Source: an uncultured Clostridia bacterium
Lineage (GTDB): Bacteria > Bacillota > Clostridia > Christensenellales > CAG-917
DNA: 64,000 nucleotides
Assembly (NCBI GenBank): GCA_947625225.1
Contig: CANQNQ010000001.1
Span: 225,900 to 289,899, forward strand
Direction of reading: 5' to 3'
Below are positions 1 to 64,000 of this stretch, in pieces (position 1 is the stretch's first letter; each line of letters starts with the position of its first letter). The notes beneath the pieces were generated by a model. The model was not told where the DNA came from and ran no database searches. It saw nothing but the letters and a program-made list of their open reading frames with translations. A program made the position numbers and the translations under genes.

Positions 1-3000
1 GACTTGTACGACCACTACGGCATCTCCCTGTTCAAGGAGATGAGCGATCTGGACCTGTCCCAAAAGGAGTTTTACACCATCGCTCTTATGGACATCGTGG
101 ATGACTGGTCTCTGCTGACCAATTCCATAACGCTGGACGACGTCGGCACGATAGCGAAGGTGGACTTCACAAAGTACGATCTGCCCATTCTTGAGGACAA
201 TCTGCAAAACAACATCAACTCCGCGCTGGACAACATCCTCAACTCGCTCAACGACGACCTGTCCATCCGCGCCATAAAGGACAAGTTCGGCATAGACCTG
301 GGCGCTGCGGACAACGCCATGCTTAGCCAACTGCAGGACCTGAGGCTCAGCCAGTTCGGCAGCGTGATCGACGTGCTGACAGTCGACACCCTGCTCGCCG
401 CCGACGCGGACACCTTCGTCCCCGAAGGCACCCACGCCGTGTATCACAAGGCGGACAGATATGAGGAAGTCCCCGCGGCGCAGCTTTCCTCCACAACGGC
501 GACAGTCGGCGCAGAAACCTATATCGCGGGCGGCATAGACGCCGACGAGGACGGCAAATTTGACAAAGCGGATGTAAGAGAATTGCGCTACATCCTCAAG
601 GACGGCGAGTACGTCGTGGACAACACCTGCTACAACGAGGAGCACGCGGACGTCACCTACTACCGTCACCTGCTCTACGAAAAGGCGACCGCGGCGGGCG
701 CTGAAAACTACATCGTTGCCTACGCCAACCGCATCGCCACCATCGAGGGTCAATCCTTCACGCTGGTGGAAAAGGGCTTTGTGAGCATAGACAATCTCTA
801 CAACCGCACAAACGCGGGCTCAACGCGCACTCGCGTCGTCGATACGATGAAGAACGGCTCCGTCGTGATCGGCAGCGGCATGATCGAAGAGCGCATTGAG
901 GGCGACTCCTACAACGATTGCGGCTACTTCACGATGAAGACCGAGGATATGGACAAAGACAGCATGCTGTCCGCAATTGAGGGCAGGCGCGAGGACGTCG
1001 CCGCGGGCACGACCGTGTACCGCAGGATACACACCGGCACCGCCAATCCGGTGCTGCAAATGATAAACTACTTCACCATCGGCGAGTTGCAGGACGCGGA
1101 CGACGTCATCAAAAACGCCAAGATCGGCGACATCATCGATGTGGACGCGCCCGACGCCTCCAAGGTCCTCAAGGCGCTGAGAAACAGCACGCTGGACACC
1201 ATCGGCAGCGATATCAACTACGTCATCCTCGACGATATGATGAACATCGTCAAATACGAATACGATCTTGATCCCAACGGCATGTACGTCAAAATAATTG
1301 ACGGCGAATCATTCTACTACACTCTCTACAACCCCGCCCTTCATGACGCGCTGAGTTACGAGAGATACACCAGAAAGCCCGACGTTGAGGGCGTGAAGTA
1401 CTCCTCCAAGGTGTTGCAACGCTTTGCGGGCGAAACTCTGGACTCGCTGTCCACCGCGTTTGACGACCTGCTGCTGTCCGACGTGCTGGATATAATGCCC
1501 GACACGTACAAGGCGGCGGATCCCGAACTGCTCGATAAGTTCAAGTCCACCGAGACGACCGATCCCGAAGTCATAGCGGCGCAGAAGCAGAGGATTTACT
1601 ACTTCGATACCGAAACCATGCTGTACAGAGTGGTCACGCCCGAAGACATGCGCAAATTGGACGCGTCTCCCGAACCGCCCGAATACCTCGTTATCGACAA
1701 ACAGAGCGAGGACGTCGCCGTGCTCAAGAAGCTGGCGTTCGTAAAGGTCAACGAACTCGCCACCGCAATGGACACCGTTATGGAAGAGCTGTTCATTGAC
1801 GAGCTGATCGATATTGTCAAGTATTATCAAGTGGAAAAAGGCGAGGGCGAAGTTGAGCAATACCTCGTTGAATGGGACAACAAGACCGTGATAGACAAGG
1901 GCGGCAACACCGTCGAAAGAGCAGGCGGCGGCGATCCCGTGTTGAGCGACGACACTCCCATTGTCTACGTGTTGAATGCCGGCATCAGCGGTCCGTTTAT
2001 CCATAGAGATTATAAGTATGTGGAGCTTGACAACAGCGAAACGGCAGGTTCTCAGTTTGGCGTATCGGCAACACCCTTCTACTATGAATATAAGCCCGCC
2101 AACACCAAAGAGTTGGTAAACGAGAAGTTCTTGACAGGCAATTTGTTCTACAAAAACGACGCGGGCAAATATATCTACAATCAGCAGCTTATCGGTTTCT
2201 TATGTTTCCAGGCAAACAAGGCCGGCGGAAACGAAGAGTTGCTCAACAAGCTGTATTACTGCGAGGAATCGGAAGGCTCCACAGACAACGTTGGATACAA
2301 ATATGAGTGCACCGAGGAAAAGAAGCTGTATGTGGATCTGCTTGGCACGGCAACCGAGTATAACAAGGACAACCTTATGCATTGGTTCTTGAACAAATAC
2401 TACAAGCAGGACGGCAGCTACTTTGTGGACAAAAACGATTCCATGTATGCGTTTGATCCCGAAGAAGATCTGACATATGCACAGAAGTTCTGCGAAGATA
2501 TTTATGTCAAGGCTGAAGACGGCGAGTATGTGTATGTCAATGGCGCTTATATCGCTTATGACGCGTCCGCGCACGAGGGCCTCGACCGCTACAACAAAGT
2601 GATCGGCTATATAGCGGAAAAAAATGAAGTAAATTATACCAACAAGGATTCGTCCGGATCTCAACCGATGAAGTACGGCACATTCTACAGAGTGAATGTT
2701 ACCCAAACCAAGAGCTCGCTGGTGCTGCAGTACCTTGCAGATTCGACGGTAAACACCATGAGCGACTCCATTGACAAAGCAACGCTCAGCGATATAATCG
2801 ACATCACGCCCGATTCCATATTCAACAACGAAAGCCTGCGCAATGCAAAGTTGACGGAGATTGCAGAAAAGATGGAAAATACCTTCACCTCCATGACGTT
2901 GGGGCAGTTGTTCACCGTTGCAAACATCACCGATGTTGCTCCTGAGGTGCGCGACGCATTGGTCGATATGACTATCCCCCAATTCTTCTCCTGCCTGAAG

Positions 3001-3072
3001 TATGATTCTGGAATGGGTATCTATGTGGATATCCTCTCCTACCTTGACGCGGCGCCCGTTGAAACTCCGTAA
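1..3072 (+). CDS. C-terminal part (1023 codons) of a large acidic D/E/Y/N-rich protein; 5' end lies outside the window; function unknown
   Basis: Frame 1 is open from base 1 (GAC TTG TAC GAC) to TAA at 3070-3072, so the TTG at 4 is probably internal. No family motif recognised. A short motif recurs: SVIDVLTVD, IGDIIDVD, LSDVLDIMPD, LIDIVKYY, LSDIIDITPD. Confidence 0.6.
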   Translation, partial: DLYDHYGISLFKEMSDLDLSQKEFYTIALMDIVDDWSLLTNSITLDDVGTIAKVDFTKYDLPILEDNLQNNINSALDNILNSLNDDLSIRAIKDKFGIDLGAADNAMLSQLQDLRLSQFGSVIDVLTVDTLLAADADTFVPEGTHAVYHKADRYEEVPAAQLSSTTATVGAETYIAGGIDADEDGKFDKADVRELRYILKDGEYVVDNTCYNEEHADVTYYRHLLYEKATAAGAENYIVAYANRIATIEGQSFTLVEKGFVSIDNLYNRTNAGSTRTRVVDTMKNGSVVIGSGMIEERIEGDSYNDCGYFTMKTEDMDKDSMLSAIEGRREDVAAGTTVYRRIHTGTANPVLQMINYFTIGELQDADDVIKNAKIGDIIDVDAPDASKVLKALRNSTLDTIGSDINYVILDDMMNIVKYEYDLDPNGMYVKIIDGESFYYTLYNPALHDALSYERYTRKPDVEGVKYSSKVLQRFAGETLDSLSTAFDDLLLSDVLDIMPDTYKAADPELLDKFKSTETTDPEVIAAQKQRIYYFDTETMLYRVVTPEDMRKLDASPEPPEYLVIDKQSEDVAVLKKLAFVKVNELATAMDTVMEELFIDELIDIVKYYQVEKGEGEVEQYLVEWDNKTVIDKGGNTVERAGGGDPVLSDDTPIVYVLNAGISGPFIHRDYKYVELDNSETAGSQFGVSATPFYYEYKPANTKELVNEKFLTGNLFYKNDAGKYIYNQQLIGFLCFQANKAGGNEELLNKLYYCEESEGSTDNVGYKYECTEEKKLYVDLLGTATEYNKDNLMHWFLNKYYKQDGSYFVDKNDSMYAFDPEEDLTYAQKFCEDIYVKAEDGEYVYVNGAYIAYDASAHEGLDRYNKVIGYIAEKNEVNYTNKDSSGSQPMKYGTFYRVNVTQTKSSLVLQYLADSTVNTMSDSIDKATLSDIIDITPDSIFNNESLRNAKLTEIAEKMENTFTSMTLGQLFTVANITDVAPEVRDALVDMTIPQFFSCLKYDSGMGIYVDILSYLDAAPVETP

Positions 3073-3274
3073 CGAGCAAACAAACTTAAATCCAAAAACA
3101 GCGGCGTTTGCCGCTGTTTTTGTATGCTCCGCTCTCTGCTGGACAAACGCGGGCGGCAATGATATAATAAGCTTACAACACAGCTGTTTTGCGGTGGCGC
3201 TGCGCTCACACATTTCGCAAACTTGCCAAATCGCGCGCTTGAAGAGCGCATACCGCGCATATAAAGGTGCTTTT

Positions 3275-5785
3275 ATGGAAAAATTCACCCCAAATCACAT
3301 CGAGATCCGCGGCGGCAGAGTCCACAACCTCAAGGGCATTGACGTGGACGTCCCGCTCAACAAAATCGTGGGCATTGCGGGCGTGTCCGGCAGCGGCAAA
3401 TCCTCGCTGGCGCTGGGCATTCTGTATGCGGAAGGCTCCCGCCGTTACCTCGAATCGCTGTCTACCTACACGCGTAGGCGCATGACGCAAGCCGAAAAGG
3501 CGCAGGTGGACGAGGTGCTGTACGTGCCCGCCGCGCTGGCACTGCGCCAACGTCCGTCCGTACCCGGCATACGCAGCACGTTCGGCACGGGCACGGAGCT
3601 GCTGAACAGTCTGCGCCTGATGTTCTCTCGCCTCGCCTCCCACCGCTGCCCCAACGGGCACTACGTCCCGCCCTCTCTCAATGTCGCCGCGGGGCTGGAG
3701 CTGGAGTGTCCCGAATGCGGCGAACTCTTCTTCGCTCCCGGCGCGGAGGAGCTGGCGTTCAACAGCCAAGGCGCGTGCAAACGCTGCGACGGCACGGGCA
3801 TAGTGCGCATTGTGGACGAATCCACGCTGGTGCCCGACGAATCCCTGTCCATAGACGAGGGCGCCGTGGCGCCGTGGCAGACGTTGATGTGGTCCCTGAT
3901 GAAGGACATCGCCCGCGCAATGGGCGTGCGCACGGACGTCCCCTTCAAAGACCTGACCCCCGAGGAGCGCGACATCGTGTTCCACGGGCCCGCGGTAAAG
4001 AAAAACATTATCTACCAAAACAAGACCAGCGGCGCGATGGGCGACATGGATTTCACCTACTTCAACGCCACCTACACCGTGGAAAACGCGCTGTCCAAAG
4101 TGAAGGATGAAAAGGGAATGAAGCGCGTGGAGAAGTTTTTGAGGCAGGACGTCTGCCCCGACTGCGGCGGCACAAGACTGTCCGAGGCGGCGCGCGCTCC
4201 GAGGTTGCGCGGCATATCCTTGGCGGATGTCTGCACAATGACACTGTCCGACCTGATAGATTGGGTACATGGCGTTCCAGCTTCCCTGCCCGCCGAAATG
4301 AGGCCTATGGCGGAAAGCATTTGCGCGTCCTTCGATACCGCCGCAAAGCGACTGATGGATCTGGGCTTGAGCTACCTCACGCTCGATCGCGCGGCGTCCA
4401 CTCTGTCCACAGGCGAGAGACAGCGCATGCAGCTGGCGCGCGCCGTGCGCAACCGCACAACGGGAGTGCTGTACGTGTTGGACGAACCATCCATCGGCCT
4501 GCACCCCTCCAACCTCGAAGGGCTTACGGGCGTCATGCACGACCTCATCGCGGACGGCAACTCCATAGTGCTTGTGGACCACGATATAAACGTGCTTAAA
4601 GAGGCGGATTGGCTTATAGAGCTTGGCCCCGACGCGGGCGCGGGCGGTGGCGAAATAATAGCGCAAGGCACGCTTGAGGACATCAAAAACAGCAAAATCT
4701 CCCGCATCGGCGGGTTTTTGAGCGGCAAACAAAAGGTGGTCTCGGAGGGCAAAGTTCCGCAGGACGAATTGTTTTCGCTTGGCACAATAGAGCTTTCTAC
4801 CAATCAAATACACACTGTAAAACCCTTGTTTGTGCAATTTCCCAAAGGCAGGCTGACCGCGGTGACGGGCGTCTCCGGCAGCGGCAAAACCACCTCCGTG
4901 CTTGAAAGCCTCATCCCCGCGCTGGAAGCAAAGATAAAAGGGACGGCTATGCCCGCGCATATTGTCGACGTGCGCGCGGACGGCATATCCCAAATCAAAT
5001 TGATAGACTCCGCGCCGATTGGCATCAATGTGCGCTCCACCGTGGCGACCTACGCGGACGTGCACGACGAACTGAGAAAAGTGTACGCCAAGACCTCCGA
5101 CGCAAAGGCGCGCGGATATAAGGACGGCGACTTTTCCTACAACACGGGCAAACTGCGCTGCCCCACCTGCGACGGCACGGGCACCATAAGCCTGGACGTG
5201 CAATTTTTGCCCGATGTCGAGATAACTTGCCCCGACTGCGGCGGCAGCAGATACTCCAAAGAGGCAAGCCTTGTGCGCCGTCCTCATAAACACGGCGAGG
5301 GCGCGCATACCCTGCCCGAACTTATGGATATGAGCATTGACGAGGCGCTCGCGGCGTGTTCGGATCTGCCAATTGTGGAAAAACGCCTGCGCGTGCTGCA
5401 CGACCTGGGGCTTGGCTACCTCACTCTTGGCGAGCAGACCCCCAGCCTGTCCGGCGGCGAGGCGCAGCGCCTGAAGCTGGCAAGCGAGATGGGCAGAGGC
5501 CAGGCGGACACCGTATTTGTGTTTGACGAGCCCACAATAGGCCTGCACCCGCTGGACGTGGACGTGCTGCTGAAAGTGTTCAGAAAACTCATCTCAAACG
5601 GCGCGACCGTGATAGTCATCGAGCACGATTTAGACGTCATCAAAAACGCGGACTACGTCGTGGATATGGGCCCCGGCGGCGGCGAAAAGGGCGGTAAAAT
5701 AGTCGCCTGCGGCACACCAGAACAGATCTGCCGCTGCCCCGAAAGCGTTACAGGCAAGTATCTGCGAGAATACATAAACTTGTAA
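3275..5785 (+). CDS. UvrA-like ABC ATPase (excinuclease ABC subunit A paralogue, short 836-aa form)
   Basis: ATG at 3275 gives MEKFTPNHIEIRGGRVHNLKGIDVDVPLNKIVGIAGVSGSGKSSLA, a UvrA-type N-terminus with Walker A. It also has a second Walker A (GVSGSGKT), two ABC signatures (LSTGERQR, LSGGEAQR) and CxxC zinc modules (CPECG, CKRCDGTG, CPDCGG, CPTCDGTG). The track start at 3002 adds a 91-aa leader that overlaps the upstream gene. Confidence 0.85.
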   Translation: MEKFTPNHIEIRGGRVHNLKGIDVDVPLNKIVGIAGVSGSGKSSLALGILYAEGSRRYLESLSTYTRRRMTQAEKAQVDEVLYVPAALALRQRPSVPGIRSTFGTGTELLNSLRLMFSRLASHRCPNGHYVPPSLNVAAGLELECPECGELFFAPGAEELAFNSQGACKRCDGTGIVRIVDESTLVPDESLSIDEGAVAPWQTLMWSLMKDIARAMGVRTDVPFKDLTPEERDIVFHGPAVKKNIIYQNKTSGAMGDMDFTYFNATYTVENALSKVKDEKGMKRVEKFLRQDVCPDCGGTRLSEAARAPRLRGISLADVCTMTLSDLIDWVHGVPASLPAEMRPMAESICASFDTAAKRLMDLGLSYLTLDRAASTLSTGERQRMQLARAVRNRTTGVLYVLDEPSIGLHPSNLEGLTGVMHDLIADGNSIVLVDHDINVLKEADWLIELGPDAGAGGGEIIAQGTLEDIKNSKISRIGGFLSGKQKVVSEGKVPQDELFSLGTIELSTNQIHTVKPLFVQFPKGRLTAVTGVSGSGKTTSVLESLIPALEAKIKGTAMPAHIVDVRADGISQIKLIDSAPIGINVRSTVATYADVHDELRKVYAKTSDAKARGYKDGDFSYNTGKLRCPTCDGTGTISLDVQFLPDVEITCPDCGGSRYSKEASLVRRPHKHGEGAHTLPELMDMSIDEALAACSDLPIVEKRLRVLHDLGLGYLTLGEQTPSLSGGEAQRLKLASEMGRGQADTVFVFDEPTIGLHPLDVDVLLKVFRKLISNGATVIVIEHDLDVIKNADYVVDMGPGGGEKGGKIVACGTPEQICRCPESVTGKYLREYINL

Positions 5786-5811
5786 CAAAAACACACTTTA
5801 TAATATTGTTT

Positions 5812-6075
5812 TTATTGGTTTAAGTTGATGTTGCGGTGTGTGGCGATAAGTTCATCCACACCTATCGCACGCCGACCGCAGGACGCCGCTGCCGCCATAC
5901 ACGTAACGTTTGTGCCGAAAAATTCTCCGCTTTCATCTACGCATATAGCGGGGAATTTGTAGTTTCCGGACTTCAAATGTTGGATATTGCGGTAGCCGTG
6001 CTCCTCCAACCATGCAAAGAGGCGTTGCGCCTCATCGTCGCTGTAGTGTACCAAAATTTGTTCTGTTTTTTTCAT
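5812..6075 (-). CDS. Hypothetical small protein (87 aa)
   Basis: Start taken at MKKTEQILVHYSDDEAQRLF because a GGAGG lies about 7 nt upstream (plus strand cctcct at 6085-6090). The track start at 6177 has no RBS. No recognisable family. Confidence 0.45.
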   Translation of the reverse strand: MKKTEQILVHYSDDEAQRLFAWLEEHGYRNIQHLKSGNYKFPAICVDESGEFFGTNVTCMAAAASCGRRAIGVDELIATHRNINLNQ

Positions 6076-6340
6076 AAAAAAATACCTCCTGTTTTTCACC
6101 ACAAGAGATAAAAAAGAGCCCATTGTCACAATGAGCTTCACATCCCGCCCATCGTTCAGCCTTTGGCACCTTGCCATTTATCCGGTAGGTTGCCGTGCGG
6201 TCATAGGGGCTGTCCCTCGCGCATCTCTTGATGGTGTGGCTTTATTATATTGACCCGCCGCCGTTTTGTCAATGGTTAAATGAAATTTTTGTGTGTACAC
6301 AATTGTATTTTTTATGCTTTGCTTTAGACAAATTCTTCCT

Positions 6341-6480
6341 GTACATCTATACGTTGCCTTCGCTCATTAACCCTATAAAATTCGCAAGCTCGTTTGATGG
6401 GGACCCCTTTTACGCCGGGGCGGGGCAACATTTCACAGGATTATTGCCTTCTCCGCCCGTTCGAGTCCCTCTCTTTTCGT
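6341..6480. repeat. Repeat unit copy 1: GTACATCTATACGTTGCCTTCGCT + 49-nt insert + GC-rich hairpin with a tRNA-T-arm-like GTTCGAGTCCCTC
   Basis: Collinear with 6797-6890. The exception is 49 nt (6365-6413) that replace the 5 nt ATCAC of copy 2. This insert contains an inverted, degenerate copy of the hairpin module seen at 32334 and 32770. Confidence 0.7.
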
Positions 6481-6497
6481 TGGTGATACAAAAACAG

Positions 6498-6712
6498 TCC
6501 GCCTGCGCCAAAGGCGCCCACCAAGCACAAAAATTAGGTAAACCATATCCACATCTTTGATGTGTGATATTGTGAACCGTTAAGATTTTTCTCGGGGTCC
6601 CCGCAAAATTATGAAATGATTTTGTGGGGTAAAATCGCGGTAGTACATCAAAAAAGCTTGTGACCTTTTCGTGCTTTTGGTAAAACAAAAGCACGTCAGG
6701 TCAACGTGCTTT
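6498..6712. repeat. Mosaic of dispersed repeat modules shared with 32627-32864
   Basis: 6498-6538 (..GCGCC..CACCAAGCACAAAAATTAGG) matches 32663-32705. 6593-6643 (CGGGGTCCCCGCAAAATT..GTGGGGTAAAATCGCGGTAG) matches 32814-32864. 6682-6712 (AAACAAAAGCACG..GTCAAC) matches 32627-32661. Confidence 0.7.
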
Positions 6713-6718
6713 TTTGAT

Positions 6719-6740
6719 GTGGCGCCTGTTGAGGGACTCG
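6719..6740 (-). repeat. 22-nt duplicate of the tRNA-Asn 3' end (att-like direct repeat)
   Basis: TGGCGCCTGTTGAGGGACTCG at 6719-6740 is identical to 6939-6960, the 3' acceptor and T-arm of the tRNA-Asn gene, in the same orientation. Confidence 0.75.
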
Positions 6741-6796
6741 CTCCGCTCGACATATAAAACTTCCTCACACATCTATACTTTAGCCACATTCGTCAT

Positions 6797-6890
6797 GTAC
6801 ATCTATACATTGCCTTCGCTATCACGCCGGGGCGGGGCAACAATTCACCGGATTGTTGCCTTTTCCGCCCGTTCGAGTCCCTCTTCGATA
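6797..6890. repeat. Repeat unit copy 2 (uninterrupted): GTACATCTATACATTGCCTTCGCT + GC-rich hairpin + GTTCGAGTCCCTC
   Basis: Aligns by eye with 6341-6480. It contains the hairpin GGCAACAAT-TCACCGG-ATTGTTGCC nested in GGGGCGGGG...CCGCCC. Confidence 0.7.
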
Positions 6891-6897
6891 GTTGGAG

Positions 6898-6939
6898 ATA
6901 CGAAACAATTCCACCCATCTGGGTGGAATTGTTTCGTAT
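6898..6939. other. Perfect 19-bp stem hairpin abutting the tRNA-Asn 3' end
   Basis: ATACGAAACAATTCCACCC-ATCT-GGGTGGAATTGTTTCGTAT. There is no U-run on either strand, so it may act in processing or termination, or be part of the repeat. Confidence 0.5.
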
Positions 6940-7014
6940 GGCGCCTGTTGAGGGACTCGAACCCCCGACACTTCGGTTAACAGCCGAATGCTCTACCGAC
7001 TGAGCTAAACAGGC
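6939..7014 (-). tRNA. tRNA-Asn (anticodon GTT), CCA encoded
   Basis: The reverse complement reads GCCTGTTTAGCTCAGTCGGTAGAGCATTCGGCTGTTAACCGAAGTGTCGGGGGTTCGAGTCCCTCAACAGGCGCCA. It shows a cloverleaf, a CT-GTT-AA anticodon loop and a GGTTCGAGTCC T-loop. Confidence 0.92.
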
Positions 7015-7079
7015 AAATTTGTTTTGCTTGTATATAATAATATTATTCATTCCTTTTGTCAAGTACATTTGACCAAACA

Positions 7080-7270
7080 GGAAAATTGTTTTTATTCTCT
7101 CTTTATTTATCAATATTTTTTGTTTTTCTTCTCTAATTTTATTTGTCTTTTTTTACCCTTTGTTTTTTTTTCTTCTCCTCCATACTTAAATTTTTTCTCT
7201 TTCATTTTTATTTTTTACTTTTTTTTTATCGTTTCTTGTATTTATTTTTACCCTCTATCCACTACTACCC
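7080..7270 (+). repeat. Roughly 190-bp polypyrimidine (T/C) tract on the plus strand
   Basis: Almost no G between about 7080 and 7270, with several T7-T10 runs. It lies between the tRNA-Asn 5' side and the metal exporter gene. Confidence 0.8.
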
Positions 7271-7293
7271 GCTTGACAATTTGTTAAAGTGAG

Positions 7294-8394
7294 ATGATAA
7301 TATATATAATTTTTTTTGATCTTATGGCAGATGTGTTGTTGGATTCGCTTATAGACAGCCTTAAGTTGCTTGCGGTGGTGGCTGTGTGCACCTACATCAT
7401 CGCGCTGATCGAGCCAAAGCTGTCCCGCGCCGTGCGGCTAAAAGGCAAACTCGCTCCACTTATCGGGGTGAGCGTCTCTCTGTTGCCCCAATGCGGCTTT
7501 TCTGTAGTCGCGACGGATCTATTCCAAAAAAAACACATAACCATCGGCACGCTTGTCGGTATATATCTCGCCACTTCGGACGAGGCGCTGCCCATCTTTT
7601 TGAGTTATCCCGAAAAAGCGCTGCATGTGCTGCCGTTGCTCGGCTTGAAATTTGTGATAGGTCTTGTCGCAGGCTACGCTCTGGATTTGATTTTTGTAAA
7701 AAATCGCCGCTCGGTGGAGCATCACCTGAGCCACTGCAACGACAAATACAATATAAAACTGATGCACTGCGAAAGCGCGGAATTGGTGGATAATGACGCG
7801 CCGTCCAATACGGTTTGCTGTTGCGATGAATGCAGCCACAGCGACTGTCCGAAGGTTGATATCTGCGAGCACTGCGGCCACATTCACATTGACCACGATG
7901 ATTGTTGCAAGGATGAACACCCAAAAGGCATCTTGTTCGATTATTTACAGAAAAAACAGTTGAAAGCACAAAAAGAGGCAAATAAAGACAGATTTTTGAT
8001 AAAACCACTTCTTCACTCTTTGGAAATTTTTGCATACGCGCTAATTGTAAACATAGTGTTTGGGATCATATTTTATTTTGTCGGACTAGATAAGATAGTG
8101 GCGTTTTTGACGGCAAACAAATATATTGCTCCGCTACTTTCGGTTTTGGTGGGTATAATACCAAATTGCGTGTCGTCTATAATCATAAGCGAGCTTTATA
8201 TATTCGGCGGGCTGGGCTTTGGCGCCGCGATAGCGGGACTTTGCATGAACGCAGGCGTCGCTTTTGTTTTTCTTTTCAAAAAGAAGGAAAATATAAAACA
8301 AAGTCTGCTTGTTTTCGCGCTGGTATTTTTTATAAGCGTCGCTGTGGGATACGCCGCGTCTGCCGCCTGCGGTTTTGAGGCTTTGCGGTTGTAA
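7294..8394 (+). CDS. Putative 10-TM heavy-metal exporter (ArsP_2/DUF2899-like) with a Cys/His-rich central loop
   Basis: Family-typical N-terminal half: LLDSLIDSLKLL..., LPQCGFSVVATDLF, IGTLVGIYLATSDEALPIFL. Central loop: HHLSHCND...VCCCDECSHSDCPKVDICEHCGHIHIDHDDCCKDEH. The start could instead be the ATG at 7324 (MADVLL). Family assignment is from memory of the motif. Confidence 0.7.
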   Translation: MIIYIIFFDLMADVLLDSLIDSLKLLAVVAVCTYIIALIEPKLSRAVRLKGKLAPLIGVSVSLLPQCGFSVVATDLFQKKHITIGTLVGIYLATSDEALPIFLSYPEKALHVLPLLGLKFVIGLVAGYALDLIFVKNRRSVEHHLSHCNDKYNIKLMHCESAELVDNDAPSNTVCCCDECSHSDCPKVDICEHCGHIHIDHDDCCKDEHPKGILFDYLQKKQLKAQKEANKDRFLIKPLLHSLEIFAYALIVNIVFGIIFYFVGLDKIVAFLTANKYIAPLLSVLVGIIPNCVSSIIISELYIFGGLGFGAAIAGLCMNAGVAFVFLFKKKENIKQSLLVFALVFFISVAVGYAASAACGFEALRL

Positions 8395-8395
8395 A

Positions 8396-8404
8396 TGTGG
8401 ATAA
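8396..8404. promoter_or_regulatory. Consensus DnaA box (TGTGGATAA)
   Basis: Exact 9-mer, 2 nt after the stop of the upstream gene. Confidence 0.7.
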
Positions 8405-8444
8405 AGTGAGGGACTGTGAACAAAATGTTGATATTCTTAAAAAG

Positions 8445-8453
8445 TTATCCACA
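8445..8453. promoter_or_regulatory. Consensus DnaA box (TTATCCACA), inverted relative to 8396-8404
   Basis: Exact 9-mer, followed by about 150 bp of AT-rich sequence (8455-8605) up to the dnaN start. Confidence 0.7.
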
Positions 8454-8605
8454 TATTGTAGAGGCAGAAAAACACAAAATATTGTTGTTTGTTTAGTATA
8501 AAAAGACAAGGCATTGTGTGAGGAAAAATAAAATCTACTTGTCAACAGAGCTTATTTATGTTATCATTATTAAAGAAATAATAAATAAATATAGAAAGGC
8601 GAGAT

Positions 8606-9706
8606 ATGAAAGTTATTTGTCAAGGAAACGAATTGAGCGACGCACTGTCAAAAGTGGTCAAAGCGCTGCCCGTCAAGAGGACAAATCCCATTCTGGACGG
8701 GATAAAAATAACCGCAAGCGGCGAGACATTGACGTTGTTTGCCACCGATACCGAACTTGCTATCGAAAAGCGCATAAACGCGCAAGTGCTCATCGAGGGC
8801 GAGATAGTCGTCCCCGGCAAACTGTTTGCGGACTACGCCAAAAAGATAGAGGAAGAAGAGGTTGAACTTGACGGCACAAACGCCGCAAAACTTGTGATAA
8901 GATACCTCGACAGCGAGCTGCAGATCAAGGCGATGAGCGTCGACGAATATCCCGAATTCAAGCAGGTCAACACAGAGACATCCTTTGTCATAATAAAAAA
9001 ACAGCTTAAGGATATCATTGGCAAGGTCATATTCAACGTGTCCGTGGATGAGGCGCGTCCTTCTTTGAGAGGCGTTTGCCTCAATGTAAAAGATGAGGAA
9101 GTAGAGGCTGTCGCGACCGACGGTTACAGACTTGCCCTCACCCGCGCGGTGATAAGAAACAACGGCGTCATCAAAAAGATAGTGGTCCCCGCAAAGAGCA
9201 TGAACGAGCTTTGCCGCCTGCTTGACGACGATGATGAGACCGTGACTGTGTATGTTGAGGACAACTACCTTATGGTGGACCTGTTCCACACCAAGATAGT
9301 CACCCGCCTCATCAGCGAGGAATTCTTGAACTACGAAAAGATAATCCCCAACAACTTTACAACGCAGGTCACCATAGACAAAAAGTTGTGCGAAAACGCC
9401 ATCGAGCGCGTGTCCCTTATAAACAGAATAGACAAAAAAGCGTACGTCAAGATGGAGATCAAAGAGGAGTATATCCTGCTCAACGCGCACAGCGATGACG
9501 GAGAGATAAACGAAAAGATAGCCATTGCCCTGCAAGGCAAAGATCTGACCATCGGCTTCAATGCAAAATACCTGACGGACTGCATGCACGCCATCGAGTC
9601 GCCAATGATAACACTCAACTTCACGACGTCCACCGCGCCCGGCATAATAAAAGGCGAGGATAACAGGTGGCTGTACCTGATACTGCCACTGCGCGTCATC
9701 GCGTAA
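8606..9706 (+). CDS. dnaN: DNA polymerase III beta sliding clamp
   Basis: MKVICQGNELSDALSKVVKALPVKRTNPILDGIKITASGETLTLFATDTELAIE is a typical DnaN N-terminus. Length is 366 aa and the RBS is AAAGGCGAG. Confidence 0.95.
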   Translation: MKVICQGNELSDALSKVVKALPVKRTNPILDGIKITASGETLTLFATDTELAIEKRINAQVLIEGEIVVPGKLFADYAKKIEEEEVELDGTNAAKLVIRYLDSELQIKAMSVDEYPEFKQVNTETSFVIIKKQLKDIIGKVIFNVSVDEARPSLRGVCLNVKDEEVEAVATDGYRLALTRAVIRNNGVIKKIVVPAKSMNELCRLLDDDDETVTVYVEDNYLMVDLFHTKIVTRLISEEFLNYEKIIPNNFTTQVTIDKKLCENAIERVSLINRIDKKAYVKMEIKEEYILLNAHSDDGEINEKIAIALQGKDLTIGFNAKYLTDCMHAIESPMITLNFTTSTAPGIIKGEDNRWLYLILPLRVIA

Positions 9707-9787
9707 CGACAAAATAAAACTTGATGAGAGAAAGCGGCTTGGCGGAATTGTCAAACCGCTTTTTACAAAGACATACAACTTATATAA

Positions 9788-10942
9788 ATGAGAGGAAAGC
9801 TAAAAAAGAGGACAACAACAATACTCTGCGTTTTTGCGGCGTTTGTAGCGGCGCTTGTTGTGCTGTTGACTATAGTGTGTCAAAGCAAGAGATTGTTTGA
9901 GGGGGAGGACAGCGCGGAAAATTATGAGTATGTAATATCTGATATAGAAGGTATTAAAGAGGCAAATCCGCGCATATCCGATATAGCGATGCTAGGCTCG
10001 CATGACGCGAACACATATAATATTGACGTCAAAAACAGTTTGAGCGGAGAAACAAAAGACGGCGTGAAAATATTGAGAGACCTGGCGCCGGGAGTGTTTT
10101 ACAGATATTCCAAGACGCAGACTGACGACATATACGCTCAACTTACAAAAGGCGTGAGATATCTGCATATAAAATGTTCGTATCAAGGCGGCGAGTGGTA
10201 TTGTAGTCACGCCATCCTTTGCGACAAACTTGACGTATATGTGAAACAAGCAATAAAATTTCTTGAGAGCCACCCCGGCGAGATAGTGATATTGACATTC
10301 CAGATCATGTATGCCGAGAACTCCACCGCGGCGGAATTTTGCGACTACGTGTATGGCGGGATAGAATATGATGGGCTGACACTTAGCGACTTTATGCCGT
10401 TTGAAAACTTGTACTACCGCGAGATAACCTACAATCAACTTACCTTAAACGGGACTCAGGCGGGCGCGCTGATCATGTTGGAGGGGAAGGACGACGAGTT
10501 TGACAGAGGCGAGTTTTTCAAGAATATGTATGACAGCAAATATAAAGCCAAATTTAGCACAGAATATCATTATTTGTCCGCAACTTGGCACAACACGATG
10601 AAAGCAAAAACCATGGCGAAAAAGCTGGACGCAAAGTGTGAGCAGATGGACGTAGAAAAAGAGAAGTATGAAGGATATTTCCGCGTGATGCAGATAAACA
10701 CGACGCCAAACGCGAAGGATGTTTTTGAAACAGCGTTTGCTTGGTCGCTGATGGCAAAGGCAAAAAAACACAACGTCGAGATGTTGGAAAACCCCAACTT
10801 TGATAAATGGATGAAGTATATGCCCATTGTGCAATGCGATTTTTCCACCTCCGCAAACGACGATTTCAACAGAAGAATAAACGCAAAAATAAGGGAGTAC
10901 AACACAAAACTTATAGAGAATATGACGGCGCAAAATTTATAA
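9788..10942 (+). CDS. Membrane-anchored PI-PLC X-domain-like protein (phospholipase C-like)
   Basis: N-terminal TM segment (ILCVFAAFVAALVVLLTIV). MLGSHDANTY resembles the catalytic (P)GSHDS motif and GVRYLHIK resembles RYLDIR of PI-PLC/PLCXD proteins. Visibly more AT-rich than its neighbours. Confidence 0.55.
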   Translation: MRGKLKKRTTTILCVFAAFVAALVVLLTIVCQSKRLFEGEDSAENYEYVISDIEGIKEANPRISDIAMLGSHDANTYNIDVKNSLSGETKDGVKILRDLAPGVFYRYSKTQTDDIYAQLTKGVRYLHIKCSYQGGEWYCSHAILCDKLDVYVKQAIKFLESHPGEIVILTFQIMYAENSTAAEFCDYVYGGIEYDGLTLSDFMPFENLYYREITYNQLTLNGTQAGALIMLEGKDDEFDRGEFFKNMYDSKYKAKFSTEYHYLSATWHNTMKAKTMAKKLDAKCEQMDVEKEKYEGYFRVMQINTTPNAKDVFETAFAWSLMAKAKKHNVEMLENPNFDKWMKYMPIVQCDFSTSANDDFNRRINAKIREYNTKLIENMTAQNL

Positions 10943-11128
10943 TAAAAAAATAAAAACAAATATTTTACACAATCAAAACAAACAAATAAACATTTATTTT
11001 GAGTAACAAGAGGGAAATTATAAAAATAAGAAAAGAGCAGATAGAGGCTGTTGTTGAAAACAAATACAGCAAAAAACCAAGTGGCGTAAAAAACGCGCGG
11101 CGCATGGCAAAACAATTTGGATTGAAAT

Positions 11129-11154
11129 AAAAAAACGCCGACTGAACGGTCGGC
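11129..11154 (-). terminator. Rho-independent terminator of dnaA
   Basis: The minus strand reads GCCGAC-CGTTCA-GTCGGC followed by G and T7. Confidence 0.7.
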
Positions 11155-11169
11155 ATAATTTTATAAAAT

Positions 11170-12543
11170 TCAGCGTTTGAGGATCATATTTTTGAGATCC
11201 GCGACAATGATCTTCATTTTGGGATCGGAGCGCAACTCCTCCGCGACTTTGTCCCTTGCGTGGATGACTGTGGTGTGATCGCGCCCGCCGAACATCTCCC
11301 CTATCTGCACAAGCGGCATGGGCAGGATCTCTGTGATGAGATAGATGGCGATCATCCTCGGCTCCACAATATTTTTGGTTTTCTTTTTTGAAAAGATGTC
11401 CGCTTGAGTGATGTTGAAGTACTTGCACACGGTCTCCACGATGTCGCTGGCGTCCACGGTGTCCTTTTTGTCCTCAATAAAGTCGCTGAGCGCCTCATAC
11501 GCCAGCTCGCGCGTGTTGATGACGGAGTTTGTGAGGGAGCTGAAAAACACTATCTTGTTGAGCAAGCCCTCCATTTCCCTGATGTTGGAGGTGGCGTTTT
11601 CCGCAATAAATTCCGCAACGTCGTCGGACAGCGTAAACTTCAGTTGCGCCGCCTTGTTTTTAAGTATAGCTATCCTTGTCTCCATATCAGGAGACTGGAT
11701 GTCCACCGTAAGCCCCCAGCCGAAGCGGGTACGCAGCCTCTCCTCAAGCGTGGTGAGGTCCTTGGGCGATTTGTCCGAGGTGATGATGATCTGCTTGTTG
11801 GCGTGATACAGGTCGTTGAATATGTGGAAAAACGCCTCCTGAGTCGCGTCTTTGCCGATGAGGAACTGCACGTCGTCTATCATCAGCACGTCGCAGGAGC
11901 GGTACTTTTCCCTGAAGCGGTTGTTTTCCTCGTTGGATTTGTTGCGGATGACGGAAATAAGCTCGTTCATAAGCGTCTCTGCGCTTACGTACAGCACGTT
12001 GGTGCGCGGCGAATTTTTGTAGAGGAAATTGCCTATCGCGTGCAGCAGGTGCGTCTTGCCAAGCCCCACGCCGGAGTAGATAAACAGCGGGTTGTATCTT
12101 CCGCCCGGCTCCTCCGCCACGGTGCGGCATGCGGCAAGCGCGTAGGTGTTTGACTTGCCTTCAACAAAATTTTCAAAGGTGTACTTTTCAAGGAATGGGC
12201 ATTTTTTTGGCTGAGACGCGACCGATCTGTTGTCGGTGGTGACAAAACCTTCGTGCTCCAAAAACACGCTCTGCTTGTTGATAAACTCGTCCTTTTTGTC
12301 GGGAGTGGTGATGACGACGTCCGTAACGGACGAGTTGATGGAGGACACCACCTCTTTTATGCTGTCGAGATATTTGGAGTCTATCGTGCGCTTCGCCGTT
12401 TGCGAGATGGTGCACAATATCAGAGCGCCGTCCACAAAACAGACGGGTTGCAGTTTGTCTATCCAGACCTCGTAACTTATGGTCTGGATGGTGATGGAAA
12501 GCTTGTTTTTTGCTTCCGACCAAAAATCTTCGACATTTATCAT
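11170..12543 (-). CDS. dnaA: Chromosomal replication initiator DnaA
   Basis: AAA+ core (YNPLFIYSGVGLGKTHLLHAIGN, DVLMIDDVQFL). C-terminal DNA-binding domain (VEPRMIAIYLITEILPMPLVQIGEMFGGRDHTTVIHA). 457 aa. Confidence 0.97.
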   Translation of the reverse strand: MINVEDFWSEAKNKLSITIQTISYEVWIDKLQPVCFVDGALILCTISQTAKRTIDSKYLDSIKEVVSSINSSVTDVVITTPDKKDEFINKQSVFLEHEGFVTTDNRSVASQPKKCPFLEKYTFENFVEGKSNTYALAACRTVAEEPGGRYNPLFIYSGVGLGKTHLLHAIGNFLYKNSPRTNVLYVSAETLMNELISVIRNKSNEENNRFREKYRSCDVLMIDDVQFLIGKDATQEAFFHIFNDLYHANKQIIITSDKSPKDLTTLEERLRTRFGWGLTVDIQSPDMETRIAILKNKAAQLKFTLSDDVAEFIAENATSNIREMEGLLNKIVFFSSLTNSVINTRELAYEALSDFIEDKKDTVDASDIVETVCKYFNITQADIFSKKKTKNIVEPRMIAIYLITEILPMPLVQIGEMFGGRDHTTVIHARDKVAEELRSDPKMKIIVADLKNMILKR

Positions 12544-12653
12544 AGTTCAGATATTATAACAGAAAATCCGCGCAATTCAAGCGAAAAAGTCAAAAAGAAA
12601 AAAAGACCACAATATGTTGAAAAAAAGGCGGGATTACGCTATACTTGTTGTAT

Positions 12654-13742
12654 ATGAAGATATTGTCGCTAGAGCTCAAAAACTTCCGCAATTACGAGTA
12701 CGCCCACGCCGAATTTTGCGACGGGCTGAATGTGCTGTACGGGAAAAACGCCAGCGGCAAGACCAATATGCTTGAGAGCATATATCTAAGCTCCGTCTTT
12801 CACAGCCCCCGCACCACAAAGGACAAAGAGATGGTGCGCCTCGAGCAGCCCTACGCCACCGTGCGCCTGATGATAGAGCGCAAATACCGCACCTACAAGA
12901 TAGAGCTGATGATAGACAGCCAGGGCAAAAAGAAAGTTGCGGTGAACGGCATCCCCGTCAACAGAGCGGGCGAATTGCTGGGCGTGCTGGGCGTGGTATT
13001 TTTCTCTCCGGACGAGATGAAACTGGTGAAGGAATCCCCCGCCGAGCGCCGCAGATTTCTGGACGTAGGATTGAGCCAACAACAAAAAAGCTACTTTATC
13101 GCGCTGCAACGCTACAATAAAACGCTCAAACAGAAAAACAACCTGCTCAAGGAATACCGCAACTCCAACACTGACGATATGCTGGACGTGTGGGACGCGC
13201 AGCTGGCAAAAGAGGGCGCCATACTTATAGACAAGCGGCGGGAGTATGTGGATACGCTCAACAAGGCGGCGGGCAAATTCCACAGCAGCATGAGCAACGA
13301 CAAGGAGCAATTGCGCCTGTCCTACGAAACCTCGGTCACCGAAGGCGGCGGCGAGGAAGAGTTGCTTAAGGCGATAAAGGGCGCGCGCGAAAAGGACAAG
13401 GAGCTGGGCTTCAGCACCATTGGCCCGCACAGGGACGACATAAAGATAGAGATAGACGGCAGGGACAGCCGCAAATTCGCCTCTCAGGGGCAGCAGCGCA
13501 CCATTGCGCTTGCGATGAAGCTGGGCGAGGTTGTGATATTCAAAAACGAGCTTGGCGAGCCGCCCGTGTTGTTGCTTGACGACGTGCTGAGCGAACTGGA
13601 CGAAACAAGGCAGGATCTGCTGCTGAAGATGACGTACGGATTTCAGACCATACTTACCTGCACGGAGTATACCCTGCCCAACAAGGCGGCGTTGTTTGAG
13701 ATAGAAAACGGCAGGATAAAGGGTAAAACATCCCGGAATTGA
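12654..13742 (+). CDS. recF: DNA replication and repair protein RecF
   Basis: MKILSLELKNFRNYEYAHAEF..LYGKNASGKTNMLESIYL (Walker A), and the signature FASQGQQRTIALAMKLG...LLLDDVLSELD. The ATG at 12654 is preferred over the TTG at 12645. Confidence 0.93.
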   Translation: MKILSLELKNFRNYEYAHAEFCDGLNVLYGKNASGKTNMLESIYLSSVFHSPRTTKDKEMVRLEQPYATVRLMIERKYRTYKIELMIDSQGKKKVAVNGIPVNRAGELLGVLGVVFFSPDEMKLVKESPAERRRFLDVGLSQQQKSYFIALQRYNKTLKQKNNLLKEYRNSNTDDMLDVWDAQLAKEGAILIDKRREYVDTLNKAAGKFHSSMSNDKEQLRLSYETSVTEGGGEEELLKAIKGAREKDKELGFSTIGPHRDDIKIEIDGRDSRKFASQGQQRTIALAMKLGEVVIFKNELGEPPVLLLDDVLSELDETRQDLLLKMTYGFQTILTCTEYTLPNKAALFEIENGRIKGKTSRN

Positions 13743-13772
13743 AAAACGCCCCATACGGCAAAGACGAACAAG

Positions 13773-13802
13773 AAAAGTCGGAAGGTATGCTTCCGACTTT
13801 TT
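13773..13802. terminator. Bidirectional terminator between the convergent recF and parB
   Basis: AAAA-GTCGGAAG-GTATG-CTTCCGAC-TTTTT. Confidence 0.65.
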
Positions 13803-13843
13803 GCTGAAAACAATATTTTTGACGCAGCTCCGCCTGCGGAGAG

Positions 13844-14734
13844 TCAATCCATCAGCTTTTTGAGGTGCTGGATGTATTCGTGCACGCGCTCGAGGTCGTC
13901 CGCGGTGTAGTAGTCTATGGTGATGCGGCCTATGCTCTCGTTGCCCTTTATCATGACTTTGGTCTTGAAAATGCGCTTCATGTCGTTGACAAGCTCGCGC
14001 ATCTCAAGAGAGGGGCGCTTCCTGGGGCCGTGAGGAATGTTTTTCCTTGAGAAGTACAGATTGACTTCCCTCTCCAGCTCGCGCACGGAAAGGTTGTGCT
14101 CCACCGTCTTTTTGGCGAGGGCGATAAGCTCCTCCTTGTTGTCGATGGATATAAGCGTCCTGGCGTGACCGGGGGACAGCTTGCCGTCGCGCACAAGCGC
14201 GGACACTTCCTGCGGCAGTTGCAGCAGGCGCAGCGTGTTGGTGACGTAGGGACGGGATTTGCCTATCTTTGCGGCGACTTCCTCCTGTGTGAGGCCGTGG
14301 CTTTCCATCAGTTCCTTCATGCCCTCTGCCGCCTCGATGGCGTTGAGGTCCTCGCGGTGCAGGTTTTCGATGAGGGATATCTCCTGTTTTTGCTCGGCGG
14401 TGAAGTTGCGTACCACCACGGGCACCGTCTTGAGTCCCGCCATCATGCACGCCCTGAAGCGGCGCTCGCCCGCGATTATCATATATCTGCCGTCGCCGTT
14501 TTTTTCGACGATTAGCGGCTGCAGCACGCCGTATAAGGCGATGGAGTTTGAAAGCTCTTTAAGGCCTTCTTCCTTGAAGGTTTTTCTGGGCTGATTGGGA
14601 TTGCGGTCCACCAGTGTGATATCCACGTCCATCGTCACGATGTCCTCTCCCAGATCCACGGATACGTTTTCCATATTGTCGTTGAACAGCGCGTTCAAGC
14701 CCTTCGCGCCCAAGCCGCCCTTTGTGTTTGCCAT
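13844..14734 (-). CDS. parB: Chromosome partitioning protein ParB/Spo0J
   Basis: RNPNQPRKTF, GVLQPLIV, IIAGERRFRA (ParB box), and the HTH LTQEEVAAKIGKSRPYVTNTLRLL. Confidence 0.93.
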   Translation of the reverse strand: MANTKGGLGAKGLNALFNDNMENVSVDLGEDIVTMDVDITLVDRNPNQPRKTFKEEGLKELSNSIALYGVLQPLIVEKNGDGRYMIIAGERRFRACMMAGLKTVPVVVRNFTAEQKQEISLIENLHREDLNAIEAAEGMKELMESHGLTQEEVAAKIGKSRPYVTNTLRLLQLPQEVSALVRDGKLSPGHARTLISIDNKEELIALAKKTVEHNLSVRELEREVNLYFSRKNIPHGPRKRPSLEMRELVNDMKRIFKTKVMIKGNESIGRITIDYYTADDLERVHEYIQHLKKLMD

Positions 14735-14814
14735 AGTTGCACCTACCCTTTTTGTTTTTTATGAATTTGATGTTTATGTTTGCGATATATGTGTGTAAAC
14801 CGCGTGTTTTGAAA

Positions 14815-15579
14815 TCACAGCCTTGCCAAAAATTCCTTTGCGAGCGCGTCGTACGCCACCGCTCCCGCGCACTTTTTGTCGTACAGCGCCACGGGTTTGC
14901 CGTAGCTTGGCGCCTCCGCCAGGCGTATGTTGCGGGGGATCTTCGCGTCGTACACCTTGTCGCCGAACACCTTGAGAATCTCCTCCAGCACGCCCTTGCA
15001 CAGCTTTGATCTGCCGTCGTACATGGTGAGGATGACGCCGTACACCTCAAGCGCGGCGTTGAGATGTTTTTTGACCAGCTTGACCGTATTCATCATTTGG
15101 CTAAGCCCCTCCAGCGCAAAGAATTCGCACTGTATGGGCACCACCACGCCGTCCGACGCGGTAAGCGCGTTTACGGTGAGCAGCCCAAGCGAGGGCGGAC
15201 AGTCTATAAACGCAAAGTCGTAGCCCTCCGCGGCGGAGCGCAGTTTTTCCTCCAACACGCGTTCCCTGCCGATGACTATCTGACTAAGCTCCAGCTCAGC
15301 GCCGGCCAGGTCGCTTGAGGACGGGACGAAGTCCAACCCCGCTATCTCACTGTGGCGTATCGCCTCGGACATTTCCATGCGGTCGCAAAGCACGTCGTAT
15401 ACGGAGCGCTTTTCACGCTTGTCAAACACGCCGAGGGCGCTGGACGCATTGCTTTGCGGATCAAAATCCACAACAAGCACGCGCTTGCCCTTCAGCGCAA
15501 GGGACGCAGCAAGGTTGACGCAACTGGTCGTCTTGCCCACGCCGCCCTTCTGGTTTGAAAAGGAAAGTATGGTTGCCAT
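14815..15579 (-). CDS. parA: Chromosome partitioning ATPase ParA/Soj
   Basis: Deviant Walker A NQKGGVGKTT, then VLVVDFDPQSNAS. 254 aa. No obvious SD upstream of the ATG. Confidence 0.93.
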   Translation of the reverse strand: MATILSFSNQKGGVGKTTSCVNLAASLALKGKRVLVVDFDPQSNASSALGVFDKREKRSVYDVLCDRMEMSEAIRHSEIAGLDFVPSSSDLAGAELELSQIVIGRERVLEEKLRSAAEGYDFAFIDCPPSLGLLTVNALTASDGVVVPIQCEFFALEGLSQMMNTVKLVKKHLNAALEVYGVILTMYDGRSKLCKGVLEEILKVFGDKVYDAKIPRNIRLAEAPSYGKPVALYDKKCAGAVAYDALAKEFLARL

Positions 15580-15753
15580 ATGAAAAGTGTATCATAATCC
15601 AATCGGTTTTTCAAGGAAAGAGGGAAAATAAGTTTTGCGAATTTTGTAAACGCATCCCGCGCTCCCCGTCCAACGGGCGTAAAGAGTGTGAGAGGGCGGA
15701 TGACAAGGCGTAAGGGGAGCGAAGCGAAGTCGATGACCGGGCGTAAAAGGTGT

Positions 15754-15783
15754 GTAAAAAATATCCCGCCGACACCCGGCGGG
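15754..15783 (-). terminator. Rho-independent terminator of rsmG
   Basis: The minus strand reads CCCGCCG-GGTGT-CGGCGGG followed by ATATTTTTT. This separates rsmG from parA transcriptionally. Confidence 0.65.
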
Positions 15784-15789
15784 AAGGAC

Positions 15790-16488
15790 TTACAGTGGAC
15801 GCTTTTTTATCGTCGCGTAGGGGCGAGGATATTTCTTTGGGGTCTCGTCCGTCTTTTTGAAGGTGAGCACAGCCCTTTGGTCGCCATTGGGCAACTGAAG
15901 CGTTTTTGTGCGCAGATATTGCATATTCAATGTTTTAAGTGCAGATTTTGATTGATAAAGCTCGGATTCGTCGGATTTGTATGCCACAAATATGCCCCCG
16001 ATCTTAAGCAGCGGCGCCGCCAACTCCAGCAATATGGGCAGGCTTGCCACCGCCCTTGCCGTCACCGCGTCGAAGCGCCCGCGGAAACGGGTCAGCTCCT
16101 CCGCCCTGCCCGCAACGCAGTCTATATTGGTTATGCCCAACATCCCCGCGCAGCCGCGCACGAAGTCCGTCTTTTTGGCGGTGGAGTCTACGGCCGTTAC
16201 TGTTATGTCCCGCCTGGCTATAGCGAGAGGCACGCTTGGAAAGCCCGCGCCCGTGCCTATGTCGCATACATCCGCGCCGACCGGGATTTCGCTCGCGCCG
16301 GACAGCGAATCCGCAAAATGTTTGACAGCAAACGCGTCCTCGTCCGTGATGGCGGTAAGGTTGAAGCGCGTGTTGGCGTCAAGCACCATGTCGCAAAACG
16401 AGGACAGCTTGGCTTGCATGTCGTCGTCAAGCAGAAGGCCATATCTAAGGCAAAACGTTGTGAGCATTTCAAGGTTGGTCGGCTTCAT
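15790..16488 (-). CDS. rsmG: 16S rRNA (guanine527-N7)-methyltransferase RsmG (GidB)
   Basis: FNLTAITDEDAFAVKHFADSL and the SAM motif VCDIGTGAGFPSVPLAI. 232 aa. Confidence 0.9.
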   Translation of the reverse strand: MKPTNLEMLTTFCLRYGLLLDDDMQAKLSSFCDMVLDANTRFNLTAITDEDAFAVKHFADSLSGASEIPVGADVCDIGTGAGFPSVPLAIARRDITVTAVDSTAKKTDFVRGCAGMLGITNIDCVAGRAEELTRFRGRFDAVTARAVASLPILLELAAPLLKIGGIFVAYKSDESELYQSKSALKTLNMQYLRTKTLQLPNGDQRAVLTFKKTDETPKKYPRPYATIKKRPL

Positions 16489-16609
16489 AAATCCATACTA
16501 TCATTTTTTGATCGGCAAATCAATATGCAACAGAAAAATATGCGCAGACATTTTGCTCGCGGCTTGAATATTGCCAAAAGGAGTGCTATCATATAACAGG
16601 AGGCGTCTT

Positions 16610-17332
16610 ATGAGAATAGGTATTGTCACTGCAATGGCGTCCGAAACTTTGCCCATCTACCAAAAGCTGGGCAACGTCACAGCGCAAAGCACCATATCGG
16701 GCGTTTATATACGCAAGATCGAGATAGACGGCAACACCGTCTACCTCGCCACTTCCGGCGTGGGCGAGATACGCGCCGCCCTCGCGGCGCAGCTGCTGAA
16801 GGATCTGTTTGACGTGGAGGCGATGCTCAACTTCGGCTTCGTCGGCGCGCTGGATCCCGCGCTGCGCGTGGGCGAGTTGGTGCTGGTGGACAGGGTGTGC
16901 CACTACCAATTCGACACCTCCGCGATAGACGGCACAATGCCAGGACAATACCCCGAATGCAACGACCGCTTCTTCAGGCTGGACGGATCGCTGATAGACA
17001 GAGTCCTTGAGGCGGTGGGCAAGCCCATGCGCGTCGTGGCGGCGGCAAGCGGAGACGTGTTCGTCGCGGACGGCAAAACAAAACGCGTACTACATAAGGA
17101 CTTCGGCTGCGGCATCTGCGAGATGGAGCTGGCGGGACTTGCCATTGCATGCCAGCGCAATAGAATACCGCTTTTGTCTGTAAAAGTGGTGTCCGACAGA
17201 GCGGACGAGGGCGCAACGGAAAGTTTCTCGACCATTGTGGCAAAGGGGCTCAGCCGCTACGAAAGCCTGCTGCCCGACGTTTTGGCGGCAATAACGGGCA
17301 ACGTATCGCCCCTGCCTCCGATCAAGCCTTAA
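16610..17332 (+). CDS. MTA/SAH nucleosidase-like protein (PNP_UDP_1 family)
   Basis: The ATG at 16610 follows AGGAGG. MRIGIVTAMASE..., SGVGEIRAALAAQLL, GFVGAL, EMELAGLAIAC and VVSDRADE parallel E. coli Pfs (MKIGIIGAMEEE, SGIGKVAAA, EMEATAIAHV, ISDVAD). Confidence 0.75.
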   Translation: MRIGIVTAMASETLPIYQKLGNVTAQSTISGVYIRKIEIDGNTVYLATSGVGEIRAALAAQLLKDLFDVEAMLNFGFVGALDPALRVGELVLVDRVCHYQFDTSAIDGTMPGQYPECNDRFFRLDGSLIDRVLEAVGKPMRVVAAASGDVFVADGKTKRVLHKDFGCGICEMELAGLAIACQRNRIPLLSVKVVSDRADEGATESFSTIVAKGLSRYESLLPDVLAAITGNVSPLPPIKP

Positions 17333-17381
17333 AATCGCTCTCAGACGGTCGCGGGTTAAAAATAATAGAAAATACGCATTT

Positions 17382-17409
17382 GGCGAGGAGAATTACCCCT
17401 CGCCTTTTT
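17382..17409 (+). terminator. Rho-independent terminator
   Basis: GGCGAGG-9 nt loop-CCTCGCC followed by TTTTT. Confidence 0.6.
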
Positions 17410-17435
17410 GTTTGCCGCATTTCAAATAATTTTTC

Positions 17436-17465
17436 TTGACAAATGGGGAAAGCGAGGTATACAAT
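17436..17465 (+). promoter_or_regulatory. Candidate sigma-A promoter of the AbrB-like/ABC operon
   Basis: TTGACA (17436-17441), a 17-18 nt spacer, then TATACAAT. Confidence 0.45.
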
Positions 17466-17497
17466 GTAAGCAAAGTAAGAAAAGTAAGGCAAAAAGA

Positions 17498-17725
17498 ATG
17501 GATAAAGAACAAGATAAATTCATCTGGACGACCAAGCTGTCCGGCAAGGGGCAGATAGTCATACCCAAGCAGGCGCGCGAGGTGTTCGGCCTAAAGGACG
17601 GCGACACGCTGATACTGCTTGGAGACAAGAGCAAAGGCATTGCCATCGCAAAATACGACGACTATCTCAAGTTTGCCGAGGAGATATTCAAGCTCAAGGA
17701 CGGCGGAAATGATCAAAACGACTGA
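17498..17725 (+). CDS. AbrB/MazE/SpoVT-family DNA-binding protein (75 aa)
   Basis: KLSGKGQIVIPKQAREVFGLKDGDTLILLGD is a typical SpoVT-AbrB swapped-hairpin motif. The start is at MDKEQ. Confidence 0.75.
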   Translation: MDKEQDKFIWTTKLSGKGQIVIPKQAREVFGLKDGDTLILLGDKSKGIAIAKYDDYLKFAEEIFKLKDGGNDQND

Positions 17726-18422
17726 TCTGACCAAGCGCTACGGCAAGACTGCCGCGGTGGACGGCGCGTCGCTCAATATCCCCGACAAGGGCTGCTTTGC
17801 CCTGCTGGGACTCAACGGCGCCGGCAAGACCACACTGCTTGGCATGCTGTCCTCCTCCATACTGCCTACAAGCGGGAGCGCGACTATTGACGGCTTTGAT
17901 GTGGTAAAAGACGCAAAAGAGGTGCGCAAATTGATAAATATATCCCCGCAGGAGAGCGCTGTCGCAAAAAACCTCACCGTCCGCGAAAATCTCGAACTTG
18001 TTGCGGATATGTATTCCATAGTCGATAAAAATGAGCAAATAGACCGCCTTATCGACAGATTTAAGCTGTCGGACAAGCAAAACGAAAGGTGTAAAAAGCT
18101 CAGCGGCGGACAAATGCGCAGGGTAAGCATAGCGCTTGCGCTTATCACACAGCCGAGGATATTGTTTCTGGACGAGCCGACGCTGGGGCTGGACGTCAGG
18201 GCGCGCAGTACGCTTTGGGATATAATAGGCGAACTAAAAAGAGAGATGGCGGTCATCTTGACCACACACTACCTCGAAGAGGTAGAATTTTTGGCGGACG
18301 AGATCGCGATCATCAGCAAAGGCAGAATAAAAGCCGCCGGCAGCAGGGCGGATATTTGTTGCTTGGCGGGCTGCGAAAGCCTGGAAAAGGCATTTCTGTC
18401 CCTTACCGAGGAGGACGCATGA
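17709..18422 (+). CDS. ABC transporter ATP-binding protein
   Basis: [13 protein letters not shown]...[13 protein letters not shown] (Walker A), [15 protein letters not shown] (signature), ILFLDEPT (Walker B). The start overlaps the end of the AbrB-like gene. Confidence 0.9.
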
Positions 18423-19159
18423 GAGGCGTGTTGGCGCTTGCAAAGCGCAATTTGTTGGAAACCGTGAGAGCGCCGCTCAATTTGGCGTTTTATATCGTTT
18501 TGCCGCTTATAATGCTGGTTTTGATGTCGCTGCTGCTCAAAAACACACAATCGGCGCCTCCCAACTTCCAAATAGTCAATTTCGCAAGCGGAATATGCGT
18601 GTTTGGCTATACTTTTATAAGTCTTTTTGTCGGAATGCAGATCGCCGGCGACAAAAACTCGTCCTTTATGAATAGGATAAACATATCGCCCGTCAGTCGA
18701 GTCGGATATTATTTCAGCTATTTCATTTCTTCTCTGCCCATCGCGGCGGTGCAGACGGCGCTGTTCTTTGCGGTGGCGTTGATGTTGGGATACCCGTTCG
18801 GCGGCCGACTGTTTTTGAATGTGCTGTACCTTATCCCATCCGCGGTATTCTACATAGCGGTGGGCATTTTGGTGGGGTGCTTATGCGGAAGCGAAAAGCA
18901 AACCAGCCCGATTTCCACAATTTTTATATCGCTGACGGGTATTTTCGGCGGGATATTTATGCCGACAGAGCTGTTTAAGGGCGCGTTCGCCACGATCGTC
19001 GAGATTCTGCCATTCAGTCACTCGGTCGCGATCGGCAGCGAGATATATTCGCTGGGCGCAAGCTGCATCTACCCGCACATCCTCTATCTGATAGGTTACA
19101 CTCTGCTGATAGTGTCGGTGATAACTGTGATAGAGCTTGTGCGCAAATACAAGAAGTGA
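18419..19159 (+). CDS. ABC-2 type transporter permease
   Basis: ATGA overlap with the ATPase stop. 246 aa with about six hydrophobic segments, in the typical ABC-2 position downstream of the ATPase. Confidence 0.75.
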   Translation: MRGVLALAKRNLLETVRAPLNLAFYIVLPLIMLVLMSLLLKNTQSAPPNFQIVNFASGICVFGYTFISLFVGMQIAGDKNSSFMNRINISPVSRVGYYFSYFISSLPIAAVQTALFFAVALMLGYPFGGRLFLNVLYLIPSAVFYIAVGILVGCLCGSEKQTSPISTIFISLTGIFGGIFMPTELFKGAFATIVEILPFSHSVAIGSEIYSLGASCIYPHILYLIGYTLLIVSVITVIELVRKYKK

Positions 19160-19288
19160 AGAGGATTTCTGCGGGTAGAATCCCCTTTGTTGTCTGACAA
19201 GTTGGCGGTAGCACAAAGCCCTGTAAGGGCAATCAAAAAGAAAAGTGCTCTAAACGAAATCCGATGTGATGCGAATAAGATAATAAGG

Positions 19289-19325
19289 CGCCCGTTGTTT
19301 CACGCGAAACAGCGGGCGTTTTATG
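19289..19325 (+). terminator. 13-bp-stem hairpin plus T-run (terminator) that embeds a parS-like palindrome
   Basis: CGCCCGTTGTTTC-ACGC-GAAACAGCGGGCG then TTTTATGTT. The core TGTTTCACGCGAAACA (19296-19311) has 1 mismatch to the parS consensus TGTTNCACGTGAAACA. Confidence 0.6.
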
Positions 19326-19360
19326 TTATGAGGAAATGAGCTGACAGAAACTCGACCCTT

Positions 19361-19560
19361 GTTCATGAAGCTAACACCCCTGTGGCAGGTCACGCTCGGA
19401 ATAACCTTATCCCCGGATATGAGCCTGCGCCCCACAGATTTACTCCTGTTCGTGAAGCTACGCCCTCCGTGGTACACCATACTCAGAATGATCCTATCAC
19501 CGAATCTACTATTATTCATGAAGTAACGCCCGTGTGAACACGCCACTCGAGATTCCCAAC
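19361..19560 (+). repeat. Three imperfect tandem units (about 57-nt core; periods 87 and 66 nt)
   Basis: Cores begin TTCATGAAGCTAACACCCCTGTGG (19362), TTCGTGAAGCTACGCCCTCCGTGG (19449) and TTCATGAAGTAACGCCCGTGTGAA (19515). Each continues ..CTC(G/A)GAAT(A/G)A(C/T)CCTATC(C/A)CCG. Confidence 0.6.
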
Positions 19561-19899
19561 ATTAAATAAAATTTGCATTATGTTAATGGGCAGCCGTGCT
19601 GTCACCACGCGCAATCTCCATATAAACACGACGATGTCAATATTGCTTTGACATGGATTAACGTTTGAATCCACCCCCAACACCGCCGACGAGTCACACA
19701 ACCCGGCGCCCACAGAGATCTGCATTGTTTTATGTGGAACATTTCCGTTTTACATAAAATATACGCCAAAGTGACATTATTCCACAGCATAACCAACGCT
19801 GTTGCAATCAAATCCATCTGAAGACAGCATCTGAAATGGCAGCAATCACGTCCACGCTCGACGGATAACTGCAAGAAAGGGGAGCAGATGTTCCACAAA

Positions 19900-20370
19900 T
19901 CTCAATCCGGATAAAAGGAAGATCCATCACCCGTTCAACATTCTTTCTTTACCACTCAAGCCCGCGCAGCTTCACCGCTAGCCTCTTCTGCGCCATCACA
20001 CCCCCCTATCATCTTTCTTAACAATCATACTGGCGCCACTATTCCTGTATAGTCCGCAGTGGCGTTACTATTTCACCTCACCTGCCCATTGTCATCAGTC
20101 CCTTATCAATCACGCCAACGTCGCCTTTTCAATACCGTTTCTCATACATTGCTTCCCTTATTATCAACTTCTCAAACCATCATTATTTGACCAATCGTTC
20201 ATGCTCTAGATCCACGAGACGTCTCACTGAGCCGTTTCCCATTGTATCACCCCCCCCCCGCATCATCCTTGCCGTAAGCATATTTTTGAATAATCTCGCC
20301 TATTTTCCTATACTGTGCGCAAAGATAAGTAAAATATCCATATAACTGAAACGGCAATATACAACGCGCC
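19900..20370 (-). repeat. G-poor (plus strand) segment; probable inverted, degenerate copy of the purine-rich repeat at 21432 and 22156
   Basis: Its reverse complement is purine-rich. It shares collinear anchors with the right-hand units: GAAATAGTAA ... GTGGCGCC ... GGGGTGT(T)GA(GA)TG. Confidence 0.35.
20250..20259 (+). repeat. Homopolymeric C10 tract
   Basis: ATCACCCCCCCCCCGCATC. Confidence 0.9.
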
Positions 20371-20445
20371 TCAACTCATATAATAACATATAGCCGGCAG
20401 CTCAAAACAACTGCAAATATACAATAAAAAACAAAAAATTTTGAA

Positions 20446-20461
20446 TGTTCTACGTGAAACA
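20446..20461. promoter_or_regulatory. parS (ParB-binding centromere-like) site, 1 mismatch
   Basis: TGTTCTACGTGAAACA against the Firmicute consensus TGTTNCACGTGAAACA (position 6 is T instead of C). Confidence 0.7.
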
Positions 20462-20713
20462 TTCGACCACAAATGCCTACTATCAGGTGGAATTCTGGCA
20501 ATACACATTCCCGATCGGGAGTAACATGAAAGATGGTATGAGCGCGTAATGGCAATATGAATGTGTGCCGACTGGGTATGTGCCGCGGACGGGTAAAGCG
20601 GAAGATGTTTCACATAAACAACACGCCAAGCGCTGCTTTTGAGTGGTGAGAAACACAAACTTTTCAAAACGTGTTGCGAGGTGGATAAAATTGGCAAAAT
20701 AGCCATTTTTATA

Positions 20714-20729
20714 TGTTTCACGTGGAAAA
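20714..20729. promoter_or_regulatory. parS site, 1 mismatch
   Basis: TGTTTCACGTGGAAAA. The reverse complement TTTTCCACGTGAAACA differs from the consensus only at position 2. Confidence 0.7.
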
Positions 20730-20746
20730 TCGAGAAGTCTGCACTC

Positions 20747-20762
20747 CGTTTCACGTGGAACT
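20747..20762. promoter_or_regulatory. parS site, 2 mismatches (outermost positions)
   Basis: CGTTTCACGTGGAACT. The central 14 bp match the consensus. It lies 33 bp from the previous site. Confidence 0.65.
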
Positions 20763-20779
20763 GAAACTGCCGAAATGCT

Positions 20780-21380
20780 ACTGTTTAGTGGGGTTTTGGC
20801 CGCTCGCAAGGTTACATTGCGTTCTTTCACCCAAATTTTTTTCAGCGACCTTTCACCTAAATTTTTCCGACCAATTTTTGCATAAAATGTTTCGCAGAAA
20901 AATTGTGCTTTTTTATAGAAATGTTTCACGAATTGTAGCATTTCCTCATAAAATTGTCAAGCAATATGCGTTTTTATCTGGGAAAATGCTCATTTTTCTG
21001 TGAATTTTGCGAGATTTTCTGTGTTTTCCGTGCTTAAAATTGGTGTAGAGAAGTCAATTTTGTGCGACTGCAAAAACCGCATTTGCTTTCTCCATGAAAA
21101 ATTCAGTTCGTTTTTCAGAGATTTTGGCCTGAATTTGAGCGGATTTTGGTGATTATAACGGCAAAAATCACGTTTTTGATGAAAATTTTGCTGCAGGAAG
21201 AGAGCTTTTGGATTCACAGTCCCTTGAGATGGCTGATTTCCGGATTGTTCATGGGACGAAATGCTTCTTGTGCATGGGCGCAATTGTGCTTTGGCCTTGA
21301 AAAATCTTGGGCTGTTTCTTGTGCAAAAGAGCGATTTTGCTACAAAATAGTTTACAAATAAACCGTATTCTAAAAATATT
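20780..21380 (+). repeat. Array of short T-tracts (ATTTT/GTTTT/AATTTT), many spaced about one helical turn apart
   Basis: For example CATTTTTCTGTGAATTTTGCGAGATTTTCTGTGTTTTCCGTG (about 20990-21030). Judged by eye. Confidence 0.55.
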
Positions 21381-21431
21381 GAGAGAGAATATTGGGCGAG
21401 CAGGAAAACAAGAGCGTAAATTTGCGCAGCA

Positions 21432-21840
21432 AAATGATAGGAAGGGTGGAGATCGCGGATAAGATGGGAGGAAGAGTCGTTTGTCGAGAACAGAGATGCC
21501 GGTATGGGGAAAGTAAACTCGGCTTATGGATAGAAAATATTTCAAGGGGGTGGCGAGGGACAAAACATACGGAGGTATAGATAGGAGAGACGGGTCGGGG
21601 AATGAAGTAAGATGATTTCAAGAGGGACGAGGGGATCAAAAGAGTCGGTGGTGTCGGATGGGGGAGAGCGGGGCCACTAAACAGTGGGGAGATTGTGATG
21701 ATTTTTGAGTAGATTTTGGAGACATAAGAGAGGTGAACTGAGAGAAGTGGGGCATTTCAAGAGGGGAAGAGATAATTAAAATAATCAGTGGCGTCGGGCA
21801 TGGAAAAGGGTTGAAAACCCTAGTAAACAGTGGGTATAGA
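21432..21840 (+). repeat. Purine-rich degenerate repeat, copy 1 (about 410 bp)
   Basis: Aligns by eye along its length with 22156-22575. It starts AAATGATAGGAAGGGTGGAGATCGCGG against AAATGATAGGAGGAGCGGAGATCGTTG. There are three internal TTTCAAG(R)GGG sub-repeats at 21539, 21616 and 21755. Confidence 0.7.
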
Positions 21841-22155
21841 GGGACGTTGATTCGAAATAAAGGGAGGTGGACACCAGGAGAGAACGCCTAAAATTCTACT
21901 TTATGCTGAGCGTGAAATGGGAATTAAGTGCAGGGATTTTGGGACTGACCGGCAGGGGGCTTGAATGTAAAAGATTATAGGCGTCGAACGGGGAAATGCA
22001 AGCGGAAATGCGAGTATAATTATGGGGCAAAAGGATATGAACCTCATATATCACGGATTAGATCGGTGAAGGCGGCAGGGTGACCGAAGAGACAGGTTAA
22101 AAACTGCGGAAAATAACAGATGAGAACAAACGCGCAGATGGAAATGTCGGCAGTG

Positions 22156-22575
22156 AAATGATAGGAGGAGCGGAGATCGTTGTTAAGTTTGGCGGAGGAG
22201 TGGTTCATTGAGAACAGCTATGTTGGAATGGGGAAAGGCGACTGGGAGGTATGGATAGAGAATTTTCAAGGGGTGACGAAGGGCAAAATAAGTGGAGGCA
22301 TGGATAGGAGAGGCGGAGGCTAGCTAGGAAATAGTAAGGGATTTCAATGGGTGACGAGGGGATAAAAAGAATCGGTGGCGCCGGATAGGGGAGAGTGCGC
22401 AAAAAGCTACTAAATAATGGGGTGTTGAGATGACTTTGAGGAGACTTTGGAGACAGGAGAGAGGAGAGCTGGGAGAGGCAAAAGGGAGATGATTTCAAGA
22501 GGGTGAGGGAATTAAAGGGATCAGGGTGCCAGGCAGGGCATAAGGATAGAAAATCTAACTAAATAGTGGGGCTTT
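22156..22575 (+). repeat. Purine-rich degenerate repeat, copy 2 (about 420 bp; offset about 724 bp from copy 1)
   Basis: Sub-repeats at 22264, 22342 and 22493 have the same internal spacing as copy 1. Shared blocks: ..GAGGGGAT(n)AAAAGA(n)TCGGTGG(T/C)G(n)CGGAT(n)GGGGAGAG...CTAAA(n)A(n)TGGGG. Confidence 0.7.
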
Positions 22576-22799
22576 GTGGGAAAGTGTAGTGAATACTGTG
22601 TTTGTGAGCTAAAATGTTGGCGAAAAGCGAGTGGAAAGGGCAGAATGAACGGGGCAGGCAAATTGAGAGAGAAAACAGCCGATAATACAGTTGAAAAGAC
22701 AGAAAAGTGCATGCGGACAATGATAGGCTGTGATTTTGGCTCGTAAAGCGGGATTTGAGCGGGAATTGGGCGAAATGTGAGTAAACTCACGAGAAGAGG

Positions 22800-23560
22800 C
22801 CTCAAAACGGCTTAAAACGACTCTGAGAGGCTCAAAAGCCGTGTTGTGTGTAAAATGCGGCCGAGATGTAGCGAATAGAGGGGGAATCGGCGTAAAACTA
22901 GCCGACGACCGGTGCAAAGCCGCAAAATAAACAAATGCAGACCAAAATGAAGGCAAACGGCTGTCAAAAGCCGAAAATCCTCTAAACAGCCGTGATTGGC
23001 TGTAAAGAGCACAAATGGCGGCGGAAGGGGCAGGGTTTGCTGTAAACGGTCGCAAAAGCGAGCAAATAGCTTAAAGATCGCCAAAAATGGCGTAAGCAGC
23101 CGGCAAATGGGCTGAAATGCCCCAAATAGTGGCGAAAAGCCGTAAAAAGCCTTCGAATAGGCAAAAAAGCCGCAAAACAGCCAAAAAGAGGGCAGACAGA
23201 GGCAAAATCGTCCAAAATGGTGAAAATCGCTGTGGACAGAGGGGAAAGCGGCTAAAAGTCGCGTTTTGGGCTTAAATGGCAAAGAAAAGCCGAAAATGTG
23301 CCGAAAAGCCACCAAACAGCGGGGTTTTTGGCCAATCGGCCGCATATTTTGAAAAAGTTGCTAAAATGCGGGTAAGCGGGTAATTTTATGCAAAATGCCG
23401 CGCTGCGGCAGGCAAAATGTGCATAAATCAAATTGATATATGGGGTACAAAATGACTTGTGGGGTGCGGATTTTTGAATTAAGGCAAGAAAACCGCGATT
23501 TTGCATAAATGGGTTGTGGAAAAGTGGGCAAAATTGATATATGGGATACGAAAAGTGCTT
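22800..23560 (+). repeat. Array of helically phased A-tracts (GCnAAAA type) on the plus strand
   Basis: For example 23101-23240, CGGCAAATGGGCTGAAATGCCCCAAATAGTGGCGAAAAGCCGTAAAAAGCC...GGCAAAATCGTCCAAAATGGTGAAAATCG. A-runs start every 9-12 bp. There is also a pair of AAATTGATATATGGG(G/A)TAC repeats near 23430 and 23531. Confidence 0.65.
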
Positions 23561-23717
23561 TTAAGCGGCCGCTTTTTGCATTATGCATAAAACGGGTAAA
23601 ATGAATAAAAGCAGGCGCCGTAAAGGTCGATCTTGGGGCAAAATGGAGCAGCGCAAGCGCAATATTATAGTTGATCAGATCGCCGAAAAATATTTTGAAA
23701 TTTATTCGCGCGCGCGC

Positions 23718-23746
23718 TTGCAATATGTTTACAAATATGCTAAGAT
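23718..23746 (+). promoter_or_regulatory. Candidate sigma-A promoter of gyrBA
   Basis: TTGCAA (23718-23723), a 17-nt spacer, then TAAGAT (23741-23746). AAGGAGG RBS before the ATG at 23798. Confidence 0.55.
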
Positions 23747-23785
23747 ATTTTTAATATTTATAATGCTTATAAATTTACTTTGTAA

Positions 23786-25708
<1,923 letters not shown>

Positions 25709-25718
25709 GGGGGTAAAT

Positions 25719-28277
25719 ATGGCAAACATAAGAGACGACAAAAACAACGAATATGTGCAACATATTGCCAATTCCATCGTCAAGGACGTGGAGATCAACG
25801 GCGAGCTGAAGAGGTCGTTTATATCCTACGCCATGGCGGTCAACGTATCCCGCGCCATCCCCGACGTGCGCGACGGACTCAAGCCCGTACACAGGCGTAT
25901 ACTTTACGCTATGAGCGAGCTAGGCCTGACTCCCGACAAGCCCTACCGCAAGTGCGCCATGGTCGTCGGCGAGGTGCTTGGCAAGTACCATCCTCACGGC
26001 GACAGCTCGGTGTACGACGCGATGGTGCGCCTTGCGCAGGACTTCTCCATCCGCTGCCCCCTCATCGACGGACACGGCAACTTCGGCTCGGTGGACGGCG
26101 ACCCGGCGGCGGCTTACCGCTACACGGAGGCGAGGCTGAGCAAGATAGCGCTTGAGGTGATACGCGACATAGACAAGCGCACGGTGGACTTCTATCCCAA
26201 CTTCGACGACACGCGCGAGCAGCCCGTGGTGTTGCCTTCGCGCTTCCCCAACCTGCTTGTAAACGGCTCGGACGGCATTGCGGTGGGCATGGCGACCTCT
26301 ATCCCTCCCCACAATCTCGGCGAGGTCATAGACGCGACCGTGGCGCTTATACAGCATCCCGACATCACCGTGGACGAGTTGATGGAGTTTATCCCCGCGC
26401 CGGACTTCCCGACGGGCGCGCTTATTTTGGGCAGAAACACCATAAAGCAGGCGTACCGCACGGGCAGAGGCATGGCTATACTGCGCGCAAAGGCGGAGAT
26501 AGAGGAGATGGCAAACGGCAAGAGCCGCATTGTGGTCACCGAGATACCCTATCAGGTCAACAAAGCCAAACTTATCGAGAACATAGCCGACCAGGTCAAG
26601 GACAAGCGTCTTGAGGGCATTGCGGACCTCCGCGAGGAGACCGACCGCCACGGCATGCGCATCGTCATCGAGCTCAAAAAGGACGTTAACGCGCAGGTTT
26701 TGCTCAATCAACTGTACAAACAGACGGCAATGCAGACCAACTTCAGCATGATCATGCTGGCGCTGGTGGACGGCGTGCCGCGCGTGCTGAACCTCAAAGA
26801 GATACTTGAATGCTACGTCGCGCATCAGATGGACGTCATAGTGCGCCGCACGCGTTTTGACCTTGAAAAGGCGCTGGAAAGACAACACATTTTGCTTGGC
26901 TTGCACATAGCGCTTGAAAACATCGACGCTATTGTGGAGCTGCTCAAAAAGTCCCGCGACCGCCAGGACGCTATGGCGAAGTTGATGGAGGCATATCTGC
27001 TGTCCGACAAGCAGGCGGGCGCAATCCTCGACATGAGATTGCAGCGCTTGACCAGCCTCGAAGTGGAAAAGATAGAGGCGGAACTCGAAAGCCTTACAAA
27101 GCAGATAGAGTACTACAACCTCGTGCTGTCCAGCGACGACGAAGTCAAGGCGATAATAGTGCGCGAGATAAGCGAGATAAAGGCGCAATACGCCACCCCC
27201 AGACTGTCCGAGATCACCTATGACTACGGCGATATAGACATCGAGGACCTCATCGAGCGCGAGGACGTCATAATATCCATGACTCACGGCGGCTACATCA
27301 AGCGCATGCCCGTCAGCGAGTACAAAGCTCAGCGCCGCGGCGGCATGGGCATCACCGGTCACAAGACCAAGGACGAGGACTTTGTGGAGAATATATTCAC
27401 CTCCAACACGCACGAGAGGTTGATGTTCTTCACCAACCTCGGCAAAGTGTTCACGCTCAAGGCGTATGAGATCCCAGAGGCGACCCGCAACGCGCGCGGC
27501 AGAGCGGCGGTCAATCTGTTGCAGCTGGAGCAGGGCGAAAAGATACAGGCGTTCTTGCGCATGCCCGACGACCTCGAGGGCAAGTACCTGCTGCTGGCGA
27601 CAAAGCGCGGCCTGATAAAGAAGACTCCGCTTGTGGAGTTTGAATCCATCAAGCGCAACGGCAAGATAGCCATCAAGTTCAACGAGAACGACGAGCTTAT
27701 CGACGCCATGGTCACCGACGGCGACTCAGAACTTATAGTTGCCAACAGCGCGGGCCTCAGCATCCACTTCCACGAGAGAGACGTGCATCCCGTGGGCAGG
27801 ACGGCAATGGGCGTCAAAGCGATGAATTTGCCCGAGGGCGCAAACCTTGTGGCGCTGACCGTCGTCAAGCCCGGCGACGAGATCCTCACGGTCACCAGCG
27901 GCGGCTACGGCAAGCGCAGCGACGTGGCGGACTATCCGCTGCAGGGCAGAGCCGGCAAAGGCGTCAGAGCGGGCGTATTCAACGACAAGACGGGCAGCCT
28001 TGTGGGGCTGAAAGTCATCCCCGCCGATATGGACGTGATGATGATCACCGACGGCGGCGTCATAATCCGCGTGCAGGCCGACGAGATCAGCAAGATAGGC
28101 AGAGCCACTCAGGGCGTGCGCGTCATGAAGCTTAAGGACGACAAGATGAGCGTCATGGCAATAGCTCTCACTCCGCATGAGGATGAGGAGGAAGAAGGCG
28201 AAGCCGTCGAAGGCGCAGAGGGCGTCGATGGCGAGCAGATCATGGGCGAAAACGCAGGCGAAGGCGGCGAGGAGTAA
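25719..28277 (+). CDS. gyrA: DNA gyrase subunit A
   Basis: [51 protein letters not shown] (QRDR region), active-site [10 protein letters not shown], and an acidic C-terminal tail. Confidence 0.97.
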
Positions 28278-28348
28278 AATTCAAAAATACCGCACAAACG
28301 GCATTTGACAATGCCAAAACGAAACGATAAACAGCGTGTTATGCAATT

Positions 28349-28377
28349 ACGGGCGAGGAGATCCTCGTCCGTTTTTG
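28349..28377 (+). terminator. Rho-independent terminator of gyrA
   Basis: ACGGGCGAGGA-GAT-CCTCGTCCGT followed by TTTTTG. Confidence 0.65.
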
Positions 28378-28491
28378 TGTAAATGCAGGGTATAATACGG
28401 CGCGAAGAAAAGGCAAAGTGTAACCTATTGCGACCCAAATCGTATTTTAAGCAGATACAGGGGAGGACTTCCCAAGGAAGAGAGGAGTAAA

Positions 28492-30354
28492 ATGAAAAAG
28501 GCGAAAAACTTGACGATTTTACTTACTGTGGCAATTTTTGTTTTGGCATGCTTCGTCTTTGCGGCGTGCAATCACGACGACGCGGTCTTGCCCGGAGCGG
28601 ACGACGCCGACGTGGTGAGGGCGTTCAACGCGGTGACTCCCAAGGGGGACGTCGTCACGCAGACGGCGACGCTCAAGGGCAACAAGTACGCGGTAACGGT
28701 CATCACAACGCAATACGTCGCGCAATATGTGCTGGACAAACAGTTCAATGTGGAAAAGGTGACCGACATTGCGGGCAATTCCGGCGACGCGACTGCGGCG
28801 GCGGAGGGCGCGTCCGTGCTAGAAAGGGCGTACGCTGAGGCTCTGAGACTGTCGGGGCTGAGCTCAGACGCGGTGATAGGATTCGACTTCGATCGCGACG
28901 CGTATATGGGCAAGCAGGCGTACAAGGTGGAGATAGAGGAGATAGGCGCAAAATACAAATATGTGTTTGACGCCACGACGTTCGCGCTGCTTGACAGCGA
29001 GATAGAGTTTGAAAACGACGCGCGCACGGGTACATATATCTCGGCAGACGCCGCATACGAATATGCGCTTAAGGCGGCGGGCGTTACGGCCGATGTGGAC
29101 TCGACCGCGGTGATAAGGAGCGAGTTTGAGGAGGGCAGGAAAGTGTTCAAGGTCAGCTTTGACCACGCCTCCTATCGCTACGACGTCAGCGTGGACGCGG
29201 TGAGCGGCGCAATCGTGAAGTTTTCAAAGAGCGCGTCGCATCTCAACGCGCCCGCGGTGGAGCAGAATATCACAGAGGAGCAGGCAAGGGCGATCGCTAC
29301 AGCGTTTGTCTATCCCGACGGAGCGCCGCAGCAAGCGCCCGTATTCCGCAAGGTAAAATTGGACTATGAGGGCGGAAAATTCGTATATGAGGTGGAACTT
29401 ATCGCCAAGGACGCGGAGTATGAATTCGAGATCGACGCGCAAAGCGGAGCTATCCTCGACGTAGAGATAGACAGCTTCGACAAGCAAAGCGCGCCGCTGC
29501 CTCAGGACAAGCAATTCATCTCCCGCGAGGAGGCGATCGCCGCAGTCAAAAAGGTCGCGGCGGACGCATTTGTCCTAGAGGTCGATATAGAGAAGGAGGG
29601 CGGCAAGTACTTCTACGAGATAGAGGTCAAGGTGAACGGCGTCAAGCGCGAATATATTGTGGACGCGCTCACGGGCGAAATAACGGGTGACGTCTTCGCG
29701 ACGGAGACGGTGATACTTGAGGAGGACGCCTTGCGCATAGCCATCGAGTACTTCAACGTGAACGCGGCGGACGTGACGCGCAAATCCGTCAAGCTGGAAC
29801 GCGAGGACGGCGTGCTGTGCTTCTCCGTCAAGTTCCACGCGGCAAATATGGAATATGAGGCGGAGATCGACGCCAACACGGGCGCGGTGCTCAAGCACGA
29901 GGCGGAGCGCGACGAGGCGATCCCTCCCGCGGCGAGCGTGGCGCTCACGCAAGCTCAGGCCATCGCGGCGCTTAAGCAGGCGGTGGGCGAAGAGGCCGTC
30001 GTAACCGACGTCGAATTGGAGTATGTAGGCGGAAAATATTGGTATGAGGTCGAGATTTTGCTTGGCGGCAGGGAGTACGACTACCTTGTTGACGCCAACA
30101 CCGGCAATGTGACAAAGCGCGCGGACATGGTCAGCGGCGGCAGCGTGGTCATATCCGAAGAGGAGGCGTTGTCCATTGCGCTCAACGCGTTCGGGGTGAA
30201 CGCGGCGGACGCGCAAGTGCGCAAGATAAAGTTGGAGCGCGAGGACGGAAGGCTGTGTTACGACGTGGAATTCTTTGTGGGCAACCTCAAGTACGAGGCA
30301 GAGATAGACGCCGAGACGGGCATCGTCATCGAGAAGGACGCGTCATACGATTGA
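28492..30354 (+). CDS. Lipoprotein with about 7-8 tandem PepSY-like domains
   Basis: Signal peptide and lipobox (LACFVFAAC|NHDD). Repeated about 65-aa modules, e.g. EEEALSIALNAFGVNAADAQVRKIKLEREDGRLCYDVEFFVGNLKYEAEIDAETGIVIEKD, which is the classic PepSY pattern. Confidence 0.8.
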   Translation: MKKAKNLTILLTVAIFVLACFVFAACNHDDAVLPGADDADVVRAFNAVTPKGDVVTQTATLKGNKYAVTVITTQYVAQYVLDKQFNVEKVTDIAGNSGDATAAAEGASVLERAYAEALRLSGLSSDAVIGFDFDRDAYMGKQAYKVEIEEIGAKYKYVFDATTFALLDSEIEFENDARTGTYISADAAYEYALKAAGVTADVDSTAVIRSEFEEGRKVFKVSFDHASYRYDVSVDAVSGAIVKFSKSASHLNAPAVEQNITEEQARAIATAFVYPDGAPQQAPVFRKVKLDYEGGKFVYEVELIAKDAEYEFEIDAQSGAILDVEIDSFDKQSAPLPQDKQFISREEAIAAVKKVAADAFVLEVDIEKEGGKYFYEIEVKVNGVKREYIVDALTGEITGDVFATETVILEEDALRIAIEYFNVNAADVTRKSVKLEREDGVLCFSVKFHAANMEYEAEIDANTGAVLKHEAERDEAIPPAASVALTQAQAIAALKQAVGEEAVVTDVELEYVGGKYWYEVEILLGGREYDYLVDANTGNVTKRADMVSGGSVVISEEEALSIALNAFGVNAADAQVRKIKLEREDGRLCYDVEFFVGNLKYEAEIDAETGIVIEKDASYD

Positions 30355-30400
30355 TGTTGCGGCGCAAAACAGAGTGTAAAAACACATAAAAAATACGGCG

Positions 30401-30440
30401 TCCCCGCGGCGGAAAACCGCGGGGATATTTTTTGTTTTTT
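30401..30440 (+). terminator. Rho-independent terminator
   Basis: TCCCCGCGG-CGGAAAA-CCGCGGGGA followed by TATTTTTTGTTTTTT. Confidence 0.7.
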
Positions 30441-30493
30441 CCACCTCAGGTGTTGATTTTGATTTAAAATGAGGGGCGTTTTGAAGTTTTCTC

Positions 30494-30522
30494 TTGAAAT
30501 ATATTCGCTTTGGCGTTATTAT
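30494..30522 (+). promoter_or_regulatory. Candidate sigma-A promoter of the glucosidase gene
   Basis: TTGAAA (30494-30499), a 17-nt spacer, then TATTAT (30517-30522). Confidence 0.5.
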
Positions 30523-30560
30523 ATTTATATCAAGCCCATTGGGGCGTTATGGAGAATTGT

Positions 30561-32243
30561 ATGGAAGACAGAAAATGGTTTAAGGAGCTGACGGTCTATC
30601 AGATCTGGCCGCGTTCCTTCAAAGACGGCAACAACGACGGTATAGGCGACCTCACGGGCGTGCTGAGCAAGCTGGACTATATCAAGAGCCTCGGCGCGGA
30701 CGCGATATGGTTTTCGCCGCTGTACCCCTCGCCGCAAAACGATTACGGCTACGACATCGCCGACTACTGCAACATCAATCCGGAGTACGGCACGCTGGAG
30801 CAATTCAAGCAGGTGCTCGACGGCGCGCATGCCCGCGGCATGAAGGTCATCATGGACCTGGTCATCAATCATACGTCCGATCAGCACGAGTGGTTCAAAA
30901 AGAGCGTGCAGCGCATCGACCCTTACACGGACTTCTACATCTGGCGCAAGGGCAGGGGCAAAAACGGCAAGAAGGACCCCAACAATTGGATGTCCACCTT
31001 CCCCGGTTCGGCGTGGGAGTACGTGCCCGAGCGCGGCGAGTACTACCTGCACATCTATGCCAAGGAGCAGCCCGACCTCAACCACGACAATCCACTCGTT
31101 CGCGAGGAGATCAAAAAGGTTATGCGCTTCTGGCTTGACATGGGCGTGGACGGTTTCAGAGAGGACGTCATCACGGAGATCAGCAAGGCGGAGGGCTTGC
31201 CCAACGGTTTTCCGCTGATGCCCGCCTCCCGCGGCATAGAGAAGTACAATCATGGTCCGCACATCCACGAGTACCTCAGCGAGTACCGCGAGGTGCTGAA
31301 GGACTACGACGCGTTCCAGGTGGGCGAGGCGCCGCTTATCACGCCAAAAAAGGTACTTGAGTACGTAAATTCCGATCACAAGGAGCTTGACATGATGATC
31401 GGTTTCCAGCACATGGAGGCGGACTGCCTGTTTATCGGCTGGATGAAGATGCCCTTTAGCCTCGTCAAGCTCAAGAAGGTGTACAACAATTGGCAGACCA
31501 AGCTGTACGGCAAGGCGTGGAGCGCCAACTATATCGAGAATCACGACCAGCCGCGCAACATCTCCCGTTACGGCAGCGAGAAGTACCGCGTGGAGAGCGG
31601 CAAGGCGCTCGCGATGATGTACTCGTTCCTTAGCGGCACGCAGTTTGTGTACCAGGGGCAGGAGATCGGCATGACGTGCCCCTACTTCGACGACTATCCC
31701 AAGGGCGCCGACCCGTGGGCGCAGTTCAAGGACGTGTCCACCATCTGCACCAAGGACCTGATGAAAAAGTTCGGCTTCTCCACCAAGAAGCTGCTCAAGC
31801 TGGCGCACACCGCGGCGAGGGACACCGCCCGCACCCCCGTGCAGTGGAGCGCGGACAAAAACGCGGGCTTCAGCGATGCGGAGCCGTGGTACACTGTCAA
31901 CCCCAACTACACCGAGGTCAACGTTGCGGCGGCGGAGGCGGATCCCAACTCGCTGCTCAACTTCTACCGCAAGGTCATCGCGCTGCGCAGGCAGTACAAG
32001 GACGCGGCGGTGTACGGGCAGTTCAAGCTGCATCTCAAGCGCGACCGCAAGCTGTTTGTGTACGACAAGCTGGGAGACGACGGCACGCAGCTGACGGTGG
32101 TGATCAACCTCAGCGACAAGCCCGTGCCCACCAAGCGCGCCAAGAAGTACATTCCCGCGGGCGCCAAGGAGATACTGTCCGTATATGACCAAGGCCTCGC
32201 CGACGTTTTCAAGCCGTATGAAGGGAAAGTGTATTTGAGTTAA
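30561..32243 (+). CDS. GH13 alpha-glucosidase / oligo-1,6-glucosidase family
   Basis: WFKELTVYQIWPRSFKDGNNDGIGDL, DLVINHTSDQHEWF, GVDGFREDVI and YIENHDQPR are the four conserved GH13 regions. The start is taken at MEDRKW (GGAG 7 nt upstream); 30549 is an alternative. Confidence 0.88.
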   Translation: MEDRKWFKELTVYQIWPRSFKDGNNDGIGDLTGVLSKLDYIKSLGADAIWFSPLYPSPQNDYGYDIADYCNINPEYGTLEQFKQVLDGAHARGMKVIMDLVINHTSDQHEWFKKSVQRIDPYTDFYIWRKGRGKNGKKDPNNWMSTFPGSAWEYVPERGEYYLHIYAKEQPDLNHDNPLVREEIKKVMRFWLDMGVDGFREDVITEISKAEGLPNGFPLMPASRGIEKYNHGPHIHEYLSEYREVLKDYDAFQVGEAPLITPKKVLEYVNSDHKELDMMIGFQHMEADCLFIGWMKMPFSLVKLKKVYNNWQTKLYGKAWSANYIENHDQPRNISRYGSEKYRVESGKALAMMYSFLSGTQFVYQGQEIGMTCPYFDDYPKGADPWAQFKDVSTICTKDLMKKFGFSTKKLLKLAHTAARDTARTPVQWSADKNAGFSDAEPWYTVNPNYTEVNVAAAEADPNSLLNFYRKVIALRRQYKDAAVYGQFKLHLKRDRKLFVYDKLGDDGTQLTVVINLSDKPVPTKRAKKYIPAGAKEILSVYDQGLADVFKPYEGKVYLS

Positions 32244-32283
32244 GTTGCGCAGATTCGCTTGCGCGAAGTCTTAAATGATATAA

Positions 32284-32312
32284 AACAGCCGCCGACTTGG
32301 CGGCTGTTTTCC
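32284..32312 (+). terminator. Rho-independent terminator
   Basis: AACAGCCGCC-GACTT-GGCGGCTGTT followed by TTCCGTTTT. Confidence 0.65.
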
Positions 32313-32333
32313 GTTTTAATGCTCCCCTTACGT

Positions 32334-32374
32334 GGTCCCCAAGCAAATGAGCTTGCGAATTTGTTGGGGTAAAG
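32334..32374 (+). repeat. REP/MITE-like hairpin module (CCCCAAGCAAAT-loop-ATTTGTTGGGG-TAAA), copy 1
   Basis: GGTCCCCAAGCAAATGAGCTTGCGAATTTGTTGGGGTAAAG, essentially identical to 32770-32810. An inverted degenerate copy lies at 6377-6405. Confidence 0.75.
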
Positions 32375-32407
32375 CTGGGGAGCTGGCACGGAGTGCCTGA
32401 GGGGATT

Positions 32408-32563
32408 GTTTAACGGACAGCTTGGGTCAATCCCTTCAGTCTGCTGCGCACGTTTGCTTGCAGACAGCTCCCCTTGCTAAGGGGAGCCATAAGAGGTTTA
32501 ACGGACAGCTTGGGACAATCCCCTCAGCCGCCGAAGGCGGCAGCTCCCCTTGCTAAAGGGGGC
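32408..32563 (+). repeat. Two tandem about 88-bp units made of GC-rich hairpins
   Basis: GTTTAACGGACAGCTTGGG(T/A)CAATCCC(T/C)TCAG, then a variable hairpin, then CAGCTCCCCTTGCTAA(A)GGGG(A/G)GCC. Units start at 32408 and 32496. Confidence 0.7.
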
Positions 32564-32626
32564 CTTGTATTTCCGCGGGGACCCCGATAAAGGGGAGCCT
32601 TAAAAGGATGAAATTATATTCGTCGC

Positions 32627-32864
32627 AAAAACAAAAGCACGGCGAGTTTTGACGTGTCAACCGATAAGCGCCGCAGGCGCAACACCAAGCACAAAAAATA
32701 GCGAGCCATGAGCATTTTTAAGAAAAACGCATCCCACCTGCCAATTTAATCCTCTTTGGGAATTTTCGGGGTCCCCAAGCAAATGAGCTTGCGAATTTGT
32801 TGGGGTAAAAAATCGGGGTCCCCGCAAAATTACGTAGTGATTGTGTGGGGTAAAATCGCGGTAG
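32627..32864 (+). repeat. Mosaic of dispersed repeat modules shared with 6498-6712, plus a second copy of the hairpin module (32770-32810)
   Basis: See the pairings listed for 6498-6712. Module order differs between the two loci. Confidence 0.7.
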
Positions 32865-33012
32865 AGAGTGAAAAATTTCGGAGTGCCTTTGAGCTTTGCG
32901 AACAGAAAAGCGATCGGCGCGCAGTAATTTTTCACGGGAGGCAAAAAGTGGCAGAAAAAGCATATAATTTATAATAAAATATAAGAAATTGCAGAAAACT
33001 ATGTTAAAATGA

Positions 33013-33042
33013 TTGACAAATGAATGATTAAAAGCGTATATT
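33013..33042 (+). promoter_or_regulatory. Candidate sigma-A promoter upstream of the giant gene (implies a leader of about 460 nt)
   Basis: TTGACA (33013-33018), an 18-nt spacer, then TATATT (33037-33042). Confidence 0.4.
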
Positions 33043-33500
33043 TTTACCGAAAATGCCACACGGTTGCGGTTTTTGCCGTTTTCGGGGTGGTGTTTGAGGG
33101 ATAATTGAAGCACTTTTCTCTCTCTGCCGCAGGGTGTTGTTGAGGACGGTTTTTGGTCATCCTTACGCAACTTCCTATGTGACAGACGCCACGGGTTGGC
33201 GTAGCCACGCGCAAATATGGCGCGTCGGGCGCGCAAAAGCGCCACCTGTGTTGCAAAATCCGCGCCAAGCGCGGGGGAGAGGTAAGGACAAACAGACGCG
33301 ACAACAACGGACTGACGGGAGAGTTTTTTTTGTATCACACCAATGGGACGGGAAGCGAAAGTCGCCTCCGCCCCGACAGCAAACCTAGGCACACAACGAA
33401 AAAGTGCGACCTGTATTGAGTTTTTCGGCGGGATGGGTCCTCATCCCCCGCATGCGAGAGCAGCAAAAATTCTTGTTTTTGGGAGAACTTGAAAGTGAGA

Positions 33501-36500
33501 ATGTCGGACAGAACAAATCGCAATTCACAATCGCCTACGCGCGGCGCGCAAGCGCGCGGCAAGGCGCGTATACGTCGCAACCTGGTGTCGGCGGCAGTGC
33601 TGACGCTGATGGCGGCGCTGATTTTGGCAAATATAATCGGTTACTCAGATCCGCTTGGAGAAAATTTTGTCAACGCGGCGGACTCCGCCTCATTCAACAA
33701 CATCGTAAACACCAACATAGGCATGCATCCGCAGTGGTCGCAGAGTAAGTGTGATTCCGTTGCCGAGGGCGGCGTGGGCGACAGCTATACCGTCATGCAC
33801 ACAGTTTGGCACGTTGACGTTGAGGATAACGACCCTATCATGGAGCAGTCCCCCGCATACACCTATAAGGGCGATGAGGGTGTGTCTGATGAGCTTATAA
33901 AAAAATACAACATGAAAAAGGGCAACGAGGTTGTGTTCAACATCGAGGACATGGACACTGCCGCCAAAGTTTGGGCGGACGCGGTTGCCTTTGCGCAGTC
34001 TCTAGGTCCCAAAACCGATTTGGGCGATTCTACACTTGCAGGAGCAGATCCTGAACACGATTGTAAAGGCGGGGACTGGAAATCTTCTGAAACAAAAAAA
34101 GGGGAAGACTATGAAAACCACGCCGGCTTCCGCGTTGGCACAAATACAGGTACGACGGATGCAAATGGCGTCAACAATGGCACTCGCAACAAATACCAAG
34201 GCAATTTCTTTATCTCCAATGAGGGTGCAGGTCTGGGGCAATACATCACCGTGCGGTTGCAGACAGATTGGATAGCAAAAAGTATAACCACAAATTTGCC
34301 CACAGGTACACAAGCTGTAGCAGGAACCGATTATGTTACAGTGACGGGTAACAGTGCAGCAAACATGACTTCCACAACCTTCAACTATATAGCTACCGGC
34401 AAACAGGCGGCCAACGACAATTATCTTGGATCAGGCATCACCAATTATAACCGCACGCAAAAAACGAGCGACTATACGCTTTCCTATGATATTGCCAGCA
34501 ACAGTTTTGACTATGACGGCGGAGACAGGCCTGTTTTCAATGACAACTGTGCGTTCTCTTACGGCAGAATAAACGTCCCCACAGGCGTGTACATCGTGCT
34601 GGACCTCAATGGACACACCATCGACCGCGCGCTGACGGGGACGAACGGAGATTACTTTGGTTCCGTGTTCCACATCAGCTCCAAATCCCGTCTTGAGGTG
34701 TGCGACACTTCCGCATATGAAAATGCGTCCTCTCTGCGCATACAGCGTTATAAAAAAGCTGGTAGCGGTCTTACGATTGCGGGACATGAGGGATTTTGGG
34801 AGCTAATTCCCGCAGACGATATGACTACAGTTCCCGATTTGATCGTCACCAATCACCAAGGAATGATCACGGGCGGCAAAATCAATACTTCGCAGGGAGC
34901 GAATGCACTCCCTACTGCACTCAAACCCGATATGCAATATCGCGGCGCGGGGTTCAACCTCTCCATGTGGGCGGATCTAGTCATTCACAGCGGTACAATT
35001 TATGGAAATGAGAATCTCAGCGAAAGCGGTGGCGCGTTCTATCAGCGTTCCAAGGCGGCGGTCACCGTGTTCGATGGATATGTGCTTCACAACGCAGCTC
35101 ATAAAGGCGGTGGCGTGTCGGTGCTGGGTGGCGGTTCGGGTTGCCCTTTCACCATGTACGGCGGCGTGCTCGGATATAACAAAGCGCTATCATACAATGG
35201 TACTGCAAGCAATGGCGGTGCCATCGGGCTGGGTATTTGCAGTTACGCCAATTTCCATGGCGGCGAGATAATCTACAATCATGCAGATGGCACGGGCGGT
35301 GCATTGAACGTCAGCGGCAATACGCTGGGTATTCTGGACAGCGTAACTATAATGGGCAATACGGCAAACGGCGGTGGTGGCGGCGTTTACGTCAGCAAAG
35401 AGGTCGCTGCTGTCGATGAAACGATGCGCGTTCCTAACGGGCAAGGTCGCGCGTTCAAATTCCGTGGTTCTTTGCAAATTTATGGCAATAAATATCAAGG
35501 CGTAGAGCAAAACGTATATCTTGCATACGGTACAACAAGCGGTTTTTATCCTAGCGGTACAGGCAAAGGTTCCTCGCTCAGTGGTTATACAGGTCAGCCC
35601 ACCATAGCCATAGGCGGTCCGCTGTTCAAAAACGGTATTGTCGCGCATATCGGCGTTACACTTGGTTCAGTAAGCACTGTAACTACAACGGGCTCCCAAA
35701 GACAAGACTGTACAATATTTACTTCGGATTATGACGAATACAATTCGGGAGTAAATGCGTTCAACTATTTTTTCTCGGATAAAGCTACGTATAACGGCAT
35801 GACAAGCGCGCGCGTTGTCAACAGCGAAGCAAATGCAAGCACAGCGGGTAACGAAGGCAAAATAGGCAACAACACAGATGCCGAGCAAACGCTTACCTGG
35901 ATAATAAAAGGCACGGGCATAACTAAGACAAAGGACGACCAAGACATCACGATAACCGCAGACACCGTCGGCGGTGGCAATTATGGTGGCGAAAGCGGCA
36001 TTGTGTACACATATTCGGGTTTGACTTGCGAATTCGGCATGCTTAAAGTCACTTCCGTTGAAGCGCGTATAGGCGGCGCAAGCGGCACTTTGGTGGGGCA
36101 GTGGAAGATAGACAACACTTCGCTGACAAACTCATTCAAAGCCAATTTCAAATTTAAGCTGGGCACGGAAGATATAGAAAATACGGGCAAGGCGGGCGAC
36201 CCCGACGGAAGCGAGAATATTTTGCGCGTTGGGGACAAAATGTTTGACGTCATCACCGCAACGGACAAGAGCATTTCGTATGCGGGCGAATATTCCTTCC
36301 TTGTGCTGGGCGACGCCAGATATGTCAACCCCAACTTCAAAATAAGGATAAATCAGACGGGCGTTGAAGTGGATCGTCAGCTGTACTACAACGGCAAAAA
36401 CGTCACGGAGCTTGACTGGACTCAGAATATAGACTGGGACGGCGACGGCATCAAGGATGATTACGCACGCCATATATACGAGACAAATCAGCCGTACTTC

Positions 36501-39500
36501 ATCTACAGCGGCGGATACTACTATCCCATCCTCAGCGCGGACTACAACCATTCCGCAATGCTGCATTTGACCAATCCCTTTGACGGCACGACCAGCGTGG
36601 TGCCAAAGACTTCGTTTACGGGTTACGTGCTGGACTTCACCTATGCAAACACCGCATACTTCGGCACTTCCACAACGGAAACATATCCCGACGGCAGAAC
36701 GTACAAGGGCAAGGAAGTCAACTTTGGCAGCCACACCGGCGGCGGTATAGAATATCGCACGATGCACCGCGCGCCCGGCGCGGCAATGGGCATAGGCACC
36801 TACGTGCCCGGCGTTATGCACGCAGGTACTTATCAGGTGTCCTTCATCTCGTCGCGCAACGCGGCTTCTTCGGGCGAAACAAATGAGGATTTTGACAAGA
36901 CAGGTGTGTATTTTGCCGCAAACAACTTCGCGTTTTCATCGGCGGTAAATATTTATGTCGCGCCCACGGGCGCGGAGGTCAGATTGACCGACGCCGCGCA
37001 GGCAGACTTCACATTCCGCGGCACGACGTTCTCCAACGAGGACGTGGTGCTGTTTGACAACACTTCCAACACGGGAGTCAACCCCCACATCGACAGCACC
37101 GCCAACATGGTGTACTACAACTTCGGCGCACTGAAGTACGAGGCGGGCATTTACGATATCCGCACGGGCTTGTACTACACGATGGCGCAGGTCAGGGATT
37201 GGGACAACGTCCGTCCGCTGGGCAGAGTAGCCCCCGCAGATATGGCAACCCAAGAGGACGCGGATAAACGACAACAGGATGCCGCAAACGCAAAGGGCGT
37301 GCCGTTTATATCCACATTGCAGGACAGCGATCTGGACGACGCGCCTGTCGTGACCTGGGATAAAACGTACTCAGGTACCATTTTAGACGGTGCAACATTC
37401 AATTCGGCAGCATCAACATACGATACGTTGGACCCCGCTACAAACGCGGATCTGGTGGCGAAATTCGAAGAGCTGTATCAGAGACCGCTGCACATGGAAT
37501 CCACCGGCAAGCTGGTGTACATCATCGACGCGGCAAAATCTTTCACCCAAGACCCCAACGACGGCAACCCCATCAACGCGGACCGCTATGTGGTGCTGGT
37601 CATGCTGGACCTCGACGTCGGCTATGACGACTACGATTATGAGTTCGATCAGGACGAGCAGCACCTCGTCGGCTTGGCGGGAGACAGCGCGTATTTCTGG
37701 GCGTTTGAGTTCACAGTCGACCCCGCGGAAATTGATCCCTACGAGGGCGTGAGGACGGGTGATAAGAATACGCTGGTCACCATCACCAAAGAGGTCAACT
37801 TCAACGCGAGGAACTACGCCGCCGCGACAGGTCCGGACAAGAAGGCGCTGTTTGAAAACGGCGTGGCTGTCACAAACGCTCAGCACGTGCAGGCAAACAT
37901 CCCCACGGTAAACTACATGGCGCAGTCCGACTTCCAGCTGGTGGCGGGCGTGGACTATGACGTGGAGTTCCTTGACGGCTACGACTACACCAACGCTTCC
38001 GTCAACTACGGCGAGGGCGCAACGGCGTTGAATTACAGCACGGCGCGCAACCTGCCCGTCAAGCTGACCTTCAAGGGCAACTTTGTAAACAACAGACATG
38101 AGGGCGCAAAATCCGACGCCTACGCGAGAAAACCCGTCGCCAAATCGGACGGCGCGGCGGATCCCATCGAGACCACGGACGGCGCGTTCTACGTGTACTT
38201 CAACATCAAGCCCGTCAAGGTGACCGTCACGGCAAACGTCACCCGCACCTACGACAATCTCGCGCAGGACGTCGGCACGTATGATAATGTCACGGACGGC
38301 TACACTTCGCTTATAAAGGTCGACGCAGACGCGGTCGCGGGGCAGAGCGGCAAATATATGCTGGACTCCACCACCGTCACCTACGACGTGGCGGATTACG
38401 CGTTGCCCGCGGGCGCAACGCTGGAAGTGTGGGCGTACGCGCTTAAGACCAAGGTCGACGTGAGCAACTACCAGCTCAAGACCGCAAATTATACACTTGG
38501 GGGCGAAAATCCCGTCAACATCACAGCCGCAACGGGCGTGGTGTGGCAGTTTGGCTACTCCTCTACCGTCGATGGCGAGACCAATGTGAGCAATTGCGAG
38601 TGGCTGCACGGCACCTATGGAACGGACAATGTGTTTGGCGAGGCGCTCGGCAACTATGCGGGCGTGGCGGTGTCGGACTTCATCCCCAACTTCGTCATAG
38701 ACGAGGCGGGCTCCTCCATCAACGAGACCATCTTCGCAAAGAACATCGAGAACGAGTTCGGCATGGTCACGGAGGCGGACGGCAAGACGTATGCGCATAT
38801 GAGCGCTTCCGACGGCACAACGCTGACGAGTGGCGAGCTTGGACTTGAGTACGCCTATGCAGGCGAGAGTTGGGAGTATCGTCCCGCGATCACGCTGAAG
38901 TACGCGCCTTATTATAATCAAGATACAGATAAAGTATTTTATAATTATTCAACTTTAATAGTGCTGCAGCAGCGGAGCGACTACTCGCTCAACTACGTTG
39001 CCAACGTGCACGCGGGCACCGCTTCCGTGCAGGTCAGCGGCTTGGGCAACTACACGGGTATGCTGACGCTCACATTCACCATAACCCCCGCCGAACTGAC
39101 CGCGCGCTTTAAGGACGTTTCGCCCGTGTACAACACGCAGGAGCAGCCCGTCACCATAGAATACGAAAACGTCAGCACGTATGGGGCAAAGACATCCGAA
39201 GGAGGCCCGCTTTACAACAGCGACCCGAATGCGAAATTTGATGAGCCCGTACCGTCCACGGCGGCGATCCATGTCACCTACAACGACTCCGAGGCTCGCC
39301 CCGTCAACGCAGGCGAATACACGGTGAAAGTTGCGCTGGACGGCGCCAACTACAACTTTAAAGAGGACACGGCAGAGGGGTATGTCTATTTGAATCCCGA
39401 CACCGACGACCATACCGGAGCGACCTCGGCGAAAGAGTATACCATATCGCCGAAGGACATTTCCGACGGCCCCGGCGGCGTTTCCAAGCCGGCAGATCTC

Positions 39501-42500
39501 GGCGGCGGCACATACACTGACGCGCAGTTGAAGCTGACAGGCGGCTACAGCGCAACCAACGTTTACACCGGCGCGGCCGTCAACCTGCTGATGACGCTCA
39601 GCTACCATCCCGAAGCGTTGCCCGACGGCAGAACGCTGGGTCGCAACACGGATTACGAGCTTTCATATCAATACAAGGCGCCCGGCAAAGACAGCTTTAC
39701 GGACATTGCTGCCGATAAAGCCGTCGATGTGGGCACCTACCGCGTCACGATAACGGCGAAAGAGCCCGGCAACTACACGGGCAGCTTTGTCGTGGACATC
39801 GAGATCACGCCCGCCCAGATCAGCGTTTCGCTGGAAAACTATTCCGGCGCCGCGATCACCTATGACGGCAACCCGCACCAGCTCAACGTCATCTTCAAGA
39901 GCGACACGACGTCCAGCAGCATAGTCCCCGTGGCGGTGGACGCGGCAAGGCTTGTCGGCGCTTACAATACCATTTATCAGAGGATAAACGGCAACGACGA
40001 AACCAGCGTGGCGAGCGATTCCGAGTTCACACTGCAATACGCTTTCAGCAATAAGGTTCTCGCCGGCTTAAATCATGGGGATTGGCACAACAAGTTCACC
40101 AATGCGGGCAACTATACCGTCACGGTGACGCTTGCCGAAAACGGCAACTTCGTATTCGCAGGCGGCGTATACACATCAGGCGCGCTCACATACAAAATCG
40201 ACCCCGCGACCATACAGGTTAGGGACCTCGGCTCGGCGTACTATGCGCGCCAAGGCATCGATCCGTTTGTGGACAGCGTCAGCGGCGCGGACGTCAACGT
40301 GTTTTACAATCCAACCGGCGTCGTTGTGCCTGCGCTGGAGCATGTGGGCAAGACATACACGGCGTTGGGCTGGACTCAGCCTAAACTGATGGCACAAACT
40401 TCCTTGCCGAACGGTTTGCCGTACAGCGCGGACATGTATGATGTGACGCTCACGCTTCAAAACTCATTCGATGGCGAAGAAAGCGATTGGTACGCGGACG
40501 CGGTGAACTTCAAGTTCGAAGTAAACACATACGTTGAACAAAAGGCCAATAAGATAGAATGGGGAGAAGGAACCCAAACTCTTGACTTCAGCAAATTAGA
40601 AACTGTTTCGAATGAGACTCGCAAACAAAGTGGCGGCGACGTTTCGCTGGACACGCCCTTCCTGGTCAAGCGTTTGCCCATAAACGTCGCTCAGACGGTG
40701 AGCAGCAACCTCTACAACGACCGTAACCACCTCATCAACAAAAACGACACCGCAACCGAATTGCTGACGGGGTTGATGGGGCAGATGACCATAACTTCCG
40801 ACCAAGCGCTGGACAGTTCCGACCTCGGCTACATTTTGACGATCGTCAAGGCAAACTCTGACGGCGCCAATGACGGCTATACCATCACAATCAACTTCGG
40901 CGGCGTGTATCACTACGATACTTCCCAAGGCGGTGCCACCGGTCGATGGACGGCGGCAAGCTATTCTATAGACTTCAACGATAATAGACCCAAGAGTACT
41001 TTCACGGGTACGCCGGACGCAAGCGGCGTAATCGATTTGCTCAAAAAGCTGCGTGATGAAGAGCTGGAGAAAAACAAGCTGTTGACCAACGCGGGCACGT
41101 ACAGCATCAAGTTCAGCCTGTCCACCGCCAACTTCTCCATCACCGACGCGAGCGACGATGTCTACAATATCCAAAAGGACTTCACCTACGACATCACCCC
41201 CGTGCAGATAAGGCACACAGGCTTTGCCACGGTGACGTTCAACAACGCTCAGCAGCCCGTAACTTTCAACGACAATTCGTTTGAAACCATTGGCGGCGGC
41301 GAGTTTGACGGCACAAGACTGCTTAAGTACCTCATCATTGGCGATACAGGTGAATATCCGCAGCCGGATGGGGATAGCGCCTGGAAATATAACGACTTGC
41401 GCCTGGAGTACGATGTGTCGAGCAGCGGCTCAAAAGACGAATGGTTGAACGGCGGCAATCCCTTCAACGCGGGCACATACACCGTCAAGATGACCCTGCT
41501 CAGCGGCAACTTCGCGTTCATCTCGGCAAACGGCATCAGTCTGGACGAGGCGGTCGCGGTGGCGGATGAATACATCCTCGTCAACACCGCGTACTATGTT
41601 ATCAATCCGTTTGACATCTCGTTGGGCGGGCTGCAGTTCCTGTTCCCCAACGCGATATACGACAGCACGGCTTGGGAGCCGATGCCTTTGAAGAAAGGCG
41701 ATGTTTGGTTTGACACACAAAAGGATAAGAATTATGAGAATCTCAAGAATTATGAGCCTGTATGGGAAAAGGATCCCAAGGTAAGTGGCACCGGCCGCTA
41801 CGATTATACGCTGGCATACTTCAACAACACTTACGCCTACGTGCACAATGACGGCGACTACAGCGGCGCGCCCACGGTCACGGTCACGGGCAACGGCAAC
41901 CTGACGGGCAGCTACAACTACTACTTCAACATATATCCGCGCAAGCTGAACCTTACGCTCTCGGTGCAGTCCTCCATATACGGCGACGACATCGTGGTGA
42001 ACAGCATGCGTGAAAACGCATTCAGTTGGGATAGCAAAACGACAAATACTTATAACGATGATACAACCGAGCATTGGACGTTGAGTGAAATGGGAGAAAC
42101 CCTGCTTGACAGAATCACTGCCGCAAAGGTAAACGACATCGCTTCAAGCGACGTCATCAACCTTACGCTCGAGCTGCATTACCATGATCCCATAACCGGC
42201 GAATGGGTGCGTTACGGCGATAAAGGCACACCTGTGCTCAACGCGGGCAACTACAGGCTGTTTGTCACGCAGGAAAGCGTGGACAAAAACCCCAACTACC
42301 GGCTGGGATTCCTCAATGAAGACCCCTCTGATGGTTGGTATTATGCCGAAACTCCGTTTGAAACCGAGGGTTATGCCAACAAGGACAACCCCGGTTGCTA
42401 CACGGTCATTCCGCGCACGCTCAACATCAACGTCAACAGGGATATGTTCAGCTACGTCTACGGCACGGACATCACGTTGTCCGGGCGCGCCTACCTGTTG

Positions 42501-45500
42501 GACGACAAAAACGCCGCCGATTGGGCGACCATAATCAGCTCCAACAGCGTAAACGGCAGAACGTTGGTGGTGGAAGGGGACGTGCTCAGCTTCACGCTTT
42601 CCGTCAAGGAAGGCGGCCCGAAGAAGGGCAGCCCCGTGGGCACATATTCGGACAAAATTGATTTTGCCGGTCAGACCGATCGCAAGGACGAGTTTGCCAA
42701 CGAGAACTACACACCCATATTCAACGAGAACGTCATCACCATCACCAAACGTCCGTTGACGGTCACAGTGAAGCCTCAGTCTCACGAGTACAACAACAAA
42801 GAACCTGTCATCAAGGAACCCAATTATCAAGGTGACAATTGGAAGAGCGAGATGGAGACGTACTTCACGTTTGAGCCTGTCAACAAGGAAGGCACTACGG
42901 GTCTGTATACGGACGAATTCGACGTTGTACACTATCCAAAGATAGACCTTGATATATTCAACCGTGACAGCTACACAAAGTGGAATGCCACAGTGTACAA
43001 CTTTGTGGGTTATCCCATTGAAGAGTATGAGGACATGCTCAACTACTCCATCAACTTCCTTGGCACCAGCGTAAGAGGTTATGAGTACGGCGGAGCGGCG
43101 GAGTTCACCATCACGCCCAGACCTATAAAGATAACTCCTACCCCCAAGAACTACTACTATTACGACGGTCTCAATCCCGATCCCGCAGGGGAGAGAAATG
43201 ACAATTGGAAGAACACCGACTACACAGACGCGTACAACGGCTCTGTGGAAGGCGAGACCATGGGTAGACTGCACGAAAAGGCCGACGACCCCGACAGTCC
43301 TCTTGAGGATCCGCACATTCAACTTATGAAGGCGGCGGGCGTCGACGCGGGCGATTACGATATACTTTGCCAGCGCGTTGTCGGCGATTGGTACAACAAC
43401 TATGATGTCACCATAGACCCCGAAAGCACAAGTAAATTCACCATCAACCCCAGGGTGATCTATATCAGGATAAAGGACGATCTGACCTCTGTCTACGGCA
43501 CGTACAACTATGTCGCACGCGGCTCTGCGCTCAAGGTGGGCAGCGCGCTGCTCAACACCTACAACGAGGTTTGGGAGTACGACAACGCACCCGCCGACCA
43601 CGTAAAAGGCTTCAGCGCGGAAACCAACGACCTGCTCAGCGACGTCAACTATCTGGCGTTCTATCTCGGCGTATTGCGCAACGACAAGACGGACGCGGCG
43701 GCGGACGGTTCTCCCGAAAGCCTTGCTCGTTGGGCGTCCGTCGGCAAGTACCCCATCGTGGGCGGCTGGGCAGTCAACCTTGACCCCGACAACCGTATAA
43801 AGAAAAACTACGACGTGCACTTCACGGGCAGCTGGGACGATGAAGCTTCCGATCCCGCCATAATGAAGAACCTTGAGGACAGCTACACGCAGGGCGCGGG
43901 CACTTATACCATCACCCCCGCCGATATAACCTGGACGGGCAACGACAGCCGCGTCGGCGAATTCCGCGAGGAAGGCGTGGACGAGCTTGTCCTCACCTCT
44001 ACCGACCTCAGATTTGCGGGTGACGTCACCTGGGACGGCCATGACGGCGAGGTGGAGATCACCTACGAGGAGCCCACGTTCAACGGCACGGAAGCCGATC
44101 CGCAAAAGAGCGTGAGCCAATTTGCCGATCCCGACGATCATCCCAACACAGGCAGTCATTATGTGCCCATCACCGAGGGCATGTGGACAATTGTGGTCAA
44201 TGTCACGGCGGCAAACCACAACCCGTTTACCGTCACGCTGGTGCTCACCATTTCGCCGCAGGTCATCACACTCACCCTGTCCGGCGATGCGTATGAGGTG
44301 TTCTACGGCGAAGAGGGCTGGGACGTCATTCGCAACGCGGACGGCTCCTTCTCGATAACCGATCATATAAACGAAGTGCTGTATCAACTGTTGTTCACCG
44401 CCTATGACGGACATTCTCCCTTTGTTACGAATGTGACGTGGAAGCGAGACGGCGTAGATGTCGAGTGGGAAGATCCCGACAACCTGCAATTCCTGAAGGA
44501 CAACCTCAAGTTCAGGTTGATCCCCACCTCGGGAGCGATGGGCAGCACCTCAAACAGGCTCAACGCGGGCGACTACAGAGTTGCGCTGGTGCCCACGGGC
44601 ATTGCTGCGGACTTGACCACCGAAAGCGAGAGGCTGACGGTGTTGAGAGTCAAGCCTATCAACCTCAGGTTCAAATACACCGCGGCATACGCTCCCGATA
44701 AAGATGACGTCATCTGGAAGTGGAACGGCAATGGTTATGATCAAAGCAGGAAAATGTACTATGACGGCAAGGCGCACGCAATTTCGCTGATCGAATACTA
44801 TGGCGAATACGAAAAGAACGGCGAGCTGCACACGGTGGACCTTAAGAAGACCGACGCGGGCACGGACAACGTCACGGCAAGCGTCAGCACCTATATCAAG
44901 TCAGGCAACACGCTGTATGTCCCGCGCGTTGTGGATGAATACTACTCCATAGTTACGGGATGGTCGGGCAGCGACCGCAACAACTACAAGTTGGATGCAG
45001 AAGATGAGATCCACAACAGTATAGAATTCAAAATTTTGCCCGCACTGGTGCATATACGCATAAAGAATTTCGAGGCGCGCTACGGCGACCTGCGCAAAGC
45101 CGATATGTCCACGGCGCTTGTGGGCAATTGGGAATATTTTGACAAAGCCGAGTTGATGTCGGAAAGCGACGAGTTTACCAACGAGGAGATAGTCCTCAAT
45201 TGGTATGCCCAAGACACCGATTACGTTGGCGACACCTACCTCAGTGCAGGAGAATACGCCATTACGGGTATGTACACGGGCACCAACTACACGGTGGAGT
45301 TTGTGGGCGAGGACGGCAACCATTGGGAAGGCGAACGTCCGTTCGGTTACGATGAACCCAATCAGGCCGGTAAACTGACCGTAACACAGCGCACGGTGGT
45401 GATCGCACTTAAAAACATCACCGCCACCTATGGCGACTACTACCTCGGCAATGAGTCCACGCCTAAAAATACGGAATGGCAGGTGCTGCTGGCGGGCAAC

Positions 45501-48500
45501 CACAACGACGCGTTCTATCGAGTGGCGCTGTGGGATACCGTGGAGGACAGAGCCGACCTGAACGGCACGGCGGTGTTCCAGGCGGACAACCTGTACATCA
45601 CGCTCAGCATCCAGGCAACCCCCGCCGATTGCGCCATGCCGATGATGGGCTTTGACGCAAGCGCATATTGGTACTATCTGAAGGCGACCGAGGAGGGCGC
45701 GAGCTACACCATAACAGGCAGCTACGACAACGACAACTACGATATAAAGTTCATGGGGCAGGATTATTGGGACGAAAACTCGCCGCACATGGATCTTGAG
45801 CATACCACCGCAAAGTTGACCGTTAACAAGAAGGAAGTTGAGTACGTGTTGTATGGCGGCTATTTCACATACGGGCAAGTCAACCTGGACAACGAATTTG
45901 TCGGCGCATTTATGTCTCAAGCGCCATTGCCCGGCGACGACCTCCATGTGACCAGCGCGCTCTACCACGCGGACGGCACTCCCGTCAGCAACGAGCTTGA
46001 CAGCGCGGACCGCAACAGGATGGGCTATCTGCATGCGGGCGAGTACGTCGTGGTCGGCAGCTTTGACAACAGCAACTACACGGTTTCGTTCTTTGGCAAC
46101 TGGATGGCGGAAGGATACTTTGAGGTCGGCAAAGCCGGTAGACTGGAAATAGGACAGAAACAGGTCAACGTAATAGTTTTGCCCAGCGAATCCGTCTACG
46201 GCGAGGACATAATTTGGCTTTATGAAGTGGAGGATTGGGAAACGGCGGCGGTGCCCGGCGATGTGCTTGAAAACGGCTTTGCGCAATTGGGCATCTCCTT
46301 CAAGCTGGAGAACAACAGCCTGAAATACCCCGAGGTCAACGTTGCGGGATATTACATCACATACGACCGCGAGGCGGCAAAGGACGACAACTACATCGCG
46401 TTTGTCAAAAACGACAGGCAAGTGTTGCACAAGGTCACCCCGCGCTATATCGATATCACGCTTGCGGGCGCGCAGTGCGAATACGGCGATGAGGAGGATA
46501 TAGGCGATCACTGGGTGGCGACCAACGCCATATCCACCTACCTCAACAGCGCGATCGCCCTCAACGGTACAGTCGGCACAGACGAGGCTATACCCGACAA
46601 CCTGGGAGTTAATTGGTACATTGAGAACTATGTGTCTACGATCAGCCCGGTCAACAGCTATCGGGTAGAGGTAAGGATAAGCAACAGAAACTACATCCTC
46701 TACACTCCCGGCGACGACTATGGGCAGTACTACTCCTCGGAGCCCTTCAGAGTGGTGCCGCGCAGGATACAGATAGGCTTCACGGGCGAGCTTACAAGCC
46801 AATACGGCGATCCGCTCACCGTGGGCAGCATAGATTCGCTTGTCCTCACCCGTCCCGACGGACTTGCGGGCGACGCGGTGGTCAACGGCGATCAGCTGGG
46901 CTTCAGCTTCAACATCCCGTTCAACTCCCGCAGCGACGTGGGCGTCTACACCTTCGACGTGCTGTACAACAACGATCCCAACTATCAGCCGGTGGATTGG
47001 CATGCGCTGGAGTACACCATAACCGCGCGCAAGATACTCGTTACGCTGGGCGATATGGAGGGCGAGTACGGCGACACGCCCGCTCCCGCCACCTACACCG
47101 CAGTCAGGCGCGACGGTCTCGCGGGTGACGCCGTTATGGAAGGCGACGCAATGCCCTTTGTCATCGATATAACCGCTTTTGACCCGCATGCCGTGGGCAC
47201 CACATTCAAAGTGTCAGGCAACGCGTATGACGGCAGCGAGCTTATAGACCCCAACTACGACATACAGTTTGTGGACGGCACGGGCAGCTACACGCTGAAC
47301 AAGCGCAGGGTGTTTGTCGAGGTCACGGGCGGCAGCAGCGAGTACGGCGATCCCATCGGCGAGATAGGCTGGACGGCGCATCACCGCACCGCGGAGGGCG
47401 GCATTGACGACAGCAAGCCCGGATTTGTCAACGACGACGAATACGACTTTGAGTTCGTCACCGGCGCGCACATCGGCGACAACATCGGCACCTACAACGT
47501 GGAGCAGAGGTACAGCAATTACAACGACACCCTCTACGACGTGGTGGTGGATCCCAACCTCAACGACAAGTACGAGATAGTGCGCAGGGTGGTCATCATC
47601 GAGGTGACAAAACCGATGACGGCGGTTTACGGCGATATGCCGGACGCTATCGGCGCGGAGGACCTCATCCTTAAGCGCAGCAACGGCAGCATGGAGAACG
47701 TGTGGTACGGCGAAGAGTATGCCACCATCGTCCCCGATCCCAGCGAGTTGCTCTCGCAGGGCAGGCTGCATGCGGGCAGATACGAGGTGCCGCTTGAGAT
47801 CAGCTTCGGAAATCCCGATTGGGAAAAGAACTACGACATCCGCACGGACGAAGTGGCGTATATCATAGAGCCTCGTCCCATCGAGGTGGAGCTTACCGGC
47901 CACCGCAAGGTGTACGACGGCGAGGCGATCTCCGTCGGAAGCGAGCAAGACGTGGATTGGCGCATCACAAGCGGCGAAGTGCTCGAGGGCGATACGCTTG
48001 GCGTAAGCCTGGCCGTTCCGTCCACAGCGGACGCAGGACAGTACGTCATTGCGGGCGATTGGGACAACAACGACTACGCGCTGACCTTCAAGGGCGACAT
48101 TGAGGACGTGGCAAAGTACTACGTAGACCGTCGCGCCATCACCGTGACCGTGCTTGACAAGGAGAAATACTACGACCGCGGAGCGATCTCCGTGGGCAGC
48201 GTGGAGGGCGAAGATTGGACGCTTACCGCAGGCACGATGTGCGCGGTCCCCGCGGGCATCACGCTGTCTGTCGAGGCCGCTACGGACGTCGACGACTACA
48301 CCATCCACGGCGACTACACCAACAAGAACTACGACGTGACGTTCATCCTCGGCACATATCACATACTGCAGGCGAAGAACAGATGGGTGCACGAGTTCAG
48401 CGTGTTCGAGATGGAGGAGGGCGAGACCCTCTACGAGGAGCAGATACCCACCGCCAGGTTTGGCAACGCCGTCATCGAGTACTTCCTTGACGAGGCGTGC

Positions 48501-48758
48501 ACCAGGCGCTTCGAGGGCGACATCAGAGACGCAAAGACGGGCACCTACTACGTGCGCGTCACCGTCGAGGGCACAAAGAACTACACGGAGCTGAAGGACG
48601 TGTACGCGCTGCGTATTATCGACTCCTTCCTCAAGACGAACGCCAACATAGACATCGCCGTCTACGTGCTGATATTCGCCTCGCAGTTTGTTATGCTGAC
48701 TCTGGCGCTGATATTCTGCAAGCGCCGTAAGAACAAAAAACAGCAGGCGGCGGCCTGA
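33501..48758 (+). CDS. Giant (about 5085 aa) cell-surface protein: N-terminal signal/anchor, PMP-like beta-helix region, more than 20 tandem MBG/YG-type repeat modules, C-terminal TM anchor
   Basis: One uninterrupted ORF. N-terminus RIRRNLVSAAVLTLMAALILANIIG. G-rich beta-helix-type repeats around 34990-35400 (GGAFY, GGGVSV, GGAIGL, GGALNV, GGGGVYV). From about 38200 to 48350, modules of the type Y.I.PR.I.V......YGD (e.g. VTPRYIDITLAGAQCEYGDEE, ITARKILVTLGDMEGEYGDTP, IEPRPIEVELTGHRKVYDGEAI). C-terminus IAVYVLIFASQFVMLTLALIFCKRRKNKK, with no LPXTG. Alternative starts are TTG 33489 and GTG 33495. Confidence 0.85.
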   Translation: MSDRTNRNSQSPTRGAQARGKARIRRNLVSAAVLTLMAALILANIIGYSDPLGENFVNAADSASFNNIVNTNIGMHPQWSQSKCDSVAEGGVGDSYTVMHTVWHVDVEDNDPIMEQSPAYTYKGDEGVSDELIKKYNMKKGNEVVFNIEDMDTAAKVWADAVAFAQSLGPKTDLGDSTLAGADPEHDCKGGDWKSSETKKGEDYENHAGFRVGTNTGTTDANGVNNGTRNKYQGNFFISNEGAGLGQYITVRLQTDWIAKSITTNLPTGTQAVAGTDYVTVTGNSAANMTSTTFNYIATGKQAANDNYLGSGITNYNRTQKTSDYTLSYDIASNSFDYDGGDRPVFNDNCAFSYGRINVPTGVYIVLDLNGHTIDRALTGTNGDYFGSVFHISSKSRLEVCDTSAYENASSLRIQRYKKAGSGLTIAGHEGFWELIPADDMTTVPDLIVTNHQGMITGGKINTSQGANALPTALKPDMQYRGAGFNLSMWADLVIHSGTIYGNENLSESGGAFYQRSKAAVTVFDGYVLHNAAHKGGGVSVLGGGSGCPFTMYGGVLGYNKALSYNGTASNGGAIGLGICSYANFHGGEIIYNHADGTGGALNVSGNTLGILDSVTIMGNTANGGGGGVYVSKEVAAVDETMRVPNGQGRAFKFRGSLQIYGNKYQGVEQNVYLAYGTTSGFYPSGTGKGSSLSGYTGQPTIAIGGPLFKNGIVAHIGVTLGSVSTVTTTGSQRQDCTIFTSDYDEYNSGVNAFNYFFSDKATYNGMTSARVVNSEANASTAGNEGKIGNNTDAEQTLTWIIKGTGITKTKDDQDITITADTVGGGNYGGESGIVYTYSGLTCEFGMLKVTSVEARIGGASGTLVGQWKIDNTSLTNSFKANFKFKLGTEDIENTGKAGDPDGSENILRVGDKMFDVITATDKSISYAGEYSFLVLGDARYVNPNFKIRINQTGVEVDRQLYYNGKNVTELDWTQNIDWDGDGIKDDYARHIYETNQPYFIYSGGYYYPILSADYNHSAMLHLTNPFDGTTSVVPKTSFTGYVLDFTYANTAYFGTSTTETYPDGRTYKGKEVNFGSHTGGGIEYRTMHRAPGAAMGIGTYVPGVMHAGTYQVSFISSRNAASSGETNEDFDKTGVYFAANNFAFSSAVNIYVAPTGAEVRLTDAAQADFTFRGTTFSNEDVVLFDNTSNTGVNPHIDSTANMVYYNFGALKYEAGIYDIRTGLYYTMAQVRDWDNVRPLGRVAPADMATQEDADKRQQDAANAKGVPFISTLQDSDLDDAPVVTWDKTYSGTILDGATFNSAASTYDTLDPATNADLVAKFEELYQRPLHMESTGKLVYIIDAAKSFTQDPNDGNPINADRYVVLVMLDLDVGYDDYDYEFDQDEQHLVGLAGDSAYFWAFEFTVDPAEIDPYEGVRTGDKNTLVTITKEVNFNARNYAAATGPDKKALFENGVAVTNAQHVQANIPTVNYMAQSDFQLVAGVDYDVEFLDGYDYTNASVNYGEGATALNYSTARNLPVKLTFKGNFVNNRHEGAKSDAYARKPVAKSDGAADPIETTDGAFYVYFNIKPVKVTVTANVTRTYDNLAQDVGTYDNVTDGYTSLIKVDADAVAGQSGKYMLDSTTVTYDVADYALPAGATLEVWAYALKTKVDVSNYQLKTANYTLGGENPVNITAATGVVWQFGYSSTVDGETNVSNCEWLHGTYGTDNVFGEALGNYAGVAVSDFIPNFVIDEAGSSINETIFAKNIENEFGMVTEADGKTYAHMSASDGTTLTSGELGLEYAYAGESWEYRPAITLKYAPYYNQDTDKVFYNYSTLIVLQQRSDYSLNYVANVHAGTASVQVSGLGNYTGMLTLTFTITPAELTARFKDVSPVYNTQEQPVTIEYENVSTYGAKTSEGGPLYNSDPNAKFDEPVPSTAAIHVTYNDSEARPVNAGEYTVKVALDGANYNFKEDTAEGYVYLNPDTDDHTGATSAKEYTISPKDISDGPGGVSKPADLGGGTYTDAQLKLTGGYSATNVYTGAAVNLLMTLSYHPEALPDGRTLGRNTDYELSYQYKAPGKDSFTDIAADKAVDVGTYRVTITAKEPGNYTGSFVVDIEITPAQISVSLENYSGAAITYDGNPHQLNVIFKSDTTSSSIVPVAVDAARLVGAYNTIYQRINGNDETSVASDSEFTLQYAFSNKVLAGLNHGDWHNKFTNAGNYTVTVTLAENGNFVFAGGVYTSGALTYKIDPATIQVRDLGSAYYARQGIDPFVDSVSGADVNVFYNPTGVVVPALEHVGKTYTALGWTQPKLMAQTSLPNGLPYSADMYDVTLTLQNSFDGEESDWYADAVNFKFEVNTYVEQKANKIEWGEGTQTLDFSKLETVSNETRKQSGGDVSLDTPFLVKRLPINVAQTVSSNLYNDRNHLINKNDTATELLTGLMGQMTITSDQALDSSDLGYILTIVKANSDGANDGYTITINFGGVYHYDTSQGGATGRWTAASYSIDFNDNRPKSTFTGTPDASGVIDLLKKLRDEELEKNKLLTNAGTYSIKFSLSTANFSITDASDDVYNIQKDFTYDITPVQIRHTGFATVTFNNAQQPVTFNDNSFETIGGGEFDGTRLLKYLIIGDTGEYPQPDGDSAWKYNDLRLEYDVSSSGSKDEWLNGGNPFNAGTYTVKMTLLSGNFAFISANGISLDEAVAVADEYILVNTAYYVINPFDISLGGLQFLFPNAIYDSTAWEPMPLKKGDVWFDTQKDKNYENLKNYEPVWEKDPKVSGTGRYDYTLAYFNNTYAYVHNDGDYSGAPTVTVTGNGNLTGSYNYYFNIYPRKLNLTLSVQSSIYGDDIVVNSMRENAFSWDSKTTNTYNDDTTEHWTLSEMGETLLDRITAAKVNDIASSDVINLTLELHYHDPITGEWVRYGDKGTPVLNAGNYRLFVTQESVDKNPNYRLGFLNEDPSDGWYYAETPFETEGYANKDNPGCYTVIPRTLNINVNRDMFSYVYGTDITLSGRAYLLDDKNAADWATIISSNSVNGRTLVVEGDVLSFTLSVKEGGPKKGSPVGTYSDKIDFAGQTDRKDEFANENYTPIFNENVITITKRPLTVTVKPQSHEYNNKEPVIKEPNYQGDNWKSEMETYFTFEPVNKEGTTGLYTDEFDVVHYPKIDLDIFNRDSYTKWNATVYNFVGYPIEEYEDMLNYSINFLGTSVRGYEYGGAAEFTITPRPIKITPTPKNYYYYDGLNPDPAGERNDNWKNTDYTDAYNGSVEGETMGRLHEKADDPDSPLEDPHIQLMKAAGVDAGDYDILCQRVVGDWYNNYDVTIDPESTSKFTINPRVIYIRIKDDLTSVYGTYNYVARGSALKVGSALLNTYNEVWEYDNAPADHVKGFSAETNDLLSDVNYLAFYLGVLRNDKTDAAADGSPESLARWASVGKYPIVGGWAVNLDPDNRIKKNYDVHFTGSWDDEASDPAIMKNLEDSYTQGAGTYTITPADITWTGNDSRVGEFREEGVDELVLTSTDLRFAGDVTWDGHDGEVEITYEEPTFNGTEADPQKSVSQFADPDDHPNTGSHYVPITEGMWTIVVNVTAANHNPFTVTLVLTISPQVITLTLSGDAYEVFYGEEGWDVIRNADGSFSITDHINEVLYQLLFTAYDGHSPFVTNVTWKRDGVDVEWEDPDNLQFLKDNLKFRLIPTSGAMGSTSNRLNAGDYRVALVPTGIAADLTTESERLTVLRVKPINLRFKYTAAYAPDKDDVIWKWNGNGYDQSRKMYYDGKAHAISLIEYYGEYEKNGELHTVDLKKTDAGTDNVTASVSTYIKSGNTLYVPRVVDEYYSIVTGWSGSDRNNYKLDAEDEIHNSIEFKILPALVHIRIKNFEARYGDLRKADMSTALVGNWEYFDKAELMSESDEFTNEEIVLNWYAQDTDYVGDTYLSAGEYAITGMYTGTNYTVEFVGEDGNHWEGERPFGYDEPNQAGKLTVTQRTVVIALKNITATYGDYYLGNESTPKNTEWQVLLAGNHNDAFYRVALWDTVEDRADLNGTAVFQADNLYITLSIQATPADCAMPMMGFDASAYWYYLKATEEGASYTITGSYDNDNYDIKFMGQDYWDENSPHMDLEHTTAKLTVNKKEVEYVLYGGYFTYGQVNLDNEFVGAFMSQAPLPGDDLHVTSALYHADGTPVSNELDSADRNRMGYLHAGEYVVVGSFDNSNYTVSFFGNWMAEGYFEVGKAGRLEIGQKQVNVIVLPSESVYGEDIIWLYEVEDWETAAVPGDVLENGFAQLGISFKLENNSLKYPEVNVAGYYITYDREAAKDDNYIAFVKNDRQVLHKVTPRYIDITLAGAQCEYGDEEDIGDHWVATNAISTYLNSAIALNGTVGTDEAIPDNLGVNWYIENYVSTISPVNSYRVEVRISNRNYILYTPGDDYGQYYSSEPFRVVPRRIQIGFTGELTSQYGDPLTVGSIDSLVLTRPDGLAGDAVVNGDQLGFSFNIPFNSRSDVGVYTFDVLYNNDPNYQPVDWHALEYTITARKILVTLGDMEGEYGDTPAPATYTAVRRDGLAGDAVMEGDAMPFVIDITAFDPHAVGTTFKVSGNAYDGSELIDPNYDIQFVDGTGSYTLNKRRVFVEVTGGSSEYGDPIGEIGWTAHHRTAEGGIDDSKPGFVNDDEYDFEFVTGAHIGDNIGTYNVEQRYSNYNDTLYDVVVDPNLNDKYEIVRRVVIIEVTKPMTAVYGDMPDAIGAEDLILKRSNGSMENVWYGEEYATIVPDPSELLSQGRLHAGRYEVPLEISFGNPDWEKNYDIRTDEVAYIIEPRPIEVELTGHRKVYDGEAISVGSEQDVDWRITSGEVLEGDTLGVSLAVPSTADAGQYVIAGDWDNNDYALTFKGDIEDVAKYYVDRRAITVTVLDKEKYYDRGAISVGSVEGEDWTLTAGTMCAVPAGITLSVEAATDVDDYTIHGDYTNKNYDVTFILGTYHILQAKNRWVHEFSVFEMEEGETLYEEQIPTARFGNAVIEYFLDEACTRRFEGDIRDAKTGTYYVRVTVEGTKNYTELKDVYALRIIDSFLKTNANIDIAVYVLIFASQFVMLTLALIFCKRRKNKKQQAAA

Positions 48759-48890
48759 CCGCGCCTCGCCCACACTCCACCTGCCTATGCAGGCGGACGT
48801 AACCAAGTTACAACGGGCGGGGAAGCCTGTCCGCAAGCGCCCTGCAAAGGGTAAAAATAAAAAAAGGAACAAAAAAGGAAGGATAAAACA

Positions 48891-49958
48891 ATGGAATTTT
48901 TGAATGCGCTTACGTTTTTCGGTCATGAATTGGCGTGGGATCTGCCCACGGCGCTGTTTTGGCTGCTCATCGCACAGGTCGCGTTGATCGTCTTTATGCT
49001 GATCGTGTTCGGCGTGCTTATACATCGCGTCGGCTCCAACAAGACCATCATCATCGAGCGCGACGCGCTTGAGGACGAGAAGCCCGCAAGACCCGTCGCA
49101 AGGCCGGAGGCGATCGAGGACGAGTACTACGAGGCGGAGCTTGTCGAGGACGAGCCTGTTGCTGAACCTGTCGCAGAGGAAGAGCCCGCAGAAGCCGTCG
49201 AAGAGCTTGCCGAGATACCCGAAGAGGTCATTGAGGAAGAGGAAGTCGTCGAGGAGCCCGTTGAGGAAGAGCCCATCGTGCTTGTGCCTATTGAGGAGCC
49301 CGTCGAGGAGCCTGTGGAAGAGATCGTGGAAGAGCCCGAACCCGTCGTTGAAGAGCCCGCCGCCGCGGTCGTGCCCGAAACGCCGCCTACGCTGGTGTTT
49401 GCGGAGGATTCGTTTGAGGGCGGCACTCTGCGCTACGATCGCAGCTTCACCGCGCGTATCATTCAAGCGGACGACGACCAGAAGAGCTGGTATACAGACC
49501 TCAAAAACGAGCTGCTGTCCTACAAGAAGGTGCACAGCCGTATCAGCTGGAAGCGCGAGAGCTACAACCTCGGCCGCAACCAGATCGCGCGTATCGCGTT
49601 CCGCGGCTTGACGATGTGCCTGTACCTGCCCCTCGATCCCGAGGAGTTTGCGGACAGCAAGTACAAGGTGGAAAATGTGGGCGACAACGCGTCCTATGTG
49701 GACACCCCCTGCCTGTACCGCATCAAGAACGACAAGCGCGTCAGATACGCCAAGGAGCTTATTGCCATGGTGCTTGAAAAAGTGGACGGCGTAAAGACCG
49801 AGCGCGAGGCTGTGGACTACTATCTGCCTTACGAGGGCACGGTCGAGCTTATCAACAAGGGCTTGATCAAGCGCAACATCCGCACCAAGAGGGACGAGGC
49901 CATATTCGTTCAAGAGGGCGAAGAGGGTCAAGAGGGCGAAAATACGGACGAGCAATAA
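48891..49958 (+). CDS. Membrane protein with an acidic P/E/V-rich linker and a conserved-looking C-terminal domain; function unknown
   Basis: RBS AAGGAAGGA. TM segment LFWLLIAQVALIVFMLIVFGVLI. About 120 aa of EEPVEE-type low complexity. Globular C-terminus (RYDRSFTARIIQADDDQKSWYTDLKNELLSYKKV...). Same strand as the giant gene, 132 nt downstream. Confidence 0.7.
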   Translation: MEFLNALTFFGHELAWDLPTALFWLLIAQVALIVFMLIVFGVLIHRVGSNKTIIIERDALEDEKPARPVARPEAIEDEYYEAELVEDEPVAEPVAEEEPAEAVEELAEIPEEVIEEEEVVEEPVEEEPIVLVPIEEPVEEPVEEIVEEPEPVVEEPAAAVVPETPPTLVFAEDSFEGGTLRYDRSFTARIIQADDDQKSWYTDLKNELLSYKKVHSRISWKRESYNLGRNQIARIAFRGLTMCLYLPLDPEEFADSKYKVENVGDNASYVDTPCLYRIKNDKRVRYAKELIAMVLEKVDGVKTEREAVDYYLPYEGTVELINKGLIKRNIRTKRDEAIFVQEGEEGQEGENTDEQ

Positions 49959-50043
49959 GTCCGCGCCACAGCAAACTTATGGGTCGGACGGCTGTCAGCC
50001 GTCCTGCTCCCGTGCATTCAAAAACATAAAAACACTCGATATG

Positions 50044-50073
50044 AAAAGGGCGCCGCGTGTGGGCGTCCTTTTC
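50044..50073. terminator. Bidirectional terminator between convergent genes
   Basis: AAAAGGGCGCC-GCGTGTG-GGCGTCCTTTT. Confidence 0.55.
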
Positions 50074-50107
50074 CAAAAGGATAAAAAGGGGAAAAGAATG
50101 GAAACTG

Positions 50108-50869
50108 TCATGCGGATTCCAGCAGCAGCTTGTCCGCAATAAGCGCAATGAATTCGCCGTTGGTCGGCTTTTCGTTGGGCGAGTATATCTTGATGCCGAA
50201 CACATTGTTGATGTTTTCTATCTTGCCTCTGTTCCATGCCACCTCGATGGCATGGCGTATGGCGCGCTCCACCTTTGAGGGCGAGGTCTGATACCTCTCG
50301 GCAATGCCGGGGTAGAGGCGCTTGGTAATGGCGTTTATTATGTCGGGCGTCTCGATGGTCATCTTTATCGCTTCGCGCAAAAACTGATAGCCCTTTATGT
50401 GCGCGGGTATGCCCACGGATATAAACAGATTGGATATCTTCTCGTCCAGCGAACGGTTGTGCTTTGTCGCGGGCGATGGCGAGCTTGCCGCGACGGGTTT
50501 TGGCGGATTTGGCGAATCCAGATCCTTGAGCGTGCGCAGCAGCACGTCGTAGTCAAACGGCTTTGCCAAAAAGTAGCTTGCGCCGTAGCTCATTGCCTTT
50601 TGCACAAATCCGTCCGTCGCCAATTGCGACATCACCACCACGATGGGTTTTTTGCCCTTGAGGTCGCTCAGCACGCCAAAGCCGTCAAGCTCGGGCATAA
50701 CTATGTCCAGCAAAAGGAAGTCGGGGTCGTACTTATCCACCATTTCAAGCGCCTGCTTGCCGTTTGCGGCGACGCCTACGATCTTATAGCCATCTTTGGA
50801 ATCCAAAAATTCCTTGAGACTGTTGCAAAGTGCCAGGTTGTCATCGGCTATCAAAAGAGTTTTTTCCAT
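50108..50869 (-). CDS. spo0A: Sporulation master response regulator Spo0A
   Basis: Receiver domain (LLIADDNLALCNSL...DFLLLDIVMPELDG). Spo0A-specific C-terminal domain (GIPAHIKGYQFLREAI, SKVERAIRHAIEVAW). The ATG at 50869 has a GGAGG RBS. Confidence 0.92.
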   Translation of the reverse strand: MEKTLLIADDNLALCNSLKEFLDSKDGYKIVGVAANGKQALEMVDKYDPDFLLLDIVMPELDGFGVLSDLKGKKPIVVVMSQLATDGFVQKAMSYGASYFLAKPFDYDVLLRTLKDLDSPNPPKPVAASSPSPATKHNRSLDEKISNLFISVGIPAHIKGYQFLREAIKMTIETPDIINAITKRLYPGIAERYQTSPSKVERAIRHAIEVAWNRGKIENINNVFGIKIYSPNEKPTNGEFIALIADKLLLESA

Positions 50870-51230
50870 ATGTCCTCCGTCGAATGGAATAATATCATAA
50901 AATTTATAGCAGATGTAAGGCAGATTTGTTACAATCTGCCGCAATTTTGTCGCTTTTTTATCGTTATTGTCATATATTTGCCTTGTTAAACTTAAAAAAT
51001 TGCGCCTTATTTGCTTTTTGCAAGCAAATTTTAGGTATTCTTAGCGAAATTTTCAATCATAATTTTCACCAATTTTGCAAACCACAACATCTTGAAAAAT
51101 CCGACGAGAAGGCACACTACATTATGATTTGTCAAAAAATTTTGAAAAAATCGCAAAAATCAGTTTACAGAACGCCAACATATAAATATAATATATGCAA
51201 AATAAGCAAACATAACGGGAAGAGGTTGCT

Positions 51231-51698
51231 ATGGGAAAATTCAAAAAATGTCCGCGTTGCGATCTGAATTGGATCGCGATGGATGAGGAACTCTGCGAAG
51301 TCTGCAAGGCGGAGATGGGCAAGGCAAGCTCCATCAGTTTGCTCGAAGAGGACGATGAGGAGCTTGATATGGACGAGCGCATCTGCCCCATTTGCAAGAT
51401 AAACTATCTTGAGCCCGACGAGGACATCTGCCAATCCTGCCGCGCCGAACAGGCGGAAAAGAACGCCGAGAAGATGGAGGACGACGGCTGGCAGCAATTT
51501 GTCGACGACGACGAGGACGAGCCTATGAATCCCGACGACGAAGGCGAACTGTCCCTCTCCGAGGTAGAGCAGGAAGAGGAAGAAGAGGAAGAGGAAAACG
51601 ACGAACCCGACGATTTCGAGGAGTCCTATCTCGGCGCCGACGAGGGCTTTGACGAGGACGACGAGGAAGAGGAAGAAGAGGACGACGAGGATATCTGA
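51231..51698 (+). CDS. Small double CxxC zinc-ribbon protein with a hyper-acidic C-terminal tail (155 aa)
   Basis: CPRC..CEVC and CPIC..CQSC pairs. The last about 80 residues are almost entirely D/E (EQEEEEEEEENDEPDD...DEEEEEEDDEDI). Confidence 0.65.
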   Translation: MGKFKKCPRCDLNWIAMDEELCEVCKAEMGKASSISLLEEDDEELDMDERICPICKINYLEPDEDICQSCRAEQAEKNAEKMEDDGWQQFVDDDEDEPMNPDDEGELSLSEVEQEEEEEEEENDEPDDFEESYLGADEGFDEDDEEEEEEDDEDI

Positions 51699-51716
51699 GC
51701 TTTGTAAGCAGCAGCG

Positions 51717-51743
51717 GCAACGGCTTTTGCCGTTGCTTTTTTT
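51717..51743 (+). terminator. Rho-independent terminator
   Basis: GCAACGGC-TTTT-GCCGTTGC followed by T7. Confidence 0.7.
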
Positions 51744-51793
51744 ATGCGCGGATATCGGCGCGCATACATTTGAGACGCTTTTGTGCGCGGCGC

Positions 51794-51822
51794 TTGCTAT
51801 TTTTGCATATTGGTGTTAGAAT
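51794..51822 (+). promoter_or_regulatory. Candidate sigma-A promoter of proS
   Basis: TTGCTA (51794-51799), a 17-nt spacer, then TAGAAT (51817-51822). Confidence 0.5.
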
Positions 51823-51902
51823 ATTGGCGTTTGAGACGCTAAACGTTTTATATATTTATAAGGATATAAAATAAATCCATATAACGTCTCGCGGAGTTGG
51901 TT

Positions 51903-53339
51903 ATGGCCGATGAAAAACAGTTTGTCAAGGACGTCGCGGATATGAACGAGGATTTTCCGCGCTGGTACACGGACGTCATCCTCAAGACTCAGTTGGTGGA
52001 CTACGGCCCCGTCAAGGGCACCATGGTCATACGCCCCTACGGCTATGAGATATGGGAGCATATACAGGAGGAGCTGAACAAGCGTTTTAAGGCGACGGGT
52101 CACAAAAACGCCTATTTTCCTATGTTTATTCCTTACAGTTTCCTCGTCAAGGAGGCGGACCACGTGGAGGGCTTCGCGCCGGAGGTCGCGCTTGTCACGC
52201 ACATCGGCGACACGCCGCTTGAGGAAAAGCTGGTGGTGCGCCCCACCTCCGAGACCATAATCTGCTCCATGTACTCCAAGTGGGTGCAGAGCTGGCGCGA
52301 TCTGCCGCTCAAGATAAACCAATGGGCAAACGTCGTGCGCTGGGAAAAGACCACAAGGCCGTTTTTGCGCACAAGCGAGTTTTTGTGGCAGGAAGGGCAT
52401 ACGTTGCATATGACGGAGCAGGAAGCGCGCGAGGAAACGCTCACGATGCTTGAAGTCTACCGCGAGTTTATGCAGAACGTGCTTGCCATAGACGTGCTCA
52501 CGGGCGTCAAGTCCGAAAAGGAAAAGTTTGCGGGCGCGGTGGACACCTACGCCATGGAGGCGATGATGCTTGACGGCAAATCCCTGCAGGCGGGCACCTC
52601 GCACTATCTCGGGCAAAACTTCTCCTCCGCGTTTGAAATCAAATATCTCGACCGCGACGGTCAGCTCAAAAATCCCTATCAGACCAGCTGGGGCGTGTCC
52701 ACAAGGCTTATAGGCGCGCTCATAATGGCGCACGGCGATCAGCGCGGTCTCAAGCTGCCGCCACGAGTTGCGCCCATACAGGTCGTCATCGTGCCCATCG
52801 CCGCTCACAAGGAGGGCGTAAACGAGAAGGCGGCGCAAGTCGCCGCTACGCTGAGGGCGGCGGGCATCCGTGTGGAGCTGGACGACCGCGACCAGTCTGC
52901 GGGCTGGAAGTTCAACGAGTGGGAGATGAAGGGCGTCCCCGTCAGGCTGGAGCTTGGTCCCCGCGATATAGAAAACGGGCAGGCGGTGCTGGTGCGCCGC
53001 GACACGCACGAGAAGTCCTTTGTCAGACTGGACGGCATCGCGCAGGAAGTGGCGCGGCTGCTTGACGACGTGCACGAAAATATGTTCAGATGCTCCCACG
53101 ACTTCCTGCATTCGCATATAAGCGTGTGCAAGGATATGGGCGAGATGAAGGAGGCGCTGGACAACAAACGCTTCGTAAAGGCGATGTGGTGCGGTTGCCG
53201 CGAGTGCGAGGACAAGATCAAGGCGGAGCTGCAGGCGACTTCGCGCGTGATGCCCTTTGACCAGACCCCCGTGGGCGACAAGTGCGTCTGCTGCGGCAAG
53301 CCCGCCGACAAGGTGATCTACTTCGCCAAGAGCTATTGA
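51903..53339 (+). CDS. proS: Prolyl-tRNA synthetase, short archaeal/eukaryote-like type (no editing-domain insertion)
   Basis: FPRWYTDVILKTQLVDYGPVKGTMVIRPYG, NQWANVVRWE, SWGVSTRLIGALIMAHGD, the C-terminal Cys cluster and a terminal ..AKSY. 478 aa from the ATG at 51903. Confidence 0.92.
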   Translation: MADEKQFVKDVADMNEDFPRWYTDVILKTQLVDYGPVKGTMVIRPYGYEIWEHIQEELNKRFKATGHKNAYFPMFIPYSFLVKEADHVEGFAPEVALVTHIGDTPLEEKLVVRPTSETIICSMYSKWVQSWRDLPLKINQWANVVRWEKTTRPFLRTSEFLWQEGHTLHMTEQEAREETLTMLEVYREFMQNVLAIDVLTGVKSEKEKFAGAVDTYAMEAMMLDGKSLQAGTSHYLGQNFSSAFEIKYLDRDGQLKNPYQTSWGVSTRLIGALIMAHGDQRGLKLPPRVAPIQVVIVPIAAHKEGVNEKAAQVAATLRAAGIRVELDDRDQSAGWKFNEWEMKGVPVRLELGPRDIENGQAVLVRRDTHEKSFVRLDGIAQEVARLLDDVHENMFRCSHDFLHSHISVCKDMGEMKEALDNKRFVKAMWCGCRECEDKIKAELQATSRVMPFDQTPVGDKCVCCGKPADKVIYFAKSY

Positions 53340-53343
53340 TGTT

Positions 53344-53535
53344 ATGGTGGATGTGGACAGGATAAATTCCCTTGCGCGCAAACAGCGCGAGCAGGGCTTG
53401 ACGGAGGAGGAAAAGCAGGAGCAGGCAAAGCTGCGCCGCGAGTACGTGGACAGCGTGGTGGGCAACCTGCGCCGCAGTTTGGACAACACCTATGTCGTGG
53501 ACGACAAGGGCAACAAAACTCCGTTGAAAAAGTAA
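53344..53535 (+). CDS. UPF0291/DUF896-family small protein
   Basis: INSLARKQREQGLTEEEKQEQAKLRREYVDSVVGNLRRSLDN matches the remembered DUF896 pattern (LTEEEK.EQ..LRREY...R.NL). Confidence 0.75.
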   Translation: MVDVDRINSLARKQREQGLTEEEKQEQAKLRREYVDSVVGNLRRSLDNTYVVDDKGNKTPLKK

Positions 53536-53552
53536 CGAAACGCCGTTAAAAA

Positions 53553-53577
53553 GCGAGGAGAGATCCTCGCTTTTTTT
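53553..53577 (+). terminator. Rho-independent terminator
   Basis: GCGAGGA-GAGA-TCCTCGC followed by T7. Confidence 0.7.
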
Positions 53578-53668
53578 GTATACAAATTTTTATTTTCCGC
53601 CAAGGTTTATTTTGCAAAAACTGCAGTTTAATATATCAAAAGCATATATTAAACGTCGCGTTGTGCAA

Positions 53669-54118
53669 TCATAAATCGTCAACGTCCTGCACGGGGACGT
53701 CGGGCTCGTCCGCCCTGTTTATGGGCAATTCGCCGTCCGGCACAGACGGATAACCGTCCGCGTCTTTTGGCTTGAACGAGGTGCAGTAGCTGTCGTTCCA
53801 ACCCTCGGGCATGGGGCAGTCGGGCAGGATGGCGTCGTCGCTGTAGGTCAGGTCGGGTTTGCCGTCGGGCGTCTTTATCACGCCGCCTGTCTTGTCCGAG
53901 ACGTCCGCGTATTTTATGCTGCCGTTTGAGGATGGCGTCGCCTCGTCCTTGTAGGGAAGCTGAGTGTGCGGCGCGAGGTCGTCTATGTCGGACGGCGCGG
54001 GGTGGGAGGAGTCGGGCGTGCCTGTGTAGCTGCCGTTTGGGTCGAAGCGGCTTCTGAGGTTTTCGTTTGTCGAAAGATTGCTGTGCATAAGGGGCGGTTG
54101 GTATCTGCGTTTTTCCAT
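53669..54118 (-). CDS. Hypothetical P/D-rich protein (149 aa)
   Basis: Start at MEKRRYQPP with GGAGA 8 nt upstream. No TM segment or known motif. An overlapping alternative frame (53679-54164) is R-rich and less plausible. Confidence 0.45.
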   Translation of the reverse strand: MEKRRYQPPLMHSNLSTNENLRSRFDPNGSYTGTPDSSHPAPSDIDDLAPHTQLPYKDEATPSSNGSIKYADVSDKTGGVIKTPDGKPDLTYSDDAILPDCPMPEGWNDSYCTSFKPKDADGYPSVPDGELPINRADEPDVPVQDVDDL

Positions 54119-54345
54119 AAAAAATTCTCCTTTTTTCGGCGGCGGCAAGAAGGCTTGTCGCCACATATAGCGTGTGCAGAAGCCCGGCGCGCTATCCCTT
54201 GAAAAACAATAAAAATTTCTTGAAAAAGAAAGTTAAAATATAAAGAAAAATTTAGGCAAATCAAAGAGTAAATTCATAAGAAAATCATACAGTCGTGTGA
54301 TATTATGATAGTGTCAAATGTAAAAGGACGTCGAGGTATCAAAAC

Positions 54346-54939
54346 ATGAAGCGAAACGAGGTAGACAAACGAATTGTCCGCACCAAAGCCGCCATTCGCA
54401 GTGCGTTTTTGGAGCTGGTCCAGCAACAGGATATGTCGCTTATCTCCATCAGCAGCCTTGTCGACAGGGCGGGGATCACGCGCAGCACGTTTTACATGTA
54501 TTATGATTCCGTCGCCGCAGTGCGCGACGACATCGAGGACGAGATAATCCGCCATATTGAAAAGATAATGGACGAGAGCGATTGGCTCAACTGCATGGTC
54601 AATCCCTACGTCATGCTTGACGCCATCGCCAAGGAGATCGCCCGTTATGACGAGTACAACCGCTATCTGCTGTCGGGCACGCAATCGGGCAGGTTGCTGG
54701 ACAAGCTCAACCAGAGGGTGGTGGAGGCGTTCGTCAGGTTTGTAAAGGACAAACAGCTTGACATCGACGTGGCGCGCGCCAAGTACATCGCGGCGTTTGT
54801 CACGGCGGGCATAGGGGAATGCTTCAAGCTGTGGTACAACCACCGCAGCAGCCTCACCCTCGAGGAGCTGTGCAAGCGCATATCCGAGATGATAACTTGC
54901 GGCCTGAGCGCCGTGGGCAACCTGTACGTGGAAAAATAA
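54346..54939 (+). CDS. TetR/AcrR-family transcriptional regulator
   Basis: N-terminal HTH RIVRTKAAIRSAFLELVQQQDMSLISISSLVDRAGITRSTFYMYY. Confidence 0.85.
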   Translation: MKRNEVDKRIVRTKAAIRSAFLELVQQQDMSLISISSLVDRAGITRSTFYMYYDSVAAVRDDIEDEIIRHIEKIMDESDWLNCMVNPYVMLDAIAKEIARYDEYNRYLLSGTQSGRLLDKLNQRVVEAFVRFVKDKQLDIDVARAKYIAAFVTAGIGECFKLWYNHRSSLTLEELCKRISEMITCGLSAVGNLYVEK

Positions 54940-55002
54940 TGACTTTGGCAAAATATCTGCCGCTATGCTGAAATAAAAACAAACTTTTTATAAGGTGGGA
55001 AT

Positions 55003-58000
55003 ATGCTTCAACTTAAAAACATCGTCAAAAATTATCCGACCGCAACGACGACCGTGCACGCTTTGCGCGGCGTTTCCCTTGACTTCAGGGAGAACGAGTT
55101 TGTAGCCATCCTCGGCCCCAGCGGCTGCGGCAAGACCACGATGCTCAACATCATCGGCGGCCTTGACCGTTACACCAGCGGCGACCTTGTCATAGGGGGC
55201 ATATCCACCGCCACCTTTGACGACTTGCATTGGGACGCCTACCGCAACGCGACTATAGGCTTTGTGTTTCAAAGCTACAACCTCATCCCGCACCTCACCG
55301 TCATCGAAAACGTTGAGCTTGCGCTGAGCCTCATCGGTCAAAAGAAGAAGGAGCGCAGGGCAAAGGCTATCGCGGCTTTGCAGCGCGTGGGCATGGGCGA
55401 CGAGATCAACAAGCGCCCCAACCAGCTCAGCGGCGGACAGATGCAGCGCGTCGCCATTGCGCGCGCCATCGTCAACGACCCCAAGATCATCCTTGCGGAC
55501 GAACCCACCGGCGCGCTTGACAGCGAGCTGTCCGTGCAGGTCATGGATATCCTTGCCGAGCTTTCAAAGACAAGGCTGGTCATCATGGTCACGCACAATG
55601 CGGAGCTTGCCTACGAGTACTGCACGCGTATCTGCCGCTTTAAGGACGGTCAGCTTATATCGGACTCCGACCCATTCAATTCGGAGTTTACCCCCTACAA
55701 AGTGCCCGATCCCGACGAGTCAAGCCCCGACGATGTTTACTCCGCCATAGGGAAGAGTGAAGTCACAACGGACACTTTATCTCTTCAAAATCACGACTTA
55801 ACCGACGATTTGGCAACAAATCACATCGCCGGCGAGGACGTCGCGACCCCTCATCCCGAGGAGACATCCGCTGCGGAAGCGTCTCAGCCCGGCGTAGATC
55901 TGGACGAGCTTTACGCCGAACCCGAAAAGGAAAAACACGTCAAAAGGGTGTCCAACCGCAAGCGCAAAAAGGTGATGAAAAACATCGGCGCCAACACCAA
56001 CGAGGCGTTCAACCGTCTGGGACTCAACAGCGGCATAAAGAAGAAAAAGACTCCCGAAAACAAAAAGAACAAGGCGTTCAAGCCCACCTCTATGAGTGCG
56101 GGTCTCGCGTTTGGCCTCAGCCTTCGCAACCTCATCTCCAAAAAAGGCAGGACGGCGTTCACCGCGTTTGCGGGCAGCATCGGCATCATAGGCCTCGGCC
56201 TTGTGCTGTCCATCTCCAACGGCTTTGATTTGTATGTCGACCGCATGCAGACAGAGATGATGGCTGGCATGCCAATGGGTATGTACGAGTACAACGTGGA
56301 CGTCTCCATGATGGACAAGATGATGGGTATGTTGACGCAGCTTAGCGCTTCCGAGGACGATTTCCCGGAGGGCAACGGCATTGTGATAACGGATTCCTCT
56401 GACGCCGGCCCCATGCAAGCCTTCAACAAATTGCTCGACTCTTTCTTGGGCGAATGCTATGAAAACCATTTTTCACAAGAATTTGTGGAATATATGCAGG
56501 ACGAGAAAGCGCATGAGAAAATAGATTACAACGCTATGAGCGTATACTACGGCTTGCGTTACAACCTTATAGGCACCAAGATCAACAAAGATACCGGCAC
56601 GGCGGAATATGTTGACGTGTCAACGCAGCAATCCGAGACCAATCTCATAAACATATTGATGGGCATTATGGGGCAGTCGGGCGTGCAGGATTCAAACTGG
56701 CAGGTGCTGGTCGGCGATGAGACTCATATGAAGTCGGGCTTCGACGTGCTGGCAGGTCACTATCCTCAAAACAAAAACGAAATTGTACTCAGTATCGGCA
56801 AAAACAACTCTGTCAGCAAGGATCTGTTGGAAGCGTTCGATATAGACATGTACAAGATAGACAGCGACGGCAATTATATCATGCAAGACGGGCAGCCCGT
56901 CCCCATCCCCGATGGCGAACTCACTTTTGACGATTTCATCGGCAGAAAATTCAAATGGGTGCCCAACGACCTGTATTATGCGCCCGAATATCTGACTGAA
57001 GAACCCGTCGGATATGATGGTTGCGTAACATATGACAAGAATTCAGACATATTCAAAAACGACAAGATAGTCAACGCGGACGAGCTTGCAAAACTGTACA
57101 ACAGCGATCAGAGTTTGGAGCTGAAGATAGTGGGTATCATCCGTCCCGCAAAGGATTCCTCCGCAGATTTTGTCACGCCCGGCATATGCTACACTCCGGA
57201 GTTGCAGGACTATGTCCTGGAGAACTCTTATAACAGCGCCGTTGCAAAAATGCAGCGCAAGTTGGATGAAAACATTCAGGCGCAGACAACGGACACAACA
57301 ATCAAAAGGATGACGGTGTTTGACGGCGAAAAAACGGATTACATCTTGCAGAGCATGAACGGCATTGAGTTGCTCAACTTAAGAAAGGATTACAGCGACG
57401 CCGTCCGCGGCATAGGCGCATACAAAAAGCCTGCCTACATCAAGATATATCCCAATGATTATAATCAAAAAGTAGCTATACAAAAAGCGATTAACAACTG
57501 GAACAAAGATAAAGATGAGGATAACTACGTCGGCTTCCTCGACATCTCCGCGATGATCACCAAGACCTTGCATGAGATCATAGACCTTGTGTCCTATCTG
57601 CTGATAGCGGTGGCGGCGATATCCTTGGTGGTATCCACGGCGATGATAGGCGTCATCACCTCCAACTCGGTCGTCGAGCGCACGCGTGAAATAGGTATCC
57701 TGCGAAGCCTCGGCGCGCGCAAACGCGACATAAGAAGCATATTCATCACCGAGACTACGCTGATAGGTCTGGCGAGCGGTATCGCCGGCATTGTGGTGAC
57801 GTATATATTCTGTCCTCTCATCAGTCTTATCATAGAGGCGGTGACGGGAGGCATCGGGGTAGGCATCGCCAACCTGTTGCAATTCAACCCGCTGCACGCG
57901 TTGGTGTTGGTGGTGTTGTCCACGGCCCTTACGATAATCAGCGGCGTCATCCCCGCGATAATGGCGTCCAGAAAGAACGTCGTCGACGCCTTGCGAGTGG

Positions 58001-58005
58001 AGTGA
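55003..58005 (+). CDS. MacB-type fused ABC transporter (N-terminal ATPase + FtsX-family permease with a large extracytoplasmic domain)
   Basis: GPSGCGKTT, LSGGQMQRVAIARA and ILADEPTGALD at the N-terminus. TM1 near residue 380, an extracytoplasmic region of about 450 aa, and a C-terminal FtsX-like three-TM bundle (EIGILRSLGARKRDI). Confidence 0.85.
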   Translation: MLQLKNIVKNYPTATTTVHALRGVSLDFRENEFVAILGPSGCGKTTMLNIIGGLDRYTSGDLVIGGISTATFDDLHWDAYRNATIGFVFQSYNLIPHLTVIENVELALSLIGQKKKERRAKAIAALQRVGMGDEINKRPNQLSGGQMQRVAIARAIVNDPKIILADEPTGALDSELSVQVMDILAELSKTRLVIMVTHNAELAYEYCTRICRFKDGQLISDSDPFNSEFTPYKVPDPDESSPDDVYSAIGKSEVTTDTLSLQNHDLTDDLATNHIAGEDVATPHPEETSAAEASQPGVDLDELYAEPEKEKHVKRVSNRKRKKVMKNIGANTNEAFNRLGLNSGIKKKKTPENKKNKAFKPTSMSAGLAFGLSLRNLISKKGRTAFTAFAGSIGIIGLGLVLSISNGFDLYVDRMQTEMMAGMPMGMYEYNVDVSMMDKMMGMLTQLSASEDDFPEGNGIVITDSSDAGPMQAFNKLLDSFLGECYENHFSQEFVEYMQDEKAHEKIDYNAMSVYYGLRYNLIGTKINKDTGTAEYVDVSTQQSETNLINILMGIMGQSGVQDSNWQVLVGDETHMKSGFDVLAGHYPQNKNEIVLSIGKNNSVSKDLLEAFDIDMYKIDSDGNYIMQDGQPVPIPDGELTFDDFIGRKFKWVPNDLYYAPEYLTEEPVGYDGCVTYDKNSDIFKNDKIVNADELAKLYNSDQSLELKIVGIIRPAKDSSADFVTPGICYTPELQDYVLENSYNSAVAKMQRKLDENIQAQTTDTTIKRMTVFDGEKTDYILQSMNGIELLNLRKDYSDAVRGIGAYKKPAYIKIYPNDYNQKVAIQKAINNWNKDKDEDNYVGFLDISAMITKTLHEIIDLVSYLLIAVAAISLVVSTAMIGVITSNSVVERTREIGILRSLGARKRDIRSIFITETTLIGLASGIAGIVVTYIFCPLISLIIEAVTGGIGVGIANLLQFNPLHALVLVVLSTALTIISGVIPAIMASRKNVVDALRVE

Positions 58006-58025
58006 TCAACAAAAAATTTGTCAAA

Positions 58026-58052
58026 AGAGCAGCCCGCGCGGCTGCTCTTTTG
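58026..58052 (+). terminator. Rho-independent terminator
   Basis: AGAGCAGCC-CGCGC-GGCTGCTCT followed by TTT. Confidence 0.65.
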
Positions 58053-58084
58053 AGGTTTATAGTTATAAAAGGCGGAGCAAATAC

Positions 58085-58113
58085 TTGACAGTTACGTTTG
58101 TTTTCTTTATAAT
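58085..58113 (+). promoter_or_regulatory. Consensus sigma-A promoter of the rpmH operon
   Basis: TTGACA (58085-58090), a 17-nt spacer, then TATAAT (58108-58113). Confidence 0.7.
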
Positions 58114-58197
58114 AATCAAGCGTATTTATAAATAAAAAGAATTTTTATAAAAAATACGATATAGAAAGTAAAGTCTATATGACGGAGGAATAGCAAC

Positions 58198-58332
58198 ATG
58201 AAACAGACTTATCAACCCAAAAAGAGACAGAGAAGCAAGGTCCACGGCTTTCGCAAGAGAATGAGCTCCAAGTCCGGCAGGAACGTGCTCAAGCGTCGTC
58301 GCAACAGAGGCAGAAAGCAGCTGACCGCCTGA
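58198..58332 (+). CDS. rpmH: 50S ribosomal protein L34 (44 aa; too short for the ORF track)
   Basis: Translates to [52 protein letters not shown] at 58184-58188. Confidence 0.95.
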
Positions 58333-58336
58333 CGAT

Positions 58337-58669
58337 ATGCAAAGACAGTACAGGCTTAAGCGCAGGGCGGCGTTTCAATATGTCTATCGCAAGGGCGACA
58401 GCGCCTCGGCGGGGGACGTCATTCTGCTTTGCGCAAGGTCCCGCGAGGGGCTTAAGATAGGCCTGTCCGTGTCAAAAAAGGTGGGCGGGGCGGTCGTGCG
58501 CAATCGCGTGAAGCGCTTGTTGCGCGCGGCGATAGACCCCATAATTGACAGCGTCGATACAAAATATATGTACGTGCTGGTCGCGCGCCCATCGCTTGCA
58601 GGCAAAAGCTACGATTCGGTTTGCGCTTCGGTGCGCTCCGCGTTCGAGCGGGCAGGGAGGCTCAAATGA
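58337..58669 (+). CDS. rnpA: Ribonuclease P protein component
   Basis: Positioned after rpmH. The KKVGGAVVRNRVKRLLR motif is typical of RnpA. Confidence 0.9.
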   Translation: MQRQYRLKRRAAFQYVYRKGDSASAGDVILLCARSREGLKIGLSVSKKVGGAVVRNRVKRLLRAAIDPIIDSVDTKYMYVLVARPSLAGKSYDSVCASVRSAFERAGRLK

Positions 58670-58911
58670 TCAAAAAGATCTGCCTGTGGCTGCTGATATG
58701 GTACAAGCGGGTGCTGTCCCCAATCACGGGCAGGCACTGCGCGTACACGCCGACGTGCTCGATGTACTCCTACGACGCCATCAGCAAATACGGCGCCGCG
58801 GTGGGCGTCGTGATGACGGCGCTGAGACTGCTGAGGTGCAACCCCTTCTTCAAGGGCGGCTTTGACCCTGTCAAAGAAAATTATAGAGGAAAGATCAAAT
58901 GGCTGCTTTGA
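58666..58911 (+). CDS. yidD: Membrane protein insertion efficiency factor YidD
   Basis: WYKRVLSPITGRHCAYTPTCSMYSYDAISKYG...LRCNPFFKGGFDPV. ATGA overlap with rnpA. Confidence 0.9.
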   Translation: MIKKICLWLLIWYKRVLSPITGRHCAYTPTCSMYSYDAISKYGAAVGVVMTALRLLRCNPFFKGGFDPVKENYRGKIKWLL

Positions 58912-60134
58912 GCTTTGAAAGAAAGCGCAAACTACAAATATATCTGCTTGTGACGCTGGTGCTGTTGTGCCTTGTCATGCTTACAGCCTGCAACCGGGAC
59001 ACCTCATACAACGTCGAGGGCGACGTGTCCCAGCCTACGCATTTTATGGCAAAGTTTATGCTTACCATCAACAAGAGCATAGGCGGCGGCGCGGAAAGTT
59101 TCGGCTGGACGGTCGTGGTGTTCACCATCATTCTGAGGCTTATACTGTCCCCGCTGGACATATGGCAAAAGGTCATCTCCCGCAGGAACAACAAGGCTAT
59201 GGAGCGTATGAAGCCACAGCTTGAGGCCTTGCAGGAAAAGTACGGCGACGACAAGCAGCGCATGCAACAGGAGCAGATGGCTCTTTACAAAAAAGAGAAG
59301 TATTCCATGATGGGCATGTGCCTGCCGACGATAATTTCGTTTGTCGTGTTCTTCGTCGTGTTTGCGGGATTCAGGCAGATGGTCGGCTATCAGTTCGCGC
59401 AGGACTACAAGGATTGCTACAACACATTCAACTCCTCCTTGTCTCAGCAGATAGAGACGGGTTACGGCGACGTCAACGGCGACGGCGTGTTCAACGTGGA
59501 CGATATTGCCAAGACGGAGCAGGGCGCCAAGGACTACAACGCGTATGTCGAAAAAGCGCAACAGGCAGTTTATGACGCGTATTATGCCAAACAAAACACC
59601 GATGTGCGCAGTTGGCTGTGGATAAAAAACATTTTCGTGGGCGACAATTGGTCGCAGGCGGTGCCCAATTTCACCACCGTTACGGGACAGTCCGGCTTTG
59701 CCACGTCGAGGCTGTCGGGCATCACCGTTGACGAGTACAACCTTGTCATGGGCAAGGTGCTCGGCACAGGCGGCTGGGGCAAGGGTGGCAAGTGGAACGG
59801 CTTGCTTATACTGCCCGTGCTGTCCATCGCGCTCAGCTTCCTGTCCACAAAACTTGTGACGGTCGGACAGGGCGACAAAAAGAAGAAGAGCAAGGAAGAA
59901 AAGAAAAAGGAGAAAGAGGCCGCCGGCGCGCAGCAAAACTCCATGAAAGCAATGCAGTACGTGATGCCCATCATGATGGGTGTGTTCGGACTGCTGTATT
60001 CGGGCGCGTTTGCGCTGTATATGTTTACAAGTTCGCTCACGGCAATAGCGTTCCAGCTGACCTTCAATCTCGTAGGCTGGCTGGTGGACAAGTCGAGAGC
60101 TAAGGGAGTGGATCCCAATATAGCTAAGAGATAG
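58899..60134 (+). CDS. yidC: YidC/Oxa1-family membrane insertase (lipoprotein type, long 411-aa form)
   Basis: Lipobox LTAC. ILRLILSPLDIWQKVISRRNNKAMERMKPQLEALQEKYGDDKQRMQQEQMALYKKEKYS is the conserved YidC core. It has an insertion of about 100 aa before the last TM segments and a K-rich stretch. Confidence 0.88.
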   Translation: MAALSFERKRKLQIYLLVTLVLLCLVMLTACNRDTSYNVEGDVSQPTHFMAKFMLTINKSIGGGAESFGWTVVVFTIILRLILSPLDIWQKVISRRNNKAMERMKPQLEALQEKYGDDKQRMQQEQMALYKKEKYSMMGMCLPTIISFVVFFVVFAGFRQMVGYQFAQDYKDCYNTFNSSLSQQIETGYGDVNGDGVFNVDDIAKTEQGAKDYNAYVEKAQQAVYDAYYAKQNTDVRSWLWIKNIFVGDNWSQAVPNFTTVTGQSGFATSRLSGITVDEYNLVMGKVLGTGGWGKGGKWNGLLILPVLSIALSFLSTKLVTVGQGDKKKKSKEEKKKEKEAAGAQQNSMKAMQYVMPIMMGVFGLLYSGAFALYMFTSSLTAIAFQLTFNLVGWLVDKSRAKGVDPNIAKR

Positions 60135-60142
60135 GAGAAAAA

Positions 60143-61000
60143 ATGGAAAGATCTGTAGAGATGCAGGCCGCAAACGTGGATATCGCCATAGAAAAAGCGC
60201 TTGCGGAGCTTGGCACAACGAGGGACCGCGTGGAGGTCGAGGTGCTCGGCAAGGGCGGTCTGTTTTCAAGGGCTAAGGTCAGGGTGACCATCAAGGATAC
60301 CTTGAAGGACAAACTTCTGGAGTTTTTCAACGGCACGTTGGAGCGCATGGGTCTGGTCTGCCGCGCCACCGCCGAGGAAAAGGACGGCACCATCTATATC
60401 AACATCGAGGGCGAGGACAGCAGCGTCGCGATAGGCCACAGGGGTGAAACGCTGGACGCGTTGCAATATCTTGCGCTGACCTTCCTCAACGAACATAAGG
60501 GCGAGTTCAAAAAGCTGGTCGTGGACGCTGAAAACTACCGCGAAAAGCGCAAGGAGACGCTCACCGCGCTTGCGCAGAGGCTGGCGCAAAAGGCAATAAG
60601 GCTGCGTCGCAAGATAGCGTTGGAGCCCATGAATCCCTTCGAGAGGCGCATAATCCACAGCGCGCTGGCGGACGACCCCAACGTCACCACCGAGAGCGAG
60701 GGCGAGGAGCCTGCGCGCTATATCGTGATAATCCCCGTAGGCGTTGAGCTCAAGAGCGGCAAACCCATCAAAAACGGCGAATCCGACAGATCCGAACACA
60801 GGCGCGACGACAGGCGCGGCCGCGGCAGAAGGGACAATCGCCGTCGCGAGGGCAAGCCCCGCAGAGAGGACAACTACGAGGAGATAGAGGACGGCAATGT
60901 GTATCTGGGTTACTATACACAGCAGGACGACTTCGTAAAGCCCGCACCGCAGGCAGGTCCTCCCAAATACAAGAGCTTCGGAGGCAGAAAGAGGTTCTGA
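60143..61000 (+). CDS. jag: Jag/KhpB RNA-binding protein (Jag_N, KH, R3H) with an Arg-rich C-terminal extension
   Basis: Positioned after yidC. The R3H motif is FERRIIHSALADDPNVTTESEGEEP. The tail reads RSEHRRDDRRGRGRRDNRRREGKPRRED. Confidence 0.85.
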   Translation: MERSVEMQAANVDIAIEKALAELGTTRDRVEVEVLGKGGLFSRAKVRVTIKDTLKDKLLEFFNGTLERMGLVCRATAEEKDGTIYINIEGEDSSVAIGHRGETLDALQYLALTFLNEHKGEFKKLVVDAENYREKRKETLTALAQRLAQKAIRLRRKIALEPMNPFERRIIHSALADDPNVTTESEGEEPARYIVIIPVGVELKSGKPIKNGESDRSEHRRDDRRGRGRRDNRRREGKPRREDNYEEIEDGNVYLGYYTQQDDFVKPAPQAGPPKYKSFGGRKRF

Positions 61001-62319
61001 TGAGCGTTATAGCGGCAATATCATCTCCAATTGGAGCGGGTGGTATCGGCATAGTGCGCATGTCCGGCAACGGGGCGCTTGCAATTGCCGATGCCATTTT
61101 TCTTTTCAACGGCAAAAACAGGGGCGAAAGCGTGTCGTGGGAGCCTCTCAAGCTCAACTTCGGCACCTTTTTTGCGGACGGATTTGAGGACAAGGGCTAC
61201 GCGGTGTTTTTCCCCGCCGCAAAGGCGTATACTGGGGAGGATACGGTGGAGTTTTACCTGCACGGAGGCGTGCGCATCATGCAGGGCGCGCTTGAAACGC
61301 TGCTGTCGCACGGCGCGGTCATGGCGGAAGCGGGCGAGTTCACCAAGCGCGCGTTTTTGTCAGGCAGGCTGTCGCTTGCCGATGCGGAGGGAGTAATGGA
61401 TATGATAGGCGCGCAGAGCGCCGCGGGACTTCGCGCCGCGTACAGGCTGATGCAGGGCGAGGTCTCAATCAAAATAGACGAAATATGCAACAAGCTGGGC
61501 GACCTCATAACGGGCTTGGAAGCCACGCTGGACTATCCCGACGAGATGGAGGACGAGACTTTGCCGCCCCTTGAGGACGGCATACGCGACTGTCTTGCGC
61601 ATATTGGCGCTCTGCTGTCCACCGCGGCGCAGGGCAGGCTTGCGAAGTACGGCGTAACCGCCGTGCTGACGGGGCGCACCAACGCGGGCAAATCCTCGCT
61701 GTTCAACGCAATGCTCGGCGAGCAGCGCGCCATAGTTTCGCCTACGCAGGGCACCACGCGAGACACCATAGAAGCCGCAATAGAGCACAACGGCGTCAGG
61801 ATAAACCTTGTGGACACCGCGGGCATACGCGAGGACGCCGAGGGCGACGTCGAGAGCGAGGGCATACTCAGGGCGCGCCGCGCGGCAAAGGGCGCGGACG
61901 TTATACTGCACGTCATAGACAGATCCGCTCCCGAAGATATGGAGGACTACGGCGACGCGCTTGTGTTTGACGTGTACAGCAAGGCGGACGTAAACGGCTT
62001 TGCCATACCGCGCAAGATGTACACATACGCCGTCAGCGCCGTCACGCGCGAGGGCGTGGATACGTTGCTGGACGCGATCGCTTCGCTGTACAAAAGCGGC
62101 GGACAGGACGGCGGACTTATAACCAACGAACGGCACGTATCGGCACTTTATCGAGCAAAACGCGCGTTAGAAAGCGCGATTTCGTCACTGGACGGCACAA
62201 TAGACCTTACGCTTGTGGACTTGCGAGGCGCATATGACGCGCTTGGCGAGATCACGGGCAAGACCGCAAAGGAGGATGTGGTAAACGCCATATTCGGCAA
62301 ATTCTGCGTGGGCAAATGA
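61000..62319 (+). CDS. mnmE: tRNA modification GTPase MnmE (TrmE)
   Basis: IAAISSPIGAGGIGIVRMSG, the G domain GRTNAGKSSLFNAML...DTAGIRE, and the C-terminal CVGK. Confidence 0.93.
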   Translation: MSVIAAISSPIGAGGIGIVRMSGNGALAIADAIFLFNGKNRGESVSWEPLKLNFGTFFADGFEDKGYAVFFPAAKAYTGEDTVEFYLHGGVRIMQGALETLLSHGAVMAEAGEFTKRAFLSGRLSLADAEGVMDMIGAQSAAGLRAAYRLMQGEVSIKIDEICNKLGDLITGLEATLDYPDEMEDETLPPLEDGIRDCLAHIGALLSTAAQGRLAKYGVTAVLTGRTNAGKSSLFNAMLGEQRAIVSPTQGTTRDTIEAAIEHNGVRINLVDTAGIREDAEGDVESEGILRARRAAKGADVILHVIDRSAPEDMEDYGDALVFDVYSKADVNGFAIPRKMYTYAVSAVTREGVDTLLDAIASLYKSGGQDGGLITNERHVSALYRAKRALESAISSLDGTIDLTLVDLRGAYDALGEITGKTAKEDVVNAIFGKFCVGK

Positions 62320-64000
62320 CAGACTCTTTCGATATTATCGTTATAGGCGCCGGGCATGCCGGGGTCGAGGCGGCGCTTGCCGCGGCAAGGCTCAATAAAC
62401 GCACGCTGTTGGTGTGCGGCGATCTTGGCACCGTTGCAAACATGCCTTGCAATCCTTCCATAGGTGGCACCGCAAAGGGCCATCTTGTGCGCGAAGTGGA
62501 CGCGCTGGGCGGGCAGATGGGCATATGCGCGGACGGCGCGCTGTTGCAGATAAAGATGCTCAACTCTGCCAAGGGCCCCGCTGTCTATTCGTTGAGAGGA
62601 CAGGAGGACAAGGCGCTGTACCACAAACTTATGCTCGACGTGTTGCGCGGGCAGGAGAACCTTGTTCTCAGCGACGCGGAGGCGGTGGAAGTAGTTGCAA
62701 AGGGCGGCAAAATAGACTCAGTCCGCATGAAGGACGGCAATATATACGGCTGCAGGGCGGCGGTATTGGCTACGGGAGTGTACCTCAACAGCACCATAAT
62801 CACCGGCGACGAGTGCGTGCAGAGCGGACCGAGCGGGTTTTACAGCGCAAGGGAACTTACGGACAGCCTTCGCGCGTTGGGATTGCCGCTACGCCGCTTC
62901 AAGACGGGCACGCCGGCGCGCATTTACCGCGACAGCATAGACTACGACAAGATGCAGATACAGCGCGGCGAAAATTGCGACAGATTCTCGTTTTTGTCCC
63001 CCAAACGCGTGTTCGAGGAGGAGCCTTGCTGGCTCACCTACACCAACGAACGCACGCACGACATCATCCGTCGCAACATCTCTTTAAGCCCCCTTTACAA
63101 CGGCACTATCGTGGGCGTGGGACCACGCTATTGTCCATCTATAGAAACCAAAGTGATGCTTTTTGCGGACAAAACGCGCCATCAAGTGTTTGTTGAGCCG
63201 GAAGGCGCGGGTAGCGAATGGATGTACATACAGGGCATGTCCACCTCAATGCCCAAGCGCGTGCAGGAGGAAATGTACCGCTCCGTCGCGGGGTTGGAGC
63301 ATTGTCGCTTTGCACGCTACGGCTACGCGATAGAGTATGATTGCCTGGATCCGCTCAGCCTCTACCCATCGCTTATGAGCAAGCGCGTGCAAGGCCTGTT
63401 TTCCGCAGGGCAGTTCAACGGCAGCAGCGGCTATGAGGAAGCGGCGGCGCAGGGCGTCATGGCGGGCATCAACGCCTCGCGCTATATTGACGGCGCGTCG
63501 CCCGTCGTGCTGGGCAGGGACAAGGCGTATATCGGCGTGCTCATTGACGACCTCGTCACCAAGGGCACGTCGGAACCGTACAGAATGATGACCTCGCGCG
63601 CGGAGCACCGCATTATGCTGAGGCAGGACAACGCGGACATGAGGCTTACTCCCATCGGCTACGAGATAGGGCTGGCGGGGGAGCGCAGATACGCCAGACT
63701 TGTTGAAAAGAGGCGCATGATCGACAGCGTGCTCGCCGTCAAAGACGCGCTCGTGGACAGGGCGACAGCGGAGGAATTGCTTGCCTCGCTTGGACAGGAT
63801 ATCCCGTCGAAAGCGCCCACCTTTGGCGAACTTTGCCGCAGACCCGGCGTGGAAGCGGAACATATGCGGCGTTTTGCGCCCGCGGATGTCGACGACGAAG
63901 CGCTTGCCGCGGCGGTCGTGGAGCTTAAGTACGAGGGGTATCTGAAGAAGGAACTTGCCGCCGTCAACGAGCAAAAACGGCTGGACGGCAGGCTTATCCC
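62316..64000 (+). CDS. mnmG: tRNA uridine 5-carboxymethylaminomethyl modification enzyme MnmG (GidA); 3' end outside the window
   Basis: ATGA overlap with mnmE. MTDSFDIIVIGAGHAGVEAALAAARL (FAD motif), NMPCNPSIGGTAKGHLVREVDALGG. The frame stays open to base 64000, so it is absent from the ORF track for lack of a stop. Confidence 0.92.
   Translation, partial: MTDSFDIIVIGAGHAGVEAALAAARLNKRTLLVCGDLGTVANMPCNPSIGGTAKGHLVREVDALGGQMGICADGALLQIKMLNSAKGPAVYSLRGQEDKALYHKLMLDVLRGQENLVLSDAEAVEVVAKGGKIDSVRMKDGNIYGCRAAVLATGVYLNSTIITGDECVQSGPSGFYSARELTDSLRALGLPLRRFKTGTPARIYRDSIDYDKMQIQRGENCDRFSFLSPKRVFEEEPCWLTYTNERTHDIIRRNISLSPLYNGTIVGVGPRYCPSIETKVMLFADKTRHQVFVEPEGAGSEWMYIQGMSTSMPKRVQEEMYRSVAGLEHCRFARYGYAIEYDCLDPLSLYPSLMSKRVQGLFSAGQFNGSSGYEEAAAQGVMAGINASRYIDGASPVVLGRDKAYIGVLIDDLVTKGTSEPYRMMTSRAEHRIMLRQDNADMRLTPIGYEIGLAGERRYARLVEKRRMIDSVLAVKDALVDRATAEELLASLGQDIPSKAPTFGELCRRPGVEAEHMRRFAPADVDDEALAAAVVELKYEGYLKKELAAVNEQKRLDGRLI

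Follow-up and report, generated by a model that had tools for sequence, protein, structure and literature searches.

In Bacillus subtilis, about ten parS sites are distributed across the fifth of the chromosome nearest the origin, most of them within genes and one in spo0J. The ParB protein of this organism, Spo0J, reportedly recognizes the 16-bp consensus TGTTNCACGTGAAACA and is said to bind sites with 1–2 mismatches. Corynebacterium glutamicum carries a cluster of ten parS sites, 9 of 10 intergenic and redundant, in 35 kb of gene-containing DNA lying 73 kb from oriC, and sequences with at least three mismatches fail at ParB recruitment in this organism (Boehm et al. 2020, PMC7083940). Pseudomonas aeruginosa has a cluster of four sites, parS1–4, close to oriC (Jecz et al. 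2015, PMC4368675), and in vivo its ParB also binds the arms GTTCCAC and GTTTCAC when they occur singly (Kawalek et al. 2018, PMC5961200). At the parS cluster of Caulobacter crescentus, ParB occupies about 10 kb around the sites (Tran et al. 2018, PMC5815017). For the specificity residues, RTAG is given for parS binding as against QKKR for Noc (Jalal et al. 2020, PMC7383237).

The locus considered here, part of a 64-kb stretch of DNA that was analysed as a whole (the window), can be compared with these systems. Like B. subtilis, it has the same 16-bp palindrome, the same ParB type (GERRFRA motif and helix-turn-helix layout), an adjacent soj/parA gene, and a probably origin-proximal position. 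Unlike in B. subtilis, five sites are found in 1.5 kb of a gene-free island and parB has none. Several B. subtilis-like 16-mers are clustered near the probable oriC, degenerate copies beside good ones, as in C. glutamicum; the difference is that the sites here occupy one gene-free gap, 1.5–5.7 kb long in the genomes compared, with a conserved core module of about 230 bp. Caulobacter, by contrast, belongs to another phylum and has its parS sites among genes. The isolated arms of the window are the same heptamers as the half-sites of P. aeruginosa (GTTCCAC and GTTTCAC); those half-sites are genome-wide and mostly intragenic, whereas here four TTTCAC-type arms lie in the same orientation beside a parS pair and are conserved across genomes. 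The original prediction of this cluster had treated the packing of sites into intergenic DNA as unusual. It is less unusual than implied, because other phyla have documented dense intergenic parS clusters near parAB or oriC, namely in Corynebacterium, Caulobacter, and Pseudomonas (PMC7083940, PMC5815017, PMC4368675). The locus is a sound but fairly ordinary case of a known system.

Results

parS-like sites in the window

The whole window was scanned on both strands with TGTTNCACGTGAAACA at up to three mismatches, and the outcome was compared with 100 shuffles. The scan returned 11 strand-hits at 6 positions, all within 19296–21328 and none in the rest of the window, against a shuffle expectation of 2.09 ± 1.87 strand-hits (0 of 100 shuffles reached 11). 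No match falls inside parB (13844–14734), as had been noted originally. Five full-length sites with at most two mismatches are packed in 1.5 kb and are accompanied by three isolated arms (Table 1), where chance would provide about 0.2 sites of this quality per 64 kb. The 7-nt arm GTT[TC]CAC occurs 18 times in the window, and 9 of these copies lie in 19290–20935, which is 2.6% of its length (binomial P ~2e-10).

The original prediction listed four sites, beginning at 19296, 20446, 20714, and 20747, and half-sites at 19733–19741, 19889–19896, 20606–20613, and 20922–20930. All of these sequences and coordinates proved exact, as did the mismatch counts if the better strand is taken. The four sites stand, but the total is five. 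The half-site at 19733–19741 is an arm as described, but it is not isolated, being the right arm of the degenerate full-length site 2. The sites are indeed near parAB, at a distance of 3.7–6.2 kb. It had also been considered that matches might be equally frequent everywhere, which is not so within the window or within the corresponding loci of relatives; the scan covers the 64-kb window, and stronger sites may exist elsewhere in the genome.

Table 1. Positions of parS-like elements, partition genes, and associated features in the window
Feature	Position	Strand	Description
parB	13844-14734	-	296 aa; Pfam ParB_N and HTH_ParB; predicted binder of the sites
parA/soj	14815-15579	-	254 aa; Pfam AAA_31/CbiA/ParA; deviant Walker A KGGVGKT; partner ATPase of ParB
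Gene-free island	19160-23797		4.6 kb, between an ABC-2 permease (ABC-transporter) gene and gyrB; holds all parS-like sites of the window
A-tract / 19-bp hairpin / T-tract	19283-19324	+	Encloses site 1; resembles a bidirectional intrinsic terminator
parS-like site 1	19296-19311		TGTTTCACGCGAAACA; 1 mismatch, at position 10
parS-like site 2	19726-19741		TGTTTTATGTGGAACA; 2 mismatches in left arm, right arm intact
Isolated parS arm	19889-19896	+	TGTTCCAC
parS-like site 3	20446-20461		TGTTCTACGTGAAACA; 1 mismatch, at position 6
Isolated parS arm	20606-20613	+	TGTTTCAC
Core module	20701-20930	+	About 230 bp; sole island DNA alignable with relatives, the gyrB promoter (about 100 bp) aside
parS-A	20714-20729		TGTTTCACGTGGAAAA; 1 mismatch, at position 15; perfect site here in relatives
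parS-B	20747-20762		CGTTTCACGTGGAACT; 14-bp core intact, both outermost bases mismatched
Inverted repeat	20778-20791		CTACTGTTTAGTGG; 5-bp arms, 4-nt centre, T-run after
Two direct repeats	20824-20864	+	CTTTCACCCAAATTT (20824) and CTTTCACCTAAATTT (20850); parS-arm-like TTTCAC core, then A/T tract
Degenerate arm	20888-20896	+	TGTTTCGCA; conserved, TGTTTC-C invariant in alignment A3
Isolated arm	20922-20930	+	TGTTTCACG; conserved, TGTTTCAC invariant in alignment A3

None of the window sites is a perfect 16-mer, and three of them are changed at invariant or nearly invariant positions: site 1 at position 10, where 31 of 32 sites of relatives have T; site 2 at positions 6 and 8, the latter invariant in relatives' sites; and parS-A at position 15. 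Site 2 is probably weak or dead. Site 3 shares its position-6 C-to-T change with two sites of L015, the closest relative. Because sequences with at least three mismatches fail to recruit ParB in C. glutamicum (PMC7083940), some of the window sites may be weak or dead. The original prediction ranked parS-B weakest on account of its two outermost mismatches. It is actually the best-conserved site of the cluster; its 14-bp core is intact, and positions 1 and 16 vary freely among relatives. The clade-specific site model has a 14-bp core and leaves positions 1, 5, 12, and 16 free.

Site 1 forms the top of a strong hairpin (−29.8 kcal/mol as RNA, z = −7.8) that is followed by UUUUAU and lies 125 nt past the stop of the ABC-2 gene, in keeping with the terminator-like hairpin first described. 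Of the sites, this is the only one where the hallmarks of an intrinsic terminator (a stable GC-rich hairpin and a U-run downstream of a gene) are predicted from sequence. No counterpart of site 1 was found in relatives, and this unconserved site can also be fully accounted for as the stem-loop of the predicted terminator.

The gene-free island

The description of the surroundings as gene-free was upheld. Island ORFs 19602–19898, 20371–20754, and 20483–20941 in the site-bearing part and 22812–23345 further right have no Pfam match, and the island has no Rfam match at E ≤ 1. In translated comparisons with relatives, stop-free segments show no similarity except at the core module, which is conserved at the DNA level and matches in several frames and on both strands; coding potential was therefore rejected. 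Purine-rich repeats occur in the island, as do A-tracts with a 10.0-bp phasing that cover 600 bp, and its last 250 bp are very AT-rich, although AT-rich DNA beside gyrB is promoter region too. Repeats between the sites are only the 14–19-nt palindromes themselves, and the idea that the sites are borne by a mobile element or a longer repeat was rejected.

The sequence is reproduced in independent ENA assemblies of the same strain, one of which (L007) is identical over window positions 19160–21200, and an exact ParB look-up found three same-strain contigs with essentially identical DNA. These contigs confirm the sequence; being from the same strain, they carry no evolutionary information.

Conservation in relatives

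A search of genome contigs with ParB yielded one fairly close relative (67% identity) whose 11.6-kb contig is without the cluster; with synteny broken, this absence is uninformative. In L009, a relative with 74% identity, the locus around ParB shows another gene order and a single 2-mismatch site. Moving the anchor of the comparison from ParB to GyrB solved the loss of synteny. Nine relatives were examined at the gyrB locus, with GyrB 93–95% identical and ParB, where fetched, 70–85% identical. Labels among the relatives include the MAG name "uncultured Clostridiales bacterium," and those of ParB homologues read Christensenellales or Acutalibacteraceae.

The original prediction had asked whether relatives conserve the cluster, and 8 of the 9 do: a gene-free gap of 1.5–5.7 kb upstream of gyrB holds 2–5 parS sites with at most two mismatches, often perfect 16-mers (perfect TGTTTCACGTGAAACA in L013 and L017), and these eight have no sites elsewhere in their 5.5–22-kb loci. 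Overall, 37 sites fall in 28.6 kb of gaps versus 1 in 241 kb outside (1.29 versus 0.004 per kb). An unbiased comparison of 8-mers shared by seven gaps placed GTTTCACG clearly at the top, with 70-fold enrichment. Between the window and L015 (gyrB 84.5% identical in nucleotides), the gap aligns only at the module with the parS pair and at the gyrB promoter.

ParB and its specificity

The best PDB matches of the window ParB are chromosomal ParB/Spo0J proteins, with Spo0J (6sdk) at E = 4.5e-50. The protein has the CTP motif GERRFRA and an N-terminal KGGLGAKGLNALF. Its specificity residues, R161/T167/Q172/G189, align to the RTAG of Caulobacter; the two that distinguish parS-binding proteins from Noc are R and G, and the recognition helix is identical in 7 of 7 ParB proteins of the clade. 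Its domains and CTP-binding motif are those of a canonical chromosomal ParB, and its type is parS-specific.

The locus resembles the Noc system in pairing a ParB-family protein with a related 16-bp palindrome (Jalal et al. 2020, PMC7383237). However, the Noc-binding site (NBS) is TATTTCCCGGGAAATA, whereas the window sites carry the bases of parS at positions 2 (G) and 7 (A), and where specificity is switched, the window ParB carries R and G instead of Q and R. An NBS identity was rejected on these grounds. No noc paralogue was seen beside parAB in the window.

The conserved core module

Within the core module, the parS pair is accompanied by a CYACTRWWYAGTGG inverted repeat, a pair of CTTTCACC-AAATTT repeats, and two more half-sites. 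By blastn the module is 70–72% identical to L015, L017, and L013, and L016 gives weaker matches in inverted orientation; relative to gyrB, it is inverted in L016 and L138. In alignment A3, which covers the module in 8 genomes, the parS pair is kept while its flanks diverge. Positions 2–4, 6–11, and 13–14 of both sites are invariant, and the core columns of parS-B are invariant throughout except for the degenerate position 12 (G or A). The second direct repeat (20850) is likewise invariant. The centre of the inverted repeat occurs in either orientation, depending on the genome; the repeat recurs 15–25 bp from parS sites in L015, L033, and L014, and the window has extra copies at 21674, 21820, and 22407. 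ParB provides no obvious explanation for either the CYACTRWWYAGTGG or the CTTTCACC-AAATTT motif. To our knowledge, no module of accessory motifs has been reported for Caulobacter.

In RNAalifold, the covariation term for the 8 genomes was −0.05 and no pair was compensatory, and with Rfam empty as well, a known or structured RNA was rejected. A strong sigma-70-like promoter lies on the minus strand at 20960–20932 and is unconserved in relatives.

Discussion

It is very likely that the sites are parS nucleation sites of a chromosomal ParABS system and would together form the chromosome's centromere, placed in a gene-free island upstream of gyrB, about 12 kb from dnaN-proximal DnaA boxes that probably mark oriC. 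The context favours this reading: dnaA, dnaN, recF, and gyrBA lie within 12 kb, and both the GC-skew minimum and a perfect, conserved pair of DnaA boxes are found at about 8.4 kb. The sites have parS sequence identity and cluster non-randomly, the sites and their position are conserved on a fast-evolving background, and the parS-type ParB has a recognition helix identical throughout the clade; from these observations we infer ParB binding, spreading, SMC loading, and segregation. The nearby ParB/ParA pair, the position kept in relatives, and the enrichment of GTTTCACG all point to the ParB-binding parS cluster first proposed.

We predict that ParB dimers, encoded 4.6 kb leftward, recognize the 14-bp core GTTTCACGTGRAAC through their helix-turn-helix and that parS binding leads to CTP-dependent closure of the N-terminal (GERRFRA) gate. 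Closed ParB clamps would then slide into the flanking DNA, and repeated loading at several close sites would build a partition complex of several kilobases, which ParA/Soj would move and which presumably loads SMC. The main loading sites are likely parS-B and parS-A; sites 1 and 3, and especially site 2, could serve as weaker auxiliaries, and the isolated arms may add low-affinity binding.

It is also conceivable, if unlikely, that the working centromere is the parS-A/parS-B pair only and that sites 1, 2, and 3 and the scattered arms are decaying relics without a role in partition, site 1 serving as a terminator hairpin. Of the sites, just the pair sits in alignable DNA; the other three are altered at positions conserved in relatives and lack a counterpart at the same place in other genomes, site 1 folds as a terminator-like hairpin, and one parS is enough in C. 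glutamicum and P. aeruginosa (PMC7083940, PMC4368675). However, relatives keep 2–5 sites despite turnover of the surrounding DNA, which argues for selection on site number and not on the pair alone, and a chance match at 15 of 16 positions within a terminator is very improbable given the expected frequency of such sites. The reported binding of Spo0J to imperfect sites in B. subtilis also speaks against this reading.

Far less probable is that the island is the replication origin or a part of it, with its TGTT(T/C)CAC motifs acting as variant DnaA boxes, an idea that arises because TGTTCCACA matches the DnaA box TTATCCACA at 7 of 9 positions. No non-coding region near dnaA, dnaN, and gyrB is larger than the island; its final 250 bp are very AT-rich, a parS-like site abuts 2–3 DnaA-box-like sequences 300–400 bp from gyrB in L013, L017, and L033, and gene orientation diverges at the gap in L014. 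Against this, the conserved words (GTTTCACG and CACGTGAA) span the centre of the palindrome and not the 3' end of a DnaA box, and the 8-mers shared among gaps are parS words. DnaA boxes with at most one mismatch number 3 in the 4.6-kb island versus 27 in the other 59 kb, which is background density, and the island was found not to combine a cluster of TTATCCACA-like boxes with an AT-rich unwinding element. For the window, neither an oriC nor a cluster of DnaA boxes in the island is supported. The perfect, conserved pair of DnaA boxes lies instead at 8396 and 8445, upstream of dnaN, and the cumulative GC-skew minimum is at 7–8 kb, with positive skew over 8–19 kb.

That some transcription factor besides ParB uses the palindromes as operators, or that they belong to a noncoding RNA gene or promoter region controlling gyrBA, is barely credible. 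The island does end at the gyrB promoter, the module holds further conserved motifs, and the minus-strand promoter described above is strong. That promoter is unconserved, however; Rfam gave no match and RNAalifold no compensatory pair; the sites match the parS consensus over 14–16 positions, with perfect copies in relatives; and the inversion of the module in L016 and L138 fits poorly with a fixed role as promoter or leader.

With the sites read as parS of a ParABS system, the centromere of a poorly known uncultured group of gut Clostridia would be assigned to a defined, conserved spot. The current picture of ParABS systems is unchanged by this finding. What it does provide is a clade-specific site model and a short conserved module with extra motifs that is open to test with purified ParB. 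The sites lie here in an unusually long, dedicated non-coding island, whereas in Bacillus they are scattered within genes.

The island could be more than a few ParB sites, namely a composite "regional centromere," a suggestion that we make tentatively and consider rather doubtful. It is based on the fixed order of the core of about 230 bp (parS pair, CYACTRWWYAGTGG repeat, and four TTTCAC-plus-A/T-tract elements arrayed in one orientation) and on the kilobases of fast-evolving, compositionally extreme, gene-free DNA around it. If this were true, the extra motifs would bind an accessory factor or would organize, orient, or stop ParB clamps, and in some relatives the island might be coupled to DnaA through the parS-like site and its neighbouring DnaA boxes.

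The original prediction also drew attention to a pair of sites 33 bp apart. The spacing, parS-B to parS-A centre to centre, is as stated, but it is not a peculiarity of this locus and was rejected as a special feature, because at least 120 metagenome contigs, ranging from 29 to 74% G+C and coming from very different taxa, carry tandem parS pairs of this kind.

Results

The four near-consensus 16-mers of the original prediction are exact in sequence and coordinates, as are the coordinates of its four half-sites. When the whole 64-kb window is searched with TGTTNCACGTGAAACA at ≤3 mismatches, 11 strand-hits are found at six positions, all within 19296-21328; dinucleotide-preserving shuffles (n = 100) give 2.09 ± 1.87, and none reaches 11. 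The symmetric consensus TGTTNCACGTGNAACA at ≤2 mismatches yields five sites in the window, with a chance expectation of about 0.2 per 64 kb. Because one of these lies at 19726, the arm at 19733-19741 is present as described and yet is not an isolated half-site: it makes up the unaltered half of the fifth full-length site, which is degenerate. Nine of the window's 18 7-nt arms (GTT[TC]CAC) fall within one 1.65-kb interval (P ~2e-10), and parB was correctly said to lack a parS site of its own.

Coordinates of genes, parS-like sites and conserved module elements in the window
Feature	Position	Strand	Remarks
dnaN	8606-9706	+
384-aa gene	9788-10942	+
dnaA	11170-12543	-
recF	12645-13742	+
parB	13844-14734	-
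parA	14815-15579	-
rsmG	15790-16488	-
nucleoside phosphorylase gene	16571-17332	+
ABC transporter	to 19159	+
island	19160-23797		4.6 kb without convincing gene
parS-like site	19296		1 mismatch to TGTTNCACGTGNAACA
parS-like site	19726		2 mismatches to TGTTNCACGTGNAACA
parS-like site	20446		1 mismatch to TGTTNCACGTGNAACA
parS-A, module element 1	20714		ATGTTTCACGTGRAAMA; 1 mismatch to TGTTNCACGTGNAACA
module element 2			spacer of 16-17 nt between parS-A and parS-B
parS-B, module element 3	20747		GTTTCACGTGRAAC; 2 mismatches to TGTTNCACGTGNAACA, both outermost
module element 4			~15 nt after parS-B
module element 5	20778		CYACTRWWYAGTGG, then T-run
module element 6	20824		CTTTSACC
module element 7	20850		CTTTCACCYRAATTTTT
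module element 8	20888		TGTTTCNCA
module element 9	20922		TGTTTCAC
gyrB	23798-25708	+
gyrA	25719-28277	+

The description of the surrounding DNA as gene-free is borne out by Pfam, Rfam and six-frame comparison with relatives. Pfam has no match for the four island ORFs tested (19602-19898, 20371-20754, 20483-20941 and 22812-23345), and Rfam returns nothing in the 4.6-kb island, even at E ≤ 1. Stop-free island segments match relatives at one short stretch only, in several frames and on both strands, indicating that conservation is at the DNA level and not at the protein level. The locus is present in three independent ENA assemblies of the same strain: over 19160-21200, L007 is identical to the window, and L006 differs by a single substitution and in the length of a poly-C run. 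The homopolymer concerned (20250-20259) is C10 in the window and C11 in L006, which reflects polymorphism in length or else an assembly error at low coverage.

The gene order of the origin region, dnaN(+), 384-aa gene(+), dnaA(-), recF(+), parB-parA-rsmG(-) at 8606-15579, is a rearrangement of the layout usual in Firmicutes and differs again among the close relatives L009, L013, L014 and L016; the parS island stays with gyrB. Farther along, one 5089-aa ORF occupies 33489-48758 of the + strand.

As gene order near parB varies, ParB was of little use as a search anchor; GyrB, 93-95% identical in many relatives, was better. At gyrB, eight of nine relatives (L013, L014, L015, L016, L017, L033, L138 and L139) have an upstream gap of 1.5-5.7 kb without or nearly without genes. 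These eight also keep the cluster, the conservation check that had been proposed, with 2-5 parS sites (≤2 mismatches) per gap and none in the remainder of their gyrB loci. Among the many perfect gap sites are TGTTTCACGTGAAACA (L013, L017) and TGTTTCACGTGGAACA (L014, L033, L139). In the ninth relative (L012), purL adjoins gyrB upstream and there is no parS site. Summed over the clade, the gaps have 37 sites in 28.6 kb, and other DNA has 1 in 241 kb. In L014, parAB lies on the other side of gyrBA and the cluster is still with gyrB. In an unbiased 8-mer comparison of seven gaps, the top shared word is GTTTCACG, with 37 copies and a 70-fold enrichment; further parS words rank next, and no DnaA-box word is among the shared 8-mers.

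The closest relative, L015, has a gyrB of 84.5% nucleotide identity; from the same sample comes contig L010, with a ParB 85% identical to that of the window. Between the window and L015 gaps, only the ~100-bp gyrB promoter and 20701-20930 align, the latter at 71% identity. This module also aligns with L013, L017 and, inverted, L016, and alignment A3 adds L033, L138 (inverted) and L139. The order of its elements is fixed in all eight genomes of A3, and the invariant columns lie nearly all inside the motifs listed in the table.

The element CYACTRWWYAGTGG has 5-bp inverted arms and a 4-nt centre that occurs in either orientation. It is confined to gyrB-upstream gaps (window 20778, 21674, 21820 and 22407; L033 521, 907 and 1316; L015 ~2003 and 2812; L014 8884), usually 15-25 bp from a parS site; the extra window copies fall in purine-rich repeats. 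A near-consensus sigma-70-type promoter at 20960-20932 (-) (TTGACA, 17 nt, TG-n-TACAAT) is aimed leftward into the module and is not conserved in relatives.

parS-B, ranked weakest by the original prediction, is in fact the most conserved site: its mismatches are at positions 1 and 16, and the clade-variable positions are 1, 5, 12 and 16. Other sites are altered at conserved positions: position 10 in 19296, where 31 of 32 sites of relatives have T; position 15 in 20714, where 30 of 32 have C; and positions 6 and 8 in 19726, the latter invariant in relatives. The lineage of the window and L015 thus has somewhat degenerate sites. The terminator-like hairpin described around 19296 is real as a fold (-29.8 kcal/mol, z = -7.8): a 19-bp hairpin stands between an A-tract and a T-tract, and the site supplies its loop and the upper part of its stem. 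Because the hairpin sits 125 nt past the ABC-2 stop codon, it resembles a bidirectional intrinsic terminator that has a parS palindrome as its basis. The site has no counterpart in relatives and may be both parS and terminator, or terminator alone.

By its sequence, the window ParB is a canonical chromosomal ParB, with ParB_N and HTH_ParB domains, a GERRFRA CTP-binding motif and an N-terminal KGGLGAKGLNALF peptide. Its nearest solved structures are chromosomal ParBs, with Noc clearly lower; matches include Caulobacter ParB (6t1f), Bacillus subtilis Spo0J (6sdk), Thermus Spo0J (1vz0) and Helicobacter ParB (4umk), and the three top matches (7bnk, 7o0n and 7bnr) are labelled merely 'ParB family protein'. 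Four residues set parS-binders (RTAG, Caulobacter) apart from Noc (QKKR) (Jalal et al. 2020, PMC7383237). Aligned to 6t1f, the window ParB has R161, T167, Q172 and G189, that is, R and G at the two specificity-switching positions and no lysines at the permissive ones. The site bases and these specificity residues exclude an NBS/Noc identity. All seven clade ParBs compared have exactly the same recognition helix, GKSRPYVTNTLRLLQLP, and LSPGHAR segment, which suggests that the relatives' perfect sites define the preference of the window ParB. ParA carries a deviant Walker A motif, KGGVGKT.

Discussion

The best-supported reading of the parS cluster is a ParB loading zone. We infer ParB binding, spreading and the function of the sites as follows: ParB dimers would nucleate at the 14-bp parS cores and close as clamps with CTP bound; sliding out onto neighbouring DNA, they would build a partition complex that would be moved by ParA/Soj and recruit SMC. 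Several close sites, as also found in Corynebacterium glutamicum, Caulobacter and Pseudomonas aeruginosa, could provide redundancy and a high local loading rate. C. glutamicum has ten parS sites, nine of them intergenic and one alone sufficient (PMC7083940); Caulobacter has at least five clustered sites and ~10 kb occupied (PMC5815017); and P. aeruginosa has parS1-4 near oriC (PMC4368675). In vivo, P. aeruginosa ParB also binds GTTCCAC and GTTTCAC as single arms (PMC5961200), making low-affinity binding to isolated and arrayed arms plausible here.

The cluster had been considered unusual. Origin-proximal parS clusters, dense and largely intergenic, are in fact already known from several phyla, and the close pair is no peculiarity either: tandem pairs with 14-20 bp between them occur on at least 120 metagenome contigs (L018-L137) of 29-74% G+C and are thus a widespread arrangement, some of the contigs listed carrying up to 14 parS sites. 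Three things are specific to the window and its clade: a long island of non-coding DNA dedicated to the sites, the constant attachment of this island to gyrB, and the conserved accessory motifs of the module. We think it improbable that module and island make up a centromere of a more elaborate kind, involving a further factor.

The shuffle scan, the enrichment of arms and the density of sites inside versus outside the clade's gaps exclude a chance origin of the cluster. The main caveat is that function may be confined to the conserved pair, with the remaining sites of the window weak or relics. The data do not support a structured RNA: the island has no Rfam match, and RNAalifold on eight genomes shows no covariation. 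A fixed promoter or leader element is hard to reconcile with the inversion of the module relative to gyrB in L016 and L138.

The island might also have an origin function in some genomes, because in L013, L017 and L033 a parS-like site, CGTTTCACGTCRAACA, directly adjoins two or three DnaA-box-like sequences near gyrB, and because gene orientation diverges at the gap in L014. In this composite (L013 9684-9890, L017 9628-9750, L033 1330-1375), a degenerate CGTTTCACG(T/G)C(A/G)AACA adjoins two DnaA-box-like sequences; a further one lies ~80 bp on in L013 and L017, and another still further on in L013. The composite is absent from the window, whose island shows no enrichment of DnaA boxes; the 100-bp dnaA-recF intergenic region has none. 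Two perfect boxes, both TTATCCACA, lie ~50 bp apart at 8396-8404 (-) and 8445-8453 (+), between an ArsP_2-family gene and dnaN. The pair is kept in L009 (2586/2635) and L014 (21790/21841), with one box perfect and the other TTGTCCACA. It coincides with the minimum of cumulative GC skew at 7-8 kb, which is followed by a rise across 8-19 kb. Box pair and skew minimum together favour an origin ~12 kb left of the cluster, and the pair is likely oriC or part of it. A SAM (S-box) riboswitch (6146-6237, -) and tRNA-Asn (6939-7014, -) lie just left of this presumed origin region.

The island has further compositional features. Over ~1.9 kb (21400-23340), the + strand is 64-72% purine with GC skew up to +0.62; this stretch contains a degenerate ~725-bp tandem duplication (21418... 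versus 22142...) and shorter internal repeats starting ATTTCAAGRGGG, and has no ORFs, no Rfam match and no alignment even with the closest relative. At 22700-23400, A-tracts in GCCGAAAA-type units are phased at 10.0 bp over ~600 bp, the strongest periodic signal of the 64-kb window (power 6.6 versus a shuffle 95th percentile of 0.46) and a sign that the DNA 400-1100 bp upstream of gyrB is intrinsically bent. The signal is not found in more distant relatives; L015 (4900-5400) has a similar one 200-700 bp upstream of its own gyrB. Three ~19-nt direct repeats (TYNAC...TGTTCRTGAAG), 87 and 66 bp apart, lie at 19352-19523, where the left part of the island is C-rich.

Follow-up and report, generated by a model that had tools for sequence, protein, structure and literature searches.

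In an uncultured gut Clostridia bacterium, Christensenellales-like, a cytosine-poor stretch of non-coding DNA beside the parS sites has been duplicated within an otherwise gene-free zone. The sequence analysed (the window, 64 kb) is origin-proximal; candidates for oriC within it are the stretch at about 7-8.6 kb, which has two perfect DnaA boxes, and the parS zone. The stretch lacks RNA structure, is restricted to one lineage, and has a strand composition that is mirrored on the other side of the parS sites. It is best explained, with a probability of about 0.4, as a nested segmental duplication in a fast-turnover spacer, without a demonstrable sequence-specific role, whose C/G asymmetry may bias the polarity of transcription through Rho.

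Results

A gene-free zone with parS sites upstream of gyrB

The gene-free zone spans ~4.6 kb, contains a parS cluster and lies upstream of gyrB, bounded by an ABC-transporter operon on the left and by gyrB on the right. The operon ends in a hairpin followed by a T-run (19289-19330); on the gyrB side, the first 26 kb contain no inward-pointing gene. The zone and its right edge comprise the following features.

19296 and 19726: parS-like outliers, outside the main cluster
19930..20320, plus strand: left arm, compositionally mirrored, pyrimidine-rich, C ~33%, G ~12.5%
20446..20762, unstranded: parS cluster, with parS-like palindromes at 20446-20461, 20714-20729 and 20747-20762
20777..20800, minus strand: clade-conserved CTAAAYAG element (CCCCACTAAACAGTAGC), 19 nt from the outer parS of the pair
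20800..21350, unstranded: AT-rich segment with helically phased T-tracts (10.5-bp period)
21347..21364, plus strand: ATAGTTTACAAATAAACC, clade-conserved near-palindrome at the onset of the purine-rich tract
21380..22880, plus strand: purine-rich, C-depleted non-coding tract, comprising units A and B, the inter-unit spacer and a tail without repeats
22400..23400, plus strand: helically phased A-tract array (10.0-bp period, many AAAAGCCG-like words)
23728-23757: predicted promoter-like site on the gyrB side
23798..25708, plus strand: gyrB, right edge of the gene-free zone

With the 16-bp palindrome TGTTNCACGTGAAACA as the defining criterion for parS, the cluster described in an earlier note on this DNA proved to be real: five matches to TGTTTCACGTGAAACA with at most three mismatches were observed against 0.27 expected. 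These parS-like sites lie at 19296, 19726, 20446, 20714 and 20747 only, and none falls inside the repeats; the sub-repeat start GATTTCAAGAGGGA, compared by eye, shares 9 of 14 positions with a parS half-region, without the palindrome. The only part of the zone that can be aligned to relatives is the core, 20672-20930. The orientation of this parS core is inverted between relatives, and inversions therefore do happen within the zone.

Two conserved copies of CTTTCACCYAAATTTTT occupy positions 20819-20870 of the AT-rich segment. The near-palindrome ATAGTTTACAAATAAACC overlaps a promoter-like TTTACA-18-AATATT (21351-21380), exactly where the purine-rich tract starts. The A-tract array is strongest at 22880-23350 and overlaps the end of unit B and the tail; its phasing power reaches 9.3 against a window median of 0.5, and its positional counterpart in the nearest relative, L088, lies at 4933-5430. 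Helical phasing within the units themselves was rejected as a feature, being weak (power 0.5-1.8); the strong phasing belongs to the flanking segments. A literature search for purine-rich repeats at parS or oriC returned nothing relevant.

Two repeat units, each with three nested sub-repeats

The repeats comprise two direct units and six sub-repeats of ~80-97 nt, three per unit, starting with ATTTCAAG.

21418..21834, plus strand: repeat unit A, ~417 nt
21530..21608, plus strand: sub-repeat A1, short form, ATTTCAAGGGGG..., nhmmer E 3e-12
21606..21700, plus strand: sub-repeat A2, long form, 3' end GGCCACTAAACAGTGGGG
21745..21840, plus strand: sub-repeat A3, long form, 3' end AAAACCCTAGTAAACAGTGGGT
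21835..22141, plus strand: inter-unit spacer, purine-rich like the units
22142..22570, plus strand: repeat unit B, ~429 nt, 724-731 nt downstream of unit A
22254..22334, plus strand: sub-repeat B1, short form
22332..22428, plus strand: sub-repeat B2, long form, 3' end GCTACTAAATAATGGGG
22483..22580, plus strand: sub-repeat B3, long form, 3' end CTAACTAAATAGTGGGG, containing the sole canonical G4 motif

This architecture, including the sub-repeat starts to within 1 nt, had been recognised in the earlier note and is confirmed here. Units A and B align by blastn at 72.2% identity over 436 columns (E 1.3e-53), with a Smith-Waterman score of 167 compared with 14.4 +/- 2.0 for dinucleotide shuffles; this similarity far exceeds what composition would produce, and the collections searched revealed neither a gene nor an IS as the source of the repeats. 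In a MAFFT alignment 299 of 437 columns are identical and 28 are gap columns, and the divergence between the copies shows a transition excess and small indels. TTTCAA starts were observed at 21540, 21616, 21755, 22264, 22342 and 22493 (6 vs 0.2 expected). Aligned together, the six sub-repeats have a mean column identity of 64% with 16 invariant columns, and a profile search recovers all six (E 1e-9 to 4e-18). The shared blocks GAGGGGAT..TCGGTGG..GGGGAGAG..CTAAA.A.TGGGG, also noticed previously, are real for the A2/B2 pair.

Along the tract the sub-repeats are spaced by 76, 139, 509, 78 and 151 nt. The internal spacing that had been taken as conserved is indeed similar (76/139 nt in unit A vs 78/151 nt in unit B); since common descent with few indels accounts for this similarity, it is not separate evidence of constraint. 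The pairs A1/B1, A2/B2 and A3/B3 are closer across units than are the sub-repeats within one unit, which establishes that the triplication came first and the copying of the unit second. A segment of ~80-95 nt was triplicated, and the block of ~430 nt that resulted was then copied once, 724 nt downstream. A full 724-nt tandem repeat was rejected because the inter-unit spacer (21835-22141) and the tail (22571-22880) show no detectable similarity (Smith-Waterman 14 vs 11.7 +/- 1.7, equalled by 32 of 200 shuffles).

Profile HMM searches of both strands of the 64-kb window found no copy of unit or sub-repeat outside the two units. Nor could the repeats be assigned to an IS, a MITE or a gene fragment: the 64 kb contain no additional copy, Pfam and protein searches yielded no homologue, and plasmid and phage searches gave no match. 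An assembly artefact was ruled out by two other ENA assemblies that carry the region, one at 100% identity (9307 nt) and the other with one difference, in poly-C length, in 7092 nt.

Strand asymmetry of the tract and of the left arm

The plus strand of 21390-22880 consists of A 33.6, G 35.6, T 19.3 and C 11.5%. At 69% purine, its earlier description as almost pure G/A was overstated. Within the 64-kb window, a purine fraction above 0.68 in 300-nt windows occurs in this tract only. The GC skew of 0.5-0.6 spans repeated and unrepeated parts alike, with values of 0.55-0.61 in the units and slightly lower ones in the unrepeated spacer and tail (0.43-0.46 and 0.28-0.5), and the A-over-T skew is +0.27. 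The coding GC skew of the genome is about 0-0.1, other intergenic spacers reach at most 0.38, and intergenic spacers right of about 8.4 kb have a plus-strand purine fraction of 0.51-0.67. On the other side of the parS core the plus strand of 19900-20370 has 32.9% C and 12.5% G. Rightward RNA has its longest stretch of C over G in the 64 kb at 19891-20320, and leftward RNA at 21371-22800, so that both concern RNA heading to the parS core; C/G is at least 2.5 across each, with a peak of 6.0. This asymmetry of the flanks is unmatched elsewhere in the window.

Genome-wide mutational skew was ruled out as the cause, as four-fold degenerate sites of neighbouring genes have no G or purine excess. Deamination-type transitions offer no route to a purine excess, which favours selection or amplification of a seed. 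Apparent analogues in other Clostridia were discarded: high-skew 1-kb windows near gyrB (in L036, L023, L031, L026 and others) are coding dnaA-dnaN-recF, and the genomes concerned have a strong overall skew.

The earlier note had also proposed an inverted third copy at 19900-20370. Its three anchors exist and the composition is mirrored, but the homology is at chance level. Local alignment of the reverse complement of 19540-20400 with 21390-22880 scored 16, compared with 13.9 +/- 1.7 for shuffles (30 of 200 as good), a collinear chain of exact matches between left arm and tract scored 26 vs 23.8 +/- 5.3 (86 of 300 as good), and two profile HMMs gave the same outcome; the third copy was accordingly rejected. 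The left arm sits between the parS-like sites 19726 and 20446. An inversion between parS palindromes is a candidate source of the mirrored arm, but the edges of the arm (19930-20320) coincide with neither site.

The tract is non-coding and unstructured

Protein coding was ruled out for either strand. Mismatches between units A and B show no coding phase (38/32/40 by codon phase), all six frames of the tract contain stops, minus-strand open frames are unconserved between the units, and homologues are absent: a 47-aa ORF called in unit B found only itself among 5.8 billion proteins. No ORF of the gene-free zone matched Pfam, and tblastx of the zone against 88 loci found only the parS core. A structured RNA or known RNA family was likewise rejected. 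Folding of sub-repeats and units was no better than that of shuffles (z -1.6 to +1.3), Rfam gave no match at the gathering threshold, with two chance-level matches elsewhere in the zone (E up to 5), and no plus-strand terminator-like site was found within 21380-23300. The rare C positions of the units are their least conserved. The constraint on structure or binding sites that had been read into the repeats is therefore not borne out: the units are absent from all relatives examined and have no coding phase, and neither folding nor the C positions point to it.

The dense GGA/GGAG motifs and G4-G5 runs of the earlier note are explained by composition alone, since their counts match dinucleotide expectation: GGA 65 vs 67.3 (z -0.4), GGAG 25 vs 21.8, GGGG 22 vs 26.5 and G3+ runs 72 vs 72.2 (all abs(z)<1). 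AGGA occurred 15 times vs 20.5 expected (z -1.2), and enrichment of GGA, Shine-Dalgarno-like, ARN, G-run or G4 motifs was ruled out, with GGA, AGGA and ARN at or under expectation. A GGA-rich sponge RNA, once suggested, finds no backing in unenriched GGA, absent hairpin-presented motifs and an empty Rfam result. The suggestion of G-quadruplex-prone DNA fared no better, with G-runs at expectation and one canonical motif (22501-22526) with loops of up to 7 nt, or two with loops of up to 12 nt. R-loop potential was assessed by re-implemented QmRLFS-type criteria (a G-cluster initiation zone, then an elongation zone with a G content of 40% or more over 100 nt or more). One match was found in the 64 kb, with initiation at 22338-22361 in unit B and elongation of 150 nt; over the tract as a whole, G is 35.6%.

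Relatives keep the zone and lack the repeats

Seven relatives (L001 and L086-L091, 93-95% GyrB identity) were compared. All seven keep a gene-free zone of 1.5-4.8 kb with 3-5 parS sites, and none has the repeats by blastn (word size 7), tblastx or Smith-Waterman. L088 is collinear, with 2848 bp from parS pair to gyrB vs 3084 bp here; the middle tract of L088 lacks both homology and repeats and has a mild skew. The relatives' skew has the same sign and is only mild, and L091 has none, so the extreme form is not required by the clade. In JGI metagenomes a first degenerate pattern gave no match and a second gave four chance matches, none purine-rich. The repeats are lineage-specific, and what the clade keeps here is a gene-free spacer of a few kb.

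The distance between the CTAAAYAG element and the parS pair is 19-20 nt in the window and in all six relatives checked, among them L088, L001, L089, L090 and L091. The 3' ends of the four long sub-repeats (A2, A3, B2 and B3) carry CCACTAAACAGTGGGG-type copies resembling it. An iteron-like array in the classical sense, as had been envisaged, is contradicted by the low identity and irregular spacing of the sub-repeats, which do not form three or more near-identical short repeats at regular intervals; what survives of the proposal is that four of them end in this clade-conserved motif. The CTAAAYAG element is a candidate site for a DNA-binding protein.

Discussion

The RNA that Rho favours is unstructured, rich in C, poor in G and at least 70-80 nt long, and a C/G of at least 3 is rare among predicted Rho sites (PMC6407284). 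RNA running towards the parS core from either side would have the make-up of a Rho loading site, with much C, little G and no structure, and RNA running away from it would be G-rich and C-poor, a weak Rho substrate. Since inward RNA suits Rho and outward RNA does not, the flanks could act as a polarity filter that stops transcription from entering the ParB-parS complex, and we infer that their composition is under selection and acts through Rho. The units themselves probably lack a sequence-specific job, in a lineage that retains a few kb of gene-free spacer at its parS zone. Several observations count against a filter of this kind. The promoter-like site at 21351 and inward transcription are both hypothetical; 1.5 kb has Rho-loading composition although about 80 nt suffices; the gyrB side lacks an inward gene for 26 kb and the ABC operon already has its hairpin and T-run; and relatives do not share the extreme skew. 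No rho gene lies within the 64-kb window. A stronger version, in which the two oppositely skewed arms are a selected transcription valve at the centromere, inward RNA being Rho-sensitive and outward RNA Rho-immune, and in which the sub-repeats multiply a CTAAAYAG motif that recruits a putative factor, appears quite unlikely; such a valve would keep the ParB-parS core, possibly an SMC-loading or origin core, clear of incoming RNA polymerases.

The tract may instead be neutral, a purine-rich seed amplified by repeated duplication, with older rounds no longer alignable, its composition inherited and the left arm an unrelated or inverted older piece. This is somewhat unlikely. The demonstrated nested duplication agrees with it, as do the slightly lower skew of spacer and tail, expected of decaying older copies, the occurrence of inversions in the zone, and the lack of any homologue of the tract in metagenome pattern scans, plasmids, phages and proteins. 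However, the left arm is almost as skewed without internal repeats or similarity to the tract, repeat-free relatives are skewed with the same sign at the same place, and the tract starts sharply at a conserved motif. Given bacterial deletion bias, useless DNA is unlikely to persist for long, yet 1.5-4.8 kb is retained here in every relative. An unlikely reading that does give the sub-repeats a function makes them an amplified module carrying CTAAAYAG (quasi-palindrome CCACT-AAAC-AGTGG), bound by a putative parS or origin-region factor, so that the tract would lengthen the platform of that factor rightwards from the parS core. The fixed distance of CTAAAYAG from the outer parS across the clade speaks for such an array, and its arms co-vary (CCA...TGG vs CTA...TAG). 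ACTAAACAG is among the few 9-mers common to at least five of seven gene-free zones, and the exact 12-mer CCACTAAACAGT is found in A2 and in the core copy. The motif occurs in four of six sub-repeats and at 22982 and 23312, always on the plus strand, CTAAA is observed 5 times vs 1.1 expected, and the 5' ATTTCAAG block is well kept too. The units can still be aligned at 72% and the segments following each unit cannot, so the units could be constrained. Against this, the motif is irregularly spaced (146, 587, 149, 423 and 330 nt) and its copies are degenerate (GTAAACAG, CTAAATAA), the 3' end of the sub-repeat matches the core copy with a profile E of only 0.08-0.23, one to three copies suffice in relatives, and the sub-repeats otherwise drift freely, at 64% mean column identity.

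We regard as very unlikely an outward transcript, purine-rich and unstructured, that starts from the promoter-like site at 21351 as a non-coding RNA or long gyrB leader and serves as a trans sponge (for a protein or C-rich sRNAs) or forms an R-loop beside the parS/origin region. The site does coincide with the compositional onset, a C-poor RNA would escape Rho, as a 2-kb untranslated transcript must, sense strands of this genome have an A-over-T skew like the one here (+0.27), and the sole R-loop-type motif of the 64 kb falls in unit B. But GGA, AGGA and ARN motifs are not enriched, hairpins, terminator and Rfam family are all absent, G is only about 36% with a single R-loop-type match, the -10 element is weak, and relatives do not consistently have a promoter at the motif, nor is the sequence conserved in them. 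The idea that two direct copies and a homologous inverted third across parS form symmetric functional arms, to which G-quadruplex DNA contributes, is extremely unlikely: mirrored composition and three short, collinear exact anchors are outweighed by alignment and chaining at chance level, profile HMMs without a match on the minus strand, G-runs at expectation and a single canonical G4 motif.

As found, a one-lineage duplication in a non-coding spacer carries little weight, and a sponge RNA, G-quadruplex DNA and a three-copy element are unsupported. The setting may matter more, in that throughout a clade of uncultured gut Clostridia a gene-free parS zone of 1.5-4.8 kb is maintained upstream of gyrB, with conserved short motifs and helically phased A/T tracts. 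If the asymmetry is selected, it would show how the neighbourhood of a chromosome centromere or origin gets insulated from transcription.

Comparison with known systems

The tract resembles generic intergenic segmental and tandem duplications in that its direct repeats are non-coding, span a few hundred nt, enclose older nested repeats, occur in one lineage and drift apart with a transition excess and small indels. It differs from them in lying within a conserved gene-free parS zone, in its 11.5% C and GC skew of 0.5-0.6, and in being bracketed by helically phased T- and A-tract arrays. Leftward (minus-strand) RNA from the tract and rightward (plus-strand) RNA from the left arm would share with rut regions an unstructured sequence rich in C and poor in G, with a C/G of about 3 on average and up to 6, extending far over 70-80 nt (PMC6407284, PMC6144790); unlike them, the tract is 5-20 times longer, the gyrB side has no upstream inward-facing gene, and Rho dependence is putative. 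Direct repeats with a short conserved motif adjoin the partition site here as in the 43-bp repeats of F sopC, in R1 parC and in plasmid iterons. In contrast to such centromere and iteron arrays, the copies are about 64-78% identical and irregularly spaced (76-151 nt within a unit, 724 between), and the true ParB sites (parS) lie apart from them and are conserved.

With sponge RNAs of the CsrB/RsmZ type the tract shares a non-coding, repetitive sequence with many GGA trinucleotides; it differs in unenriched GGA, in the lack of hairpin-loop motifs, terminator or Rfam match, and in a much longer repeat unit. Immunoglobulin switch regions and ColE1 RNA II also have degenerate direct repeats with G over C on the (here putative) non-template strand, downstream of a promoter or, here, a promoter-like site, whereas the tract has only about 36% G, one R-loop-initiation motif and one canonical G4 motif. 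Finally, the replication-associated purine asymmetry of Firmicutes (PMC4070872) is likewise an excess of G+A on one strand, but the magnitude here is much larger, four-fold sites of the flanking genes are unbiased, and the left arm has the opposite sign on the same putative replichore.

Two nested repeat units upstream of gyrB

Within the gene-free zone upstream of gyrB (19160-23797), the two direct repeat units claimed in the earlier note were recovered at 21418-21834 (unit A) and 22142-22570 (unit B), with 72.2% identity over 436 columns (E 1.3e-53) and a Smith-Waterman score of 167, compared with 14.4 +/- 2.0 for shuffled sequences. The three sub-repeats that it placed in each unit were also found, each opening with ATTTCAAG:

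21540, 21616, 21755: sub-repeats A1, A2 and A3 of unit A
22264, 22342, 22493: sub-repeats B1, B2 and B3 of unit B

A profile built from the six copies recovered every sub-repeat (E 1e-9 to 4e-18) and no further copy in the 64 kb. The same-position pairs A1/B1, A2/B2 and A3/B3 were more alike than sub-repeats inside one unit, indicating that a segment of ~80-95 nt was triplicated first and that a block of ~430 nt was then copied once. The segments that follow the units (21835-22141 after A, 22571-22880 after B) showed no similarity to each other.

The region was reproduced by two other ENA assemblies, one 100% identical and one with a single difference, indicating that the repeats are not an assembly artefact. 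The poly-C at 20250-20259 has 10 residues here and 11 in L082, an independent assembly, as the sole difference over 7.1 kb; this reflects either an error in sequencing or a homopolymer of variable length. The contigs of L083 and L084 end 255-292 nt upstream of gyrB, and that of L081 begins at window position 20769. Such breaks inside the gene-free zone in several independent metagenome assemblies of the clade suggest that repeats or low-complexity DNA hamper assembly.

Genome setting

The window covers the origin-proximal part of a bacterial chromosome. Between 19160 and 23797 no credible gene was found, the ORFs being short and without Pfam matches; the sole call made there by gene callers, in two other assemblies, is a 47-aa ORF.

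Genes of the window as assigned by Pfam
8606-9706, plus strand: dnaN
11170-12543, minus strand: dnaA
12645-13742, plus strand: recF
13844-14734, minus strand: parB
14815-15579, minus strand: parA
15790-16488, minus strand: rsmG
16571-17332, plus strand: nucleoside phosphorylase
17619-19159, plus strand: ABC transporter, two genes
23798-25708, plus strand: gyrB
25719-28277, plus strand: gyrA
50108-50944, minus strand: spo0A
58899-62319, plus strand: yidC-jag-mnmE

Judged by GyrB identity, the nearest genomes come from uncultured Clostridia: a MAG labelled Butyrivibrio crossotus reaches 93%, and Christensenellales MAGs 77% and 74%. Many GyrB sequences from metagenomes are 92-95% identical to that of the window, with the 95%-100% range empty. 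The gene order of the origin region is unusual and fluid (window 8606-16488; L083, L086 and L089-L091 among the related loci): dnaA is oriented opposite to dnaN and recF, and the position of the entire dnaN...parA...rsmG block varies among relatives, some having it left of the gene-free zone and others right of gyrA in inverted orientation. The plus strand at 33489-48758 is a single open reading frame of 5089 aa.

Intergenic purine asymmetry changes sign near 7.3-8.4 kb, the site of two perfect DnaA boxes, and oriC may therefore lie there instead of in the parS zone, which is termed origin-proximal only. The flanks of the flip are 28% purine and 24% GC (7015-7293) and 62% purine and 27% GC (8395-8605); the boxes lie upstream of dnaN at 8396-8404 (minus) and 8445-8453 (plus). 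The candidate oriC, 7015-8605, ~12 kb from the parS zone, is split by an ArsP_2-family membrane-protein gene.

Composition of the repeat-bearing tract

Purine excess and C-depletion span the entire tract 21380-22880, repeated and unrepeated parts alike, with a sharp onset at ~21380 and a weaker continuation to ~23700. This is the sole stretch in 64 kb with purine above 0.68, and the GC skew of other intergenic spacers is 0.38 at most. A genome-wide bias is not the cause, because the four-fold degenerate sites of neighbouring genes have no G or purine excess. From base chemistry, only transversions can alter purine content, so that deamination-type transitions cannot produce the excess. Windows of high skew close to gyrB in other Clostridia were rejected as analogues, being coding regions in genomes with strong overall skew.

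The earlier note's observation was partly confirmed, in its repeats, and its interpretation partly supported; the further properties that it ascribed to the tract fared less well. The plus strand, described as almost pure G/A, is 69% purine (A 33.6, G 35.6, T 19.3, C 11.5%). The dense GGA/GGAG motifs and G-runs dissolved on comparison with dinucleotide shuffles, which matched the counts of GGA, GGAG, GGAGG, GGGG and G3+ (|z|<1); AAGG and ARN-type repeats were fewer than in such shuffles, and only TTTCAA, GATAGG and CTAAA were enriched. G-quadruplex-prone DNA amounted to one canonical G4 motif (22501-22526), alongside one R-loop-type motif. Against a structured RNA, sub-repeats and units folded no better than shuffles, and no Rfam family matched. 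Protein coding was rejected on mismatches between the units without codon phase (38/32/40) and stops in 6/6 frames; minus-strand coding was rejected on open frames that differ between units A and B. For the proposed inverted third copy the three anchors are present, but alignment (16 vs 13.9 +/- 1.7; 30/200 shuffles as good) and exact-match chaining (26 vs 23.8 +/- 5.3; 86/300 as good) both gave a chance result. The left arm, 19930-20320, mirrors the tract in composition only (C 33%, G 12.5%).

Comparison with relatives

The comparison covered seven relatives (L001, L086-L091) whose GyrB is 93-95% identical. Despite rearranged surrounding gene order, all seven have, upstream of gyrB, a gene-free zone of 1.5-4.8 kb that contains 3-5 parS sites. 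Across them only 20672-20930 of the window's zone is alignable, a core holding a parS pair, a CTAAAYAG element and two CTTTCACCCAAATTTTT words; its orientation relative to gyrB is inverted in L086, L087 and L090.

None of the seven carries the repeats or comparable internal repeats of its own. The nearest, L088 (95%), is collinear with the window's zone, in the order parS pair, T-rich phased segment, ~1.6 kb middle tract, phased A-tract array, short ATATGGGGTA-type repeats and gyrB promoter, with a parS-to-gyrB distance of 2848 bp vs 3084 bp in the window. Its middle tract is unalignable to the window's and mildly skewed (GC skew 0.13-0.4, purine 0.52-0.64). Pattern scans of JGI metagenomes gave no matches and then four chance matches, plasmid and phage collections gave none, and the 47-aa ORF, which lies inside unit B, had no homologue besides itself among 5.8 billion proteins. 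Because relatives and collections yielded no match, the repeats are either younger than the split from the 95% relative or restricted to this species.

Other elements of the gene-free zone

The zone contains 5 parS-like palindromes vs 0.27 expected. The best match in the window, TGTTTCACGCGAAACA (1 mismatch, within 19289-19330), sits at the middle of a hairpin with a 13-bp stem and a T-run after it, shortly past the end of the ABC-transporter operon; the feature may be a parS site also serving as an intrinsic terminator, or a terminator mimicking parS.

An A-tract array at 22400-23400, strongest at 22880-23350 and just upstream of the gyrB-proximal region, has a phasing period of exactly 10.0 bp, contains many AAAAGCCG-like words (WWW spectral power 9.3-11.5; window median 0.5, shuffle maximum ~1.2) and is probably strongly curved DNA; its positional counterpart is L088 4933-5430. 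The segment 20800-21400, which adjoins the parS pair, is AT-rich (GC 35-40%); its T-tracts have a period of 10.5-10.75 bp, and the segment could be an unwinding or bending element. Two copies of CTTTCACCYAAATTTTT at 20819-20870 are 96% conserved in L086/L087 and present too in L088 and L001.

Direct repeats AAATTGATATATGGG(G/A)TAC(A/G)AAA at 23430-23452 and 23531-23553 (91% identical, 101 nt apart) adjoin DnaA-box-like words (TTATGCACA at 23418, TTTTCCACA at 23515) 250-370 nt upstream of gyrB; the same place in L088 (5340-5420) has 3-4 TATGGGGTA-type repeats and a perfect TGTGGATAA. The word ATAGTTTACAA(G/A)TAAACC, with inverted arms GTTTAC/GTAAAC, occurs across the whole clade's gene-free zone, mostly in gyrB orientation, and might serve as an operator or be bound by a second ParB/Noc-like protein.

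Occurrences of ATAGTTTACAA(G/A)TAAACC
Window 21347-21364: overlaps promoter-like site at the purine-rich tract onset
L001: 2431, 4797
L002: 8391
L086: 7966, 9680
L089: 6810, 9588/9607
L090: 7845, 9680
L091: 8660

Origin of the repeats

Nested duplication produced the repeats within a spacer that is non-coding, unstructured and specific to this lineage; the clade invariably retains a gene-free spacer at this place. On the best reading, the units have no sequence-specific role and are merely how the spacer grew or was renewed.

On the main rival reading, the tract may hold extra copies of a genuine binding site or hairpin belonging to the partition/origin region. At their 3' side the long sub-repeats A2, A3, B2 and B3 end in CCACTAAACAGTGGGG-like sequence, and the same quasi-palindromic element (arms CCA/TGG or CTA/TAG around CTAAAYAG, often flanked by an A-run and a T-run) stands 19-20 nt away from the pair's outer parS, both in the window and in 6/6 relatives checked. 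It is also among the few 9-mers common to the gene-free zones. However, the motif copies in the sub-repeats are degenerate and irregularly spaced, their profile similarity to the core copy reaches E 0.08-0.23 only, and relatives carry only 1-3 copies of the element.

Occurrences of the clade-conserved CTAAAYAG element, (A-run)CC[CT]A-CTAAAYAG-T[GA]G(T-run), whose arms co-vary
Window: 20777-20800, minus strand
L088: 2814-2821, 2002-2009
L001: 4182-4189, 3728, 4692
L089: 7397, 7419, 8984
L090: 8185, 8214
L091: 8873, 8894

The composition of the tract and left arm might tentatively be tied to an effect on transcription polarity. For rightward RNA the window's longest C-over-G stretch is the left arm, and for leftward RNA it is the tract. 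RNA of either kind would be moving towards the parS core; C/G peaks at 4.7 and 6.0, a composition of the kind preferred by Rho (PMC6407284; PMC6144790). RNA running outward would be rich in G and poor in C, and hence a poor Rho substrate. Against this, the gyrB side has no gene directed inward, the ABC operon is already closed by the intrinsic-terminator-like hairpin at 19289-19330, the skewed length is far beyond what Rho needs, and the relatives' skew is only mild. The repeats belong to no named family; they are an intergenic duplication of the ordinary kind in an unusual and moderately interesting setting.
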